Shown here: piece after piece, positions 1 to 64,000 of the stretch
Layout: each line of letters begins with the position of its first letter
Position numbering within the stretch: position 1 is the first letter of the stretch
Assembly (NCBI GenBank): GCA_963768055.1
Contig: CAVYGN010000001.1
Span: 960,001 to 1,024,000 of the forward strand
DNA from: an uncultured Spirochaetota bacterium
GTDB taxonomy: Bacteria; Spirochaetota; Brevinematia; Brevinematales; JAOACQ01
DNA length: 64,000 nt
Reading direction: 5' to 3'
Notes under the pieces: model-generated
Told to the model about the DNA's origin: nothing
Databases searched by the model: none
Seen by the model: the letters and a program-made list of their open reading frames with translations, nothing else
Made by a program: the position numbers and the translations under genes

Positions 1-845
1 ATTTTTCCGTTGTAGCTTAAAAAATCTTTAGGGTCTTGTTTTATCGCTTGATCGATATCTTTTAATAAATTTTCATATTCATTCAAATTAATATATGCAT
101 TTGCCGCCAGAATAGCGGCATCTTTTTTATAATAAAAATCCTGATATAATTCAAAAGAATTTCTTGAATATATAATAACATTATTAAAATTTTTTATCTG
201 ATAATATGCATACGCCAAATTATAATTAGCATCAGCATTTTTTTTATTCATTTCTACTGTATTTGATAAATATTGTATAGCTTTTTGAAAATTGTTATTT
301 AATAAATATGTCATGCCTATGTAAAACGAAGATATATCATCAAATTTCTTTAAATCTTCGGCTTTTAGCAAATTTTCCCGGGATAAATTGATAAGCTCCT
401 CATCATTTTTAAGCCATTGTTTGTAATATTTTGAATGCACTTCATAATAATAGCACCCCAATGAATAATATAAATCAGCATTATCCGGATATTTTTTAAT
501 TAAATTTGATAATATATCTTCAACTTTTAAAGGGTACAAAACAGAAGAACCGCTTGACATCCTTATTTTATATAAATCATCATCCGGCCCTAAGTTGCTG
601 AAAGAAAACAATTCATGCATTATACTTTTTGAAAAATACTTAAGAGCAATATCAACTTTTTTCACCACAATTACCGGATTTTCATTATTCGGATCTTTTT
701 CTTTTAAAATTTCAAATGCGGATTGATATTGTCTGTTTGAAATCAATTGATCTGCATCAGAAATAATGCTTTTTACATTTTCTTCACAGAATAAAGATGA
801 AATGAGGATTAAATTAAACGAAACTATCATTAAAATTTTATTCAT
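1..845 (-). CDS. TPR-repeat protein, probable lipoprotein (partial, runs off the left edge)
   Basis: Not in the ORF track; read manually. ATG at 845 with GGAG upstream gives MNKILMIVSFNLILISSLFCEENVKSIISDADQLISNRQYQSAFEILKEKDP..., with TPR-like segments (ADLYYSLGCYYY; ADANYNLAYAYY). The frame is open to the window edge and the DNA is very AT-rich. Confidence 0.75.
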   Translation of the reverse strand, partial: MNKILMIVSFNLILISSLFCEENVKSIISDADQLISNRQYQSAFEILKEKDPNNENPVIVVKKVDIALKYFSKSIMHELFSFSNLGPDDDLYKIRMSSGSSVLYPLKVEDILSNLIKKYPDNADLYYSLGCYYYEVHSKYYKQWLKNDEELINLSRENLLKAEDLKKFDDISSFYIGMTYLLNNNFQKAIQYLSNTVEMNKKNADANYNLAYAYYQIKNFNNVIIYSRNSFELYQDFYYKKDAAILAANAYINLNEYENLLKDIDQAIKQDPKDFLSYNGK

Positions 846-1106
846 ATTTTTCTCCGATTAGTTGTATATTATTTGTTAATCTCCTCCAGCATTCCATCCA
901 TCGATTCCTTTTAAATTCTTATGACTCATTATACATCTAACAATTTTTTCGGGCAAGGCATTGTGATTTTATCATTATTGAAATAATAGATTTTAAGGTG
1001 TTTAAGGGGAGGACCGATCGCGAAGGAAATCTGCAGATGACCCAGATTGCACAGATGAGCGGGGGGCCAAACATAGTTTATCAAAAAACCGTTTGCAAGG
1101 GAACAA

Positions 1107-1544
1107 AAGATCCTTGAATCGATAGATATGGATAGTTATCGGATAGAGGTACAGCAATCGCGACATATACAGGTTGAAGATGATAACTCCGAAATTGATC
1201 CGATTCTAATCGGCGGCGGGGGTAGAAAAGCCGAACCTGAACTCGACAGGCTGAGCAATATATTAAAAACCTTCAATGATCAATTCGCCAATATCAATTG
1301 GAAAGATGTAGATAAAATAGGGAAAATAATTACCGAAGAACTGCCGGTTAAAGTCTCTGCAGATAAAGCTTACCAGAATGCTATGAAACAAGATGACAGG
1401 CAGAATGCCCGGATTGAACATGATAAGGCGCTTGAAAGGGTCATAGTAGAAATGCTTAATGACCATACCGAACTGTTCAAACAATTTAAGGACAACCCCG
1501 GTTTTAAGAAATGGCTCGGTGATACGATTTTTAATTCAACCTAA
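1107..1544 (+). pseudogene. hsdR: C-terminal remnant of a type I restriction enzyme R subunit
   Basis: KILESIDMDSYR...LSNILKTFNDQF...KAYQNAMK...NARIEHDKAL...TELFKQF..NPGFKKWL resembles the conserved tail of one HsdR subfamily. The nuclease and helicase parts are absent, and there is no adjacent hsdM or hsdS. Confidence 0.75.
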
Positions 1545-1599
1545 AAGAACAGGGTTGCATAATTCATTCGCGTCCCTTTGCGGACCTTAATCTGCGGTT

Positions 1600-3303
1600 T
1601 CAACTCTTTATTTCCCCCGGGACAGGACCGGCGGCCCCTTTATACATGATATAAGGAAAAAACTTCCTGTCCTCGGTCAATATATGACGGGCAATTAAAT
1701 CATAAGCCAGGAATTTTATCAATTCATCGAACGTCAGCTCATTGCGTTTGTATTTATCCGAGAGCATACGGGCCTTCTCGATCAGTTCGTTATGGCGTAG
1801 GATATGTTCATCTGTGAAAGGAAAACCGGCTTTCCTGATTATCGCTGTCTCATCCTGAAAATGTTTTACAATTGTTTTCAGCAGTCCTTCAATCAATAAA
1901 ATACACTCATCCCTGGGGCGGCCGCTATGAAATGCGCTCAGAAGCCTGTTAGACGACTCAAAAAGCTCTTTATGCTGTTCATCTATAACCGGATCTCCGC
2001 ACTCGTCGCTGATATTCCATACCAGCTGCATAAAATCTTTCTCTCCTTCTTTAAGAAAGCCGCCGGATGCCCGGTTGAATTCTGCAATTTCAATCCGGTT
2101 CCGGCCCCCCTGTTTGGCCCGGTAAAGGGCCTGATCAGCCAGCGACACAACCTTATTGGGTTCCGGCAGAAAGACCGCAAAAACTGTCGCTATCCCCAGG
2201 CTCGCTGTCAGAAAGCCGCCTGTACCGGAATCCGGGTTCCGGATGGAAAGGCCTTTTATGTTTTTCTGCACACGCGCCGCGATAGTTTTTGCTCCATCAC
2301 TATCCGTTTCGGGCAGTACTAAAACAAATTCTTCTCCGCCGTATCTTGCAGCCAGGTCGGCGGGCCGTGTAATAACGGATTTAATGGCTTTTGCAACCTT
2401 CCTGAGGCAATCGTCTCCGGCCAGGTGTCCGAATCGGTCATTGAACATCTTAAAATGATCGATGTCGAGCATGATTAAAGACAAAGGATCGCCCGACCGC
2501 CTCGCCCTGTAAAACTCCGAATAGAGCTTTTCATCGAAAAGCCTCCTGTTCCAGAGCCTTGTCAAACTGTCGGTCAGAGCGTCGATCTGGGCAAAATCCC
2601 TTTCGATCTCGCGCTGGCGGATAACTTTATCCGCCATCTTATTTAATTCATCCTGCATCTCCTGAGTTGTGCGCAGCACCAGCATGATCGTAATAATAGT
2701 ATTGAAGAAAATCATTCCAAGATAAAACTGGGTCTGCCCCAGGTCCGGCGTTAATATGCTTGTGAGATTGCGGCTGAAAATGCTCAAAGCCCTCCATATG
2801 CATGAAGCCATAAGCAAAAGAAGCATTATTCCCACAATCAGCATTGTTGATTTTCTATTTGTACTGTAATATTTAAGGCATACGTAAACAGTGTATCCGT
2901 CAAATAACAGCATCGCGATGCTGAATATGAGCACGCGCATCACATAATCCGGATTAAAAACGCCGTACCAGAATATTGCTGACAATGCGGCTGCAGATAC
3001 AGCAATACCCGGCGCCCAGGGAATGCGCCGGCCGGCAGAGCTTATAATTCCGGAATTAAAAATCATCCATCCTGGTATAATAAAAATATTTGCGAGAATT
3101 ACCGAGATCCATACCGGGGCAAGGCCTCTTAAAGTAACCATGAGAACACCAATGGCGACCAGGATTAATCCCATGGCCCAGAATCCGGCAGGCTTGTAAT
3201 GACTGTGATTTTTCCATACGATCAGCATGGCTATGGTCTGTGAAACCTGCAGAAGTGTGTAAGTAAAAAGGAGCGTCCGGAAGTCTAATTGGATGACAGG
3301 CAC
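1600..3303 (-). CDS. Membrane-bound diguanylate cyclase with C-terminal hemerythrin domain
   Basis: About 7 N-terminal TM helices, GGEEF with RxxD I-site (RPAD), then the hemerythrin ligand pattern DEQH / HFQDE / HILRH / HILTED. Confidence 0.9.
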   Translation of the reverse strand: MPVIQLDFRTLLFTYTLLQVSQTIAMLIVWKNHSHYKPAGFWAMGLILVAIGVLMVTLRGLAPVWISVILANIFIIPGWMIFNSGIISSAGRRIPWAPGIAVSAAALSAIFWYGVFNPDYVMRVLIFSIAMLLFDGYTVYVCLKYYSTNRKSTMLIVGIMLLLLMASCIWRALSIFSRNLTSILTPDLGQTQFYLGMIFFNTIITIMLVLRTTQEMQDELNKMADKVIRQREIERDFAQIDALTDSLTRLWNRRLFDEKLYSEFYRARRSGDPLSLIMLDIDHFKMFNDRFGHLAGDDCLRKVAKAIKSVITRPADLAARYGGEEFVLVLPETDSDGAKTIAARVQKNIKGLSIRNPDSGTGGFLTASLGIATVFAVFLPEPNKVVSLADQALYRAKQGGRNRIEIAEFNRASGGFLKEGEKDFMQLVWNISDECGDPVIDEQHKELFESSNRLLSAFHSGRPRDECILLIEGLLKTIVKHFQDETAIIRKAGFPFTDEHILRHNELIEKARMLSDKYKRNELTFDELIKFLAYDLIARHILTEDRKFFPYIMYKGAAGPVPGEIKS

Positions 3304-3453
3304 CTTAGGCCCTCCATTATTGATTATTGAATAATATTATAATAAATCCCGGATAATGACAAGAGCCGCGTTTGTGCGTTGAAAACTGATATGAAATATC
3401 ATACGATGTTAATTGAAATCGGAGATTCCAGTCAGGTTGATATATTTATCTTA

Positions 3454-3482
3454 TTGACAATATTTTTTCATTTTATTATAAT
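3454..3482 (+). promoter_or_regulatory. Consensus sigma70 promoter
   Basis: TTGACA-17 bp-TATAAT exactly, about 50 bp upstream of the ATG at 3534 (RBS AAGGAG). Confidence 0.85.
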
Positions 3483-3533
3483 GCCCATCATGCCAAAAAC
3501 TTTAAAAATAATTTTATAAAAAGGAGAAGATTT

Positions 3534-4478
3534 ATGATTAGGAGAATTTCAGTTTCAGTTTTTTTTCTTTTGTTTTTTGGCGCAATGGTATTCACGGATG
3601 ATGTAAATCTGCCTAAAAACGGCTCGGCTGTTTATGTAAAATACCAATCGGTTTATTTTTATGTAAATGACAGCGATTTACTGAAAAAAAACGGAGATGT
3701 CAAAAACAAGAAAGTGTTTTATTTCGGAAACAAGGTTACGGTGATCGGGAATACCAAGAGAAAGGATAGTTTTTTCCTGTATGTCCAGCTGCCGGATAAA
3801 ACCAAATATTGGGCCCCTTTGGATTATTTGACGACCAGGTTTATTGTAATAACCGGAAACGATGTTGCCACTTACAGCCAGCCTGATGAAAGTTATGCGA
3901 CAAAGGTCAAGCTTCAGCCCGGGGTACTCGGTTATTTTGCAAAAGAGGATGGCGGTTTTGTTAATGTCGATTTCAACTGCTATATGCCTGTTAATAACAA
4001 GGGAGTATGGCTTGGAAATTTATGGATCAAAAACGAAGGATTTACAGACGATTTAAAAACAGCTGAACAGGCCAGTTATTTAATAATGGCGTATTATTTA
4101 TTATACGGCAAGGGAACCGATTCAAAGGGTGCGATGAGCGAATTGAAAGCTGGCCTTTCCGCCACCGAAGAAACGGCGATTACTCCTGTATTGAAAGATT
4201 TGATATCGAAACTGGGCGGGGCGGCCCCTGCTTCCGTCGAGACGATAGTCGGGAACTATTATACCACGACCATTGATGATTATAAATTGAGAGAAACTCC
4301 TGATGCAAACGGGAATGTTATCCGTGCAATTGTAAAAGGAGAAAAATTGAAACTTTTGGAAAAAGGCGATGAAGCTACCGTCGATGGAATAAAAGGCACC
4401 TGGGTAAAACTGGAAACGGAAAAGGGCGAGACAGGATGGTGCCTTGATTCTTACCTTGCCGAAGCAAAAGATCAATAG
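3534..4478 (+). CDS. Secreted SH3 (SH3b) domain protein
   Basis: Signal peptide, and a C-terminal LRETPDANGNVI...WVKLETEKGETGWCLDSYL segment typical of bacterial SH3b. Confidence 0.75.
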   Translation: MIRRISVSVFFLLFFGAMVFTDDVNLPKNGSAVYVKYQSVYFYVNDSDLLKKNGDVKNKKVFYFGNKVTVIGNTKRKDSFFLYVQLPDKTKYWAPLDYLTTRFIVITGNDVATYSQPDESYATKVKLQPGVLGYFAKEDGGFVNVDFNCYMPVNNKGVWLGNLWIKNEGFTDDLKTAEQASYLIMAYYLLYGKGTDSKGAMSELKAGLSATEETAITPVLKDLISKLGGAAPASVETIVGNYYTTTIDDYKLRETPDANGNVIRAIVKGEKLKLLEKGDEATVDGIKGTWVKLETEKGETGWCLDSYLAEAKDQ

Positions 4479-4498
4479 TTGTTAAAAATGTTTAATAA

Positions 4499-4550
4499 AG
4501 GGGCCTCATGCTTATATCTTGATTATAAGGATTCCGGCCCCTGCTTTTTT
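4499..4550 (+). terminator. Possible intrinsic terminator
   Basis: AGGGGCC...GGCCCCT stem with internal CTTATA/TATAAG pairing, followed by a T-run, just after the stop at 4478. Confidence 0.4.
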
Positions 4551-4573
4551 ATAAGTTTTAAAATTCCTCCTTT

Positions 4574-6913
4574 TTGAGGATTTTTTATCATGATATCTGC
4601 CTTATGATTATCGATAAAATAAGGATATTCCTTTCCGGACGCGTTATTCCACTGCTTAATATTAAAAACCTCCCATATTTTTTTGCAGGCCTGGCGGCGC
4701 TTGCAGCGGTTTATTTAATTATGCCGTATCCCGATTCCTACCTTACGGGTTTTAACCGCTCCATAAGAATACTGGATAGGAATGAAGAATTGCTCCTCGA
4801 ATTAACCCCGTACCAATCGGGATTTATGACTTATACCGGACTTGATAAGATATCGCCCGGTTTCCTGGACCTGCTTCTTTATTCCGAAGACAGGAAGTAT
4901 TATCAGCATATTGGAATAAGGCCGCTTTCAATGGCCCGTGCAATGGCAGGCAACATAAAAAACTGGAGGTTTGTTTCAGGCGGTTCGACTATCACCCAGC
5001 AATTGGTTAAGATCCGCTGTGGCATTAAACGCAATAACTGGCTGACCAAATTTCTTGAAATATTCAGGGCTTTAAGGCTAAATATCCATTTTTCGAAACG
5101 GGATATCCTCGAATCCTATATTAACCAGGTTTTTATGGGAAATCATACATACGGGGTCGGTGAGGCGGCGAGAGTGTATTTTAACAAGGAAGCGTACAAT
5201 TTATCCCTGCTTGAATCGGCCGCTTTAATTTGCGTTATAAGAGAACCCAATCACCTTGATTTAAGGAAAAATATGTTCGAAGCCCAGGCAAAAGCCCTGG
5301 AATTGCTCGAAAATGCGAAGAAGGACAATATAATTTCCTTAGAAGATTTGAATGCCGCGAAAAGTTCCAGGCTGAATGTTCATTACGAGCATCAAAATCA
5401 ATATGCCCCGCATTTTGCATTGTGGGCGCTGGAAGAAGCCCGGAAACTGGTCCCGGAACAAGAAAATATCAAGGAAGTTATCACAACACTGGATTTAAAA
5501 TTATACCTGGACCTTGTCGAAATCTGTAAGAACCGCATCCGGCTTATGAAGAAAAACAACGCTCATGACCTTGGATTGGTATGCATTGACAATCAGTCTA
5601 TGGAAGTATTAGCCATGGTGGGTTCCCTGGATTATTACAGCGAAGGCGGTATGATTAACGCGGCGCTGATCAAAAGACAGGCCGCATCTACCATGAAGGC
5701 CTTTACATATGCACTGGCACTGGATTCCGGGCAGTTTACCGCTTCCACCGTTTTGCCCGATATATATACGGAATTCCCCTCAGTGATAGGGAAATACATA
5801 CCAAGAAATTATAATTCGCTGTTCCATGGGCCTGTCCGCCTTTCGGTTGCGTTCGGAAGTTCATATAATGTCCCTGCTGTTTATACCTTGAATAAAATCG
5901 GCCTGCATGCATATTATAATTTTCTTAAGAAGGTCGGGTTCGATTCCATTGAAAAACCGGCCGATTATTACGGACTCGGCCTGACACTCGGGAATGCCGA
6001 TGTCACGCTCCTTGAACTGGTAAGGGCCTACAGCATATTTCCGAATTCCGGAAAATACGGCAATATTACAGGATTGAGATTTGTCAGGACGGCAAAGGGT
6101 AAAGTTTATAAACCGGTTAAAAAAATTATAGTCAATGTAATACAGCCTGAAACAGCTTTTTTAATAAGCCACATCCTTTCTGATTATAAATATAAAGCCC
6201 CGGGGTTCGGCGCTAATTCTCCAATACATTTTCCGTTTCCCCTGGCGGTTAAAACCGGAACTTCAAAGGATTTCAGAGATAATTTTATCGTCGCTTTCGA
6301 TAAAAACATCACTCTTGGAATATGGAATGGGAATCTTACGGGAGAGCCGATGAGAAATCTCCCGACCGCTGTCGGAGGAGGCATAATTTTGCGGGATATA
6401 GCCATATACCTGTCGAACCATGGGCATTCTTTCAGCCAGGCAGTTCCTGACGGATTGAATATAGTTCAGGAGAGGATTTGCAAACTTTCAGGAATGCTTG
6501 CCGGGCCGGAATGCGACTCAGATTATGAATATTTCATCAAAGGCACGGAGCCGAAGGATAACTGCGACTGGCATCACAGCCGGACAGTCGAGTTCCCCGA
6601 TGAATATATGAAATGGGCTTCGGAAAATTATATCGACAAAGTCCGGATTAAGCCTGCCGATGACCTCCGGATAATATACCCGGTCGACGGCGATATATTT
6701 CAAATAAGCGCTGAAATACCCGATCGGTCTCAGCAGATAACATTTAAGGCAAATTCGAAATATCCTGATGTGGTATGGTTTATTAACGGCAGGAAGATCG
6801 CCGGGGGTAAAAATGCGTTGTGGCAGCTTCAGCCGGGCGAGTTCCAGGTTGAAGCCTGCGCAGATTCGGGGAATGTTTCAAACAGTATAAAAATAATCGT
6901 AGTGAAAGAATAA
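4574..6913 (+). CDS. pbpC: Penicillin-binding protein 1C
   Basis: Transglycosylase motifs EDRKYYQH and GGSTITQQL; transpeptidase SxxK (STMK), SYN and KTG; PBP1C C-terminal domain; adjacent to alpha-2-macroglobulin. The true start may lie slightly downstream. Confidence 0.92.
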   Translation: MRIFYHDICLMIIDKIRIFLSGRVIPLLNIKNLPYFFAGLAALAAVYLIMPYPDSYLTGFNRSIRILDRNEELLLELTPYQSGFMTYTGLDKISPGFLDLLLYSEDRKYYQHIGIRPLSMARAMAGNIKNWRFVSGGSTITQQLVKIRCGIKRNNWLTKFLEIFRALRLNIHFSKRDILESYINQVFMGNHTYGVGEAARVYFNKEAYNLSLLESAALICVIREPNHLDLRKNMFEAQAKALELLENAKKDNIISLEDLNAAKSSRLNVHYEHQNQYAPHFALWALEEARKLVPEQENIKEVITTLDLKLYLDLVEICKNRIRLMKKNNAHDLGLVCIDNQSMEVLAMVGSLDYYSEGGMINAALIKRQAASTMKAFTYALALDSGQFTASTVLPDIYTEFPSVIGKYIPRNYNSLFHGPVRLSVAFGSSYNVPAVYTLNKIGLHAYYNFLKKVGFDSIEKPADYYGLGLTLGNADVTLLELVRAYSIFPNSGKYGNITGLRFVRTAKGKVYKPVKKIIVNVIQPETAFLISHILSDYKYKAPGFGANSPIHFPFPLAVKTGTSKDFRDNFIVAFDKNITLGIWNGNLTGEPMRNLPTAVGGGIILRDIAIYLSNHGHSFSQAVPDGLNIVQERICKLSGMLAGPECDSDYEYFIKGTEPKDNCDWHHSRTVEFPDEYMKWASENYIDKVRIKPADDLRIIYPVDGDIFQISAEIPDRSQQITFKANSKYPDVVWFINGRKIAGGKNALWQLQPGEFQVEACADSGNVSNSIKIIVVKE

Positions 6914-6927
6914 ACGGGGAGGTTCAA

Positions 6928-9900
6928 ATGTTTATTTTTAAACGGGCCCTTATTTTTTCTCTGGCAGCTTTGGTGTTCTCTTCCATATATCCTCTCGAAA
7001 AGGTAAAAGTAATTTATTTGCAGAAACTGGACAGCGGAAGCGACTTTTCCGAGGGAGGATTTTACAGGAGAGGCAATCTATATGGGGAAGGCGGGCAGCT
7101 TACCATTTCTTTTGATAAGCCCGTATTTAAATTATCGGACATTGACGCTATGAAAAGTGAAATACAGAAAAAAATCAAGCTCAAAATTACCCCTGAAATT
7201 AAAGGCGAATTCAGGCCTATAGGAACCCAGCAGGCGGCTTTTGTATTCAGGCAAAAACTGAAACCCTCTACCCGGTATGTGGTTGAAATTAACGTGGAGG
7301 AAATAAAATCGATCGACGGCGGGAATGTGACCGTTTTAATTAATCATATAAAGCTTGAGAACGGTCAGTTTGAATTCATGACTGAAAAATTGAGGGTTCT
7401 TAATTTACGGACTGGGGAAAATCTTGACGATCCGATATTTGTATTTTTTAGCTGGCCCGTCGATCCCAATAATTTGAAAAAAGAATTAAAAATAACGGAA
7501 GGATCAGTTTTAAATATCGAATATTCCATATTCTCCGTCATAAACACAAACTATATAGAAAGCAACGGGTTAACCTACGGTTACATCTATAAAAACCCGA
7601 GGGCTTTTGAAATATTGACTGCAAAGAGGAAACCCGGAAGTCAGTATTCCATAAGTATAAGCCAGGACCTGCATCCAATAGACGGGGAACTTGGTATGGA
7701 TAGGGAGTATGAATATTCTTTTAATACTTATAGTCCCCTGAAATACATTGACATTTCAACTGGCGAGTATGATTTTATCAACCAGTCGAAAACTTTCCAC
7801 CAGGATTCTGAAATCTATTTCCGTTTCAACAACGAACTGGACCAGCGGGTAAATTTAAAAAATTCAATAACCGTCGACCCGCCTGTCAAACATTTGAATT
7901 ACCAATATAGCGGCAAATCTATAATTGTTACTGCAGATTTTACAGGGGGGCAGAACTATCATATAAAAATCATCCCTCAGGTCAAGGATAAGTACGGCCA
8001 GCTAATCAACGGACCTGTCGAAGCGGATATTCCAATTGAGCATTCTTATTCTATTCTTGGAATACCTACCGGGTACATGGTGATGGAAAATTATATCCCT
8101 ATGATCCTGCCTTTGAAAATCCGGAATATCGATAAAGTGGATTTTTATTATACAATATGCCGGACCAAGGAAGATATTGTTAATTATATCAGCCGGCCTC
8201 CAAGTGAAGATGAATTCATGAAAAGCGCCAAATTGAAACAAATTAAGGTTAAGGAGACATGGGATGTATTTTTCAATTACCGCCTGGACCTTGCCCGTTT
8301 AATACCGGTTAAACCGCCTTTTATGGTGTATATGGCAGAGGCGGATAAAAAAGTCAGCGAGAATAACCAGGACAGGATAAAACGTGCGGGCATAATCCTT
8401 TTTACCGATATGGGTTTGACAGTAAAGAGCGGCCCGTACCAGACTTTAGTATATTTGCGAAGCTTGAAAAGCAACCAGCCTGTATCCGGTGCGAATGTCT
8501 ATGAAATCCTGTTCGACAAGCAGAACAACCCCGATATCAAGTTAAAAGGTAGAACCGATTCAAAGGGGGTCTGCACCTTCCAGGGCGAATTCCCCATGCC
8601 CTTTATTATGGTTGAAAAAGACAATAAGTACTGCATAAATTATGGCAATAATAAGTATTCCAACGATTATGAATATTATGACAACAGTGATTACGGCATG
8701 GATTATAATTCGCTGTTTTATAATAAAATATCCCAAAAAAGCATCATCAACAGCGGCGATTACCGTTCATACAATATGCAAAACGCTATGATATTCACCG
8801 ACCGTTTCCTTTACAAACCGGGTGAAACGATAAATGTTAAGGGAATCATACGTTACCGGTGGGAAGACAGGTGGAATACAACCGAACAGGAAGGCTCTTC
8901 ACAACCGATCGAATTTAAAGTTTACAACAGCCGTGATGAAGAAATCACGAATACGGCCGTACAGCCGGATGCATGGGGATCTTTCCATTTCAAGATTAAT
9001 TTGAAAGATTCCGATCCGACAGGTTATTACAGGATCAGTTCCACCAATTATATCGAGTGCAGTTTCAGTGTCCAGGATTTCAAACCGGCAAAAGCCGAGA
9101 TGAGGATCATTCCAAAGAAAACCGAATATGCCTGGGGGGATAATTTTGAAGCGGACCTTATTCCCTGGTACCTTTTCGGCGCGCCTGTTATCAAACCCGT
9201 TGTGTATGATGTAAGCGTCCAGCCGATAGAATTTATAAGTTCAAAATATCCGGATTATCAGTTTTCAAGGCCTGCTGAAGACCAGGGCCAGGAACGCCGC
9301 GATTACAGTTTTACCCTGATGTCAGGCACGGATTTGCCCGACAGCTCCGGGAAGTTGTCGATAACCAAACTTATTAAAAACGATATATTTTTCGGTGATG
9401 CAGGCATTATCATATCGGCTAATACGGAACTTGACGATAAATCCAGGATTTACGGGAACAGGGCCGACATTACAGTCTTTAATCCGGTCCATGTCGGCAT
9501 CAGGGTTAATCCTTATTTTGTCAATGCCAATAAAGAATTTAAAATAGATCTTATTGCAGTCGACAACAATGATAATCCTGTAAAAAACCAGGATGTCAAA
9601 ATGGAAATTGACAAGGTAGATTGGAAATCCTACCAGAAGGTGGGCGTCAACGGCAGGCTGGAATGGTATTCCGAGAATACTAAAACCAGGGTAAAAAGCG
9701 CCGACCTGCAGATTGGGAAAGAAGAGTATCCGCTGACCATCAATGAACCGGGATTTTATGAAGTAAAAGTAACATCAAAAATCCGCAGTCATGATATGGT
9801 AAGCCATGGTTCTTTTTACGTGTTGGGACCGGGCTGGGTAGGCTGGTCTATGGATAACAGTTATACTATAAGCCTTGACAGCGATAAAAAGGCGTACAGG

Positions 9901-12660
9901 GTCGGTGATACGGCGTATGTCCTTGTTAAAAATCCCTTCAAATCCGCACATGCCTTGATAACGATGGAGAGGGAAAAGATTTATGAAATCAGACAGGAAG
10001 AAATCACCGACAGCATGGCGATGATCCCTATAAGGATCACAAAAGAAAATATACCGAATATATATGTTTCAGTTATGCTCTTTTCAGGAAGGACCGGGAC
10101 CAACCAGGTTAAAAATGATACGGATTTAGCAAAACCAAGCTACCGCATCGGATATATCGATCTTCCTGTTTATACTGCAGAAAAAAGCCTCAATATTAAA
10201 ATAATCCCGGACAGAGACAATTTCAAGCCGGGAGAAAATGCCGGGATATCTTTCGAAGTAAAAGATTATAAAGGGAATTTAGTACCGGAGGCTGAACTGA
10301 CTATATCTGTTGCCGATAAAGGCGTTTTAAACCTTGTCAATTATAAATTGCCCAACCCCCTGGATAACTTCTACGGCCCGAGAAGGCTTTCTGTTTTTAC
10401 CAGCGAAATGAGGGAATGGATATACGGGCAGCGCTATCTTGCCGAGAAAGGTGAAGTTGTAGGCGGGGATGGTTTCAAGGACGAAAACCTCGGAATGGGA
10501 ATGATAGTGCCCAGGATGAATTTTAAATATACGGCCTTTTATACTAATAAAATCGTTGTCACCGGCGGAAAGACAAACATTGATTTCACCCTTCCGGACA
10601 ATCTGACAACCTGGAAGATAATGGTCGTATCCCAGACCAAGGACTCAAGTTTCGGGTACGGGGAGTCACAGTTCAGTGTAAAGAGGCCCCTGATGATTTT
10701 GTCGACGCTGCCGAGGATGGTCAGGAATCTTGATTATATTGAAGCTGGAGTGATGATCTTTAATTATACTGAAAAAGGGGGGTATGTTACAGTTGCAATA
10801 AGCTGCGACCAGCCGATGAAATTTTTGTTCCCTTTATTGACAAATGTTTACATTGATAAAAATAAGTCGAAAGAAGTCAAGTTCGCTTTTAACGTCCCTG
10901 CAATTCAGGCGGAGGAAGCTAAATTTACCATTTCAGGAAAAGTCAACGGAGCTTCCGACGGAGTTAAGGAAACAGTCTGGATAAGAAATCCCATGATCCT
11001 TGAAACAACGGCGCTTTATGAGAAAACCACAAACAAGGCTGATGAAAAAATATCTATTACCAGCAATGTGATTCCGGAGTTAAGCAGGGTCGAGTTTAAT
11101 CTTTCGCAGACTGCTTTTAATGAACTTTCAGGATGCCTTGATTACCTGGTCGAGTATCCTTACGGCTGCCTTGAACAGAAATCGTCAAGCATTTTACCAT
11201 TGATTCTCGGAGAGGATGTAATTCTTAAGTATGATTTGCTTAAAAATAAAACCGGCAGGGATTTAAGGCAAGTCGTTCAAACGATTTTAGAAGAAATGCC
11301 GAAATACCTGGGGGACGATGGTTTTAAATATTGGACGGACAGCATCAATTCAACCAATCCCTACCTCACTGTTTACGCCGGTTTTGTCCTCTGTATGGCA
11401 AGGTACCATAAATATTCAATACCCGAAGATTTTTATAACAGGGTCCGGGACCTTGTGAAAGATTATGCCGACGGCAGCGGCAAATATGAAAGCTGGTTCG
11501 AAATTTCACCTTATTATCGCGCGCTTGTAAAAAATTACGCATTATTTGTCGCGTCCATGAACGGTTATGAAAATGTCGGGTCGATAAAAAACGCTTACGC
11601 AGAACTGAAGGATAAGCTTAAGGATAACCTGTCCGCGCAGGCATACCTGTTAATAGCAGTGAGTAAATATAAAAATTTCGACGGTAAAGACATTATTATT
11701 AAGGATATATCGGATAGATTGCTGGCCTCGGCCCAGCTTGACACATCTACATGCTATTTTGCCGGATTTGAAAATTGGGACTGGTTTTATTATAACAGGA
11801 CTATTTCGACGGCGATTGTTTTACAGGCCCTGCTGGAAGCCGGGATCAATTTTAAAGATAGTCACAAAGTAATAAGATGGCTGACCCTGGCGCGCAAGCA
11901 GGGGCGATGGGCCACGACGCATGAGAATGCCATGGTTTTCTGGGCATACAATACATACCTCGGGCAGTTTGAAAAAGAAGAACCGAATTTTGAAGCTACC
12001 GGCGATATAAATAAAAAAGAAGTAATCAAAACCCTGTTCGCTTCGAGGAATACACCTGTTTATACGACAAATTATTCCCTTACGGATGAAAAATCGCCAG
12101 AACTCGATATAGAGCTACGGAAAAACGGAACCGGGATCCTTTACTATAACATCCGTTACCAGTATGCCCCTGTCAATCCTGTTTATAAAAGGGAAATGGG
12201 TTTTAGCCTGGAAAAACAAGTCCTCGATTATGAAACCGGCAAAGAGATCACGGACAATAACTATATAAGGGGTAGGAGATATATAATTAAATTGAACGTA
12301 TTTTCTGAAAAAACGCGTAATTTTGTCGTCCTTGACGACCAGCTTCCCGCTGGTTTTGAACCAGTCAATCTTGAGTTTGCAACCGAGCAGGCTGAAACTG
12401 AAGGAACAAAATCCGCGGTTGAAGGCAATGACCGGGGAAACATGTGGTGGTGGGGAATTTTCAACCACCGTGAGCAGTACAGGGACCGGGTTATATTTAC
12501 GGCCGATTATTTAATGGCCGGGAAGCATGAATTGTCTTACGTTGTCCGGGCTGCTACAACCGGAAAATTCAGTCAGCCCCAATTAAAAGTGGAGGAAATG
12601 TACGATCCTGAAACTTTCGGATCGCTGTCGCAGCCGGGTATAACAGTTAAAGAAGAATGA
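6928..12660 (+). CDS. Bacterial alpha-2-macroglobulin (YfhM/YfaS family)
   Basis: 1,910 aa; FTDRFLYKPGE (MG2), LPDNLTTW, thioester motif YPYGCLEQ, C-terminal VEEMYDPE; next to pbpC. Confidence 0.93.
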   Translation: MFIFKRALIFSLAALVFSSIYPLEKVKVIYLQKLDSGSDFSEGGFYRRGNLYGEGGQLTISFDKPVFKLSDIDAMKSEIQKKIKLKITPEIKGEFRPIGTQQAAFVFRQKLKPSTRYVVEINVEEIKSIDGGNVTVLINHIKLENGQFEFMTEKLRVLNLRTGENLDDPIFVFFSWPVDPNNLKKELKITEGSVLNIEYSIFSVINTNYIESNGLTYGYIYKNPRAFEILTAKRKPGSQYSISISQDLHPIDGELGMDREYEYSFNTYSPLKYIDISTGEYDFINQSKTFHQDSEIYFRFNNELDQRVNLKNSITVDPPVKHLNYQYSGKSIIVTADFTGGQNYHIKIIPQVKDKYGQLINGPVEADIPIEHSYSILGIPTGYMVMENYIPMILPLKIRNIDKVDFYYTICRTKEDIVNYISRPPSEDEFMKSAKLKQIKVKETWDVFFNYRLDLARLIPVKPPFMVYMAEADKKVSENNQDRIKRAGIILFTDMGLTVKSGPYQTLVYLRSLKSNQPVSGANVYEILFDKQNNPDIKLKGRTDSKGVCTFQGEFPMPFIMVEKDNKYCINYGNNKYSNDYEYYDNSDYGMDYNSLFYNKISQKSIINSGDYRSYNMQNAMIFTDRFLYKPGETINVKGIIRYRWEDRWNTTEQEGSSQPIEFKVYNSRDEEITNTAVQPDAWGSFHFKINLKDSDPTGYYRISSTNYIECSFSVQDFKPAKAEMRIIPKKTEYAWGDNFEADLIPWYLFGAPVIKPVVYDVSVQPIEFISSKYPDYQFSRPAEDQGQERRDYSFTLMSGTDLPDSSGKLSITKLIKNDIFFGDAGIIISANTELDDKSRIYGNRADITVFNPVHVGIRVNPYFVNANKEFKIDLIAVDNNDNPVKNQDVKMEIDKVDWKSYQKVGVNGRLEWYSENTKTRVKSADLQIGKEEYPLTINEPGFYEVKVTSKIRSHDMVSHGSFYVLGPGWVGWSMDNSYTISLDSDKKAYRVGDTAYVLVKNPFKSAHALITMEREKIYEIRQEEITDSMAMIPIRITKENIPNIYVSVMLFSGRTGTNQVKNDTDLAKPSYRIGYIDLPVYTAEKSLNIKIIPDRDNFKPGENAGISFEVKDYKGNLVPEAELTISVADKGVLNLVNYKLPNPLDNFYGPRRLSVFTSEMREWIYGQRYLAEKGEVVGGDGFKDENLGMGMIVPRMNFKYTAFYTNKIVVTGGKTNIDFTLPDNLTTWKIMVVSQTKDSSFGYGESQFSVKRPLMILSTLPRMVRNLDYIEAGVMIFNYTEKGGYVTVAISCDQPMKFLFPLLTNVYIDKNKSKEVKFAFNVPAIQAEEAKFTISGKVNGASDGVKETVWIRNPMILETTALYEKTTNKADEKISITSNVIPELSRVEFNLSQTAFNELSGCLDYLVEYPYGCLEQKSSSILPLILGEDVILKYDLLKNKTGRDLRQVVQTILEEMPKYLGDDGFKYWTDSINSTNPYLTVYAGFVLCMARYHKYSIPEDFYNRVRDLVKDYADGSGKYESWFEISPYYRALVKNYALFVASMNGYENVGSIKNAYAELKDKLKDNLSAQAYLLIAVSKYKNFDGKDIIIKDISDRLLASAQLDTSTCYFAGFENWDWFYYNRTISTAIVLQALLEAGINFKDSHKVIRWLTLARKQGRWATTHENAMVFWAYNTYLGQFEKEEPNFEATGDINKKEVIKTLFASRNTPVYTTNYSLTDEKSPELDIELRKNGTGILYYNIRYQYAPVNPVYKREMGFSLEKQVLDYETGKEITDNNYIRGRRYIIKLNVFSEKTRNFVVLDDQLPAGFEPVNLEFATEQAETEGTKSAVEGNDRGNMWWWGIFNHREQYRDRVIFTADYLMAGKHELSYVVRAATTGKFSQPQLKVEEMYDPETFGSLSQPGITVKEE

Positions 12661-12667
12661 CTGATAT

Positions 12668-12712
12668 GGTATCTGGGCGGTACCGGGATCGAACCAGTGC
12701 CTGCGGCCCTGC
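12668..12712 (-). repeat. Copy A of the tRNA-Val(GAC) 3' half (att-like)
   Basis: ggtatctgggcggtaccgggatcgaaccagtgcctgcggccctgc matches 18941-18981 apart from the altered variable loop and one substitution. Confidence 0.85.
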
Positions 12713-12827
12713 TTGTGAACTCGTTAGCTGTACTCCGGAAAAAATAAAGAAAATTCTAATGGACCATCAAGTGTTTTGCATATATATTTATTTCTCAATA
12801 TAATATTGGTCATAAGGCGGTGAAGCT

Positions 12828-13535
12828 GTGAAAAGAATATATTTCCCCATGTTAATCGCTCTTTGGGTTTTAATCGATTCCTGTTCCGGCTCTCCGGGTC
12901 CTTCTTCCGGCGGCTCCGGCAGCGGAGGTTCTCCAAGTTCTATAGTAATTTCCGCAAATGGAACGGGAAACAATGGCGGCTACTACTATTCATACTGGAG
13001 CAATGGCCAAGGGACGGTGAAAATGACTTTGGGCTCCGGCGGGGAGTACAGTGTTGACTGGCAAAATTGCGGGGATTTCACCTGCGGTAAAGGCTGGTCT
13101 ACCGGGAGTGCTCAGAGTATAACCTACAATGCCGCTGCCTGGTCGCCGTCCGGAAACGCTTATCTGGCTGTCTACGGTTGGACGACAAGCCCGCTAATAG
13201 AATATTACATTGTTGATAGCTGGGGCAGTTGGAGGCCTGCCTACGTTCATGTGGGAACAGTTGTTTCTGATGGGGGTACATACGATATATATACGAATGT
13301 GCAGGTAAACCAGCCTTCCATTGTCGGCAATGCGACTTTTACGCAGTGGTGGAGCGTCCGGCAGTCGGCGAGAACAACCGGGGGCGACAACACCATAACT
13401 ACTGCCAACCACTTTAACGCGTGGAAGAGCCTCGGAGCGACTCTGGGTACTTTCAATTACCAGATAGTGCTTGTAGAGGGATATGAAAGCAGCGGGTTTG
13501 CCGACATCACGGTAGGCGGCACCGGTACGAATTGA
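12828..13535 (+). CDS. Endo-1,4-beta-xylanase, GH11, probable lipoprotein
   Basis: [38 protein letters not shown] and VEGYESSG are present, including both catalytic Glu. N-terminal hydrophobic stretch plus Cys, then a Ser/Gly linker. Confidence 0.93.
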
Positions 13536-13665
13536 CAATCGTAGCGTAAACGCCATCGGCACTGTCTATCATTTTAAATGGCTCGTTTGCCCTTGAAATA
13601 GTAAAAAATAAAACCTGCAGGTAAAGATAAAAGTCATATCATGTTCTTTGAGGTGAAGGGACTGA

Positions 13666-14370
13666 TCACATTCGGTGAGATTCAGTAATACGATCATTCC
13701 CGTCATTGACTTTTACGCCCATAATTAAAAGCCACAAAGTAAGTGAAAATTCCGCAATCGCACTAACCACCCAGCATGGGTAAGATATTACTTCGTAGCG
13801 CGGAAAAAGGAAAAACTGAAGAAACCATATAAGAACGGCAAAACAATCGATTATCAGCAATATGCCCAAAATTCCGGGAAGGAAGCCCGACTTGAAAACC
13901 AAATAACCGAGAGGAAAAAGCCAGGCGCCATAAAATATCTGGGCGATAATAAATCCATTTTTGTACAAATTAATAGATAACATCGCTTGCGCCTGTAACT
14001 GAGCTGCCTGGAATACCTTCAGGTAATCGGCGCCGTTTAAAAGCAGAAGACCAGCAAATAGATTAAGCATACTTAAACACTGTATTGCGACACCGACCAA
14101 GTTTAGCAAAACGAACAGTAAAGCGAGATTTTTATTAACAGATTTTAATAACACGTATAAAGCCCAGGCAGCCAAAAGGAAAAAAACAGCCGAGAGAAGA
14201 CCGGTTATAAAACCGATACGGAATAGCAATTCATGAGTCATTATGTTATTGACTACTATTGCGGCATCTCCAAATGAAAAGCGGCCGAATACATCTGCAA
14301 AGATCGAAGTAACAATGAACATAAGATAAAAGAACCCTGCGATTCTCGCGGTTTTTTTCTTAGAATTCAT
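13666..14370 (-). CDS. DUF4386 family membrane protein
   Basis: ARIAGFFYL...GYLVFKSGFLPGILGILL...AEFSLTLWLLIMG pattern with multiple TM helices. Confidence 0.8.
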   Translation of the reverse strand: MNSKKKTARIAGFFYLMFIVTSIFADVFGRFSFGDAAIVVNNIMTHELLFRIGFITGLLSAVFFLLAAWALYVLLKSVNKNLALLFVLLNLVGVAIQCLSMLNLFAGLLLLNGADYLKVFQAAQLQAQAMLSINLYKNGFIIAQIFYGAWLFPLGYLVFKSGFLPGILGILLIIDCFAVLIWFLQFFLFPRYEVISYPCWVVSAIAEFSLTLWLLIMGVKVNDGNDRITESHRM

Positions 14371-14530
14371 TTTCTATCCTCCTTTTTTGATATAAACCGA
14401 GATTTCCCAAATGGCTCATCTTTTTTACCATTCTCGAAAGCTCTTTCAATTCCATAAAAATTATATAAAGACCAAAACATCATGTCAACCGGGCGAATTG
14501 CTTTATAATAAATCAAAATCGAAACGGAAG

Positions 14531-14806
14531 GATTATCATCGCATTATCATCAATGATGGAATCGACGGAGAAAAGACCTTTAATTGTCACACTTAATAAT
14601 CCGTGAAATCCTCCAAAATTATCCCGCAGTCAATGCTTGAGAAAAGTGACTATTGATATGATATTATGAAAAGTTACGATTTTACAGCTGCTGCAGCCCG
14701 GACAAATCAGTGTCAATCCGCGGAATCGGTGGTTTCAACCCCGGTGTTCCCGGGATATGTGGGCGGTACTGGGATCGAACCGGTGCCTGCGGCCCTGCGT
14801 GTCGAG
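14531..14806 (-). repeat. Copy B (~275 bp): tRNA-Val(GAC) 3' half plus ~230 bp of its downstream flank
   Basis: Near-identical direct repeat of 18716-18989. Identity stops at the 5' edge of the anticodon loop (...gtgtcgag|). Confidence 0.92.
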
Positions 14807-14857
14807 TTTCTTGCATCGGAAGCAATTAAATTGCCTTCGAAAAATACCTGAAAATAG

Positions 14858-14887
14858 TGGTACAATAATGGTACAAGTTTGGTACAA
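14858..14887 (+). repeat. Three TGGTACAA direct repeats at an 11-bp period
   Basis: TGGTACAA at 14858, 14869 and 14880, about 50 bp beyond the end of copy B. Confidence 0.8.
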
Positions 14888-14994
14888 CTCGAAATTAATT
14901 ATAATCATGATAATTAATATTTTAAAAAATCAAACCTTATCAGCTTGTTTTATTTCATAGGTATAATTACAATAATTAATAAAAAAGGAAAATT

Positions 14995-15261
14995 ATGCCT
15001 ACAATATCGATGTTTTTTGGAATTATAATTCGCATGTATCTTGGTAAAAAGGAGCATAATCCGCCTCATTTTCATGCGTATTATCAGGAATTTAAAGGTA
15101 CATTTGATATAGAAAAATGTTCATTAATTGATGGAAATATCCCGGTTAAACAAAAAAAGTTAATAGAAGCCTGGGCTGAACTTCATAAAGAAGAACTTCT
15201 TGCAGACTGGAACTTAGCTGTCAATAACGAATTACCTTATAAAATAGAACCGCTTAAATAG
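14995..15261 (+). CDS. DUF4160 family protein (putative toxin of a type II TA pair)
   Basis: MPTISMFFGIIIRMY...HNPPHFHA...IEAWAELHKEELLADW...KIEPL signature. Confidence 0.9.
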   Translation: MPTISMFFGIIIRMYLGKKEHNPPHFHAYYQEFKGTFDIEKCSLIDGNIPVKQKKLIEAWAELHKEELLADWNLAVNNELPYKIEPLK

Positions 15262-15272
15262 AGGGGTGTAAT

Positions 15273-15527
15273 ATGTACATTGGGATAAAAGCAGTTCAAC
15301 CAGTTGAAAACCATCATTTGCTAATAACTTTTGATAATGGAGAAGAAAAGATTTTTGATATGAATGAATATCTGGATAAAGGAATATTTGCCGAATTAAA
15401 GAATGAAAATTTATTCAGAACAGTTCATGTTATTTTTGATACAATAGAATGGGAAAATGGAGCGGACTTAGACCCCGAATTAATTTATCAGGAAAGTAAG
15501 AAATTAGTAGATGCCTTGACTCAATAG
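15273..15527 (+). CDS. DUF2442 family protein (putative antitoxin partner)
   Basis: LLITFDNGEEKIFD...TIEWENGADLDPE signature; tandem with the DUF4160 gene. Confidence 0.88.
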   Translation: MYIGIKAVQPVENHHLLITFDNGEEKIFDMNEYLDKGIFAELKNENLFRTVHVIFDTIEWENGADLDPELIYQESKKLVDALTQ

Positions 15528-15804
15528 TAATTCATTAATTACAGAAATTTAATTATTATCTGATCGCAAGCGATGATCTCCTGGCGAGTTACGCGCTTGT
15601 TGCGAAATTTCGCCTTGATGAACTGCGAGAACTCGGCTTTCAGGATGCCATATAAGACTTTGTACTTTTTATTCCCGGTAATTTATCACATATTACTTTT
15701 GCAACGCCGACTATTTGTTGAATTTCATCGAAATACTGATTCATGATTCTGACGCTTTTACCACAGAAATAACGACAGGAAAACCGAACCACGGTGAAAA
15801 GTGG

Positions 15805-15928
15805 ACCGCTGCTGCAGCCCGGGCAAATCTGTGTCAATCTGCGGAATCTGTGGTTTCAACCCCGGTGTTCCCGGGGTATCTGGGCGGTACTGGGATCGAA
15901 CCAGTGCCTGCGGCCCTGCGTGTCGAGC
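15805..15928 (-). repeat. Copy C (~124 bp): tRNA-Val(GAC) 3' half plus downstream flank
   Basis: Matches 18871-18990 except for the variable-loop variant; ends at the anticodon arm. Confidence 0.92.
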
Positions 15929-16076
15929 TATCCGCCCCGGCTTTAATAAGCGGATTAGCGCACTCTTTATTGCCGTATTCCATGGCCCAGATAAAAGCGG
16001 TGTTTCCGTTAAAATCACTTGCATTTATATTACCGCCGCTTTTCAGATGCGAGCTTATAAAGTTGCTGTCATTGAG
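15929..16076 (-). pseudogene. Ankyrin-repeat fragment without a start codon
   Basis: Manual translation gives LNDSNFISSHLKSGGNINASDFNGNTAFIWAMEYGNKECANPLIKAGAD, an ankyrin consensus (G.NINA.D..G.TA...A...G...C...LI.AGAD). It ends at the junction with repeat copy C. Confidence 0.7.
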
Positions 16077-16232
16077 TCTTCGGTATTTCCGGTAGTGAAA
16101 ACTCCCGGTGATGCGGTCATTCCTTTCCAGATCCGGTTGATAAAAACCGCACCGATTAAGGCTTTCCCTCCAAAAGATTTTAGAGCATTTTACCCGGATG
16201 TGTTGGACGTCTCTTAGTGATAGTCTTCGTAA

Positions 16233-17570
16233 TCAATTGATGCTGACGGTTATATAAACGCTGCCTATACTTGCAGAACTAGAGCCCAATGGTTTTGCTA
16301 TAAAAATCAAAAAATCGTCTTTCTTCAATTTAACGGTTATGGATTGGTTTTTAGACTTTTTTTCAGCCATTTCAGGTGTAGATTCTCCCAAATCGTTGCC
16401 CAGTTGATAATCATAGAATATCGGGATATCCACATTCCAGAAAGCATTCCGATTGGTATAAACCAGGATTTTAGTCCGATAATTTTGTGCGCTGATGTCA
16501 TGGTATGCGCCTCTATTAAATTCAAATTTATAAATGCCGGCTACTTTTGCAATGTATTCTGTCCCTTTTTTATTGGCTGATAAAATCTCGATTTCTTCAT
16601 TTTGATTATTTTCCCCTTTCGCAGATACGGAGTTTTTAAAAACCACAGCCTTTGTCTGCCCTTCCGATATAGTTATATTAGTGAATGACAATGATTCATC
16701 TCCCTTCCTTAATTCTATCCTGTTCCCTTTTCCGGCTTCGATACCCGGGATTATAAGCTCGCCGGAATCGTCAGTTTTGCCGGTCTTTTTCCCGTTAAGA
16801 TAAACGTCGATGCCGCCCTCCATCGTCTCTACCATCAATTCCCCGGATGGGTTGTATACAAGCTCGTTCGTTTTTCCGCTCTCGATCTGCACTATCTTCC
16901 TGAGGGCTTCCACGTCTGAATTCTCCTGCTTCAGGCTTATATCGATAGATTGGCCGGCTATGAACTTGTCGAAGTAACCGTCCAGGCTGTCTACAGCCTT
17001 TACGAAGGAGTCGTTTATGAAAATCCTGTACTTTACGTTTTTCGGCTTTACTGCAAGCCTTAAATATCCGAGCGAAATGGCCTTTCCGACTAAAAGGCCG
17101 GAAACGTCGAGTATCATTTTATCGACGGTATCGAAAATTTCAAGGCCCGCGTCCCCCTTGTAAGTCCTTGTAAACAATACCTGGCCGTTGACAACGTTAT
17201 AAACGAAAACGTTTATTGTTATAATCCCTGTTTTGTCATTAAGTGTATAATCACCGGTGATAACCTGTTCAGTTGAAAAATGCTGGGCGATATTGATAGC
17301 CCTGCTTCCTTCAAGCTCCTTAAGGCTCCAGAAATTTGTGCCCCCTGCTATTTCTTCCACATCCTTATAAGGAGTAATGTTTTTAGATATCTTTGAGAGA
17401 AAGGTGGATAATGATTTTGTCATGAGTATGTTTATGTTGTCCTGGTTCGATTTTCCCCTGTTTATGAATCCGGCGACAGTCGCGGATTTCATCTCAAGCT
17501 GCTGGGGACGCATAAAACCGGCACATATGAATAGTATTATTAAGACGGTCAGTATCTTTTTAATTGCCAT
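16233..17570 (-). CDS. Secreted protein with TolB-N/CsgG-like N-terminal domain and PEGA-like beta repeats
   Basis: Signal peptide; VITGDYT...ITINVFVYNVVNG; GELMVET..GIDVYLNGKKTGKT (PEGA-like). Confidence 0.6.
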   Translation of the reverse strand: MAIKKILTVLIILFICAGFMRPQQLEMKSATVAGFINRGKSNQDNINILMTKSLSTFLSKISKNITPYKDVEEIAGGTNFWSLKELEGSRAINIAQHFSTEQVITGDYTLNDKTGIITINVFVYNVVNGQVLFTRTYKGDAGLEIFDTVDKMILDVSGLLVGKAISLGYLRLAVKPKNVKYRIFINDSFVKAVDSLDGYFDKFIAGQSIDISLKQENSDVEALRKIVQIESGKTNELVYNPSGELMVETMEGGIDVYLNGKKTGKTDDSGELIIPGIEAGKGNRIELRKGDESLSFTNITISEGQTKAVVFKNSVSAKGENNQNEEIEILSANKKGTEYIAKVAGIYKFEFNRGAYHDISAQNYRTKILVYTNRNAFWNVDIPIFYDYQLGNDLGESTPEMAEKKSKNQSITVKLKKDDFLIFIAKPLGSSSASIGSVYITVSIN

Positions 17571-17798
17571 AAACCCTTCTTTAAAATATTTTATTCAGGA
17601 TTTCTCATTTAGCATATTGTAATTCCAAAAATCCGAGTCCCAATGCATTTTACCAATATTTTATCAACCTTATCAGGGCATGTCAACATAATTTAAGTCT
17701 CTTTCCAGTCTAAGACGGACTGATAAACAGTAAAATTCATTCTTTTCATAAAATTCGACAACAGGTTACCCATTGTTTTTTTTATTACATTCAAATCC

Positions 17799-18527
17799 TT
17801 ACACAGCTTCCAATGCCAAATCCCGAAGCCGGTCTATCTTTTCGAGTATTACTTCAAACATTTTCTTCGGAACAGCAACTTCAGCCATCTGGAATTGTAT
17901 ACCGAGCATGGCTTATCACCTTTGCACCGATCTTGACCAGCTTATCACGGAGCGTTGTCAATGACCAATGCCGAATAGACATTTGCAAAGCAACTCGCCG
18001 AAGAAAGTTCCCAAGGTTATATGCAAGAGCGAACAACTGCAATCTCACCTGATTGTCAGCAAAGTCGTGGCATGACAGTTTCGTCCATTTGATAGCGTTC
18101 TCGCCTTGCTTGATCCACTGCTCCGCTGTTCCTCTCATGTTGAAGAACCTGACTACCTTTTTCAGCTGCCATCGGAGGTTGTTTACGATAAAGCCGACGC
18201 GAGGGAACAATTCTCAACGATGCCATTCAACCTTCGCGATCACACGGCGTCCATGTTCCCAGCTAACTGCCTTGTAGAAGAAGCAGGAAGCCGAATCGTG
18301 TAAAGAAAATCCTTTGATTCGAGGTATTCATAAATATCCGGATTCGCGAAAGCGGCATCACCCCTGAAGTAGCGATCCCGCTTCAAGGTCGCCGGACTGG
18401 TTGAAGCAGCCTTACATTCCATAGCACGACCGCCGACAACTCGCCGCATTGCCGGATCAATATACAACCTGTCGGCATTGTTTGTGTCTTCATATCCAGC
18501 AATCCTTGAGAAAACAGACTGTCGGAG
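17799..18527 (-). pseudogene. Degraded IS1380-family transposase
   Basis: Fragments in several frames: LRQSVFSRIAGYEDTN, RGDAAFANPDIYEYLE, FPRVGFIV, RGTAEQWIK, NQVRLQLFALAYNLGNFLR, FQMAEVAVP. Internal deletions and frameshifts. Confidence 0.88.
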
Positions 18528-18946
18528 TTGAGCCCCAAGGGAATGGCGTGTTTTTACCAGGGCGGCTATCAGAATGACAGCATTCTGAAATTTTTGTTAG
18601 TCCTAAAGCATAGTCAAGTTCTCGGTATGCAAGCAATTCATACCTCAAGCTTGGAAAAAGCATGCATCCCGGGTGAAATTCATCGAATATGTTTCATGGA
18701 GTTTTTCAATAACATGATTATCATCGCATTATCATCAATGATGGAATCGACGGAGAAAAGACCTTTAATTGTCACACTTAATAATCCGTGGAATCCTTTC
18801 AAAATTATCCTTCAGTCAATGCTTGAGAAAAGTGACTATTGATATGATATTGTGAAAAGTTACGATGATTACCGCTGCTGCAGCCCGGGCAAATCTGTGT
18901 CAATCTGCGGAATCTGTGGTTTCAACCCCGGTGTTCCCGGGGTATC

Positions 18947-19021
18947 TGGGCGGTACTGGGATCGAACCAGTGACCCCCTGCGTGTCGAGCAGGTACTCTG
19001 AACCAACTGAGCTAACCGCCC
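18947..19021 (-). tRNA. tRNA-Val(GAC)
   Basis: GGGCGGTTAGCTCAGTTGGTTCAGAGTACCTGCTCGACACGCAGGGGGTCACTGGTTCGATCCCAGTACCGCCCA forms a full cloverleaf with anticodon GAC; CCA is not encoded. Confidence 0.92.
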
Positions 19022-19031
19022 TTTATCATTG

Positions 19032-19105
19032 TGGTCGATGCCGGGCTCGAACCGGCGACCTCATGCATGTGAGGCATGCGCTCTAACCAGCTGAGCTAAT
19101 CGACC
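19032..19105 (-). tRNA. tRNA-Val(CAC)
   Basis: GGTCGATTAGCTCAGCTGGTTAGAGCGCATGCCTCACATGCATGAGGTCGCCGGTTCGAGCCCGGCATCGACCA forms a cloverleaf with anticodon CAC. Confidence 0.95.
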
Positions 19106-19131
19106 GGGAATCAGGCCTCCGGCAGGGTGTA

Positions 19132-19160
19132 ATTATATTATAGAAAAATTTTTTTATCAA
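19132..19160 (-). promoter_or_regulatory. sigma70 promoter of the tRNA pair
   Basis: Minus strand TTGATA-17 bp-TATAAT, followed by a GC-rich discriminator-like stretch, about 27 bp upstream of tRNA-Val(CAC). Confidence 0.8.
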
Positions 19161-19265
19161 ATTTAAAAGTTGATTTAAGGATCAAAATTTACATGGAGAC
19201 ACTGAGCCGCGGAGATTTATCCGTGTAAAACCCCGGTAGGCCCGAAGTTAGAAAGCAGGATGGAA

Positions 19266-19835
19266 TTATTTGACTAACAGCTTATCGGCCTTCCAGAACA
19301 TCAAAAGGGATTCGAAGGATGAAATCGAGGAAGCGTTATCGTAAATTTCAACCTGGTACGAGCCGTCTTTCTGGGAAACGATATCTAAAAGGCCCTTGCA
19401 ATTTTTCCTTAGCGAAGCCAGGAACAGCCCCAATAGTCCCGCATCTTTATCTGTCTCTGCCTTTAACAAATATATCTTTTTCCCGGTGTTAACCAATTCG
19501 CTTTCGGAAGGCGGGGCGTTAAGGTCCCCGTTTTTCCGGCAGAGCCATTTAACATAGCTTAGCTGGGCGCTTGTCAGATCATGGAACCACAAACCTACAA
19601 TATTGCCGTTCGAACGGACGACTGAAGCGGGCAGGGTCTGGTCGCCCACTATGATTTTGACCTTGTCGCCGGGCACAAGAAGACTGTTGACCCTTATGCC
19701 TATCCCCTGGGGGGATATGTCGATAACCTCGCAGGAATCGACTTTCCCGTTTCTTTCATAGGAAACTTGCAGATTGACCGCGGCCCTCGGCAGGGCCCTT
19801 ATATCTCCGGTTTCGGCCATATTTAAATTATTCAT
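19266..19835 (-). CDS. PilZ domain protein
   Basis: RxxxR (RALPR) and DxSxxG (DISPQG) c-di-GMP-binding motifs. Confidence 0.85.
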   Translation of the reverse strand: MNNLNMAETGDIRALPRAAVNLQVSYERNGKVDSCEVIDISPQGIGIRVNSLLVPGDKVKIIVGDQTLPASVVRSNGNIVGLWFHDLTSAQLSYVKWLCRKNGDLNAPPSESELVNTGKKIYLLKAETDKDAGLLGLFLASLRKNCKGLLDIVSQKDGSYQVEIYDNASSISSFESLLMFWKADKLLVK

Positions 19836-20077
19836 ACTGTATACCCCAATCCCCGACTATTCTTACCCTATACCATTATAGAATATCAATAATAAAATTT
19901 CAACATCGCCCTTTCCTGATATGAATATAATATTGGACTGATAAAGAGTATATGCGTAAGATGGATATTTTATTATATTGATATTATTGTAATAAATTTA
20001 ATTTTTAAAATTAATTTATTTTTAAAGCCTGCCGTTTATATAATATGGCCGCAGTATACGGAAAATAGGGGGAGGCT

Positions 20078-21814
20078 GTGTTTTCCTATAAAAAATTATT
20101 CGAACAGTGCGATCATCCCTTTGCGATTATTAACGGGCAGGGGGGCATTATCGAACTCAATAAAAGTTTCAGGACGTTATTTCCCGGTAAGGAAAAGCCC
20201 AACCTGAAAGGTTATTTACCGCCGGATTTTCATATCGCTTTTGAAACGGCTCTTAAAAAAGCGGGGGAAAACATTCCCTCCAGGTTTGAAATAATCGATA
20301 ATTTTCATATACATACCGAACCCAGCTGCCTTGTCGAACTCTTCCCTTTTGAGGAAAACCCCGTAGTGATTTTAGCCGTTATAACCGATATAACGGAGAC
20401 AAAAAGAAGGGAGAATTCCCTTATTATGGCGTCTTCCGGCTGGCGCCTTATTATCGATTCGATAACGGACGCCATATGCCTCACCGATCCGGACGGCCAG
20501 GTTATACGCCTCAATTCGATGTTTGCAAATGTCGTAAAAGCCGGATTTCTTGACGTACTCGGCAAAAGCCTTTTCTCATACTTTCCCGGCCTGTCGGGGC
20601 CGCATGAACAGATGAAAAGCGGCGCTGTCAAGGGAAGATACCGGGGCGAATTCGAATGGTCCGGCTTCATTTTCAGGATCATAGCATACCCTTACAGGAG
20701 CGAGACCGACAGGATATCGGGGATAATTTATATATTTCAGGACATCACGGATGAAAAAAAAGCTGAAAGGGCTTTAAAAGAGGCGGAAGTCCGACTTTCG
20801 GAAATCATGGACGCAATAGCCTCCCCGATCTTTTTCAAGGACCTTGACAATGTTTACAGGGGATGCAATAAGGCTTTCAGCGATTACGTGGGTTTCCCGG
20901 TCGAAAAGATCATCGGGGGTACGATGTTCGATATTTTCCCTAAAGAAAGGGCCGAACTTTACCTGAAAAGGGACGATGAGCTTATCATCAGGGGGGGAAG
21001 GCAGAGTTTTGAAACGAAGGACCTTTTCGCGGACGGTACCGTCAGGAATGTCATAGTCAATAAATCGCTGATCTTCAGCAATAAAAGCGAGCCTGAAGGG
21101 ATTGTAGGAATAATAGTGGATATTACGGACCTCAAAAAAGCCGAGGAAAGGATCAGTGCGGACCTCAGGGAAAAGGAGGTCCTGTTAAAAGAAATTCACC
21201 ACAGGGTGAAAAACAACCTCAATATCATCGGGTCTCTTCTCGGTCTGAAAAGGGACAGTGCGGATAATCCTGAAGTTAGGGATGTTCTTACCGAAAGCAT
21301 ATCGAGGGTCTATTCCATGGCCCTGATCCATGAAAAACTGTACAGGTCCGAGAATTTATCCATGATCAAGGTCTGTGATTACCTTGACAGCATTTCAGGT
21401 TCGGTTCTTTCCAATTATAACCTGAATATTCCCATTAAAATCGAAAAAACATGCACCGATATCTGCCTTGATATCGAAAAAATGATACCTTTCGGCCTTA
21501 TAATAAACGAATTAATGACTAATTCCATCAAATATGCCTTTGGGACGAGTACCAAAGGCACAAGTGTTTTCAGCGAAACTAATGAGGGGACAATATGGAT
21601 CGTTGTAGAGACGACCGGGAAAGGGATGATCAGGCTTGTTTACCGTGACAACGGGCCGGGCATACCCGCAAGCGTTAACACCGATAATCCCGTTACGCTC
21701 GGCATGCAGTTGATAAGGGACCTTGTTAAACAACTTCATGGAAATATGATGATAATCAGGAACATGGGAACGCATTACGAGATCGAATTTCCATATGCTG
21801 ATAAAGAATGCTGA
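20078..21814 (+). CDS. Multi-PAS sensor histidine kinase (HisKA_2/HWE-like)
   Basis: Three PAS/PAC-like repeats, LLKEIHHRVKNNL, ELMTNSIKYAF, DNGPG. Confidence 0.9.
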   Translation: MFSYKKLFEQCDHPFAIINGQGGIIELNKSFRTLFPGKEKPNLKGYLPPDFHIAFETALKKAGENIPSRFEIIDNFHIHTEPSCLVELFPFEENPVVILAVITDITETKRRENSLIMASSGWRLIIDSITDAICLTDPDGQVIRLNSMFANVVKAGFLDVLGKSLFSYFPGLSGPHEQMKSGAVKGRYRGEFEWSGFIFRIIAYPYRSETDRISGIIYIFQDITDEKKAERALKEAEVRLSEIMDAIASPIFFKDLDNVYRGCNKAFSDYVGFPVEKIIGGTMFDIFPKERAELYLKRDDELIIRGGRQSFETKDLFADGTVRNVIVNKSLIFSNKSEPEGIVGIIVDITDLKKAEERISADLREKEVLLKEIHHRVKNNLNIIGSLLGLKRDSADNPEVRDVLTESISRVYSMALIHEKLYRSENLSMIKVCDYLDSISGSVLSNYNLNIPIKIEKTCTDICLDIEKMIPFGLIINELMTNSIKYAFGTSTKGTSVFSETNEGTIWIVVETTGKGMIRLVYRDNGPGIPASVNTDNPVTLGMQLIRDLVKQLHGNMMIIRNMGTHYEIEFPYADKEC

Positions 21815-21829
21815 AAAAAGGCTGAATAC

Positions 21830-23188
21830 ATGCTCAATTTTTATTTAATTATCATTGTTTTGGGTCTGGCGGCAGGCTCTTTTCTAATGATCCGATGGCT
21901 TATGGGATTTGTAAAGCCCGATATTGTCACAAATAGAATTTCCAGGCTCATTGCCCTTAAAAATTATAGCGAGGCCCTGGATACCGGCCTCAAGCTGATA
22001 AAAGAAAAAGCCTCGTCGTATTCTTTGCTCCAGAATATAGCAAAGGCTTACGAAGGGCTTTACCAGTACAGGCATGCGATAGAATTTTATGAGAAAAGCA
22101 TTGTATTACTAAAAAGGGAAAGCCAATTGTCCCTGAGGCACGATATCTACAATAAGCTTGCAGAATTATATATGATTATCCGCGAACCGGATAGCGCCCT
22201 CGGATATTACAATCTTATTCTAAGGGAAAATAGAAACAATATGAAGGCGCTTTTTTTTTCAGCCAAGCTTCTTCACTTTCAAAAACAGCTGCAGAAATCG
22301 AGGGAACGGCTTGAAATTTACATTAAGGCCAGGCCTAATGAAATCGTTCCGCTCCTGCTTCTTGCAAATGTTTATTACGAACAGGGGGAATATCCGAAAT
22401 CCCTCGGAATACTGGATGTGATCGGCAGACAAACCGATGAAATGGCATCGCTGCGCGATGAAGAAATTTTATTTCTGCAGGCTAAAAATCAAGTCGGGCT
22501 GAAAAATTTTTCGAAAGCGCTGCCGTATCTTAAAAACCTTCTTGACAGGGGCTCGATGACCGGGGAAGCTCTCCCTTTATATATAATCGCCCTTGTTCGC
22601 GATAAAAAAATCAACGCGGCCATGATTCTTTATAGCGACAACCAGTCGGTTCTGGGGTCCAGGAAAATGGATGTAATGTATGAGATAGCAGAGGCCTATT
22701 TCGACGAGGGCGATATCTATAAAGCCCTGGATACCTGGAAAAAGGTGTCCGAAGAGAACCCGAATTTTCTCGACATTAAAAATATTATGTCCAGGTATAA
22801 GGTTCTATTTGAAAATGTTGCTCTTGCGAAATATTTCACGGCCGATGAGAACGAATTCCAGGAATACGTACTTAAGAAGTTCCAGGCCCCGATGAATGCT
22901 GTTATCGAGCGGGGAAGAGACTATTGGATCATTAAAAGCGGAAAGGAGGCGGTGGTCCTTTACCGCAAAGCCGGCCAGATATCGCCCGATGCCATGAATA
23001 GAATTACAGATACCCTGAAAGGAAATTCTCTTTACGGCATATATTCCTATATTTATACATTATTCGGAGTTGAGGAAAGCTGCAAGGAGTATACCTTTTA
23101 TAAAAGTTCTAAGGAAATATCCGGAAAAGATTTTGTGGATTTTTTTATTAACGATAATATCGCCGAACCGGAAGAAAGAGGTGAATGA
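21830..23188 (+). CDS. Membrane-anchored TPR protein
   Basis: N-terminal TM helix, many TPR-like helices and an alpha/beta C-terminal domain. Confidence 0.75.
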   Translation: MLNFYLIIIVLGLAAGSFLMIRWLMGFVKPDIVTNRISRLIALKNYSEALDTGLKLIKEKASSYSLLQNIAKAYEGLYQYRHAIEFYEKSIVLLKRESQLSLRHDIYNKLAELYMIIREPDSALGYYNLILRENRNNMKALFFSAKLLHFQKQLQKSRERLEIYIKARPNEIVPLLLLANVYYEQGEYPKSLGILDVIGRQTDEMASLRDEEILFLQAKNQVGLKNFSKALPYLKNLLDRGSMTGEALPLYIIALVRDKKINAAMILYSDNQSVLGSRKMDVMYEIAEAYFDEGDIYKALDTWKKVSEENPNFLDIKNIMSRYKVLFENVALAKYFTADENEFQEYVLKKFQAPMNAVIERGRDYWIIKSGKEAVVLYRKAGQISPDAMNRITDTLKGNSLYGIYSYIYTLFGVEESCKEYTFYKSSKEISGKDFVDFFINDNIAEPEERGE

Positions 23189-23910
23189 TTATGGAAAAAG
23201 AAAAAATACTGATTGTCGAAGATGAAATTATTATAGCCAGGGATACGGAATCGAGGCTTAAGAAAATAGGTTACAATGTTACAGGCATAGCCGAGACCCA
23301 TGAGGAGACTTTGACATTGATTGAAAAAGAAACGCCGGATCTGATCTTGATGGATATTAAAATAAGGGGGCAGGTAGACGGGATCAGCTCCGCAATCGAA
23401 ATATGGGAACGATTCAAAATACCCGTAATATTCCTGACCGCGTATTCCGACGACGTTACCCTTGCCAGGGCAAGGTTATCGAATTTCTACGGCTTCCTTA
23501 TAAAACCGATAAAGGAGAACGAATTTAAAATTGCGGTGGAAAACGCGCTTTACAAGGCTCATGGCGATTCTTTAATGAAATTATCGGCGGACTATTTTTT
23601 ATCAATCCTTGAAAACCTTACCCTGGGGATCATTGCATCCGATAACGACAATTTCATAGTCTATATGAACGAAAAAGCCTGTTCCTGGCTGGAACTTACA
23701 GAAGAACCTGTCGGGCTCAATATTAACGAGGTTTTCGTTAAAACCGGCGAACCTAAGGAAGAGCCTGATGAATTTCTTAAAAAATCCGTGCAGTTGATTT
23801 TAAAGGGCGGTAAAAAAATAAACGCCTTTTACGGGATTTACAATATTAACTGGAAGAACGAACGCATGGGAACAGTCATTCAATTCATAAAGACTAAGGC
23901 CTGCGGCTAA
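23185..23910 (+). CDS. Response regulator (REC + PAS-like)
   Basis: ILIVEDE, DLILMDI, IFLTAYSD, KP; C-terminal PAS-like segment. Confidence 0.88.
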   Translation: MIMEKEKILIVEDEIIIARDTESRLKKIGYNVTGIAETHEETLTLIEKETPDLILMDIKIRGQVDGISSAIEIWERFKIPVIFLTAYSDDVTLARARLSNFYGFLIKPIKENEFKIAVENALYKAHGDSLMKLSADYFLSILENLTLGIIASDNDNFIVYMNEKACSWLELTEEPVGLNINEVFVKTGEPKEEPDEFLKKSVQLILKGGKKINAFYGIYNINWKNERMGTVIQFIKTKACG

Positions 23911-24020
23911 ACCCCGACTCTTTCTTTAAACAAAATTCCTTTTTTTATTTTTAATTATTTGTGTAAATATGCCGTATATTCTATAGTATTAGGACTTTAA
24001 GACGCCGGAGGCACTATCGA

Positions 24021-24905
24021 ATGACAGTCATGCTTAACGGTGAAACGCTCGACGTCACATTTGAGAATGAGAAAACCGTTTTTGACGTCGTGGAATCTCT
24101 CAGCAAAGAATTGAATAAAAAAGAGATAATTATTACATCGATAAACCTCGATAATAAAAATTATAATATAGATGACGATGAATTGAATAAAATATATATT
24201 GAAAAAATTAAATCAATGGACGTCGAAGCATCCACCAAAGAGGAGCTTGTAGAAACCCTCCTTGAAGAATGTAAAAAAGTTCTTGGCAATATCGCTGCAG
24301 ATATAAGGGAAAATTCCTTTACCCATGCCGGGGAATTCTCAGAACTTCTGGCATGGGTAAAAGAGACCCTTGAAACGATCAACCGCCTTGCTTTCTTCAA
24401 TCTGGCCGAGGCTAAATTGATCACATCGACTATAGACCAGATAAAGACTTTTTCCGATAACGAAGACAGGGACAAAACCAGGTACGGGTCTATAGTAAGC
24501 ATCATCGAAAGTCTTATTAAATATATAGACGCTCTAAGGTTTAAATTTTCAGCGAACTATTCGATAAGCAGGGAGGAAATTTTAGAAGCGGTAGGCGAAA
24601 GCCTTACCATACTTCCCGAGATTTCCGAAGCTTTTCAGATGGGTAAGGACCGTGAGGCCTTCGATAAGATCAATAAAATAATAAGCGTTCTTGAAATTTG
24701 TTCGGTTTATCTAAGAAAAAACTACGATAAATTTTCCGATATGGAAAAAACTGATATCGGCAATTTATATGAAGATATCAATGTCCTTCTGACTCGGATC
24801 GTTGAAGCTTTCGAGAACAGCGATGCGGTCCTTTTGGGGGACCTGTTGGAATATGAGCTTCCTGAAAAGCTTGAAAGTTATAAACGGATAATATTAAAAG
24901 GATGA
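24021..24905 (+). CDS. Hypothetical helical protein leading the cheR-cheB unit
   Basis: 294-aa ORF with RBS GGAGG, 3 bp before cheR; ends in LLGDLLEYEL. Confidence 0.7.
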   Translation: MTVMLNGETLDVTFENEKTVFDVVESLSKELNKKEIIITSINLDNKNYNIDDDELNKIYIEKIKSMDVEASTKEELVETLLEECKKVLGNIAADIRENSFTHAGEFSELLAWVKETLETINRLAFFNLAEAKLITSTIDQIKTFSDNEDRDKTRYGSIVSIIESLIKYIDALRFKFSANYSISREEILEAVGESLTILPEISEAFQMGKDREAFDKINKIISVLEICSVYLRKNYDKFSDMEKTDIGNLYEDINVLLTRIVEAFENSDAVLLGDLLEYELPEKLESYKRIILKG

Positions 24906-24908
24906 GTC

Positions 24909-25739
24909 ATGGATCTTGCAGCCTTTGAATTAAATGAAAATGATTTAAAATATATTGCCGATCTCGTTTATGAAAATTGCGGGATCGTCTTTAAAGATTC
25001 GAATTTAAGCGTGCTTATCAGCCGGATTTCCACAAAATTGAAGGAAAAAAATCTCGCTTCTTACGAATATCTGAAATTGTTAAGAACGAATAAAAATGAA
25101 CTCGCCGCATTTATAGATTTCGTTACTACAAATTTTACGAGTTTTTTCAGGAATCCGAAACAATTTGAAATATTAAAGGAAGATATTCTGCCGGAGGTCG
25201 TCAAAAGGAATTCCGCCTCAAAAATTGTCAAGATCTGGAGCGCGGGTTGTTCCACAGGCGAAGAGGCTTACTCAATTTTAATGGTCGTCGATGATTTTTT
25301 CAGGGAAAGCAATCTGGCCGCAGGGGGCTGGCGTTATCAAATCGTCGCATCGGATATAAGCCTGGAAAGCCTGTTTTTTGCAAAAGAGGGTAAATATTCG
25401 GAGAAAAATATTGAAAAAATTGAAAATCAATACATTGCCAGGTGCTTTGATAAATTGGAGAATTCTTATCTTATCAGGGATGAATTCAAGAAATTGATCA
25501 GGTTCGACTACCATAACCTTATATACGACAACGGTATCAGGGACGTCGACTTGACTTTCTGCCGCAATGTTCTTATATATTTCGATGAAGAGGTTCAGAA
25601 GAAGGTCTTGAGCAACATACAAAAATCCATGAAAGATAAGAGTTTTCTCCTTATAGGTCATTCTGAAAGCCTTATAGGCTTATTCGAGGGTTTCAAACCC
25701 TCTTTTACTGAAAAGGGTATTGTTTATGTCAGACAATAA
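24909..25739 (+). CDS. cheR: Chemotaxis methyltransferase
   Basis: TTNFTSFFR, IWSAGCSTGEEAYS, FCRNVLIYF, GHSES. Confidence 0.95.
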   Translation: MDLAAFELNENDLKYIADLVYENCGIVFKDSNLSVLISRISTKLKEKNLASYEYLKLLRTNKNELAAFIDFVTTNFTSFFRNPKQFEILKEDILPEVVKRNSASKIVKIWSAGCSTGEEAYSILMVVDDFFRESNLAAGGWRYQIVASDISLESLFFAKEGKYSEKNIEKIENQYIARCFDKLENSYLIRDEFKKLIRFDYHNLIYDNGIRDVDLTFCRNVLIYFDEEVQKKVLSNIQKSMKDKSFLLIGHSESLIGLFEGFKPSFTEKGIVYVRQ

Positions 25740-26853
25740 TAAGATAAAGGTTCTTGTCGTAGACGATTCAGTGCTTATCAGGAAATATGTGTGCATTATC
25801 CTGGAGGAACTCACAAATATAGAGGTAGTCGGGGTTGCCCATAATGGAAAAATAGCCCTTCAGAAAATCATCCTTTATAAACCCGACGTTGTGATACTCG
25901 ATATCGAAATGCCTGAAATGACCGGCCTTGAACTTCTCAAATACCTTAAGAACAGCGGCGATAAGATATACTGTCCTTTTATTATCATGTTCAGTTCCCT
26001 CCTTAAAGAAGGTTCGGCCGCTACGATCGAGGCGTTAAATTACGGAGCCGCCGATATAATAAAAAAACCCGAGGGCCAGATTTCTGAAAATATCGAGTTT
26101 CTGAAAAAGGAATTCGAACTGAAGATCAACGGCCTTTACCAGGGAAAAATAGAAAAGCGAACGGCTTTTGCTGTTCTTCCGGAGGCTTTACCCGAAGAAA
26201 AGAAAGCTTCCATCTATCCGGCGGCGCTTTCAGGCCTCGGGAACCTTGATACAGTGCTTCAAAATAAACCTATAAATCCCGAACTGGTAGCCATAGGATC
26301 CTCGACAGGCGGCCCCGCGGCTATAAGGATAATTTTAGAAAGCCTCGGCAAGCTTAAGATACCTCTTGTTATAGCCCAGCATATGCCGCAGGGATTTACT
26401 ATGGAATTCGCGAGGAATTTGAGCGCTATTTTCTGCCGTGAAATACTTGAACTGACGCCGAATTCAGCTCTTGAAAAGGGCGTGATTTATATCTGCCCGG
26501 GAGGAGTGCATTCAAAGATCAAGAAAATCGGGGATAATCTTATCTACGATGCAGACTACGGCAATTACGAGGGATTTTTCTTTAAACCGTCGCTTGATAT
26601 TTTTTTCTCTTCGATTAATCAATCCGTCGGAAAAAATACTTTAGGGATAGTTTTAAGCGGAATGGGGAAAGACGGATCTTCAGAATCGGTAAATTTAAGA
26701 AAATCCGGGGCCATAATGATCGCCCAGGATAAGGAAAGTTCGGTAATCTGGGGTATGCCTGGAAACTCTGTAAAAAACGGCGGAATTGATATTATTCTGG
26801 ACGTAAAAGAAATTGGAGAAGCAATCAATATTATTGCATCCAAAAACCGATAA
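25720..26853 (+). CDS. cheB: Chemotaxis methylesterase (REC + CheB)
   Basis: REC domain plus catalytic triad motifs GSSTGG, QHM and SGMGKDG; start probably at the ATG at 25726. Confidence 0.95.
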   Translation: MFMSDNNKIKVLVVDDSVLIRKYVCIILEELTNIEVVGVAHNGKIALQKIILYKPDVVILDIEMPEMTGLELLKYLKNSGDKIYCPFIIMFSSLLKEGSAATIEALNYGAADIIKKPEGQISENIEFLKKEFELKINGLYQGKIEKRTAFAVLPEALPEEKKASIYPAALSGLGNLDTVLQNKPINPELVAIGSSTGGPAAIRIILESLGKLKIPLVIAQHMPQGFTMEFARNLSAIFCREILELTPNSALEKGVIYICPGGVHSKIKKIGDNLIYDADYGNYEGFFFKPSLDIFFSSINQSVGKNTLGIVLSGMGKDGSSESVNLRKSGAIMIAQDKESSVIWGMPGNSVKNGGIDIILDVKEIGEAINIIASKNR

Positions 26854-26890
26854 AAATGAATCGGTACCGCTGCCAACAATAAAACAATTG

Positions 26891-26919
26891 TTGATATAAT
26901 TGCAAATTTAAAATATACT
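26891..26919 (+). promoter_or_regulatory. sigma70 promoter of cheAWXY
   Basis: TTGATA-17 bp-TATACT upstream of cheA. Confidence 0.65.
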
Positions 26920-26996
26920 TTTTAGGGAGTATCTATCGGCTTTCGGATAGGAAGCTTTGAGCCCTTTATGCTTACGCGATTAGAAAATAGGGAGGC

Positions 26997-29279
26997 TTGA
27001 TGCCTGATTTTTCAGCGGAATTGATAAAAGATTTCCTGGATGAAGCGTTTGAACTCCTTGACAGTATGGAGAAAAGTCTTTTAGTACTGGAAAAGAACCA
27101 GGGAGACGATAAGTCCATCAATGAGATATTCAGGTGCGCTCATACGATCAAGGGAGGGGCGGGGACTGTCGGTTTTCCGGAGATACAGGATCTGACTCAT
27201 GTAATGGAAGACGTTCTCGATCTTATCCGCAAGAAATCTATTAAGTTAAAATATGAAGACATATCGGTCCTTCTCAGGTGCAGGGACGAACTCGAAAAAA
27301 TGCTGACCATGAGGCAGAGCGGCCAATCTTTTATCGATAAAAGTACGGAAAAGGTCAAGGCGGAGATCTCCTCGATAAAAGCCCGGGGCCCGGCGGATAA
27401 AGGCACGGCCGGGCAGTCAAAACCGCAGGTCCAAAAACTCCAGGAGAGCGCCCAGCAGCTTATCGATGAGTCGGGATTTGCTCAAGACGACGTTTCGATC
27501 CTGACAAAAGCCGATCTTTCTCTTTTACGTACCCTTATCAACGCAGGGATCTCCCATTACGACCTTTCCCTCATTACCGATTTGATGAACCAGGGGCATA
27601 ATGTTTTCATCCTGAAATATTATTTTAATAAAAATTACGAGATGAAAGAGGTGTCTTCTTTCCAGATCTATGCGCTTTTAAACGATATATCCGAAATTAT
27701 CAAAATAAACCCCACGCTGGATGAACTTGAAAAAGCATTCCATCAGGAAGTGCTTTTTATTATCAGCACGGATAAGAACGAAAAAGCGGTCCGTGATAAA
27801 ACAAACCTTACCGATATGATAGATACTATATCTATATTAAAAATGAATTCGGATACCGTTAAAAGCCTTGACCAGATGACGCAGCAAAAGGCCCCCAAAC
27901 AGGAAGTAAAAGAAGAAAAAATGAAGGAGAGGGAAGGGGAACAAACCGCTGAAAGCGAGATTCAAAAGAGAAATATTACCACCCTGCGGGTAGAAAGCTG
28001 GAAAATCGACGAGCTTCTGAATTTTATCGGCGAGATTGTAATAATAAAAGCGGCTTTCAATCAGCTTGATGTAGATTTCGATTCCATAGGAAACGATTTA
28101 AAATCCACATTAAGGGAATTTTTGAACGGGGTCTTGAAATTAAACCTTACAGGCGAAGGCGATATATCAAAGGAAAAGAACTCTGTACTTATGAATACCC
28201 TGAATAAACTTTTCGTTTCTTTCGATACATACACCGACAGTTTGCAGAAGATAAACAGGATCCTGACGGCATTGCAGGAAAACGTGATGAATATGCGGAT
28301 GGTTCCGATCCAGATGGTCTTTTCACGTTTTCCACGGCTTATACGGGATATGGCCGATAGAATGAATAAAAAGGTTAACCTTATCATCGAAGGGGTAGAA
28401 ACTGAAATTGACAAGGGCATGGTTGACGATATTTTCGACCCTTTGATACATATTTTACGCAATTCGATCGATCACGGTATAGAGATGCCTGAGGACAGGT
28501 TAAGGCAGGGCAAGCCTGAAACCGGGAAAATGATTTTAAAGGCGAATCATGAGGGAGACAGTATTGTTATAGAGTTAAGGGATGACGGCAGGGGCATAGA
28601 CATCGACGCCTTGAAAAAGAAAGCCCTGGAAAACGGATTTATCAATAATGAGACTGCCTCTAAACTTTCTGCAAAAGAGCTTTTAGGGCTTATCTTTATT
28701 CCCGGATTATCTACAGCGAAGGAAGTTACGGACATGTCGGGGCGCGGAGTCGGCATGGACGTGGTGAAAAGAAAGATAGAGGAAATCGGGGGAAGCGTAG
28801 GGGTTTCCACTACCAGGGGTAAAGGAACAAAGATCGTTATCCGCCTGCCGCTGACTCTCGCTATAATCCAGGGGCTTCTGGTGGTCGTTCATTCCATGCA
28901 TTATGTGATCCCTGTCGCTTCGGTGGAAGAAACGGTCATAATCAGGATCGGAGATCTCAGGGAAATAAACGGGAAACTTACTTTTGAACTAAGAGGTAAA
29001 TTCATCCCCGTTATGTCGCTGGAAAAATTTTTCTATCATAACGATATTTCTACCGATCCCGAGGGAAAGATCTTCTGCATCGTTTCGAAATACGGCGAGA
29101 ACCTTGTCGGAATATTGGTATCGGAGGTCCTGGGAGAACAGGATATAGTAATAAAATCCCTGAACACAAAATTGATAAAGAGCCCCGGAATTTCGGCCGC
29201 GACTATTATCGGTAACGGGGATATCGGGTACATTATCGAAACCGGCCAGATAATAGCGCAGAATTTTAAATCTTCCTGA
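26997..29279 (+). CDS. cheA: Chemotaxis histidine kinase
   Basis: Hpt IFRCAHTIKG, HILRNSIDHG, DDGRG, SGRGVGMDVV, C-terminal CheW-like domain. Confidence 0.96.
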   Translation: MMPDFSAELIKDFLDEAFELLDSMEKSLLVLEKNQGDDKSINEIFRCAHTIKGGAGTVGFPEIQDLTHVMEDVLDLIRKKSIKLKYEDISVLLRCRDELEKMLTMRQSGQSFIDKSTEKVKAEISSIKARGPADKGTAGQSKPQVQKLQESAQQLIDESGFAQDDVSILTKADLSLLRTLINAGISHYDLSLITDLMNQGHNVFILKYYFNKNYEMKEVSSFQIYALLNDISEIIKINPTLDELEKAFHQEVLFIISTDKNEKAVRDKTNLTDMIDTISILKMNSDTVKSLDQMTQQKAPKQEVKEEKMKEREGEQTAESEIQKRNITTLRVESWKIDELLNFIGEIVIIKAAFNQLDVDFDSIGNDLKSTLREFLNGVLKLNLTGEGDISKEKNSVLMNTLNKLFVSFDTYTDSLQKINRILTALQENVMNMRMVPIQMVFSRFPRLIRDMADRMNKKVNLIIEGVETEIDKGMVDDIFDPLIHILRNSIDHGIEMPEDRLRQGKPETGKMILKANHEGDSIVIELRDDGRGIDIDALKKKALENGFINNETASKLSAKELLGLIFIPGLSTAKEVTDMSGRGVGMDVVKRKIEEIGGSVGVSTTRGKGTKIVIRLPLTLAIIQGLLVVVHSMHYVIPVASVEETVIIRIGDLREINGKLTFELRGKFIPVMSLEKFFYHNDISTDPEGKIFCIVSKYGENLVGILVSEVLGEQDIVIKSLNTKLIKSPGISAATIIGNGDIGYIIETGQIIAQNFKSS

Positions 29280-29303
29280 TTATAGAAAATTTTTCATAGG
29301 GGG

Positions 29304-29822
29304 ATGATTTTGGATCAAAAAATCCTTAATAAAAGGATCGAGGAAAAGGACCAGGTAAAAAAATCGACGATTCTTTTTCAATCCATATCTTTCAAACTCG
29401 ACAGCAGCATATATGCAATGGATGTCATGAACATCGTAGAGATAATTTTCGCTCATAAGATTTACAAAGTTCCGAACACGGATTCAAAACTGCTCGGAGT
29501 ATTGAATCTCAGGGGAAACATCCTTCCCGTTTATAGCCTTAAAATGGTGCTCGGCATGGAAGACCCTGTAGTAAACAAGGGTATAATCGAAGAAGAAGAT
29601 AAATTCATAATAATGATAAGAAAGGAAAAGGATACCTTTGGAATATTGATCGACGGGATTTACAAGAACATCGCGGCCACCGAAGACAACTACAGGGAAG
29701 GAGGATTTTTAGAAAAGTGGTCGAAAAATTCTTTATTTAAAGGGGTTATCCTTGAAGATAATCTTGAGATCCTGATTGTAAATGTGGAAAATCTTTTAAA
29801 ATATATAATAACTCTAAAATAA
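29304..29822 (+). CDS. cheW: Chemotaxis adaptor
   Basis: KVPNT...GVLNLRGNILPV. Confidence 0.92.
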   Translation: MILDQKILNKRIEEKDQVKKSTILFQSISFKLDSSIYAMDVMNIVEIIFAHKIYKVPNTDSKLLGVLNLRGNILPVYSLKMVLGMEDPVVNKGIIEEEDKFIIMIRKEKDTFGILIDGIYKNIAATEDNYREGGFLEKWSKNSLFKGVILEDNLEILIVNVENLLKYIITLK

Positions 29823-29838
29823 ACGGGAGGGATAACCT

Positions 29839-30300
29839 ATGCGTATAGAGTATATAAATCCATTCGTAGAAGCCTCGTTCGATATTTTGAACGAAGTTCT
29901 TCAGACCTCTGTTAAAAGGGGCCAGTTATATCTGAAGAAACTGGGCGAGTCTATGAAAGGAGTTGCTGTCGTAGTAGGAGTCATAGGAAATTTAAAGGGA
30001 AGGATAGTATTCGACCTATCCGAAGATACAGCCATAAAAATCGCATCGAAACTCAACGGAGAGGAATTTAAAACATTCGATGAAATGGCGAGAAGCACCA
30101 TTTCAGAGATAGCCAACATGATTACGGGCCGTTCAGTAACAAAGCTTGAAAAAGACAAGCTGAATTTCAGCTTTACTCCGCCAACCCTGATAACCGGTGA
30201 AAATCTCAATATATATGAATATGCCGATATGGAGGCGCTGATTATTCCCATCGATACCGGTTTAGGCGTCATAGAGATCAATATGGCTTTCAAGGAATAA
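29839..30300 (+). CDS. cheX: CheY-P phosphatase
   Basis: MRIEYINPFV, ExxN (EIANMITG), TPPTLITG. Confidence 0.93.
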   Translation: MRIEYINPFVEASFDILNEVLQTSVKRGQLYLKKLGESMKGVAVVVGVIGNLKGRIVFDLSEDTAIKIASKLNGEEFKTFDEMARSTISEIANMITGRSVTKLEKDKLNFSFTPPTLITGENLNIYEYADMEALIIPIDTGLGVIEINMAFKE

Positions 30301-30314
30301 ATAGGAGGTGAGTC

Positions 30315-30737
30315 ATGGCAATAGTATATGATGACAACGGTTTGCCTACAGGCAGGAAAGTGGGCGGAGGAAATGTTAAAGTCTTGATCATAGATGATTC
30401 CCAGTTTATTATAAAACATTTAAGCCAGATTTTCATGTCGAGGGATTTTGAGATAATCGGCACAGCGGAAAACGGTAAGACCGGGGTGGATTTGTTTAAA
30501 GAGCTCCATGATAAAACCGACATAGTCACGCTTGATATTACAATGCCTGAAATGGACGGACTTGAGGCATTGAAACAGATTAAAGCGGTCGATCAAAATG
30601 TAGCCGTGATCATGGTGACGGCGATAGGAACCGCTGAAGCGGTTAAGGAGGCGATAAAACTTGGCGCAAAAGGCTATATAGTCAAGCCTTTGGACAGGGA
30701 AAAGGTCATAGAAAGAATAGGCCAGATTTTGAAATAA
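30315..30737 (+). CDS. cheY: Chemotaxis response regulator
   Basis: Single REC domain (LDITMPEMDG, YIVKP) with an N-terminal extension, directly after cheX. Confidence 0.9.
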   Translation: MAIVYDDNGLPTGRKVGGGNVKVLIIDDSQFIIKHLSQIFMSRDFEIIGTAENGKTGVDLFKELHDKTDIVTLDITMPEMDGLEALKQIKAVDQNVAVIMVTAIGTAEAVKEAIKLGAKGYIVKPLDREKVIERIGQILK

Positions 30738-30748
30738 TAAGCAGGGGA

Positions 30749-31708
30749 TTGAAGAATTTTATGGGTCTTGTAATAGGCGTTGACTTGGGCGGAACGGCCA
30801 TCAAAGCAGGCGTTTGCGATGATAAGGGTACGGTCTATAAATCCCTTGAGATTCCTACCGGGGTAGAGGCAAATTCCTGCGAGGTAGTGATTCAAAATAT
30901 CAAGAAATGTATAAAACAGTTGAAAGACCATGCCGGAGAAAAAGAAATAGACGCCATCGGCATAGGAGTTCCCGGAATAGTTTTTGAGAATGGAAACATC
31001 ACGATTTTTTCAAATATACGGGTTTTTGATAATTATCCGATGGGTGAAGAAATCGCGAATGAATTCAAGATACGGGTTTTTGCGGATAATGACGCGAACA
31101 ATGCCGCCAGGGGGGAGTTCATATTTGGCGCCGGCGTAGGAAAAAAGAACTTTGTTCTTATTACGCTTGGTACAGGGATAGGAGGGGGTATTTTCATAAA
31201 CTCGGATATCTATAGCGGTGCAAACGGATGCGCGGGTGAAATCGGCCATATGGTTATAGTGCCCGGCGGAAGGCAATGCGGGTGCGGTAATTTCGGCTGC
31301 TGGGAAGCTTACGGTTCGGCGAACGCGATGATAAAAAGGGCCGGCTGCCTTATCGGCAGGAAGTTGAAAACATCCCTTTCGCAGTATTATCCGGATAAAT
31401 TAGATGCAAGAGTGATAACCGACGAGGCGAAGGCGGGAGACCCGGTCGCTCTACAGATCTTCGATGAAACTTCTTATTATATTGGCCTGGGAACAGCTAA
31501 TGTTATTAACAATCTGAATCCTCAGCTTTGCATTTTCGGCGGTGGCCTATCCCATGCAGGGAAATTCCTGCTTGACAAGGTCAAATTTCATGCCATGCTT
31601 AACAGTTCGCCGGCGGCCTGGGAAGCCGTTGACTTAGTTATGGCTAAACTCGGCAATAAAGCGGGAATTCTTGGCGCGGCCGCCCTCGCTTTTATGAAAA
31701 AATCTTGA
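30749..31708 (+). CDS. glk: ROK-family sugar kinase (glucokinase-like)
   Basis: GVDLGGT, DNDANNAA, LGTGIGGG, GEIGH, Zn motif CGCGNFGCWE. Confidence 0.85.
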   Translation: MKNFMGLVIGVDLGGTAIKAGVCDDKGTVYKSLEIPTGVEANSCEVVIQNIKKCIKQLKDHAGEKEIDAIGIGVPGIVFENGNITIFSNIRVFDNYPMGEEIANEFKIRVFADNDANNAARGEFIFGAGVGKKNFVLITLGTGIGGGIFINSDIYSGANGCAGEIGHMVIVPGGRQCGCGNFGCWEAYGSANAMIKRAGCLIGRKLKTSLSQYYPDKLDARVITDEAKAGDPVALQIFDETSYYIGLGTANVINNLNPQLCIFGGGLSHAGKFLLDKVKFHAMLNSSPAAWEAVDLVMAKLGNKAGILGAAALAFMKKS

Positions 31709-32838
31709 TAAAGAGCTGGATTTCAATGCGCTTCCAAAATAAAGTTTTCATTGCCGGCTTGTTTATAACGCTTGCATTTACCGGGGCTGCATATTCCGGC
31801 CTGATAATAAATTTTGAAGGAATGGGGTATGACGAAGTGCAGTCTTTTAGCAATTCCATTTCAAATTTACCTGTTACAGCCATTATGATCGGAAGTCCGT
31901 TCAAGGGCTACGAGTTTAAAAAAATGGATACGCCGGTCTATGATTTTTACGATATCGGAGGAAGTTTCCGGAGAGGTTCGATGGAAACAGCGCTAGGAAG
32001 CCCCGATTCCTTTTCAAACCTGGTTGACTATTTTCATGAAAGAAGGATCGAAGTTTATTCAAAAATAAACCTGTTCGTGCAAAAAGAAGGGTTTAACAGG
32101 AATTTATGGGACTCCTACGATTTTACCTGGGATAGTTTTACTTTTGGCGATCTATATTATTTTGATATAAATAATGAGAACACAAGAACAAAATTGGGAG
32201 AAATAATATATTTTTTGTCATCACTTCCTGTAGATAAATGGGTCATCGATCTCAGGGAGATTCCTGAGAAGCTTATAAAAGGCTACAAAGATTTTTTGGG
32301 GGAGAAGGGGGGCGGTAAATTTATCATCCTGGAAGATACTACTAATGATAATGATTTTAGAATGAGTTCGGGAGACTACGATTATATCAGGGAAAATATA
32401 TTTATTATCCCTGACCCGCATCTGATGGAAGCTAAAACTTACGGGGGTCATCCGGGGTGGATTCATTTTATCGACAGTGAAAGCCTGTCGGTCAATAATT
32501 ACGCCTCTTTGTCGTTCCTGTTGTCCAGGGAGAAAAATGTGGCAGTGCCTGCGGTTTTTGTAAATTCTTACGGGAGCCAGCTTCTGCGTTTCTTTTTAAA
32601 TTCTTCGGGCTTCAGCGTCCTGCCGGTTTCCGACGACAAGCTTGTGATCTATAATAATGAGAAAATTGCGGCATTCAATTTTTCTTCTTCATTCTCTTTC
32701 TGGAAAACTGAAAATCTGATTAATAAAAGAGGGTTTTATAAAAGCATATTCGGCGGATCGACCTTGACCCTTAAGAGTAATGAAATGGAGTTTTTTATGC
32801 TACCGGATTCGGCGGCATACTGGGTAATTACCAATTAA
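31705..32838 (+). CDS. Secreted protein resembling a degenerate GH13 alpha-amylase
   Basis: Signal peptide; VTAIMIGSPFKG...YDFYDIGG..RGSMETALGS...LVDYFHERRIEVY resembles the N-terminal barrel of Bacillus-type amylases, but the catalytic regions are eroded. Confidence 0.55.
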   Translation: MIKSWISMRFQNKVFIAGLFITLAFTGAAYSGLIINFEGMGYDEVQSFSNSISNLPVTAIMIGSPFKGYEFKKMDTPVYDFYDIGGSFRRGSMETALGSPDSFSNLVDYFHERRIEVYSKINLFVQKEGFNRNLWDSYDFTWDSFTFGDLYYFDINNENTRTKLGEIIYFLSSLPVDKWVIDLREIPEKLIKGYKDFLGEKGGGKFIILEDTTNDNDFRMSSGDYDYIRENIFIIPDPHLMEAKTYGGHPGWIHFIDSESLSVNNYASLSFLLSREKNVAVPAVFVNSYGSQLLRFFLNSSGFSVLPVSDDKLVIYNNEKIAAFNFSSSFSFWKTENLINKRGFYKSIFGGSTLTLKSNEMEFFMLPDSAAYWVITN

Positions 32839-32861
32839 AAAGTTAACCGGGGTTTAATAAA

Positions 32862-33683
32862 ATGCTAAAAAAAACACTTTTCCTGCTTATATTCTCTGCA
32901 CTTTTTTCCTGCTCGCAGTATTACAGGTTCGATGAACTTTATGATAAAGGCGAGTTCCTGAAGGCTTACCGGCTCCTTGACAACATTAACAACAAGAATA
33001 ATATTCATTACCAGAGAAGGTTATTCAGGGTCGTGATCAAGCTGTCCCTCGACGGCGACAGGGATTTCATAGAGATGCTCAGATCGATGACAAAAGGCAC
33101 GCCGTCCGATGATGTAATTTCCTATTTTATATTCGGGTCGGCCTATGTAGATTTTCTTGACGCTAAGGACACCCCCCAATATCAATCCGTTGTTTCCAAT
33201 TTACAGGATTTGCAAAAAGTACCCGGAGAATTCGTAGTTTACGCTTATAAGCTCAGGGGAATTTCCTGCTATAAACTGGGCAGCTATACCGAAGCTATAA
33301 ATGATTTGAACAGCAGCTACAAAATTATGCCTTATATGGACGATCTGTATTTTATAGGAAAATGTTATTACGGCCTTCAGGATTATAAAACTTCTTACGA
33401 TTATTTCAACAGGGTTTCCTCAGGGACCCAAAATCTCTTCTTCAGGGGGCTTGCAAATTTTGAAATGGGTGAAATTGATTTTTATGAAACCAACTATTCG
33501 GAAGCTCTTTCGAAATATGTTGATTCGGTTAATTTTTATTCAAAAAACGCAGTCTGTACGTACAAGATAGCGAAATGCCTTGAAAAGCTGAAATATAATC
33601 GTTTGAGCCCGAAATTTTACAAAACCTCGCTAAGGATAACGAATGATTATGCAAGCGCCTGGTTTTTTCTGAATATAAATTAA
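32862..33683 (+). CDS. TPR lipoprotein
   Basis: Lipobox-like LFSC and TPR helices (RGISCYKLGSYTEAINDL). Confidence 0.8.
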   Translation: MLKKTLFLLIFSALFSCSQYYRFDELYDKGEFLKAYRLLDNINNKNNIHYQRRLFRVVIKLSLDGDRDFIEMLRSMTKGTPSDDVISYFIFGSAYVDFLDAKDTPQYQSVVSNLQDLQKVPGEFVVYAYKLRGISCYKLGSYTEAINDLNSSYKIMPYMDDLYFIGKCYYGLQDYKTSYDYFNRVSSGTQNLFFRGLANFEMGEIDFYETNYSEALSKYVDSVNFYSKNAVCTYKIAKCLEKLKYNRLSPKFYKTSLRITNDYASAWFFLNIN

Positions 33684-33792
33684 GGGCGCTTTATCCTGGG
33701 GCCAGGCACCAGGGCCCATAGGGCATGCATTTATAGTTAAATAGCAAGTTGTTAATATAAAGGGCAATTTTCTTGAGTTTTTATGACTGCCC
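33684..33792 (-). mobile_element. MITE-like element, copy 1
   Basis: Termini GGGCGCTTT...AGTTTTTATGACTGCCC. The reverse complement aligns with 62560-62724 and shares GCCCTATGGGCCCTG with 43088-43102. Confidence 0.65.
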
Positions 33793-33809
33793 TTTAACCG
33801 GGGAATAAA

Positions 33810-34814
33810 ATGCAATCGAGAAAGTACAATTACCTCGTAGCGGATGATGAACCGAATATATTGAAGATCATAAGCGATATCCTGACCCTGCACCCGAATA
33901 CACTTTCTGTTTTTACTGCAAAAGACGGTGAAAAAGCCCTGCAGATTTATATGAATAACAATATAGATATCGTTATTACAGATGTACTTATGCCTCGAAT
34001 AAGCGGACTCGACCTGATTAAAAAAATAAGGGAATTAAACCATGATGCGAATATTATCATCGTGTCGGCGTCAAGTAACCTCAATGTCGTACGGGAGGCT
34101 TTGAGAAACGGGGCTTACGACTATATCTTAAAGCCATTTTCTCTCGATGATATTATGTTTTCAGTAAACAGGATAATCGAAAGGTTAAGGCTTCTTGAAG
34201 AAAAAAAGAGTTACCTGGATTCACTCGAACTCGAAATAGGGGAAGTGTCAAAAAAATTAAAATCTTCTTTTCTCGATGCATTAAGGGTTATCATTAACGC
34301 CCTGGAGGTTAAGGATAAAACTATAAAAATCCATTCCCTGAACGTCGCTAAATATTCTATAAAATTGGCGTCTGCCATAGGTTTGAGCGGCGATGTTATG
34401 GATAATATAGAAACAGGATCGTTTCTGCATGATATCGGGAAAATCGGCATTCCTGATAATATTCTAATGAAACCCACCGCATTGACCAAGGAAGAATTCG
34501 AGATCATTAAAAAGCATCCCGTGCTGGGCAGGCAGATAATCGAACCTATGTTTGGAAAAAATGAAGACATAATCAATATAATATATTATCATCATGAAAG
34601 GTACGACGGGGGAGGTTATCCCGAGGGATTACAAGGAGATAAAATACCTCTTGTCGGCAGGATTTCAGCCCTTGTCAACTCATATGACGCGATGATTAGT
34701 GAAAAGCCTTATAGAAAACCTAAAATCAGGGAAGAAGCGGTAATTGAAATAACCAAGAACATGGGAACGCAGTTCGATCCGGATTTATCGAAAGAGTTTA
34801 TAAAACTGATTTGA
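33810..34814 (+). CDS. Response regulator with HD-GYP phosphodiesterase domain
   Basis: REC (VADDE, DVLMP, KP) plus HDIGK and HHERYDGGGYP. Confidence 0.92.
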   Translation: MQSRKYNYLVADDEPNILKIISDILTLHPNTLSVFTAKDGEKALQIYMNNNIDIVITDVLMPRISGLDLIKKIRELNHDANIIIVSASSNLNVVREALRNGAYDYILKPFSLDDIMFSVNRIIERLRLLEEKKSYLDSLELEIGEVSKKLKSSFLDALRVIINALEVKDKTIKIHSLNVAKYSIKLASAIGLSGDVMDNIETGSFLHDIGKIGIPDNILMKPTALTKEEFEIIKKHPVLGRQIIEPMFGKNEDIINIIYYHHERYDGGGYPEGLQGDKIPLVGRISALVNSYDAMISEKPYRKPKIREEAVIEITKNMGTQFDPDLSKEFIKLI

Positions 34815-34839
34815 CCATCCGATCGCGAAAGAGGGGGGA

Positions 34840-35409
34840 ATGTTTAATAAATATTTCAATATTCTGATTTTCAGCGTTTTGATCCTCACAGTTTCCTGTT
34901 CTGAAAACAAGAAAAATGCTCCCGAAATCAATTCATTCAAGTCCTCAATTCTGCTTTTCGGGGTTGGTTACGACGAGGACAGGGCCCAGACCGATCTTAA
35001 CTCGGTTTTTTACGCTTTCAGACAGGGAGTCATTTACCGGTTTTCCGGGGACATACTCACACTCAGCCTGGATTATTCGAACAAAACAACCAGGGTATCC
35101 GTAGAAGACCTTACCTATGCAAGATTGGTAAAGCCCATTGATAATTTTTATATTTATGAATTGCCGTATTCCGGTACGGTCAATATCCGCGGCGGATCGG
35201 AAAAAAGAATATCGACGTCTCTTACCCTGAAAAAACCTTTCAGCTACCTGATGAGAATGCTTACAATAGCGGTGATGGAGGAATTGGGGAAAACTCATAA
35301 AAAAGATGAAAAAGGATATATATATCTGGTTTCCCTTAATTATGGCCCAACGTCCGATAAATCTTTAGTAATTTCAGCGGATCTTCTATTGACCAAGGAA
35401 GATCAATGA
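34840..35409 (+). CDS. Hypothetical lipoprotein
   Basis: Lipobox-like TVSC; RBS; overlaps the next gene. Confidence 0.65.
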   Translation: MFNKYFNILIFSVLILTVSCSENKKNAPEINSFKSSILLFGVGYDEDRAQTDLNSVFYAFRQGVIYRFSGDILTLSLDYSNKTTRVSVEDLTYARLVKPIDNFYIYELPYSGTVNIRGGSEKRISTSLTLKKPFSYLMRMLTIAVMEELGKTHKKDEKGYIYLVSLNYGPTSDKSLVISADLLLTKEDQ

Positions 35410-36587
35410 AAATTATGGGAGTAGAAATGCAGAAGAGAATTGCAGTATTCCTGATTCTATCTTTTATTGTTACGGGTTGTTCCCAGGAACATCTGATTTT
35501 TTTAAAGAATCTCCGGAATATAAAATTATTAACCCTTCAGGATATTCTGGAAGAAAGCGGTTTATCCAATAAAAAAAACAGGGAAGAGAGAATAACAAAC
35601 CAGACCGGGAACGAAACAGTCAATGAAAATATCGTTAAAAACAATGTTGAATCTTTTAACAAAGAGCTTGTTTTGCCGTCGGATAAAGATTTTTCGATAG
35701 GTATAAAGCTTTCCAACGACTTTGTGGTATTGAAATCCATCCAGGGAGACGCGGTTTACATAAAAGATTCTTCCAGGCAGGAAAAGGGGCTTTTCCTGTT
35801 CCATAGCGGAAGGAAAGATTCAAAGATAAGGTTTCAGGACTTTGATATAAATGGCACACTCATAAAAAACCTAAATTATTTCGTGAAAATACAATCAGTT
35901 CCGGAGGAAACCCGGAAGCCGGTAAAAACCGTTTTCTCTTCATCAAGCTCCAGCAATTTAACGGAAACTAACGCAGTAGTTTCATCATCCGGAAATACCG
36001 ATATTTCTTCAGCCATAATAGCTTCAATACAGGGACTCTCGACGACTGAAGCACTCCATGAACTATCAAAAATACTGGCATCGCCGGATATACAGGACGA
36101 TGAAAAGGAGGTTATCCGCTATAAGATGACTGAGATCCTGATATCCCAGAAGAGTTACGGCCAGGCTGAAACACAGATAAATAATATGCAGAACCAGTAT
36201 AAAAAATCGTATTATACCGGAAAGCTTCTGATGGACAGGAAAAATTTCAAAGAAGCGCTCCGGCATTATCTCAACGCGCTTGGAGGAGACGACGATACAA
36301 GAAAGAATTCAGTCCTCGATCTTGAAAAACTTATTCTTTCGATAGGCGCGGCTGAGAAAAGCCTGATCGATAGATTGAAAGTCGAAACCGGCAAGTATAA
36401 AAGCGATAAAAGCTTTTATGTAGCCTCTATGCTCGGGATCGCGAAGATATATCAGTCTCTCCCCGATATTTATTCCGCCAAGGATATTTATGAATCTATT
36501 TTAAACGGGGATTACAGTCAGGACCAAAAAGATAAAGCGAAGAATTCTTATGAAGAGCTGAAAAAAGATTTTCTTGAATACCATTAA
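35406..36587 (+). CDS. Hypothetical lipoprotein with C-terminal TPR-like helices
   Basis: VTGC lipobox, Ser-rich linker, helical C-terminus. Confidence 0.65.
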   Translation: MKIMGVEMQKRIAVFLILSFIVTGCSQEHLIFLKNLRNIKLLTLQDILEESGLSNKKNREERITNQTGNETVNENIVKNNVESFNKELVLPSDKDFSIGIKLSNDFVVLKSIQGDAVYIKDSSRQEKGLFLFHSGRKDSKIRFQDFDINGTLIKNLNYFVKIQSVPEETRKPVKTVFSSSSSSNLTETNAVVSSSGNTDISSAIIASIQGLSTTEALHELSKILASPDIQDDEKEVIRYKMTEILISQKSYGQAETQINNMQNQYKKSYYTGKLLMDRKNFKEALRHYLNALGGDDDTRKNSVLDLEKLILSIGAAEKSLIDRLKVETGKYKSDKSFYVASMLGIAKIYQSLPDIYSAKDIYESILNGDYSQDQKDKAKNSYEELKKDFLEYH

Positions 36588-36605
36588 TTTTAAAAGGACC
36601 AATAA

Positions 36606-37646
36606 ATGCCGTTTATAAAGGGGATCGAAGGTTTTCTTCAGAAACCCGGCCCCGGCTTTCTCCCGGTCATCGAACAGATGAATCAATTCGGTATAATCGG
36701 CCAGTCGAAAAGCATTGTACAGGCTTATACAAAAGCCCAGAAGGCAGCGCAATCCAACGCGAATATTTTAATCGAGGGGGAAAGCGGTACGGGAAAAGAG
36801 ATCTTTTCCCAGGCCATCCATTATATAGGAAAAAGGGAAAGCGGCCCGTTCGTAAAACTCAACTGCGCTGAAATACCCGAAACCCTCCTTGAAAGCGAAC
36901 TGTTCGGATATGAAAAAGGGGCCTTTACCGGGGCCGGAAAAAGAAAAATAGGCAAGTTTGAACTTGCAAACAACGGCACCATCTTTCTTGACGAAATAAG
37001 CGAAATGTCCCTGTCCCTGCAGTCGAAAATGCTCAGGGTTATTGAAGATAAAACCATTACAAGGGTCGGGGGCCTTGAGAATATACCTATAAACGTACGC
37101 ATTCTTTCTGCAACGAACAGGGATTTATGGCAGCATGTAAGTAAAAAGCAGTTCAGGGAAGACCTGTACTATCGCTTAAACGTTATATATTTCAAAATTC
37201 CGCCCCTGCGGGAGAGAAGGGAGGACATACCCCTGCTGATCGATTACTTTATAAAATTGTATATGAAAAGTGAAAACGTTCTTATCAGGACAGTCGATGA
37301 GGAAGTAATAAGGCTCCTAATATCTCTTACCTGGTCCGGAAATGTGAGACAGCTTGAAAACGTCATACATCACGCGATAATAATGACTTATGACGACAGA
37401 ATATCCCTGGAGGATATACCTGAAAATATTTATTCAAGTATACCGGCCGGCGTTATTCATTCGGCAAGCGGGTTTGTAAAAAAAGACGATGTTATCATAA
37501 CGGATATCGACCTGAATGAAATGGAGAAAACTCAGATACTTAAAGCGCTCGAGCAATCGCGCTGGCGGATCTCGGAAGCCTCTGAAATCCTTGGAATTCA
37601 CAGGAACACCCTGCGACAAAAGATCAAAAAACATAATTTAAGATAA
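36606..37646 (+). CDS. sigma54-dependent activator lacking an N-terminal sensory domain
   Basis: GESGTGKE, ELFGYEKGAFTGA, FLDEI, FREDLYYRL, C-terminal Fis-type HTH; only ~28 aa precede the AAA+ domain. Confidence 0.92.
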   Translation: MPFIKGIEGFLQKPGPGFLPVIEQMNQFGIIGQSKSIVQAYTKAQKAAQSNANILIEGESGTGKEIFSQAIHYIGKRESGPFVKLNCAEIPETLLESELFGYEKGAFTGAGKRKIGKFELANNGTIFLDEISEMSLSLQSKMLRVIEDKTITRVGGLENIPINVRILSATNRDLWQHVSKKQFREDLYYRLNVIYFKIPPLRERREDIPLLIDYFIKLYMKSENVLIRTVDEEVIRLLISLTWSGNVRQLENVIHHAIIMTYDDRISLEDIPENIYSSIPAGVIHSASGFVKKDDVIITDIDLNEMEKTQILKALEQSRWRISEASEILGIHRNTLRQKIKKHNLR

Positions 37647-37654
37647 AATCGCCT

Positions 37655-38521
37655 CTATGCCTTGACCGAGCCTGCCAGAAGGCCCCGGATAAAAAACTTG
37701 CCAAGTACGATATAAACTATAAGTGTAGGAAGCGCAGCCATAAGCGCGCCGGCCATCTGGACGTTCCATTCCACTATCTGGCTTCCTGCCAGGTTCTGGA
37801 GGGCGACAGTTATGGGCTGCATGCTCGGATTAGTCGTTATCGAAACTGCGAAAAGGAATTCATTCCAGATATTCGTGAACTGCCAGATTATCACAACTAC
37901 GAAACCCGGTGCGGATATAGGCAGGAGGATCCTGAAAAAAGTCCCGTAAATGCCGCAGCCGTCTATCTGGCTTGCCTCGATTAGTTCGTCAGGCACTTCG
38001 GCGAAATAATTCCTGAATATGAGCGTAGTTATGGGAAGCCCGTAAATGATATGGGTAAGGATCAGCCCGTACAGGGTCCCGTAAAGGTGTATAACGCTCA
38101 AAAACTGGACAAGCGGGATTAATATGCTCTGGTACGGTATGAACATACCGAACAGTATCAACGGGAAGATTATTGCGGAACCCTTGAATTTCCACTTGGA
38201 AAGCAGGAACCCGTTGACAGAGCCTATAAAAGCGGAAATAAGCGTGGCCGGTATGGTTAAATAAAAACTGTTCAGCAGGTTGGGGTAGAGCTTTTCTATA
38301 GCTAATAGAAATGACCCGAAATTAAGCGATCCTGGAAGAGACCACATTGTCGAAAGGTTGATGTCCTCGAAGCTTTTAAGGGCGGTGATAAGGAGCAGGT
38401 ATATAGGCAGCAGGAAAAAAGCCGAAGCGCATAAGAGGACTAAATACAGGATAACCCTGCCGAAGATCCCCCTTGTTTTATAAAGATCGGGAAGTTTTAT
38501 TTTTTTAGGAAGAATCATCAT
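37655..38521 (-). CDS. Carbohydrate ABC transporter permease (MalG-like)
   Basis: EAA loop ELIEASQIDG, WNEFLFA. Confidence 0.92.
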   Translation of the reverse strand: MMILPKKIKLPDLYKTRGIFGRVILYLVLLCASAFFLLPIYLLLITALKSFEDINLSTMWSLPGSLNFGSFLLAIEKLYPNLLNSFYLTIPATLISAFIGSVNGFLLSKWKFKGSAIIFPLILFGMFIPYQSILIPLVQFLSVIHLYGTLYGLILTHIIYGLPITTLIFRNYFAEVPDELIEASQIDGCGIYGTFFRILLPISAPGFVVVIIWQFTNIWNEFLFAVSITTNPSMQPITVALQNLAGSQIVEWNVQMAGALMAALPTLIVYIVLGKFFIRGLLAGSVKA

Positions 38522-39429
38522 TTCTTCTCCCTTTTCAGACTGTTTAAAAGATAAGGGATAATTATCACTGCGACTAGAATAAACATTACTACTGAAATTG
38601 CGGCTCCCTCTCCATAGCGGTTGCCCATGAATGTTTTCTCGAACATGTTAATGCCGGGGAAATCGGTGGCGAAACCCGGTCCCGAACCCGTCATCGTATA
38701 TACCAGGTCGAATATCTTGAGGGAAATATGCCCCAGGATTATTAAAACGCTGAGCGTAATAGGGCTGAGCATGGGCAGGATAACAAAACGGTACATCTTG
38801 AATTCGGATGCTCCGTCCATCCTCGCAGCCTCTTTTATCTCAAGGGGTATGCCTGTCAAACCCGCCAGGTACATGGCCATAGTATAGCCCGTCAGCTGCC
38901 ATCCGGCGGCTATGATAACCGGTATAAGGGCCACATGAAAATGCAGGAATTGCGCCGGCTGGGTAAACCAGCCCCATTCAAGTTTTGAAAGGCCGATATT
39001 TGACAGCAATAGATTTATACCGGTAGGACTGCCGGCCATGCCTGGGTTGAAGATCCATCTCCAGACAACCCCGGTGACGACAAATGATACCGCCATAGGG
39101 AACAGGAAGATATTTCTGAAAATATCGCCGCCCTTAAGCTTCCTGTCAAGTAAGATAGCCAGAAGGAGGCCGCCCCCTACACATATGCATAGGAATAAAA
39201 TCGTGAAGAACAAGGTGTTCCAGAGATCTATCTGGAACCTTTCGCTTTTGAATATTTCAGCATAATTTGAAAACCAGGTGAAAGTAAAATTGGGCATGAC
39301 CCCGACCCATGCCGAAAAGGATACCCGCAGGGTCCACAGTATGAAACCGTAAACAAAGATCAGCAACGCTATAATTGTAGGAAGCAGCGATAATAAAGCC
39401 GCTGTAAATTCCTTTTTTGAACGGAACAT
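38518..39429 (-). CDS. Carbohydrate ABC transporter permease (MalF-like)
   Basis: EAARMDGAS, LKIFDLVYTMTG. Confidence 0.92.
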   Translation of the reverse strand: MFRSKKEFTAALLSLLPTIIALLIFVYGFILWTLRVSFSAWVGVMPNFTFTWFSNYAEIFKSERFQIDLWNTLFFTILFLCICVGGGLLLAILLDRKLKGGDIFRNIFLFPMAVSFVVTGVVWRWIFNPGMAGSPTGINLLLSNIGLSKLEWGWFTQPAQFLHFHVALIPVIIAAGWQLTGYTMAMYLAGLTGIPLEIKEAARMDGASEFKMYRFVILPMLSPITLSVLIILGHISLKIFDLVYTMTGSGPGFATDFPGINMFEKTFMGNRYGEGAAISVVMFILVAVIIIPYLLNSLKREKK

Positions 39430-39447
39430 ATTCCTCTAAAATAACGA

Positions 39448-39472
39448 CCCCGCCCCTTTAAAAAGGGCGGGG
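39448..39472 (-). terminator. Intercistronic hairpin after the solute-binding protein gene
   Basis: CCCCGCCCCTTT/AAAGGGCGGGG GC-rich stem between the binding-protein and permease genes. Confidence 0.6.
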
Positions 39473-39499
39473 CTGATTTGAATTTAAATTACTTCTTTT

Positions 39500-40780
39500 T
39501 CATTTTGTAGACGGTTCGGTTTTTGCCGAAACCACTAATTTTTTAGCGGCATCGACTAAACCTGCGTCGGCCTTATCGACGTCTTTATCGGTGACTAAAA
39601 ATTTCAAAATATCAGTGATTGAAGATAACCAGTTCGGAGCCGCCGCCGCTCCATGAGCGAGGCTGGGTACTATGTTGTTTTTGGAAAAATCATCCATTGC
39701 GGACTGGAGATAAGGGTCGTAAAGGCTCTTGTCCCCGTCGATTCTGCTGGGTATGGACCCTTTTTTCGGATTGAAAGCGTCCTGGCCCTCTTTCGAAGCA
39801 CATAACTGCAGCCATTTAACAGCATTGTCCCTGTGTGGGGCTCCGATCGGCAGCCCAAAGGTATCGGAAAGCATATCGAACGAACCCTTTGTTCCGGGCG
39901 AAGGTGCCCAACCGAATTCCACATCGGGAGTCAAATTCTTCGACTTAAAATAACCTTCAGCCCAGTCCCCCATGATAGTCATGGCGCACTTGCCGTCGAT
40001 TACGAGTTGAGCGGCCTGGTCCCAGGTCAAAGCGCTATGGTCTTCGTTGGCATAACCGAGGATCTTTACAAAGGTTTTGATTGCGTCTTTAACTCCCGCA
40101 GAATCCCACGCAGTCTTGCCGTTCCATAATCCAATATAACCGTCAGGCCCCAGCTTCGCTAAAAGAACGGTTTCGAAAAGCTGGACGGATGCGAAGAATG
40201 CGTTGTCGCCCAATGCCAGCGGAGTAATGCCCTTCTTTTTCAGCTTATCAGCCATGGTAAAAAACTCATCCCATGAATTGGGCACTTTCAAACCGTTGTC
40301 TTTAAACACTTTTTTGTTGTACCACATGACATTAGCCCTGTGGATATTAACAGGTACGCTGTAGATATGCCCGCCGGACGATATTATATCGATAACGCCC
40401 TTCGGATACGCATCCATAATATTTGAGAAAATAAAATCGATGGGTTCCATTTTACCTGCAGCTACATAACCGTCGATTAATTCGTGACCTGCATGAACCT
40501 GGAAAGAATCCGGAGGATTTCCGCCCTGCATCCTTGTGGCAAGAACGGCATGAGCCTTGTCGCCGGCTCCGCCGGCTACGGTAGCGTTGATGAACTCTAC
40601 CCCGGTATTTTGATTGGAGTAGATTTTGATCATCTCCTGCAGACCTTCAGCCTCACCGCCTGCTGTCCACCAGCTGAAAATTTCGACTTTGTTTCCGGCT
40701 TTACCACAAAATGTAATTGTGGTTAAAAGCATTGCGAGACCTACAAGAAAAGAAATTACATGTAATCCCTTTCTTCTCAT
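39500..40780 (-). CDS. Sugar ABC transporter solute-binding lipoprotein (glucose/mannose-type)
   Basis: EIFSWWTAGGE, GGNPPDSFQ, VPVNIHRAN, MGDWA, FNPKKGSIP; lipobox ITFC. Start moved to the ATG at 40780, which follows AGGAGG. Confidence 0.9.
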   Translation of the reverse strand: MRRKGLHVISFLVGLAMLLTTITFCGKAGNKVEIFSWWTAGGEAEGLQEMIKIYSNQNTGVEFINATVAGGAGDKAHAVLATRMQGGNPPDSFQVHAGHELIDGYVAAGKMEPIDFIFSNIMDAYPKGVIDIISSGGHIYSVPVNIHRANVMWYNKKVFKDNGLKVPNSWDEFFTMADKLKKKGITPLALGDNAFFASVQLFETVLLAKLGPDGYIGLWNGKTAWDSAGVKDAIKTFVKILGYANEDHSALTWDQAAQLVIDGKCAMTIMGDWAEGYFKSKNLTPDVEFGWAPSPGTKGSFDMLSDTFGLPIGAPHRDNAVKWLQLCASKEGQDAFNPKKGSIPSRIDGDKSLYDPYLQSAMDDFSKNNIVPSLAHGAAAAPNWLSSITDILKFLVTDKDVDKADAGLVDAAKKLVVSAKTEPSTK

Positions 40781-41066
40781 AAGCATCCCTCCTATTAAAA
40801 TATATTTTTTCAATAAATTTGATAAGCTGCTATGGAATGATCAGTTTTCAATGATTAATATTACAAACTATGAATTAAATATTAACTATATATCGATAAA
40901 TAGTCAATACTATTTTTATTATTATTGTATTCTGAAATCACAACCCCTCTAAATAGCCCGGCACTTGCTTGGTACTAATAAATATTTTCTACAAGTGCCG
41001 GATAACTGAAAACTAAATCCAACTCCATTGTATTTTAATTCCATGGACACTACAGAAATGTCGCTC

Positions 41067-42968
41067 TTACAATTCTTTCTTTTTGGTTTCGGGTGAATAA
41101 AAAAGTAAATACAACTTTTCTTTTTCATCCATAAACACATCAAATAATTCCGGATCAAAAGCCATGGCCCGTTCCTTAAACATTAAGTGAATTGCAGCCT
41201 TTATACTCATAGCCTTGCGATAAGGGCGGTCTGTTATGACCGAGTCCCAGAAATCAGCAATGGAAACTATCCTGGCCGCAAGTGGAATTTCTTTCCCTTT
41301 CAATTTTCTGGGATAACCGCTTCCATCCCACCGTTCCTGATGACAGTAAACGATTTCACGGATAAGGTCAATATTGGCAATTTTTTCGAGGATCCTTTTC
41401 CCTTCTATTGTATGTTCTTCTATATGTCTGCGTTCATCTGGCTTTAAAGGGCCTTTTTTATTTAAAACAGAATCCCTGGTCCCGATCTTGCCGATGTCAT
41501 GTACCAGTGCGCCCAGGTAAATATTCCTGAGATCATCCCCCTGAATACCAATCTTTTGGGCCAGAATCCTTGCGTAAGAACCGACCCGCTCCACGTGGCC
41601 GCCTGTATATTTATCTTTTGATTCGATTGCGGAAGCCATGGCAAGCAGAAAACTTTCCATCTGTAATTCAATCTGTTTCTTTGAATCTTCAACTTCTTTG
41701 AAAATACGGGAATTGCATATTGCCATAGTAAAAAGATTGCCAAGAGTCCTGAATACCTCCAGTATTTTCTCACTGTACATTCTTCCATCATTCCTCTTGC
41801 CGATAGCGAGGGCTCCGATAACATCATTGCGCCTGATCAGCGGTACTACTATGTCGGCCCGGGAAAGATTTTCAGGGACCCAACCGTTTACCCTCCTGTA
41901 TACTTCAATATCAATAATGAAATCAGAACGGATGGCCTGAATAGAAAGCGGTTCAAATGATAGAATGCCGGCATCAATAAATTCCGTCGAAGAACTGTTA
42001 AAATAAGTTTTTGATAAATCATTGAGTTGATCGCATAGAACCGATTCATCAAGTACTGACATAACTTCTTCACTGAACTCCCTGAGAATGCTTTGATAAT
42101 CAATGGGTCTTCCCAGTATGATCCTCTTAGCCCAGTCAGGAAAAAATGTTCCATAGATAAATAGTAGAATAATCATGAAAAGTGCGGCGCCGATATGTGC
42201 GTTTGCTTCTGAAATATAAAGCCAATGCCGGGATGTTTCCAGGAATAATGTGTAGCCTCCGACCATAAGAAGAAAAGTTAAAAAATAGCCGGAAAGATTC
42301 CCCACCAGGGAATTAAATTCCACCAGGCGGTAACGTAGGCTGGCATATCCAAAAATCCCGGCAAACAACGGGATGCAGAGAGCGCTGATAGGTCCATTAA
42401 AAAGATTGATCCCGAAATGGTAAAGATAATCCAACATGCTTAGAAAAAGAAAAAAATAGGCGATCATGATATATTTTGACCGGTTTTTATCAAGAGAATG
42501 AGCTTGATTATAATTTCTTATCAGCAGAATTATTGCATAAGCACCGAATATAGCAACCAAAAGGGGATTTATCATGAATTTCCAATTTCCACTGGCAAAA
42601 TACCCCCATGGGTAATGATACAATTGATTATTGATATACAAATCGGTAAACCAGAGAGTTGCTATATTTAATATGGATGCCGCAGAAAATAGGATAAGCA
42701 CAAGCCGTTGGGTTTTAAATCCGCAGATAATCCGGGCGGAAATCAACCCGGCTCCTGCGAGCAGTAAAGCCATTGTTAAATTGACCTTTGCGGCGAATAT
42801 TGTCCATTCCTGGAATTTGATTTCAACCCATAATCCTGCCGCTAATGCTGAGCTGAAAATGCAGGTCAGCAAAAACCATGGTTTTACCTTTTTGTCCTGG
42901 CTGAAACGGGTAATAAAGAACCCGACAAACAGGCTGATTACAGCCGAAACTAACAATTGCATTTTCAT
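41067..42968 (-). CDS. Multi-TM sensor + GAF + HD-GYP phosphodiesterase
   Basis: About 9 TM helices, GAF-like VVPLIRRNDVIGAL, HDIGKIG, HQERWDGSGYP. Confidence 0.88.
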   Translation of the reverse strand: MKMQLLVSAVISLFVGFFITRFSQDKKVKPWFLLTCIFSSALAAGLWVEIKFQEWTIFAAKVNLTMALLLAGAGLISARIICGFKTQRLVLILFSAASILNIATLWFTDLYINNQLYHYPWGYFASGNWKFMINPLLVAIFGAYAIILLIRNYNQAHSLDKNRSKYIMIAYFFLFLSMLDYLYHFGINLFNGPISALCIPLFAGIFGYASLRYRLVEFNSLVGNLSGYFLTFLLMVGGYTLFLETSRHWLYISEANAHIGAALFMIILLFIYGTFFPDWAKRIILGRPIDYQSILREFSEEVMSVLDESVLCDQLNDLSKTYFNSSSTEFIDAGILSFEPLSIQAIRSDFIIDIEVYRRVNGWVPENLSRADIVVPLIRRNDVIGALAIGKRNDGRMYSEKILEVFRTLGNLFTMAICNSRIFKEVEDSKKQIELQMESFLLAMASAIESKDKYTGGHVERVGSYARILAQKIGIQGDDLRNIYLGALVHDIGKIGTRDSVLNKKGPLKPDERRHIEEHTIEGKRILEKIANIDLIREIVYCHQERWDGSGYPRKLKGKEIPLAARIVSIADFWDSVITDRPYRKAMSIKAAIHLMFKERAMAFDPELFDVFMDEKEKLYLLFYSPETKKKEL

Positions 42969-43029
42969 TCTCCGGATAAATAAGTTTATTCAGGCTTTGA
43001 AGTTCTGTCAAAGTAATTGAATTTATTAA

Positions 43030-43157
43030 GGGCGGTTCCAAAAACTCAACTCTTCAAAAATTTAATAAAATTGAAGCTAATAATTCCGCCCTATGGGCCC
43101 TGCCTTGCTGCCCCAGAGGGCTTGTCCCCGTAAGGGGGGCAGTTTTTAGAAGGGCCC
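43030..43157. mobile_element. MITE-like element, copy 2
   Basis: Imperfect TIRs GGGCGGTTCCAAAAACT / AGTTTTTAGAAGGGCCC, flanked by TAA/TAT, with internal GC mini-hairpins. Confidence 0.65.
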
Positions 43158-43272
43158 TATTGTAATTCCAGAATCAACAACTACCGTAAAAAAATTTCTG
43201 CGTTGACAATTCGAGATATTGTAAAAACAATCTAAAATGTTATATAATTTAACCCGGGTAAGGCAGGATTAT

Positions 43273-48699
<5,427 letters not shown>

Positions 48700-48909
48700 A
48701 ATTATAATTTAGAAGAAACGAAAAGTCACTACCTCCCAATTTTCCCTTTAATGAAAAAAATGTTATAATTTATCTGAGTTGAAATATTTATATAAGTTTC
48801 CGGTACACTTTCCGTAACTTCTATATAAAATCATTTCATTAACTCATTCTATGTAATATAATTAAAGTAAATATTACATATAATTCAAAGTTAAACGGAG
48901 TTATTTAAT

Positions 48910-50208
48910 ATGTGTTATGCAATACCCGGAAAGGTGAAATCCGTCAAGGACAAATGGGCTTATGTGGATTATTTCGGCGAGGAAAAAAGGGCTTACAATG
49001 AATTCCATGATCTTGTTCCCGGCGATTATATCTATGCCCAGGCGGGTATTGTAATAGAAAAAATCGCTTCTAAGGAAGCGAGGGCAATATTAAAGACCTG
49101 GAAAGAACTGTTCTTCTCTTTGAGAAAAAAGGATGAAGAATTGCTGAAAGACAGTATCCAGGCGGTTTCAGTGAGGACATCCGTAAGAAAACTGCTTGAT
49201 GAGGCCCTGGAAGGCCGGAAACTAACCTCAGACGAACTTTTTTCACTGATAAAAGCCGGTGATGCCGGCGATCTGGCGGACATGTACAGTACGGCAAATC
49301 TCATGAGGGCGAAATTTCATAAAAATTCCTGCTGCGTCCATGGGATAATAGAAATATCGAACTATTGCGCCAGGAACTGCGCATATTGCGGCATATCGTC
49401 TGAAGTCAGGAACATTACCCGCTACAGGATGTCGGAACAGGAAATAATAGAGACGGCGCACACAGCGGTAAATAAATACGGTTTTAAAGCCCTTGTACTT
49501 CAAAGCGGAGAAGATTGTTCCTATTCGGTCGATGAACTGGCTGATATTATACGCATTATCAAGAAAAACGATAACGTTCTGGTTTTTATCAGTTTCGGAG
49601 AAATCGGCTCCATAGGGCTTTCGACGCTTTATAAAGCCGGAGCGAGGGGACTTCTCCTGAGGTTTGAAACGTCGAACCCTGAACTTTATTCCAGGCTTCA
49701 CCCGGGGCACTTGCTGGAAGACCGCCTGAACGACCTCAGGAACGCTTATGATATGGGTTATCTTATAATCACGGGTTCACTGATAGGCCTGCCGGGCCAG
49801 ACTGATATGGACCGCTTGAACGATATCCTTCTTGCCAGGGAACTTCACACTGAAATGTACAGTTTCGGCCCGTTCCTTCCCGCTCCAGGTACGATCCTTG
49901 AAAGGAGCAGAAAACCGGATACGGATATGGTTTTAAAAACAATAGCCGTAACCCGGATCGCGGATGCAGAGAACGCTAAAATACTTGTAACGACGGGTTT
50001 CGAAACGCTCTCGAAAGATGCGAGGCGCCGAGGCCTTATGTCCGGCGCGAATTCGGTTATGATCAACCTGACGCCCGCACTCTATAAAAAAGATTATGCA
50101 ATCTATCCTAACCGGGCTCACAGGGATGAGGATCTTGGACGTCAGATCGAAGACACGCTTTTCCTTCTCAAAAATTTAGGAAGGGCCCCGACTGATCTGG
50201 GGTATTAA
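48910..50208 (+). CDS. Fusion of an N-terminal HypC-like domain and a HydE/PylB/BioB-clade radical SAM domain
   Basis: MCYAIPGKV...AYVDYFG...PGDYIYAQAG is HypC-like. The rest has CARNCAYC, VLQSGED, LLRFETSN, IGLPGQT, GANSVMINLTP and YAIYP. Confidence 0.85.
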   Translation: MCYAIPGKVKSVKDKWAYVDYFGEEKRAYNEFHDLVPGDYIYAQAGIVIEKIASKEARAILKTWKELFFSLRKKDEELLKDSIQAVSVRTSVRKLLDEALEGRKLTSDELFSLIKAGDAGDLADMYSTANLMRAKFHKNSCCVHGIIEISNYCARNCAYCGISSEVRNITRYRMSEQEIIETAHTAVNKYGFKALVLQSGEDCSYSVDELADIIRIIKKNDNVLVFISFGEIGSIGLSTLYKAGARGLLLRFETSNPELYSRLHPGHLLEDRLNDLRNAYDMGYLIITGSLIGLPGQTDMDRLNDILLARELHTEMYSFGPFLPAPGTILERSRKPDTDMVLKTIAVTRIADAENAKILVTTGFETLSKDARRRGLMSGANSVMINLTPALYKKDYAIYPNRAHRDEDLGRQIEDTLFLLKNLGRAPTDLGY

Positions 50209-50209
50209 C

Positions 50210-51142
50210 ATGAATCCGCCGATAATCTGTGTAAAAAATGTCAGCAAGAGCTATGGAGAGATCAGGGCTGTAAAAGATTTTTCATTCGATGTCGAAGAAG
50301 CCACATGTTTCGGCTTTTTAGGCCCTAACGGGGCCGGAAAAACAACAATGATGAAAATGATTTACGGTAAGGCTGAAAGAGACAAAAAGTCAAAAAGCGA
50401 AATAAGGGTTATGGGATTCGATCCCGCTAAAAAACCGCTTGAGATCAAGTCCATTTCCGGAGTCGTACCCCAGGAAGATAATCTTGACGAGGAATTGAGC
50501 GTATTCCAGAACCTTTATATCTATACGCGCTTTTACGCCATTCCCGCCGCTGAGTCAAGGAAAAGGATCGATTCTCTTCTGGATTTTATGGAACTTACAG
50601 ATAAAAAGAAGGCGATGATCCGTGAACTTTCCGGCGGGATGAAAAGACGCCTGATCATTGCCAGGGCTCTTCTGAATAATCCGAGGCTTCTTATTCTCGA
50701 CGAACCGACCACAGGCCTGGATCCGCAGGTAAGGCACCTTATCTGGGACAAGATAAGGAAATTAAAAAAAGAGGGAGTAACGATCCTGCTTACCACCCAT
50801 TATATGGAAGAAGCCTTTGAGATCTGCGACAATATAATAATCATGGATAAAGGGGTAAAAGTTCTCGAGGGAAATCCTCACAAGCTCATTTCAACCAACC
50901 TGGAAAAATACGCCCTTCAGATCATTAATAAAGAAAACGCTTCATGCATCGAGAAAAACCTGGATTTCAAGCTTATCAGGAAAGAGGAATCGGAGGAAAT
51001 AGTGGCGTATTATTCCAACGACCTGAAGTATCTTGAAGATATAGCCCTCTGCATGAAAACAGGAGATTTCTATATCCGGCAGTCCAACCTTGAAGACCTG
51101 TTCCTGAAAACAACGGGGAGGAGCCTCAATGAAGACCAATAA
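50210..51142 (+). CDS. ABC-2 exporter ATP-binding subunit (NodI-like)
   Basis: GPNGAGKT, LSGGMKRRL, LDEPTTGLDPQ, TTHYMEEA. Confidence 0.92.
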   Translation: MNPPIICVKNVSKSYGEIRAVKDFSFDVEEATCFGFLGPNGAGKTTMMKMIYGKAERDKKSKSEIRVMGFDPAKKPLEIKSISGVVPQEDNLDEELSVFQNLYIYTRFYAIPAAESRKRIDSLLDFMELTDKKKAMIRELSGGMKRRLIIARALLNNPRLLILDEPTTGLDPQVRHLIWDKIRKLKKEGVTILLTTHYMEEAFEICDNIIIMDKGVKVLEGNPHKLISTNLEKYALQIINKENASCIEKNLDFKLIRKEESEEIVAYYSNDLKYLEDIALCMKTGDFYIRQSNLEDLFLKTTGRSLNEDQ

Positions 51143-51914
51143 ACCCTGTGTTCCCTCTCTTTTCTGGAGGATATGGAGCGTGTGGTACCGTCACATGCGT
51201 GTTTACTCAAGGAATATATTGACGAACGGGCTGCCTCCTTTCCTGGATCCACTGATATTCCTGGCAGGCATAGGCATTGGACTGGGCATCTTCATAGGAA
51301 AGATGGAAGGCATTTCATATATTGAATTCCTTGCCTCGGGGCTGCTTGTTTCCACTGCGATGTTCACATCGTCTTTCGAGTGCTCCTTCGGCACTTTCAT
51401 CAGGCTTGAGTTCGACAAAGTTTATGACGGTATGATAGCCGCCCCCCTTACTGCTGAAAACATATTTGTCGGCGAGATCCTATGGGCAGGAGCCAAGGGT
51501 TTCTTCTTTTCCATGGCCGTACTGATAATAATAAAGATCTTCGGGTTTATTCCTGGCCCTATGAGCTTTTTCACTCCCTTTGTAGGGATGCTTACAGGGC
51601 TTATGTTTGCTTCTTTAGCCCTGTTGGTCACATCCTTTGTAAAAACTATAGACCAGTTCAATTTCCTCTTTACCGGCTTCCTTTCTCCGATGTTCTTCTT
51701 TTCGGGTATATTCTTTTCGCTCCAGAATATGCCGCCTGCGATACGGGTCCTGGCTGAGTTCCTGCCGCTAACGCACACAGTGCGCCTGGCGAGGGCCCTT
51801 TGCTTCGGAAGATTCGGTAACCTTGTTTTTCTGGATCTTTTGTATACGGCCGTTTTCATATTACTTTTCGCATACCTGGGAGTTTCCAGGCTCAAAAGAA
51901 AGGTCATAGATTGA
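51129..51914 (+). CDS. ABC-2 exporter permease (NodJ-like)
   Basis: Six TM helices, PMFFFSGIFF, LPLTHTV. Confidence 0.9.
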   Translation: MKTNKPCVPSLFWRIWSVWYRHMRVYSRNILTNGLPPFLDPLIFLAGIGIGLGIFIGKMEGISYIEFLASGLLVSTAMFTSSFECSFGTFIRLEFDKVYDGMIAAPLTAENIFVGEILWAGAKGFFFSMAVLIIIKIFGFIPGPMSFFTPFVGMLTGLMFASLALLVTSFVKTIDQFNFLFTGFLSPMFFFSGIFFSLQNMPPAIRVLAEFLPLTHTVRLARALCFGRFGNLVFLDLLYTAVFILLFAYLGVSRLKRKVID

Positions 51915-51933
51915 CCTGAGGCGGAGGCGGAAA

Positions 51934-52782
51934 ATGCACTACTATAAATACCATGGCCTTGGCAACGATTACATTGTCATAGATCCCTCTCAGGTAAAAA
52001 TTCTGCCCGATAAAAATAATATACGCCTTATCTGCAGCCGGAATTACGGGATAGGTTCCGACGGCATCCTTTACGGCCCGTTATTCGAAAACGGTTCGAT
52101 CGTTTTAAAGATATTCAATCCGGACGGGAGCGAGGCTGAAAAGAGCGGCAACGGGGTAAGGATTTTTTCAAGATTTTTATATGAAAAAGGATATGTGGAA
52201 AAGAGGAATTTTTCTTTTTTAACAAAAGGCGGAAAGGTTGAAATCGAGATAATGGATGAAAACGCGCGCATGATCAAGGTTAACATGGGCAAATATACCT
52301 TTCATAGCGAAAAAATACCGGTATCGGGGATGCAACGCGAGGTGATAAACGAAGAGATCGTCCTGGAGGGAAACTCCTACCGGATGACATGCGTTTCCGT
52401 CGGCAATCCTCACTGCGTCATACCCCTGCCTGATATTTCCGAAAACCTAGCCAGGAGGCTCGGGCCGATAGTTGAAAATTATCCGCTTTTCCCTAACAGG
52501 ATCAATATGCAGCTTTTAAATGTCGTCGACAGGAACAATATAAGGATCGAGATATGGGAGAGGGGCGCCGGTTATACCCTGGCGTCGGGCAGCAGCAGCT
52601 GCGCCGCCTCGCTCGCCGCTTTCAGGCTCGGCATGGTCGACAGCCATGTAAATGTCAAAATGCCGGGCGGGATCATCGGGATAGATATAAAAGGGGAATA
52701 CGTCGAAATGACCGGCCCTGTCGAGGGAGTGGCCGAGGGAAATTTTTCGGGGGAATTTCTGGGGAAGATGAAGCTGGGGTAA
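51934..52782 (+). CDS. dapF: DapF-fold amino-acid epimerase with Ser/Ser active site
   Basis: KYHGLGNDY, GIGSDG, NPDGSEAEKSGNG, VGNPH, FPNRIN, WERGAGYTLASGSS; both canonical Cys positions are Ser. Confidence 0.8.
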   Translation: MHYYKYHGLGNDYIVIDPSQVKILPDKNNIRLICSRNYGIGSDGILYGPLFENGSIVLKIFNPDGSEAEKSGNGVRIFSRFLYEKGYVEKRNFSFLTKGGKVEIEIMDENARMIKVNMGKYTFHSEKIPVSGMQREVINEEIVLEGNSYRMTCVSVGNPHCVIPLPDISENLARRLGPIVENYPLFPNRINMQLLNVVDRNNIRIEIWERGAGYTLASGSSSCAASLAAFRLGMVDSHVNVKMPGGIIGIDIKGEYVEMTGPVEGVAEGNFSGEFLGKMKLG

Positions 52783-52868
52783 ACAAGGATTACCGCAAAG
52801 ATCGCAAAGAATTACAGGGAGAAACGGAGAAGCGGAGAGTTTTTTAAAATATACGGCCTTTATTCGAT

Positions 52869-53057
52869 GGAACCGCGTACAAGGTGAAGCATGCGTTTAC
52901 AGTAAAATTAGTAAAATACCCGAAGCGTACGATTACCTGGAGAAAGCAGTTAATGCGGGATACAAGGATTATGAGTGGATTCTTAAAGATCCCGACCTGG
53001 AAAACCCGAGGAATGATAATGGTTGGGAGGCTTTTTTACGACGGCCTGAAAAAGTAG
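52869..53057 (+). pseudogene. Fragment of a TPR 'end-of-group' domain
   Basis: Manual translation gives ACVYSKISKIPEAYDYLEKAVNAGYKDYEWILKDPDLEN..., with no start and a frameshift just upstream. Confidence 0.65.
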
Positions 53058-53151
53058 GACGAAAAGCTCTATTTCTTTCCTGCTGGATTCGAAACAATAT
53101 TCAGTTTTTATATGTAGTCAATTTTTATCTCGCATTTATGAAGAAAACATA

Positions 53152-53295
53152 GAACTGCCATCGAAAAAAGGCGAAGCAAGCGTTTCGTCCAAGACCGCTA
53201 ATAGTATTTAACCGATTCTTATAGATAATAAAAAATTCTTCAATTAAAAAAGTATTCAATCAAACGCTTGCCGCCGTTTTGAGATGATGCAGTTC
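53152..53295. repeat. Long imperfect inverted repeat
   Basis: GAACTGC-CATC...GGCG..GCAAGCGTTT pairs with AAACGCTTGC.CGCC...GATG..GCAGTTC around an AT-rich spacer. Confidence 0.6.
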
Positions 53296-53359
53296 AAGTT
53301 TTCGAATCCGGAGAGATAAAAATTGACTACATAAAAGCCGGATGTTGTTTGAACGGCCC

Positions 53360-54229
53360 TTACTTCCCACTCTGCAGTATATTCTGGATCGTATTGCTGA
53401 TCGATTCGGCGTCTTCGGCAGCGTTCAGGCTGAGCGCGGCATACATGGCCCTTTTGTAATAATAGATCGATTCATCCTTCCTGCCGAGCTTGAAACAATC
53501 GCCGGCTATCTTTTTTAAATCGTCGAGTATGGCCGCGGTTTTTTCCGCGATCTTGTCGTTTTTAAGGGCCGACAGGTAATTTGTAAGCGCGCTGCCGTAA
53601 TTCAGCTTGTCGTCATAGACTTCGCCGAGATAGTAGTAATTATCCCCAAGGGAGTCGTAAACCTTTCCCCCCTCGTTAATCTGCCTCGCTTTTTCAAGCC
53701 ATCCCGCGGCTTCGTCCAATCTTTTGAGTTTTCTATAGGCTATTCCAATGTTATTATATGCGCCGGCCCTGTCCTGGTCGTTTGCCGCCGATCCGTAGGC
53801 CATCTGGTAATATTTGAGCGCGGTTTCATATCCATTCGTGTTTTCATAAGCCTTCTCGTAAAATTTACCGATGGTAAGATAAATTATAAAGTCGTACTCT
53901 TTTGTGTTTTCATAACCCTTGATAGAGTATGCCGTGAATATATAGTTTGAAGCTTCGGTATAATTTGCCTGTCGCAGCGACAGTTCGGAAAGCTTCTGGT
54001 AAATGCTTATCACATAGCCGGTGTTGTCTATGCTGTAACTTTCCGTGAGCGCGTCAAGGTAATATGACCTGGCGGACTTGAAATTTCCGGACCTGTACTC
54101 CTTAAGTCCGAGAGAAACCAGGTCGGAAACTTCTTTTTCAATAGTATTCCTGACTGAAGGGTTTACTGGGGGTGAACCGCATGAAAACAGCATCAATAAA
54201 GGTATAATTATAACAATCGTTTTTTTCAT
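53360..54229 (-). CDS. TPR lipoprotein
   Basis: LFSC lipobox; TPR motif AGAYNNIGIAYRKL. Confidence 0.85.
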   Translation of the reverse strand: MKKTIVIIIPLLMLFSCGSPPVNPSVRNTIEKEVSDLVSLGLKEYRSGNFKSARSYYLDALTESYSIDNTGYVISIYQKLSELSLRQANYTEASNYIFTAYSIKGYENTKEYDFIIYLTIGKFYEKAYENTNGYETALKYYQMAYGSAANDQDRAGAYNNIGIAYRKLKRLDEAAGWLEKARQINEGGKVYDSLGDNYYYLGEVYDDKLNYGSALTNYLSALKNDKIAEKTAAILDDLKKIAGDCFKLGRKDESIYYYKRAMYAALSLNAAEDAESISNTIQNILQSGK

Positions 54230-55080
54230 TATAATCTTTCCCCCGGTTTGATGTTTTTATCTATGGTTTTTCCCCCGCCCCCGAGGAAGCTCTTGACTGT
54301 AGAAAGGGTTTCTTTTAATTCTACAAGGTTTTCCCTGAGAAGGATCACTATCGCTTTCATGTCTTCCGGCCTTTCTGTAGCCGTTTTAAGGCTTTTAAGC
54401 GTCGAATCGAGTGAACCCATCATATTGTCTATTTTCGCGGACAGGCCTTTCTTGTCCTTGATAATCGAACCTATAGAGGTATCCTCGGAATTTATATTCG
54501 ACAGGATGTCCCTGGCTTCAGCCGTGATCGTCCTTAAATTATTCATCGTTCCGTTTATCACAGGCTCAAGCTTATCGATATTATTCAGTATTTTTTGCGC
54601 CATTGCGTTTATATCGTCCTTTTTAACAGGTGTTTTAAGGGCCAATTCGTCAAGTATTTTGCGCCCCTCTTCCATATCTGAAGAAAGAATTAAAGAACCC
54701 GGCAATAGCTGGACGGTGTTTGAATCGGGGGATGGTATGAGCACAAGAAAGGAGCTTCCAATGATAGAAGATTGGATTTTAAGAACACTGTCCTGCCTGA
54801 TAAGATAGCGGTATTCCTCATTGAACCATACCGTCACTCTTATACGGTCGTCTTCCGTCAGTTTTAAATCCCTTATCTTGCCGATGTTTATGCTTTTATA
54901 CTTAATGGGGCTTCCGCTTGCCATGCCGTATCCGTCGTCGAAATCCGTTATGTAATAATCCTTTATAGTAAACAGGTCGCTGCCCTTTCCTACCAGTAAA
55001 AGCACTGCGACAAACAGAAATATACCGATCAGTATGAAAGCCGATACCGCTTTCTGAGCGCCTTTAAATGTGAAAGGCAT
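54229..55080 (-). CDS. mlaD: MlaD/MCE family protein
   Basis: N-terminal TM helix, GMASGSPIKYKSINIGKI MCE signature, helical C-terminus. Confidence 0.85.
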   Translation of the reverse strand: MPFTFKGAQKAVSAFILIGIFLFVAVLLLVGKGSDLFTIKDYYITDFDDGYGMASGSPIKYKSINIGKIRDLKLTEDDRIRVTVWFNEEYRYLIRQDSVLKIQSSIIGSSFLVLIPSPDSNTVQLLPGSLILSSDMEEGRKILDELALKTPVKKDDINAMAQKILNNIDKLEPVINGTMNNLRTITAEARDILSNINSEDTSIGSIIKDKKGLSAKIDNMMGSLDSTLKSLKTATERPEDMKAIVILLRENLVELKETLSTVKSFLGGGGKTIDKNIKPGERL

Positions 55081-55095
55081 ATCCCCCTCCTTAAA

Positions 55096-55830
55096 TTAAG
55101 TTTCGTTACGTATAAATTCCAGGGTAGGGCTGTATTTCGAATTTTTAATTTCGTCGGGCGTTCCGCTCTCAATGATCCTGCCCTTCTGCAGTATGCCGAT
55201 CTTATCGGATATGGAAAGGGCAAAATCAATATCGCCTGTCGCCAGTACCATGGTTTTCTTCTGTTTTTTAAAATCGGAGATGATATTTTTTACCCGGTTT
55301 TGATAATGGGTATCGAGATTGGACATAGGGCTGTCCCAGAAAATATATTCAGGTTCATGTGAAATCGCCCTGACTATATTTATAAGCATTTTCTCCCCGG
55401 TGCTCAGAATATTTGGCCTTTGAGAAAGATCATTATCGAATCCTGCATAGTCAAGATATATTTTTATTTTTTCGTAAATCTCTTTTTCGCTTAATTTTGT
55501 ATGATAATTGAAATAAAGGGAAAGGTTTTCATATATGCTCATGTTGCTGATAAGGGCCGAATTCTGAAAAACGAATCCGCAGCTCTTATGATATTCAAGC
55601 ATCTGGTGCTGGGAATATCTCAGTATGTTTTTCCCGTTCACTTCAACTTCTCCCGATGCAACCAGGGAAAGCCCTGCGGCGATCTTAAGCAGCGTAGTTT
55701 TACCGCTCCCTGAAAGTCCGAGGATCACGTAAGACTCTCCCTCGGAGATCCTTTCTGTCAATTTATCGATCACGACTGTCTTATTGTATTTCAATGTTAC
55801 GTCTTTTATATAAATGCTGCCCATAATCAA
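55096..55830 (-). CDS. mlaF: MlaF-like ABC ATPase with degenerate motifs
   Basis: GLSGSGKT and GFVFQNSALI; signature LSTGE, Walker B FWDSP, switch region ATGD. Confidence 0.8.
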   Translation of the reverse strand: MIMGSIYIKDVTLKYNKTVVIDKLTERISEGESYVILGLSGSGKTTLLKIAAGLSLVASGEVEVNGKNILRYSQHQMLEYHKSCGFVFQNSALISNMSIYENLSLYFNYHTKLSEKEIYEKIKIYLDYAGFDNDLSQRPNILSTGEKMLINIVRAISHEPEYIFWDSPMSNLDTHYQNRVKNIISDFKKQKKTMVLATGDIDFALSISDKIGILQKGRIIESGTPDEIKNSKYSPTLEFIRNET

Positions 55831-55831
55831 C

Positions 55832-56623
55832 CTATAAATAAAAAATGACTGTCATAATAATATCTATAAAAAATAACGCAAAAATGGAGCTTACGACCGA
55901 TTTCGTTGTCACCTGCGGGATATCGGTCTGTTCAAAAGCCTGGAACCCATGATAAATCGCAATACCCGAAATAAAAATACCGAAAATGGCGCTTTTCAGG
56001 AGGCTCATCAAAACGTCGAGCAAAGTTATTGAATTGATGATAAAAGTGATATAGGTGTCGAAACTCAAATCACCTATTGCACTCCCTACAAGAAAGCCGC
56101 CTATCAAACTAATAGCGTTAAAATAAACCGTAAGAAGGACCCCGGCTATTGTCATGCCGGCAATTCTGGGGAAAACTATAAATTTCAGCGAATTGATGCC
56201 AAGCATTTCCAGGGCGTTGATCTCATCGTTGACCATCATTGTGCCGATTTCCGCTGCGATTGCGGTAGCCGAACGGCTGAGAATAATAAAAGCCGTAAAA
56301 ATAGGGCCCAATTCCCTGATAATTACTATGTTGAGGATATCCCCGACCTGTTTCAATACCCCGTAATTGCTTAGAATATAATAGGACTGAATGACCGTTA
56401 CTATTCCGAGGGACAGAGCGACAAGGCTTATGATCTTCAGCGCTCCGTTGCCGGTAAAATATATCTGCATGACGATTATCTTGTTGATCCTCGCCCTTCC
56501 CTTGTTATCCGTAAAATAATCTTTAATTGAATAAAAGAGGAGTGCTGCTACCCCGGTGTAGTATTTGACTTTCTGGTTTACGGAGTTAAGAAACCCGTTG
56601 TAGAACCGGCCTATGACATTCAT
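55832..56623 (-). CDS. mlaE: MlaE family permease
   Basis: QIYFTG, IRELGP, SATAIAAEIGTM, EINALEMLG, TTKSVV. Confidence 0.92.
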   Translation of the reverse strand: MNVIGRFYNGFLNSVNQKVKYYTGVAALLFYSIKDYFTDNKGRARINKIIVMQIYFTGNGALKIISLVALSLGIVTVIQSYYILSNYGVLKQVGDILNIVIIRELGPIFTAFIILSRSATAIAAEIGTMMVNDEINALEMLGINSLKFIVFPRIAGMTIAGVLLTVYFNAISLIGGFLVGSAIGDLSFDTYITFIINSITLLDVLMSLLKSAIFGIFISGIAIYHGFQAFEQTDIPQVTTKSVVSSIFALFFIDIIMTVIFYL

Positions 56624-56634
56624 AGGTTATTTTC

Positions 56635-56937
56635 CTATTTCTTTTCATTGGATTGTATAAGATCATATAAAAAAGAAAAAATCGATCCTGCTATAAAACC
56701 GTCTATTATGGAAAATAATGAAAGGAGTGAAATTGAAAGAATATTGTTCATGAAATTTTTTAAGACCGGCAGAAGGGGGTTGTAAGAAAACCGGAATATA
56801 TTCGCGTAAAAGGATTTTAAAAGATCTATTATAGGGGCGCCGTAGCCGGTTATAGAGTACCAGACGCCGATGATAAATGTTATGCAGAAGGCCAGAACGG
56901 CGCAGGCAATGCCGAATGACCTGATTCCCAGTTTCAT
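56635..56937 (-). CDS. Small membrane protein (holin-like/unknown)
   Basis: Two hydrophobic helices; GGAG RBS; within the operon. Confidence 0.6.
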   Translation of the reverse strand: MKLGIRSFGIACAVLAFCITFIIGVWYSITGYGAPIIDLLKSFYANIFRFSYNPLLPVLKNFMNNILSISLLSLFSIIDGFIAGSIFSFLYDLIQSNEKK

Positions 56938-56970
56938 TTAAAGCTCCTTGTTAATTTTTTATAGAAAGCG

Positions 56971-57546
56971 TTATGATGAGCCGGTATTCATCCCCTTTAA
57001 ATAAGCGGAAAGCTTTAACCTTATTTTTACAAGAATATTATCTACTTTTTTGGATGAAATTTCAAGCTCTGATGCGATAGTTTTATAACTCTTATTTTCG
57101 ATATATCTTTCCAGGACTTTTTGTTCCAGTTCATTTAAATTTTTAAGGCCTCTTTTCATAAATTCGGAATACTCGGTTATGATTGTGTCATTTTCGGGGT
57201 TGGAAACGGATACTATCTCATCTATATCCTGGTCTTTATCGATGTTTTTTCTATGCTGCCAGAAAAAATCCAGCGCGTTTTTGATCCTGTTCCTTATGCA
57301 GACGTTTGCATAGGTGGAAAACATGACCCCCCTCGCCTCATCGTATGTTTCGATAGCCTGGAAAAGGCCGATCATCCCTTCCTGTATCAGGTCATCCCTT
57401 TCGATCGGAAATATTTTATATTTATATAGAATGCTTTTGACCTTGCTCTTGTACCGCCTGTAAAATTCGTTTTCAGCGTTTTTATCGTTTTTGATCAATT
57501 TAAAAAGTTCGTCATCGGTGAGAAGACGGTAATAATTTTCACTCAT
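56971..57546 (-). CDS. Alternative sigma-70 factor, SigH(Spo0H)-like
   Basis: DDLIQEGMIGLFQAIETYD...FSTYANVCIRN; C-terminal SYKTIA..LEISSKKVDN HTH. Confidence 0.85.
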   Translation of the reverse strand: MSENYYRLLTDDELFKLIKNDKNAENEFYRRYKSKVKSILYKYKIFPIERDDLIQEGMIGLFQAIETYDEARGVMFSTYANVCIRNRIKNALDFFWQHRKNIDKDQDIDEIVSVSNPENDTIITEYSEFMKRGLKNLNELEQKVLERYIENKSYKTIASELEISSKKVDNILVKIRLKLSAYLKGMNTGSS

Positions 57547-57561
57547 TATATCGCCTGTAAA

Positions 57562-57981
57562 TTATTCGCCGATTATTTTGATGAGGACTCTTTTTCTTCT
57601 TCTGCCGTCAAACTCGCCATAAAAAATCTGTTCCCATGGCCCGAAATCGAATTTACCTCCGGTAACGGCGATCACTACTTCCCTGCCCATCACCTGTCTT
57701 TTCAAATGGGCGTCCCCGTTATCCTCACCGGTTCTGTTATGCCTGTAATGATCGAGAGGTTCATGCGGAGCAAGTTTTTCGAGCCAGTCGGCATAATCGG
57801 CATGAAGGCCGCTTTCATTATCGTTAATAAATACGCTCGCCGTAATATGCATTGCATTTACAAGGCATAATCCTTCCTTGATGCCGCTTTCTCTAAGAGC
57901 GATTTCAGCATCATTGGTGATGTTAACGAAAGCCATCCGCTGGGGGATGTTGAAGGCCAGTTCTTTTTTAAATGATTTCAT
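57562..57981 (-). CDS. yjbQ: YjbQ/UPF0047 family protein
   Basis: [41 protein letters not shown]. Confidence 0.92.
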
Positions 57982-58079
57982 GATTAACCCCGTTCATGTT
58001 TCAAAGAATCGGGTTATTAATTATATAACTTAACAATTATAAGGAAAAATCCCGGCAGGCATGCTATAATAATATTGAA

Positions 58080-58910
58080 TTGAAAATTCGAGGCGTCATG
58101 TTCTGGAAAAGATTTTTGTTTTTCATAATATTGATCGGCGGAGGTACGGTACTGTCGTATCTGATCTCTATCGGCATGAGAGAAAATCTGAATAACATTA
58201 ACGATATACAAAACCAGCGCAAGCCTGACGAGGGTTACGTCAGGGTCTTTTCATCGGGGCAGGGCGGGACAAACCTGGGATCGGATGTAATTTACTCTCT
58301 CGATTTGAAATCCCCTATGCTTGAACATTTTTACATTCTTTCGCAATTCGAAGGGGATAAATGGATAAAACTGAAAGGAGATAAAAAGATTATCGGAGTG
58401 AACGGAACCGCGATCGACCTTATTAAAGGCGATTATGCCGTGGCGCAGTCATCGTTTCTTCTCAAGTCCGGCCGTTATATTATAAGCGCTGAAAATCCCT
58501 TCATCAAAGGGGAACTTACCCTTTATGTTTCAAATGAAAAGCCTGACCTGAAAACTTATCGAAGGCTGTTAATGATAGATGAAGGAGACTTGAATAATCC
58601 GCCCGAAGGGTATGAAAACATTTATTCTTCAAATTCAGGTATTCCTGAAAAGACCAATGTGATCATTTATAGTTTCAATGTCGGCAGCACAATAAAAGAG
58701 GCTTTTTCCATATACGGTAAAATTTCAGAGGGGAAATTGTCTGTCCGCCTGAAAGGCGGAAATATCAGGGATTTTGAATTTATAAATGAAAATCATCCTA
58801 TGAGCGATCAATGTTCGCTGTTTCTTGAAAAGGGTTCATACAGCATATGGATCTTTACGGACGGGTTTAAGGGCAGGCTTGCGGTATTCAGGAAAAAGCC
58901 ATCATCTTAA
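58080..58910 (+). CDS. Hypothetical membrane-anchored protein
   Basis: N-terminal TM helix and beta-rich body; start may be the ATG at 58098; overlaps the 3' end of hisC. Confidence 0.6.
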   Translation: MKIRGVMFWKRFLFFIILIGGGTVLSYLISIGMRENLNNINDIQNQRKPDEGYVRVFSSGQGGTNLGSDVIYSLDLKSPMLEHFYILSQFEGDKWIKLKGDKKIIGVNGTAIDLIKGDYAVAQSSFLLKSGRYIISAENPFIKGELTLYVSNEKPDLKTYRRLLMIDEGDLNNPPEGYENIYSSNSGIPEKTNVIIYSFNVGSTIKEAFSIYGKISEGKLSVRLKGGNIRDFEFINENHPMSDQCSLFLEKGSYSIWIFTDGFKGRLAVFRKKPSS

Positions 58911-60014
58911 AATTTCTTCAAGTTTTTCAATAAAGCGGCTGTTCGCTTCTTCGCTCCCTACGCTTATCCTTACATAATTTCCGGAAAATCCGAATGATAT
59001 CAAAGGCCTTATTGTAATTCCGCTTTCCTCGAGGCGGGAGATTATTTCAGGGCTTTTAGTCCTGAAATCGCAAAATATAAAATTACCGTACGGTTTCAAA
59101 TATTCGAAGCCGAGCCTGTCAAGTTCCTTGCAAAGGTAATTTTTGCCGGCTTCAACGGTTTTAAGCGTACTGGCGAGAAATTCATTGTCTCTTAATGCGG
59201 CTTCGGAGCCTTTAAGTTGAAGCACTCCAAGGTTGAAGGGCATCCTGATCTTTTCAATCTGGAGCGCAATCTCTTTTTTCATAACCGCATATCCCACACG
59301 CAGCCCTGCCAGCCCGTAAGCCTTTGAAAATGTATATACCATCATAAGATTCGGAAATTTTTTTAAGAGCGATATCGAGGAATTCTCAAGCCCGGCGAAA
59401 TGAATATAGGCTTCGTCAAGGAGTACTCCGGTTCCCGGAGGGATTTTCACGAGGAATTTTTCAATTTCATTCCGCTTATAAAAAGTCGAAGTCGGATTGT
59501 CGGGATTGGAGAACATTACCAGTTTCGGCTTCCCGCAAGTTTTTACTGTTTCAGCTATTCCATCCAGGTCTACCTTGAAACCGATGCGCTTAACTTCAAC
59601 CATAACGGCGCCCTTTGAGGCCGAACAGATTTCATACATAGAAAAACTTTTTTCTGCAATTATGACCTCATCGCCTGTACTGATGAATGCAGCTCCGATC
59701 ATATTGATTATTTCATCCGCGGAGTCACCTAAAACGATCTGGCCGGTGTTCAAATTTACTCCTTTCGATTTCCAGAAATCGGCAATAGCTTTCTTTAACC
59801 CTTCGATCATTGAAGCATCGGGATAAAGGTTCACGCCTTTTTTAAGTTCTTCATCCATCGCTTTTATAGCGAGGGGAGAACTTCCGATGGGGTTTTCATT
59901 CGACGACAGTTTATAACGCTTGCCTTTACCTGACTTCGGGTATTTTCCTTCGATGTATGCCGGCAAGTTGAAAATGTCGCTTCTGATCGATTTAAGTATT
60001 TCCATATCAAACAA
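58902..60014 (-). CDS. hisC: Histidinol-phosphate aminotransferase
   Basis: KLSSNENP, NPDNPT, DEAY, TFSKAYGLAGLRVGY, RISVG. Confidence 0.92.
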   Translation of the reverse strand: MFDMEILKSIRSDIFNLPAYIEGKYPKSGKGKRYKLSSNENPIGSSPLAIKAMDEELKKGVNLYPDASMIEGLKKAIADFWKSKGVNLNTGQIVLGDSADEIINMIGAAFISTGDEVIIAEKSFSMYEICSASKGAVMVEVKRIGFKVDLDGIAETVKTCGKPKLVMFSNPDNPTSTFYKRNEIEKFLVKIPPGTGVLLDEAYIHFAGLENSSISLLKKFPNLMMVYTFSKAYGLAGLRVGYAVMKKEIALQIEKIRMPFNLGVLQLKGSEAALRDNEFLASTLKTVEAGKNYLCKELDRLGFEYLKPYGNFIFCDFRTKSPEIISRLEESGITIRPLISFGFSGNYVRISVGSEEANSRFIEKLEEILR

Positions 60015-61071
60015 CCTTTGAACAAACCCATTTATAGGCCTTTCCGGCGCGAAATCCGCTCATTCCTTTTTTGAAAATAAGGTCGGATGCAAGGAATCTA
60101 TCGGAGAGCGGCTCGCCGGTAAGGTAGGGGACGGCAATACAGTACATGAATGCCCTTTTAGCCGCTTCAACTCCGTATTCCGAATCCTCGACAACCGCGC
60201 AGCCGAGAGGGTCCGTGCCCATACGGCGGGCTGTTTCCAGGAATACATCCGGAGAGGGTTTGCCCCTTTCGACGTTTTCTGCGGATACTATAACACTGAA
60301 ATATTTCCCCAGATCCGTTATTTTGATTATCTCATCGAGAATGCCGGGTGAGGTGCCTGAAGCGATTGCTAGTGAGAAACGGGCTTTTTTAAGCATTTCT
60401 ATGAATTTTATCATTTCAGGAAATACTTTCGTGCCGTTCCTCGCTATTTCGATATAATATTTGTTCTTTTTTTCCACCATCGATTCGATCGAATCTTCAA
60501 TATTATAGATCTTTTTGATGTCCTTCATCATTTCAATATTACCAGTGCCTACATATTTGTTCTTCATTGCAGGTGTAAGGTCGACTCCGTAGGATTTCAA
60601 GAGAAGCCTGTCGGATTCGTAATAATTGCCTTCGCTGTCGATGACCGTTCCGTCGAGGTCGAAAATAACCGCCTTGATCGGATATAAAGGAGCCGGCTTT
60701 ACTCTTTTCGATATCTCGATAATATTTCCTTCGGGATCGCCGGCTTCGGTTTCCAGAAAACCATCGCCGGTAATTCTCGGGGCTTTAACACAATCCAGGC
60801 CTGAATTTTTCAACCTCGAATATTCCTTATTTACATCCCTGACTTCCAGGGCTATGTGATATGTGGTTTTTTTGAAGGCTGAGTTATTAATATTTTCCGG
60901 CCTCTCAAGAAGTTCGATTGTCATGCCGTTTCCGCTCAAAAGGACCGTGCGAAGCCCCGGCTGGCGAACACTGGAATAGCGGTATAATGTTTTAAAGCCG
61001 AAAAATTTCCTGTAGAAAAGCTCCATTTTGAAACTATCGGCGACTTCCATGCCTATATGATTCAGCTTCAT
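60007..61071 (-). CDS. VOC/glyoxalase domain fused to a HAD phosphatase (beta-PGM-like)
   Basis: N-terminal HIGMEV...IELLE...HIALEV...DPEGNIIEI; then FDLDGT, GKPSPDVF, VEDS. Confidence 0.85.
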   Translation of the reverse strand: MKLNHIGMEVADSFKMELFYRKFFGFKTLYRYSSVRQPGLRTVLLSGNGMTIELLERPENINNSAFKKTTYHIALEVRDVNKEYSRLKNSGLDCVKAPRITGDGFLETEAGDPEGNIIEISKRVKPAPLYPIKAVIFDLDGTVIDSEGNYYESDRLLLKSYGVDLTPAMKNKYVGTGNIEMMKDIKKIYNIEDSIESMVEKKNKYYIEIARNGTKVFPEMIKFIEMLKKARFSLAIASGTSPGILDEIIKITDLGKYFSVIVSAENVERGKPSPDVFLETARRMGTDPLGCAVVEDSEYGVEAAKRAFMYCIAVPYLTGEPLSDRFLASDLIFKKGMSGFRAGKAYKWVCSKVV

Positions 61072-61080
61072 TGTTTAATC

Positions 61081-62544
61081 CTATCCATTGTTGGAAATAG
61101 ACAAGGCCTTGAGGAGGCGCTTCCGCGTTCTTTCTTTGCCTATTACCGGTATTATGTAATATGTCTCCGGTCCCTGGGTCCTTCCGGTTAAAGCCGCACG
61201 AAGCGGGAGAAAGAGGTTTTTGCCCTTGATCCCTGTCTTGGTAATGATGCTTGAAACTATCCCGGTAAACACTTCCTCGCTTATGCTTCGATTTTCCATG
61301 GTTATATTATCGAGAAATGCCTGTATAACCCTCCCCGAATCGGGTTTTTTAAGGATATTGAGGGCGTCGCCGGTTATTTCGAAGTCGTCAGTGAGAAAAT
61401 ATCCGATATGGTTCTTTATCTCCGACATATAAGAGCAATATCCGCGGGTTAGACCTACAACCCCCTTCAGAAAATCAATGTTTTCCCCTTTCTTCAAATA
61501 ATCGTCATCGATAAGGCCGGTTTCTTTTATAAATGGGAGTGACAATTCGAACACAGAATCAATATCGCTGTTTATTATATAATGTTTCGATATCCAGTCC
61601 AGTTTGTCCACGTCGAAAACTGCCGGGCTCGGCGACAGCCTTTCGATATCGAAAAGATCTATAAGTTCGCCCTTTGAGAGTAATTCCCTTCCGTCGGGGC
61701 TTGACCAGCCCAAAAGGGCAAGGTAATTCACAAGCGCCTCGGGGGGATATCCGAGATTCCGGAAATCTCCGACGCTTGCAGCTCCCTGCCTTTTAGACAA
61801 CTTCTGCCTGTCCTTCCCGAGGACCAGCGACATATGGGCGAAAACTGGAATTTCGAAATTGAGCGCCTTGTAAAGCATGAGCTGGCGTACGGTGTTCGAA
61901 AGGTGTTCGTCGGCCCTCAGCACATGTGTTATCTTCATAAGGGCGTCGTCAATTACAACAGCGTAATTATATACGGGCATCCCGCTGGGGCGCATGATTA
62001 CAAAATCCCCGACCATTCCACTCGGAAACGTGACCGGGCCCTTTACCCTGTCCTCGAATTTAAAATCCTCGTCGTATGCTATAAACCTTACGACAGGTTT
62101 ACGGCCGAGAGATTCGTAATCTTTTATCTGTTTTCCGGTCAGCTTTCTGCAATGCCCGTCGTAAACCGGAGGTTTGCCCGCGTCGGCCATGGCTTTCTTG
62201 CGGTTCTCCACTTCTTCGGGCGTGCAGTAGCAGTAAAAAGCCTGCCCCGCTTCGAGGAGCTTATCGGAGTAATCTTTATAAATATTCAGTCTTTCGCTTT
62301 GAAGATAGCTGCCGGCAGGGCCCCCTTTATCCGGCCCCTCGTCCCATTCGATCCCGAGCCATTTCAGGTCGTTCATAAGATTTATCGTATATTCGGGATG
62401 GGAACGGTCCAGATCGGTATCCTCGATCCTCAGGACAAATTTGCCTTTCATATGCTTTGCGTAGAGGTATGCAAAAAGTGCGGTTCTAACGTTGCCCACA
62501 TGAAGCATTCCCGTAGGCGAGGGGGCGAAGCGTGTCCTGACCAT
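61081..62544 (-). CDS. gltX: Glutamate--tRNA ligase
   Basis: RTRFAPSPTG, HVGN, LRIEDTD, KLSKR, PLRAALTG. Confidence 0.96.
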   Translation of the reverse strand: MVRTRFAPSPTGMLHVGNVRTALFAYLYAKHMKGKFVLRIEDTDLDRSHPEYTINLMNDLKWLGIEWDEGPDKGGPAGSYLQSERLNIYKDYSDKLLEAGQAFYCYCTPEEVENRKKAMADAGKPPVYDGHCRKLTGKQIKDYESLGRKPVVRFIAYDEDFKFEDRVKGPVTFPSGMVGDFVIMRPSGMPVYNYAVVIDDALMKITHVLRADEHLSNTVRQLMLYKALNFEIPVFAHMSLVLGKDRQKLSKRQGAASVGDFRNLGYPPEALVNYLALLGWSSPDGRELLSKGELIDLFDIERLSPSPAVFDVDKLDWISKHYIINSDIDSVFELSLPFIKETGLIDDDYLKKGENIDFLKGVVGLTRGYCSYMSEIKNHIGYFLTDDFEITGDALNILKKPDSGRVIQAFLDNITMENRSISEEVFTGIVSSIITKTGIKGKNLFLPLRAALTGRTQGPETYYIIPVIGKERTRKRLLKALSISNNG

Positions 62545-62559
62545 CTATCCGGCTCCTTA

Positions 62560-62724
62560 GGGCATTTCTAATAACTTAAGAAAATCACCCTATACTAACA
62601 ATCTGCTATTTAATCTATATGATTGCCCAATGGGGCGTTTATCCCAGGATGGGTTTATCCCCGATAGGGGAGGCTTCCTATCCGAAGGGTTTATGCCCGT
62701 AGGGCCGAAGGATTAGAAGCGCCC
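62560..62724 (+). mobile_element. MITE-like element, copy 3
   Basis: TTA[GGGCATTTCTAAT...ATTAGAAGCGCCC]TTA: imperfect TIRs with a 3-bp TTA duplication; homologous to copy 1. Confidence 0.7.
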
Positions 62725-62890
62725 TTAATTTAAAGGATTATTTTAAAGGAGAGTGCAAATTATATCAAACCTGATGTAGACAAATCTTCCGCGAAGCCAT
62801 GCTAAGGCCGTAAACGCTAAGACAGAGGTTCCCATAATCCTTTGCGTTTATTCGTGTGTCTTAGCGGATATCCTTGAAGATTTTTAAAGA

Positions 62891-64000
62891 TTACTTCTTT
62901 TTAGTATTTTCCAGGGCTAGGAGGAGTTTCTGGTCTTCGATGATCTTTTCGATGGATCTGGTTTTATCCATCTGGAGATCGACCTGGATTGGATATTTCA
63001 GGGTTTCCATCTTTCCGTTTATATAGATCATAACGACAGGCCTCAGGGTCTGCGAGTAATCGACTTTAATGACCTGGGCGACTTCCTTGGTGTTGAGCAT
63101 AACAAAAGAATCGATGGGGACCAGCGGTTTGCCGTAGAGCCGCTTCGGCATCCGGTTAATAAATTCTACGGCGAACCTGGGATTGAATTTAGTGCCGGAT
63201 AGATTCTGAATTGAAAGAAAAGAACTGGAAACGGGGAACGCCTTTCTGTACGGAGTGTCCGAAGTAAGGGCATCGTAAGTATCTGCGATTGTTATCACCT
63301 GGACGAACTCTCCTATTTTGTCCCTGGCGATATGGAATGGATAACCCATGCCGTCATAGTTCTCATGGTGGTAAAGCAGGCAAGCCTCGACTTCCTTGTC
63401 GAAATTTTTCTGGTTTTGGATGATCTCGTAGCCGAGCTGGGGATGTTTTTGAATCATATCCCATTCTTTTTCTTCAAGGGCTCCTGTTTTATTCAATATC
63501 TCCTTGGGAATAAGTATCTTTCCAAGATCATGCAGAATGGCGCCCATGCCGAGAATTTTCAGTTTGTCATGGCTGTACAGCATCTCTTTTCCGAATAGAA
63601 TGGAAAGCATCGCCACATTTATGCTGTGAGTGTATGTATAATTGTCGAAATCCTTTAATTTCAGCATGTTCAGGATCGTATATGTTTCGCTGATCGAGAT
63701 TTCGCCGATAAGCTGTTCTATGATGTTCTCAATTTCTTTTTTAGGCAGGGGCGTTTTCTTGAGGATGCTGTTTTCTATTTCCTTGGCCAGGAAAAGGGAC
63801 TTTTCAATAAGCTGGTTTGAAACGATGTATTTATCAAGACGATAAAAAGTCGAGGAATATACGGGTTTATTATAGTTGAATTTGTGGATATCCTGGTCTT
63901 CGAGGCTTTTAATGATATCGGCAGTGATCACTTCGCCGCTCCCTACGATTTTCCTGCCGTCGGGAGTGAAGGCGTCCCCCTTTAATGTTACGCCGGGATA
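62891..64000 (-). CDS. HD-GYP domain protein (5' end outside the window)
   Basis: YTYTHSINVA, HDLGK, HHENYDGMGYP. The frame stays open to the window edge (YPGVTLKGDAFTPDGRKIV...). Confidence 0.9.
   Translation of the reverse strand, partial: YPGVTLKGDAFTPDGRKIVGSGEVITADIIKSLEDQDIHKFNYNKPVYSSTFYRLDKYIVSNQLIEKSLFLAKEIENSILKKTPLPKKEIENIIEQLIGEISISETYTILNMLKLKDFDNYTYTHSINVAMLSILFGKEMLYSHDKLKILGMGAILHDLGKILIPKEILNKTGALEEKEWDMIQKHPQLGYEIIQNQKNFDKEVEACLLYHHENYDGMGYPFHIARDKIGEFVQVITIADTYDALTSDTPYRKAFPVSSSFLSIQNLSGTKFNPRFAVEFINRMPKRLYGKPLVPIDSFVMLNTKEVAQVIKVDYSQTLRPVVMIYINGKMETLKYPIQVDLQMDKTRSIEKIIEDQKLLLALENTKKK

Follow-up and report, generated by a model that had tools for sequence, protein, structure and literature searches.

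A widespread family of HypC-HydE fusion proteins that may link the assembly pathways of [NiFe] and [FeFe] hydrogenases

The window analysed here is a stretch of 64,000 nucleotides (64 kb) from an uncultured Spirochaetota bacterium. It contains a gene whose product joins a HypC-type domain to a radical-SAM barrel of the HydE type, with the following features.

48910..50208, + strand: fusion open reading frame, 432 amino acids plus stop, a HypC-like domain joined to a HydE-clade radical-SAM barrel
48897..48900, + strand: GGAG ribosome-binding site, 9 nt 5′ of the ATG, seen directly in the sequence
48910..49161, + strand: HypC-type domain, residues 1-84, predicted as five beta strands and then a long helix (residues 54-84)
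48913..48915, + strand: codon of Cys2, the HypC-defining N-terminal cysteine, invariant in 34 of 34 aligned relatives and paired with Cys2 of solved HypC
49039..49041, + strand: codon of Gln44, invariant in the family and placed by profile alignment at the site of the conserved HypC histidine
49186..50190, + strand: HydE-like radical-SAM (beta/alpha)8 barrel, residues 93-427, according to phmmer and Foldseek
49366..49389, + strand: CX3CX2C (C153, C157, C160), the radical-SAM [4Fe-4S] cluster motif, invariant in the fused clade and in canonical HydE

The frame is unbroken and its product opens with MCYAIPGKV. We place the start at 48910, rather than at an internal GTG (codon 88), because of the GGAG that precedes the ATG. 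A 345-amino-acid database protein flagged as the window's own (P0002) is identical to residues 88-432, so the source annotation apparently used that GTG as the start and left out the HypC domain. An AlphaFold2 model of the full-length fusion has a mean pLDDT of 90.1 and a pTM of 0.90. Residues 1-5 are unstructured in this model, and residues 1-6 in a model of the N-terminal domain only.

Genes for hydrogenases, Hyp proteins (including HypD, HypE and HypF), HydG and HydF were looked for, and none is present within the 64 kb. The fusion gene stands far from any hydrogenase gene. It is alone in the window, and any client that it may have must have its gene in another part of the genome. The gene upstream of the fusion encodes a sigma-54 activator, and for this reason we searched for a sigma-54 promoter 5′ of the fusion. 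There were 11 matches in the window, with 18 expected by chance, and none within 48700-48910. A scan of 48600-53400 for sigma-70 promoters and terminators gave counts at chance level.

Both domains are genuine. An earlier note, made from the sequence alone, had read the N-terminus as HypC-type, and this assignment stands. Residues 1-64 match the Pfam HupF_HypC model (PF01455; E=6e-14, score 52.3 bits, cut-off 28.5), and the predicted fold of the domain (pLDDT 91.9) is an OB-fold beta barrel with a C-terminal helix of the HypC type. The ten best Foldseek matches in the PDB are all HypC, the closest being 2z1c (TM 0.88, rmsd 1.4 Å). The score against the NCBIfam model hypC_hupF (TIGR00074) is 39.9-42.7 bits, under its cut-off of 48.

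A profile of the domain aligns with T. kodakarensis HypC at E=4.5e-14, pairing vivHtG of that protein with iyaQgG of the family. The note had also described Cys2 as kept and the conserved HypC histidine as replaced by glutamine, and this alignment bears it out, with Gln44 at the position of the histidine, which we take to be E. coli His51. The residues M1 C2 Y3 A4 I5 P6 G7 are invariant in all 34 aligned family members. Conservation extends into the linking helix, where W64, F68 and D75 are invariant in both family alignments, while F69 and L71 are invariant in one and at least 90% conserved in the other.

The rest of the protein is HydE-like, as had been proposed, and phmmer and Foldseek agree on this. 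Residues 93-427 align with T. maritima HydE at E=3e-61 (phmmer), and the modelled barrel superimposes on the same protein with a target-normalised TM of 0.92, an rmsd of 1.6 Å and 37% identity over the alignment. The Pfam models Radical_SAM (residues 147-305) and BATS (323-401) are matched; together with PF01455, these are the profiles that the note had suggested as a check. Its CxxxCxxC at 49366-49389 is confirmed as C153/C157/C160, and the GAN..M...TP and C-terminal YxxYP motifs that it had called HydE-like are present as GANSVMINLTP (379-389) and YAIYP (396-400), at positions conserved across HydE.

An alignment of 71 rows spanning the fused clade and canonical HydE has R251, E253, M316 and M384 among the residues conserved in both groups, the two methionines in at least 90% of the rows. 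R251 and E253 presumably bind the free carboxylate of cysteine. M316 and M384 align with M224 and M291 of T. maritima HydE, which we take to be the two conserved methionines on the iron path. We infer that the shared residues line the upper SAM/substrate pocket of HydE. The window protein scores 221.3 bits against the NCBIfam HydE model (TIGR03956), under the cut-off of 254.6. This cut-off is reached by one of the 11 close family members tested (window protein counted), and more distant members of the fused clade score 214-283 bits, on both sides of it.

The fusion is ancient, widespread and strongly conserved. Among the best 120 homologous clusters listed, 119 combine PF01455 with PF04055 at a length of about 430 amino acids. 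In a collection with one genome per species, 345 of 373 pattern-matched stretches encode a relative, and relatives up to 79% identical share the length of 432 amino acids. The HydE model is matched at E≤1e-55 by 125 of the 126 nearest representatives. The automatic names of family members are inconsistent and include HydE, HypC-family chaperone, radical SAM protein and biotin synthase. In a search for split or shorter forms, the best 120 of 131 matches all resemble fragments, most of them from short contigs. That search, in which a 75-amino-acid protein may fall below the thresholds, gave no clear case of a HypC of the MCYAIPG type standing alone. The earlier note had named two findings that would speak against its reading, namely an N-terminus matching neither a HypC profile nor an OB fold, and a fusion unique to this assembly. 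Neither holds.

Longer homologues also occur. PF01455 and radical-SAM domains are found in 17 of 19 of them, at 805-946 amino acids and with BATS in 16 of the 17; going by the domain matches, they correspond in length and domain content to HypC-HydE-HydG triple fusions. Two of them, P0242 and P0250, were confirmed in detail as triple fusions, with HydG scores of 607 and 631 bits. Another protein, P0265, is a HydE-HydG fusion that lacks HypC.

A phylogeny against HydE had been proposed in the note. In our tree, rooted on HydG/ThiH, the fused proteins form one separate clade of 26 rows inside the HydE radiation, well supported at an SH-aLRT of 100 in a tree built by a quick method, with SH-aLRT values only and with long-branch warnings. 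The HypC domain is detectable in 23 of these 26 rows, in one of them only partly. By its placement in this tree, the barrel is not simply HydE but a distinct clade within HydE. Its sister clade (P0272, P0273 and P0360) consists of HydE proteins that carry, at the N-terminus, a Se_S_carrier domain (PF11823) of about 70 amino acids, a putative carrier; they score 277.7, 309.5 and 309.4 bits against TIGR03956, above the cut-off. That PF11823 occupies the corresponding N-terminal position suggests that there is a functional reason why carriers sit at the N-terminus on this branch of HydE.

When the 26 fused-clade rows are compared with 45 canonical HydE rows, only five positions differ: C142, H144, F226, G247 and E365.

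49330..49341, + strand: C141-C142-V143-H144 in strand beta1; Cys142 and His144 mark the clade, replacing His/Arg of canonical HydE
49585..49587, + strand: codon of Phe226, which replaces Thr of HydE (92% of fused-clade rows have F, 93% of canonical rows T; T. maritima T134 by alignment)
49648..49650, + strand: codon of Gly247, which replaces Arg of HydE (88% of fused-clade rows have G, 89% of canonical rows R; T. maritima R155 by alignment)
50002..50004, + strand: codon of Glu365, the fifth clade-specific position (96% of fused-clade rows have E; canonical rows most often have G, at 36%)

All 26 fused-clade rows carry C142 and H144, and none of the 45 canonical rows does; the latter have H in 47% and R in 93% at these positions, which the phmmer alignment equates with H52 and R54 of T. 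maritima HydE. Glu365 directly follows a conserved pair, T361-T362. According to passages of a 2021 review, HydE has a lower product site, S3, with an arginine/threonine/arginine triad for which no residue numbers are given, an Fe(CO)2CN species has been seen in this site, and S3 is the proposed exit towards HydF (PMC10114646). We sought the triad in the fused barrel and found R replaced by H144, T by F226 and R by G247; the fused-clade residues at these positions occur in only 0-2% of the 45 canonical rows. In T. maritima HydE, we take the triad to be R54/T134/R155. If so, the residues replaced in the fused clade would be those of the lower S3 pocket.

We studied gene context in 80 loci and the window (81 sequences), and most counts refer to 79 fusions. 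In most relatives, the fusion closes a [NiFe]-hydrogenase operon and is preceded by genes for a HycI-type protease and HypA. The protease, a short HypA or both lie within three genes upstream in 63 of 79 fusions, and every phylum label represented in the set shows this link. Of the 79 loci, 61 encode a [NiFe] large subunit, the sequences carrying the motifs RICGIC and DPCISC, and the hydrogenases are 3b-like in 47 loci and membrane-bound and group-4-like in 17. On the other side, the gene directly after the fusion encodes Rex in 30 of 79 loci, HydG occurs in 42 (in 33 within three genes downstream) and an [FeFe] group-A hydrogenase is found downstream of the fusion in 10. The usual order is hydrogenase, hycI, hypA, fusion, rex, hydG. 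Nine of the 79 fusions, that of the window included, have no hydrogenase-related neighbour.

Two loci encode a canonical HydE beside HydG, namely L021 (330.7 bits) and L003 (359.6 bits; cut-off 254.6). L003 additionally holds the C-terminal half of HydF, which by motif and model occurs in one of the 81 sequences. A six-frame scan of the 81 sequences with an HMM of the N-terminal domain found no HypC-like ORF besides the fusions. HypD, HypE and HypF are absent from the gene clusters seen in at least two of the 80 loci. Sequence motifs of HypD, HypE, HypB, HypF and HydF, when run over 1438 ORFs, gave two matches, of which only the HydF of L003 was confirmed; the other, a HypF candidate, was rejected as a multihaem cytochrome.

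Each of the three classes of hydrogenase is thought to have its own machinery for assembling the iron-carbonyl centre. The fusion family described here is widespread and may link the [NiFe] and [FeFe] assembly pathways. Our preferred reading, which we hold tentatively, is that the fusion is a HydG-dependent paralogue of HydE that transfers an iron-carbonyl-cyanide unit to the HypC domain of the same protein, with a [NiFe] hydrogenase as the probable recipient. HydG would make the Fe(CO)2(CN)-cysteinate synthon, on which the fused barrel would perform radical chemistry of the HydE type in its conserved upper pocket. The resulting iron-carbonyl-cyanide fragment would travel down the barrel and be bound by Cys142 and His144, where canonical HydE would have an anion pocket en route to HydF. 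It would then be passed to Cys2 of the tethered HypC domain, which would deliver it to a hydrogenase apoprotein. To judge from the gene context of relatives, the most likely client would be the neighbouring group-3b-like or membrane-bound group-4-like [NiFe] enzyme.

The two domains appear to be integrated rather than loosely linked, because MCYAIPG and the helix residues are invariant, the pTM of the full-length model is high and the fused proteins form a single clade. Nor is the fusion simply the cell's HydE, since a canonical HydE is also encoded at L021 and L003. A role of the tethered domain as a carrier for an iron species fits for three reasons: the clade-specific changes cluster at positions mapped to the S3 pocket, HypC-HydE-HydG triple fusions recur, and the sister clade has another small domain, a putative Se/S carrier, at the same place. 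The earlier note's interpretation is upheld in part. The identities of both domains and the Cys2/Gln pattern are confirmed, whereas the putative carrier role is compatible with the evidence.

Some observations sit less easily with the preferred reading. The window lacks hydrogenase, Hyp, HydG and HydF genes, and the nine fusions mentioned above lack a hydrogenase-related neighbour. The adjacency of HydG and the intact upper pocket would fit an [FeFe]-directed role equally well, and ten loci hold an [FeFe] hydrogenase. The HydG synthon has two CO and one CN, and the iron of [NiFe] hydrogenases has one CO and two CN, so an exchange of ligands would have to be assumed.

It is possible, though rather unlikely, that the fusion is the lineage's working HydE for [FeFe] maturation. 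The HypC-like domain would then be a mere built-in shuttle that feeds the unstable HydG synthon to the barrel or carries the product on to HydF, and the place beside [NiFe] genes would reflect only co-regulation of fermentative hydrogenases. The barrel is indeed nested in the HydE radiation (with matches to the HydE model in 125 of the 126 nearest representatives) and retains the residues conserved across HydE. HydG neighbours the gene in 33 of 79 loci and is part of the same polypeptide in the triple fusions; 30 loci have rex directly after the fusion, and ten have an [FeFe] group-A hydrogenase downstream of it. Moreover, the passages of the review describe the synthon as decaying in water and its transfer from HydG to HydE as unexplained (PMC10114646). 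However, L021 and L003 have a canonical HydE beside HydG, in L003 with HydF too, and HydF is found in one of the 81 sequences only. The positions mapped to the proposed HydF exit pocket have lost Arg/Thr/Arg in the fused clade, and the genes found closest to the fusion and most often beside it are maturation genes specific to [NiFe] hydrogenases.

We consider it unlikely that the fusion arose by chance and is tolerated while its halves do independent jobs, the HypC domain working with HypD, HypE and HypF for [NiFe] hydrogenases and the barrel serving as HydE for [FeFe] hydrogenases. Such an origin is easy to picture. The usual order puts the gene in the hypC position directly 5′ of hydE and hydG, so simple read-through could yield both the double and the triple fusions, and the N-terminal domain is the sole HypC-like sequence near these [NiFe] operons in the 81 sequences. 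Independence of the halves is harder to reconcile with the data. Five clade-specific substitutions in the barrel go along with the fusion, invariant residues occur in the helix that extends past the Pfam HypC domain (and the full-length pTM is 0.90), and the HypC histidine is Gln in every aligned member. The sister clade has the carrier-like PF11823 domain at the same N-terminal place. The supposed partners HypD, HypE and HypF are found neither in clusters of at least two loci nor by sequence motifs.

A further proposal, which we likewise regard as unlikely, is that HydG and the HypC-HydE paralogue together make the Fe(CN)2(CO) unit of [NiFe] hydrogenases by radical-SAM chemistry, starting from tyrosine. 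The iron-bound CO and CN would come from HydG, and the remodelled barrel would remove the cysteine and transfer the fragment to its own HypC domain. That domain would insert the fragment into the large subunit encoded upstream, and HypA and the HycI-type protease would finish the process. If true, HypD, HypE and HypF would be bypassed or supplemented in these anaerobic lineages, and the question of the CO ligand's origin would be answered.

It is improbable that Cys2 is itself the substrate, replacing free cysteine as the iron ligand of the synthon and making the domain a sacrificial donor of sulfur or iron. After removal of Met, Cys2 would have a free amine and a thiol, and the 5′-deoxyadenosyl radical would attack its sulfur. 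Passages of PMC10114646 do describe HydE as attacking the cysteine sulfur of the synthon. The residues modelled as unstructured (1-5, or 1-6 in the domain-only model) could thread into a channel, and E365, the fifth clade-specific change, lies beside the conserved T361-T362. Most of the clade-specific changes, however, map to the lower and not the upper pocket, R251 and E253 are unchanged, and a single-turnover enzyme would be costly. Finally, an assembly chimera or read-through artefact of this contig, for which one might cite the missing N-terminal domain of P0002, is refuted with near certainty by the unbroken frame, the GGAG ahead of the ATG, relatives up to 79% identical that are equally 432 amino acids long, and an architecture found in 119 of the best 120 clusters and 345 relative-encoding stretches.

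No paper on a fusion of HypC with HydE or with another radical-SAM protein was found in the literature that we searched, which included work on HydE, HydG and [NiFe] hydrogenases in these phyla. Those passages of a [NiFe] neighbourhood study that concern HydE, HupF, HypC and radical SAM mention no such fusion (PMC12727194), and the word 'HypC' does not occur in the text of a 2024 Cell paper on archaeal hydrogenases (PMC11216029). Passages of the 2021 review name the transfer of the synthon from HydG to HydE and the exit of the HydE product as unsolved (PMC10114646). Because the fusion family combines a [NiFe]-type carrier with a HydE-type enzyme, is changed at the positions mapped to the product pocket and is placed between [NiFe] genes and HydG, both steps become testable with a single soluble protein. 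Even on the most conservative reading, it is a natural HydE to which a candidate acceptor is covalently joined, and as such it would be useful for trapping intermediates. Automatic annotation can truncate such proteins so that the HypC domain is lost, which is apparently the case in the window's source.

The closest relatives of the N-terminal domain are HypC, HybG and HupF (PF01455), with which it shares the Met-Cys start, Pro6 and the OB fold with a C-terminal helix; like theirs, the genes of the fusion's relatives lie in [NiFe] operons beside hycI and hypA. Those proteins, however, are free and 75-100 amino acids long, whereas here the domain is the N-terminus of a 432-amino-acid enzyme. 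It also has Gln for the conserved His, scores below the NCBIfam HypC cut-off and has no HypD, HypE or HypF nearby, as judged from the window, from clusters in at least two loci and from sequence motifs.

The barrel has the BioB-like (beta/alpha)8 fold of T. maritima HydE, its CX3CX2C, its conserved residues and its GAN..M...TP and Y..Y motifs. It also sits inside the HydE tree and is partnered with HydG in relatives. By contrast with HydE, the fusion bears an N-terminal HypC domain, scores under the TIGR03956 cut-off and lacks the C-terminal cysteines for an auxiliary cluster. The fused clade has Cys142/His144/Phe226/Gly247 and is without the conserved Arg, Thr and Arg, and fusions share the loci L003 and L021 with a canonical HydE.

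Fusion of HydE to pathway partners recurs, as in P0265 and in the HydE-HydF fusions that exist in algae, but the N-terminal partner here comes from the [NiFe] and not the [FeFe] pathway. The PF11823-HydE proteins of the sister clade likewise have a small N-terminal putative carrier domain; it belongs to another fold family, and these proteins keep the canonical Arg of beta1 and score above the HydE cut-off. NifB with a C-terminal NifX-like domain, a radical-SAM metallocofactor enzyme with a small domain thought to hold its metal-cluster product, is similar by analogy only; the fold family is unrelated, and the cofactor and the order of the domains differ.

The ORF proposed in the earlier note as a HypC-HydE fusion encodes a single uninterrupted protein. 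Its features are as follows.

48910-50208, + strand: fusion ORF, 432 aa, uninterrupted, N-terminus MCYAIPGKV
9 nt 5′ of the ATG at 48910, + strand: GGAG, seen in the sequence
Residues 1-64: HupF_HypC (PF01455), Pfam E=6e-14, 52.3 bits, cut-off 28.5
49366-49389, + strand: CX3CX2C motif, from the sequence
Residues 147-305: Radical_SAM (PF04055), Pfam
Residues 323-401: BATS, Pfam
49171-50208, + strand: database entry P0002, apparently beginning at an internal GTG, HypC domain left out

The earlier sequence description was right in all particulars that could be checked, including the placement of CX3CX2C, and Pfam finds all three domains that it proposed to search for. The top NCBIfam model is HydE (TIGR03956), with 221.3 bits, short of the 254.6 that its equivalog cut-off requires; PylB (122.6), BioB (104.3) and HmdB (79.4) come next. 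The NCBIfam hypC model gives 39.9-42.7 bits and does not reach its cut-off of 48. When solved structures were searched by sequence, residues 93-427 matched Thermotoga maritima HydE (E=3e-61), with weaker barrel matches to PylB (3e-26) and biotin synthase (2.5e-15), and residues 1-67 matched T. kodakarensis HypC (2e-8).

The earlier note had made its reading depend on a HypC profile or OB-fold match at the N-terminus; besides the Pfam match, the predicted structure agrees with HypC. Modelled alone, the N-domain (pLDDT 91.9) has five strands and a long helix, and HypC structures fill the first ten places among its PDB matches (top TM 0.88, rmsd 1.4 Å). A profile of 34 N-domains matches four HypC structures, and no others, at E ≤ 0.01; in this alignment, the HypC His corresponds to the family's invariant Gln44. 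Also invariant in the 34 aligned members are M1-C2-Y3-A4-I5-P6-G7, Y21, G23, A43 and G46, as well as W64, F68, F69, L71 and D75 in the helix toward the barrel; F69 and L71 reach 90% or more in a second N-domain alignment. Near the C-terminus, these 34 members share no invariant cysteines that could hold an auxiliary cluster. From a 34-row alignment, AlphaFold2 gives a full-length model with a mean pLDDT of 90.1 and a pTM of 0.90, which in a two-domain chain suggests a defined domain packing. Its barrel superimposes on T. maritima HydE with TM 0.92, rmsd 1.6 Å and 37% identity.

An assembly artefact is ruled out by the conserved architecture: PF01455 and PF04055 occur together at about 416-452 aa in 119 of the 120 best database clusters, and relatives are encoded by 345 stretches in a collection with one genome per species. 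The fusion is thus real and not unique to this assembly. The lone exception, P0002 (345 aa), is flagged as the window's own protein; it is identical to residues 88-432, and therefore the source annotation apparently began at the internal GTG, hiding the HypC domain. The 80 loci that were kept are labeled Omnitrophota (40), Planctomycetota (8), Margulisiibacteriota (7), Spirochaetota (6), Elusimicrobiota (2) and Myxococcota (1), and 16 lack a named phylum. Our literature search, mostly open-access in scope and including one search aimed at these phyla, found no paper on a HypC-HydE fusion, which may be in print elsewhere.

By sequence, the barrel represents a HydE branch of its own. Residues 88-432 gave 2785 matches at E ≤ 1e-3 among 1.84 billion representatives, and 125 of the 126 scanned among the best 150 hit the HydE model with E ≤ 1e-55. 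On this model, close family members reach 214-257 bits, with 1 of 11 (window protein counted) at or over the cut-off. We built a 74-row tree (quick IQ-TREE method, SH-aLRT support only) from 61 of those 150 representatives (fragments and others left aside), 7 close relatives, the window protein, 2 canonical HydE proteins from the loci and 3 HydG/ThiH outgroups. All HypC-bearing proteins fall together in a single 26-row clade inside HydE (support 100), with a long-branch warning for the canonical rows. HMM or Pfam finds the N-domain in 22 of the 26; P0259 is a partial match, and P0254, P0256 and P0263 show none. Two of these three start without Met and may be truncated calls; some such apparently unfused proteins may have lost the HypC domain in the same way as P0002. 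The sister group is a trio, P0272, P0273 and P0360 (support 99; 90 when joined with the fused clade), in which a small Se_S_carrier domain (PF11823) takes the N-terminal place of HypC, the second type of small carrier-like domain seen on HydE.

At only five barrel positions is one residue shared by 85% or more of the 26 fused-clade rows and found in no more than 15% of 45 canonical rows.

Clade-specific positions (window protein numbering; T. maritima equivalents from our own alignment)
142: fused clade C 100%, canonical HydE H 47%; H52
144: fused clade H 100%, canonical HydE R 93%; R54
226: fused clade F 92%, canonical HydE T 93%; T134
247: fused clade G 88%, canonical HydE R 89%; R155
365: fused clade E 96%, canonical HydE G 36%

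According to passages of the structural review PMC10114646, the lower S3 site of HydE lies near the protein surface and is covered by a C-terminal stretch, an Fe(CO)2CN species was observed there, and an exit route from it to HydF is proposed. We infer that the S3 triad of that review, a threonine and two arginines, corresponds to the R, T and R positions at 144, 226 and 247; the mapping is ours because those passages give no residue numbers. At least 90% of the 71 rows keep the cluster cysteines, R251, E253, M316, M384, T388 and P389, among other residues, and M316 and M384 align with the two methionines that PMC10114646 puts along the iron's path.

ORF calling across the 80 loci plus the window gave 1438 ORFs, and BLASTP clusters present in at least two loci were named with NCBIfam and Pfam. 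The commonest order is group-3b-like [NiFe] subunits (beta, gamma, delta, alpha), a HycI-type protease, a short HypA-like gene, the fusion, Rex and HydG. In a second arrangement, a membrane-bound, Mrp-linked [NiFe] hydrogenase precedes the same protease/HypA/fusion trio.

Neighbourhoods of 79 evaluable fusions from 81 sources
Protease and/or HypA at most 3 genes upstream: 63
[NiFe] large subunit in locus: 61
3b-like hydrogenase type: 47
Membrane-bound hydrogenase type: 17
HydG in locus: 42
HydG at most 3 genes downstream: 33
Both protease/HypA upstream and HydG: 39
Rex as next gene: 30
[FeFe] group-A hydrogenase in locus: 10
No hydrogenase-related gene whatever: 9

The protease/HypA association is present under every phylum label, and the [NiFe] large subunits bear RICGIC and DPCISC motifs and a C-terminal extension. 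No other HypC-like ORF occurs in the 81 sequences, and HypB, HypD, HypE, HypF and HydF are absent from clusters seen in at least two loci. The HypA-like gene just upstream (cluster 3: L004:9647-9889, L005:9756-9998 and 51 other loci) usually encodes about 80 aa, keeping the N-terminal MHE nickel motif and lacking the CxxC...CxxC zinc domain; in a few loci (L002, L024 and L028) the gene is full-length and retains the cysteines.

Two of the nine fusions without a hydrogenase-related gene are those of the window and of L001, the closest relative, which shares the window's gene arrangement listed next.

43237-48699, same strand, directly upstream of the fusion: 1820-aa protein with Ser/Thr kinase, AAA_16 ATPase, TPR repeats, GAF, sigma-54 activator and HTH_8
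50210-51142 and 51129-51914: NodI/NodJ-like ABC-2 transporter pair, starting one base after the fusion's stop codon
51934 (start), after the transporter pair: dapF

No sigma-54 promoter-like site lies between the 1820-aa gene and the fusion, and the transporter ATPase cluster was found in only 3 sequences. None of these neighbours suggests a function, and the transporter pair has no evident link to hydrogenase maturation. Elsewhere, the window encodes a PBP1C-like penicillin-binding protein followed by a 1910-aa bacterial alpha-2-macroglobulin (4574-12660), a GH11 xylanase (12828-13535), a chemotaxis operon (24021-30737; CheR, CheB, CheA, CheW, CheX and CheY-like genes) and several scattered HD-GYP-type (HD_5) response regulators, with a spirochaete-like flavour.

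The fusion is not just the HydE of its cell, since it coexists with a canonical HydE in two loci, L021 (330.7 bits) and L003 (359.6 bits). Both canonical-length proteins exceed the HydE cut-off and adjoin HydG, and L003 starts with the C-terminal half of HydF (269 bits, profile positions 214-392). Among 19 matches of 757-2160 aa (E ≤ 1e-20), 17 have PF01455 and radical-SAM domains at 805-946 aa, 16 of them with BATS too. P0242 and P0250, which span both N-terminal flavours (MCYAIPG and MCLTIPG), are confirmed HypC, HydE-like and HydG triple fusions (HydG 607 and 631 bits); P0265 is HydE-HydG without HypC. No fusion to HypD/E/F, HydF or a hydrogenase shows in the Pfam domains listed for the 19. 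In 16 of 42 HydG-like proteins (474-526 aa, most 498-500; L003:597-2114, L004:11968-13467 and 14 other loci), the tail departs from CX2CX22C, which we take to be the C-terminal HydG pattern. It reads CTAGYRCGRTGKC...FCKLNA, with Gly at the expected second Cys and extra cysteines nearby. This variant is not fusion-specific, because the L003 copy adjoins canonical HydE and HydF.

The fusion may simply join two independent factors, and the usual gene order would make such a joining easy. One integrated enzyme working with HydG is supported, in our comparisons, because the putative product pocket (by our own mapping) is specifically remodelled in the proteins that bear the fusion, because conservation is higher in the carrier domain than in the linker, and because the sister clade bears a different carrier-like domain at this position. 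The client's identity is the least sure step. The adjacent [NiFe] hydrogenase is pointed to by the neighbours, by coexistence with canonical HydE (and HydF in L003) and by the lack of another HypC near the operons; an [FeFe] client fits the HydE-like chemistry and the HydG link equally well. Within the integrated enzyme, the path we infer is that HydG's synthon would be processed as in HydE, the iron fragment would be captured by Cys142/His144, and Cys2 of the tethered HypC domain would then receive it.
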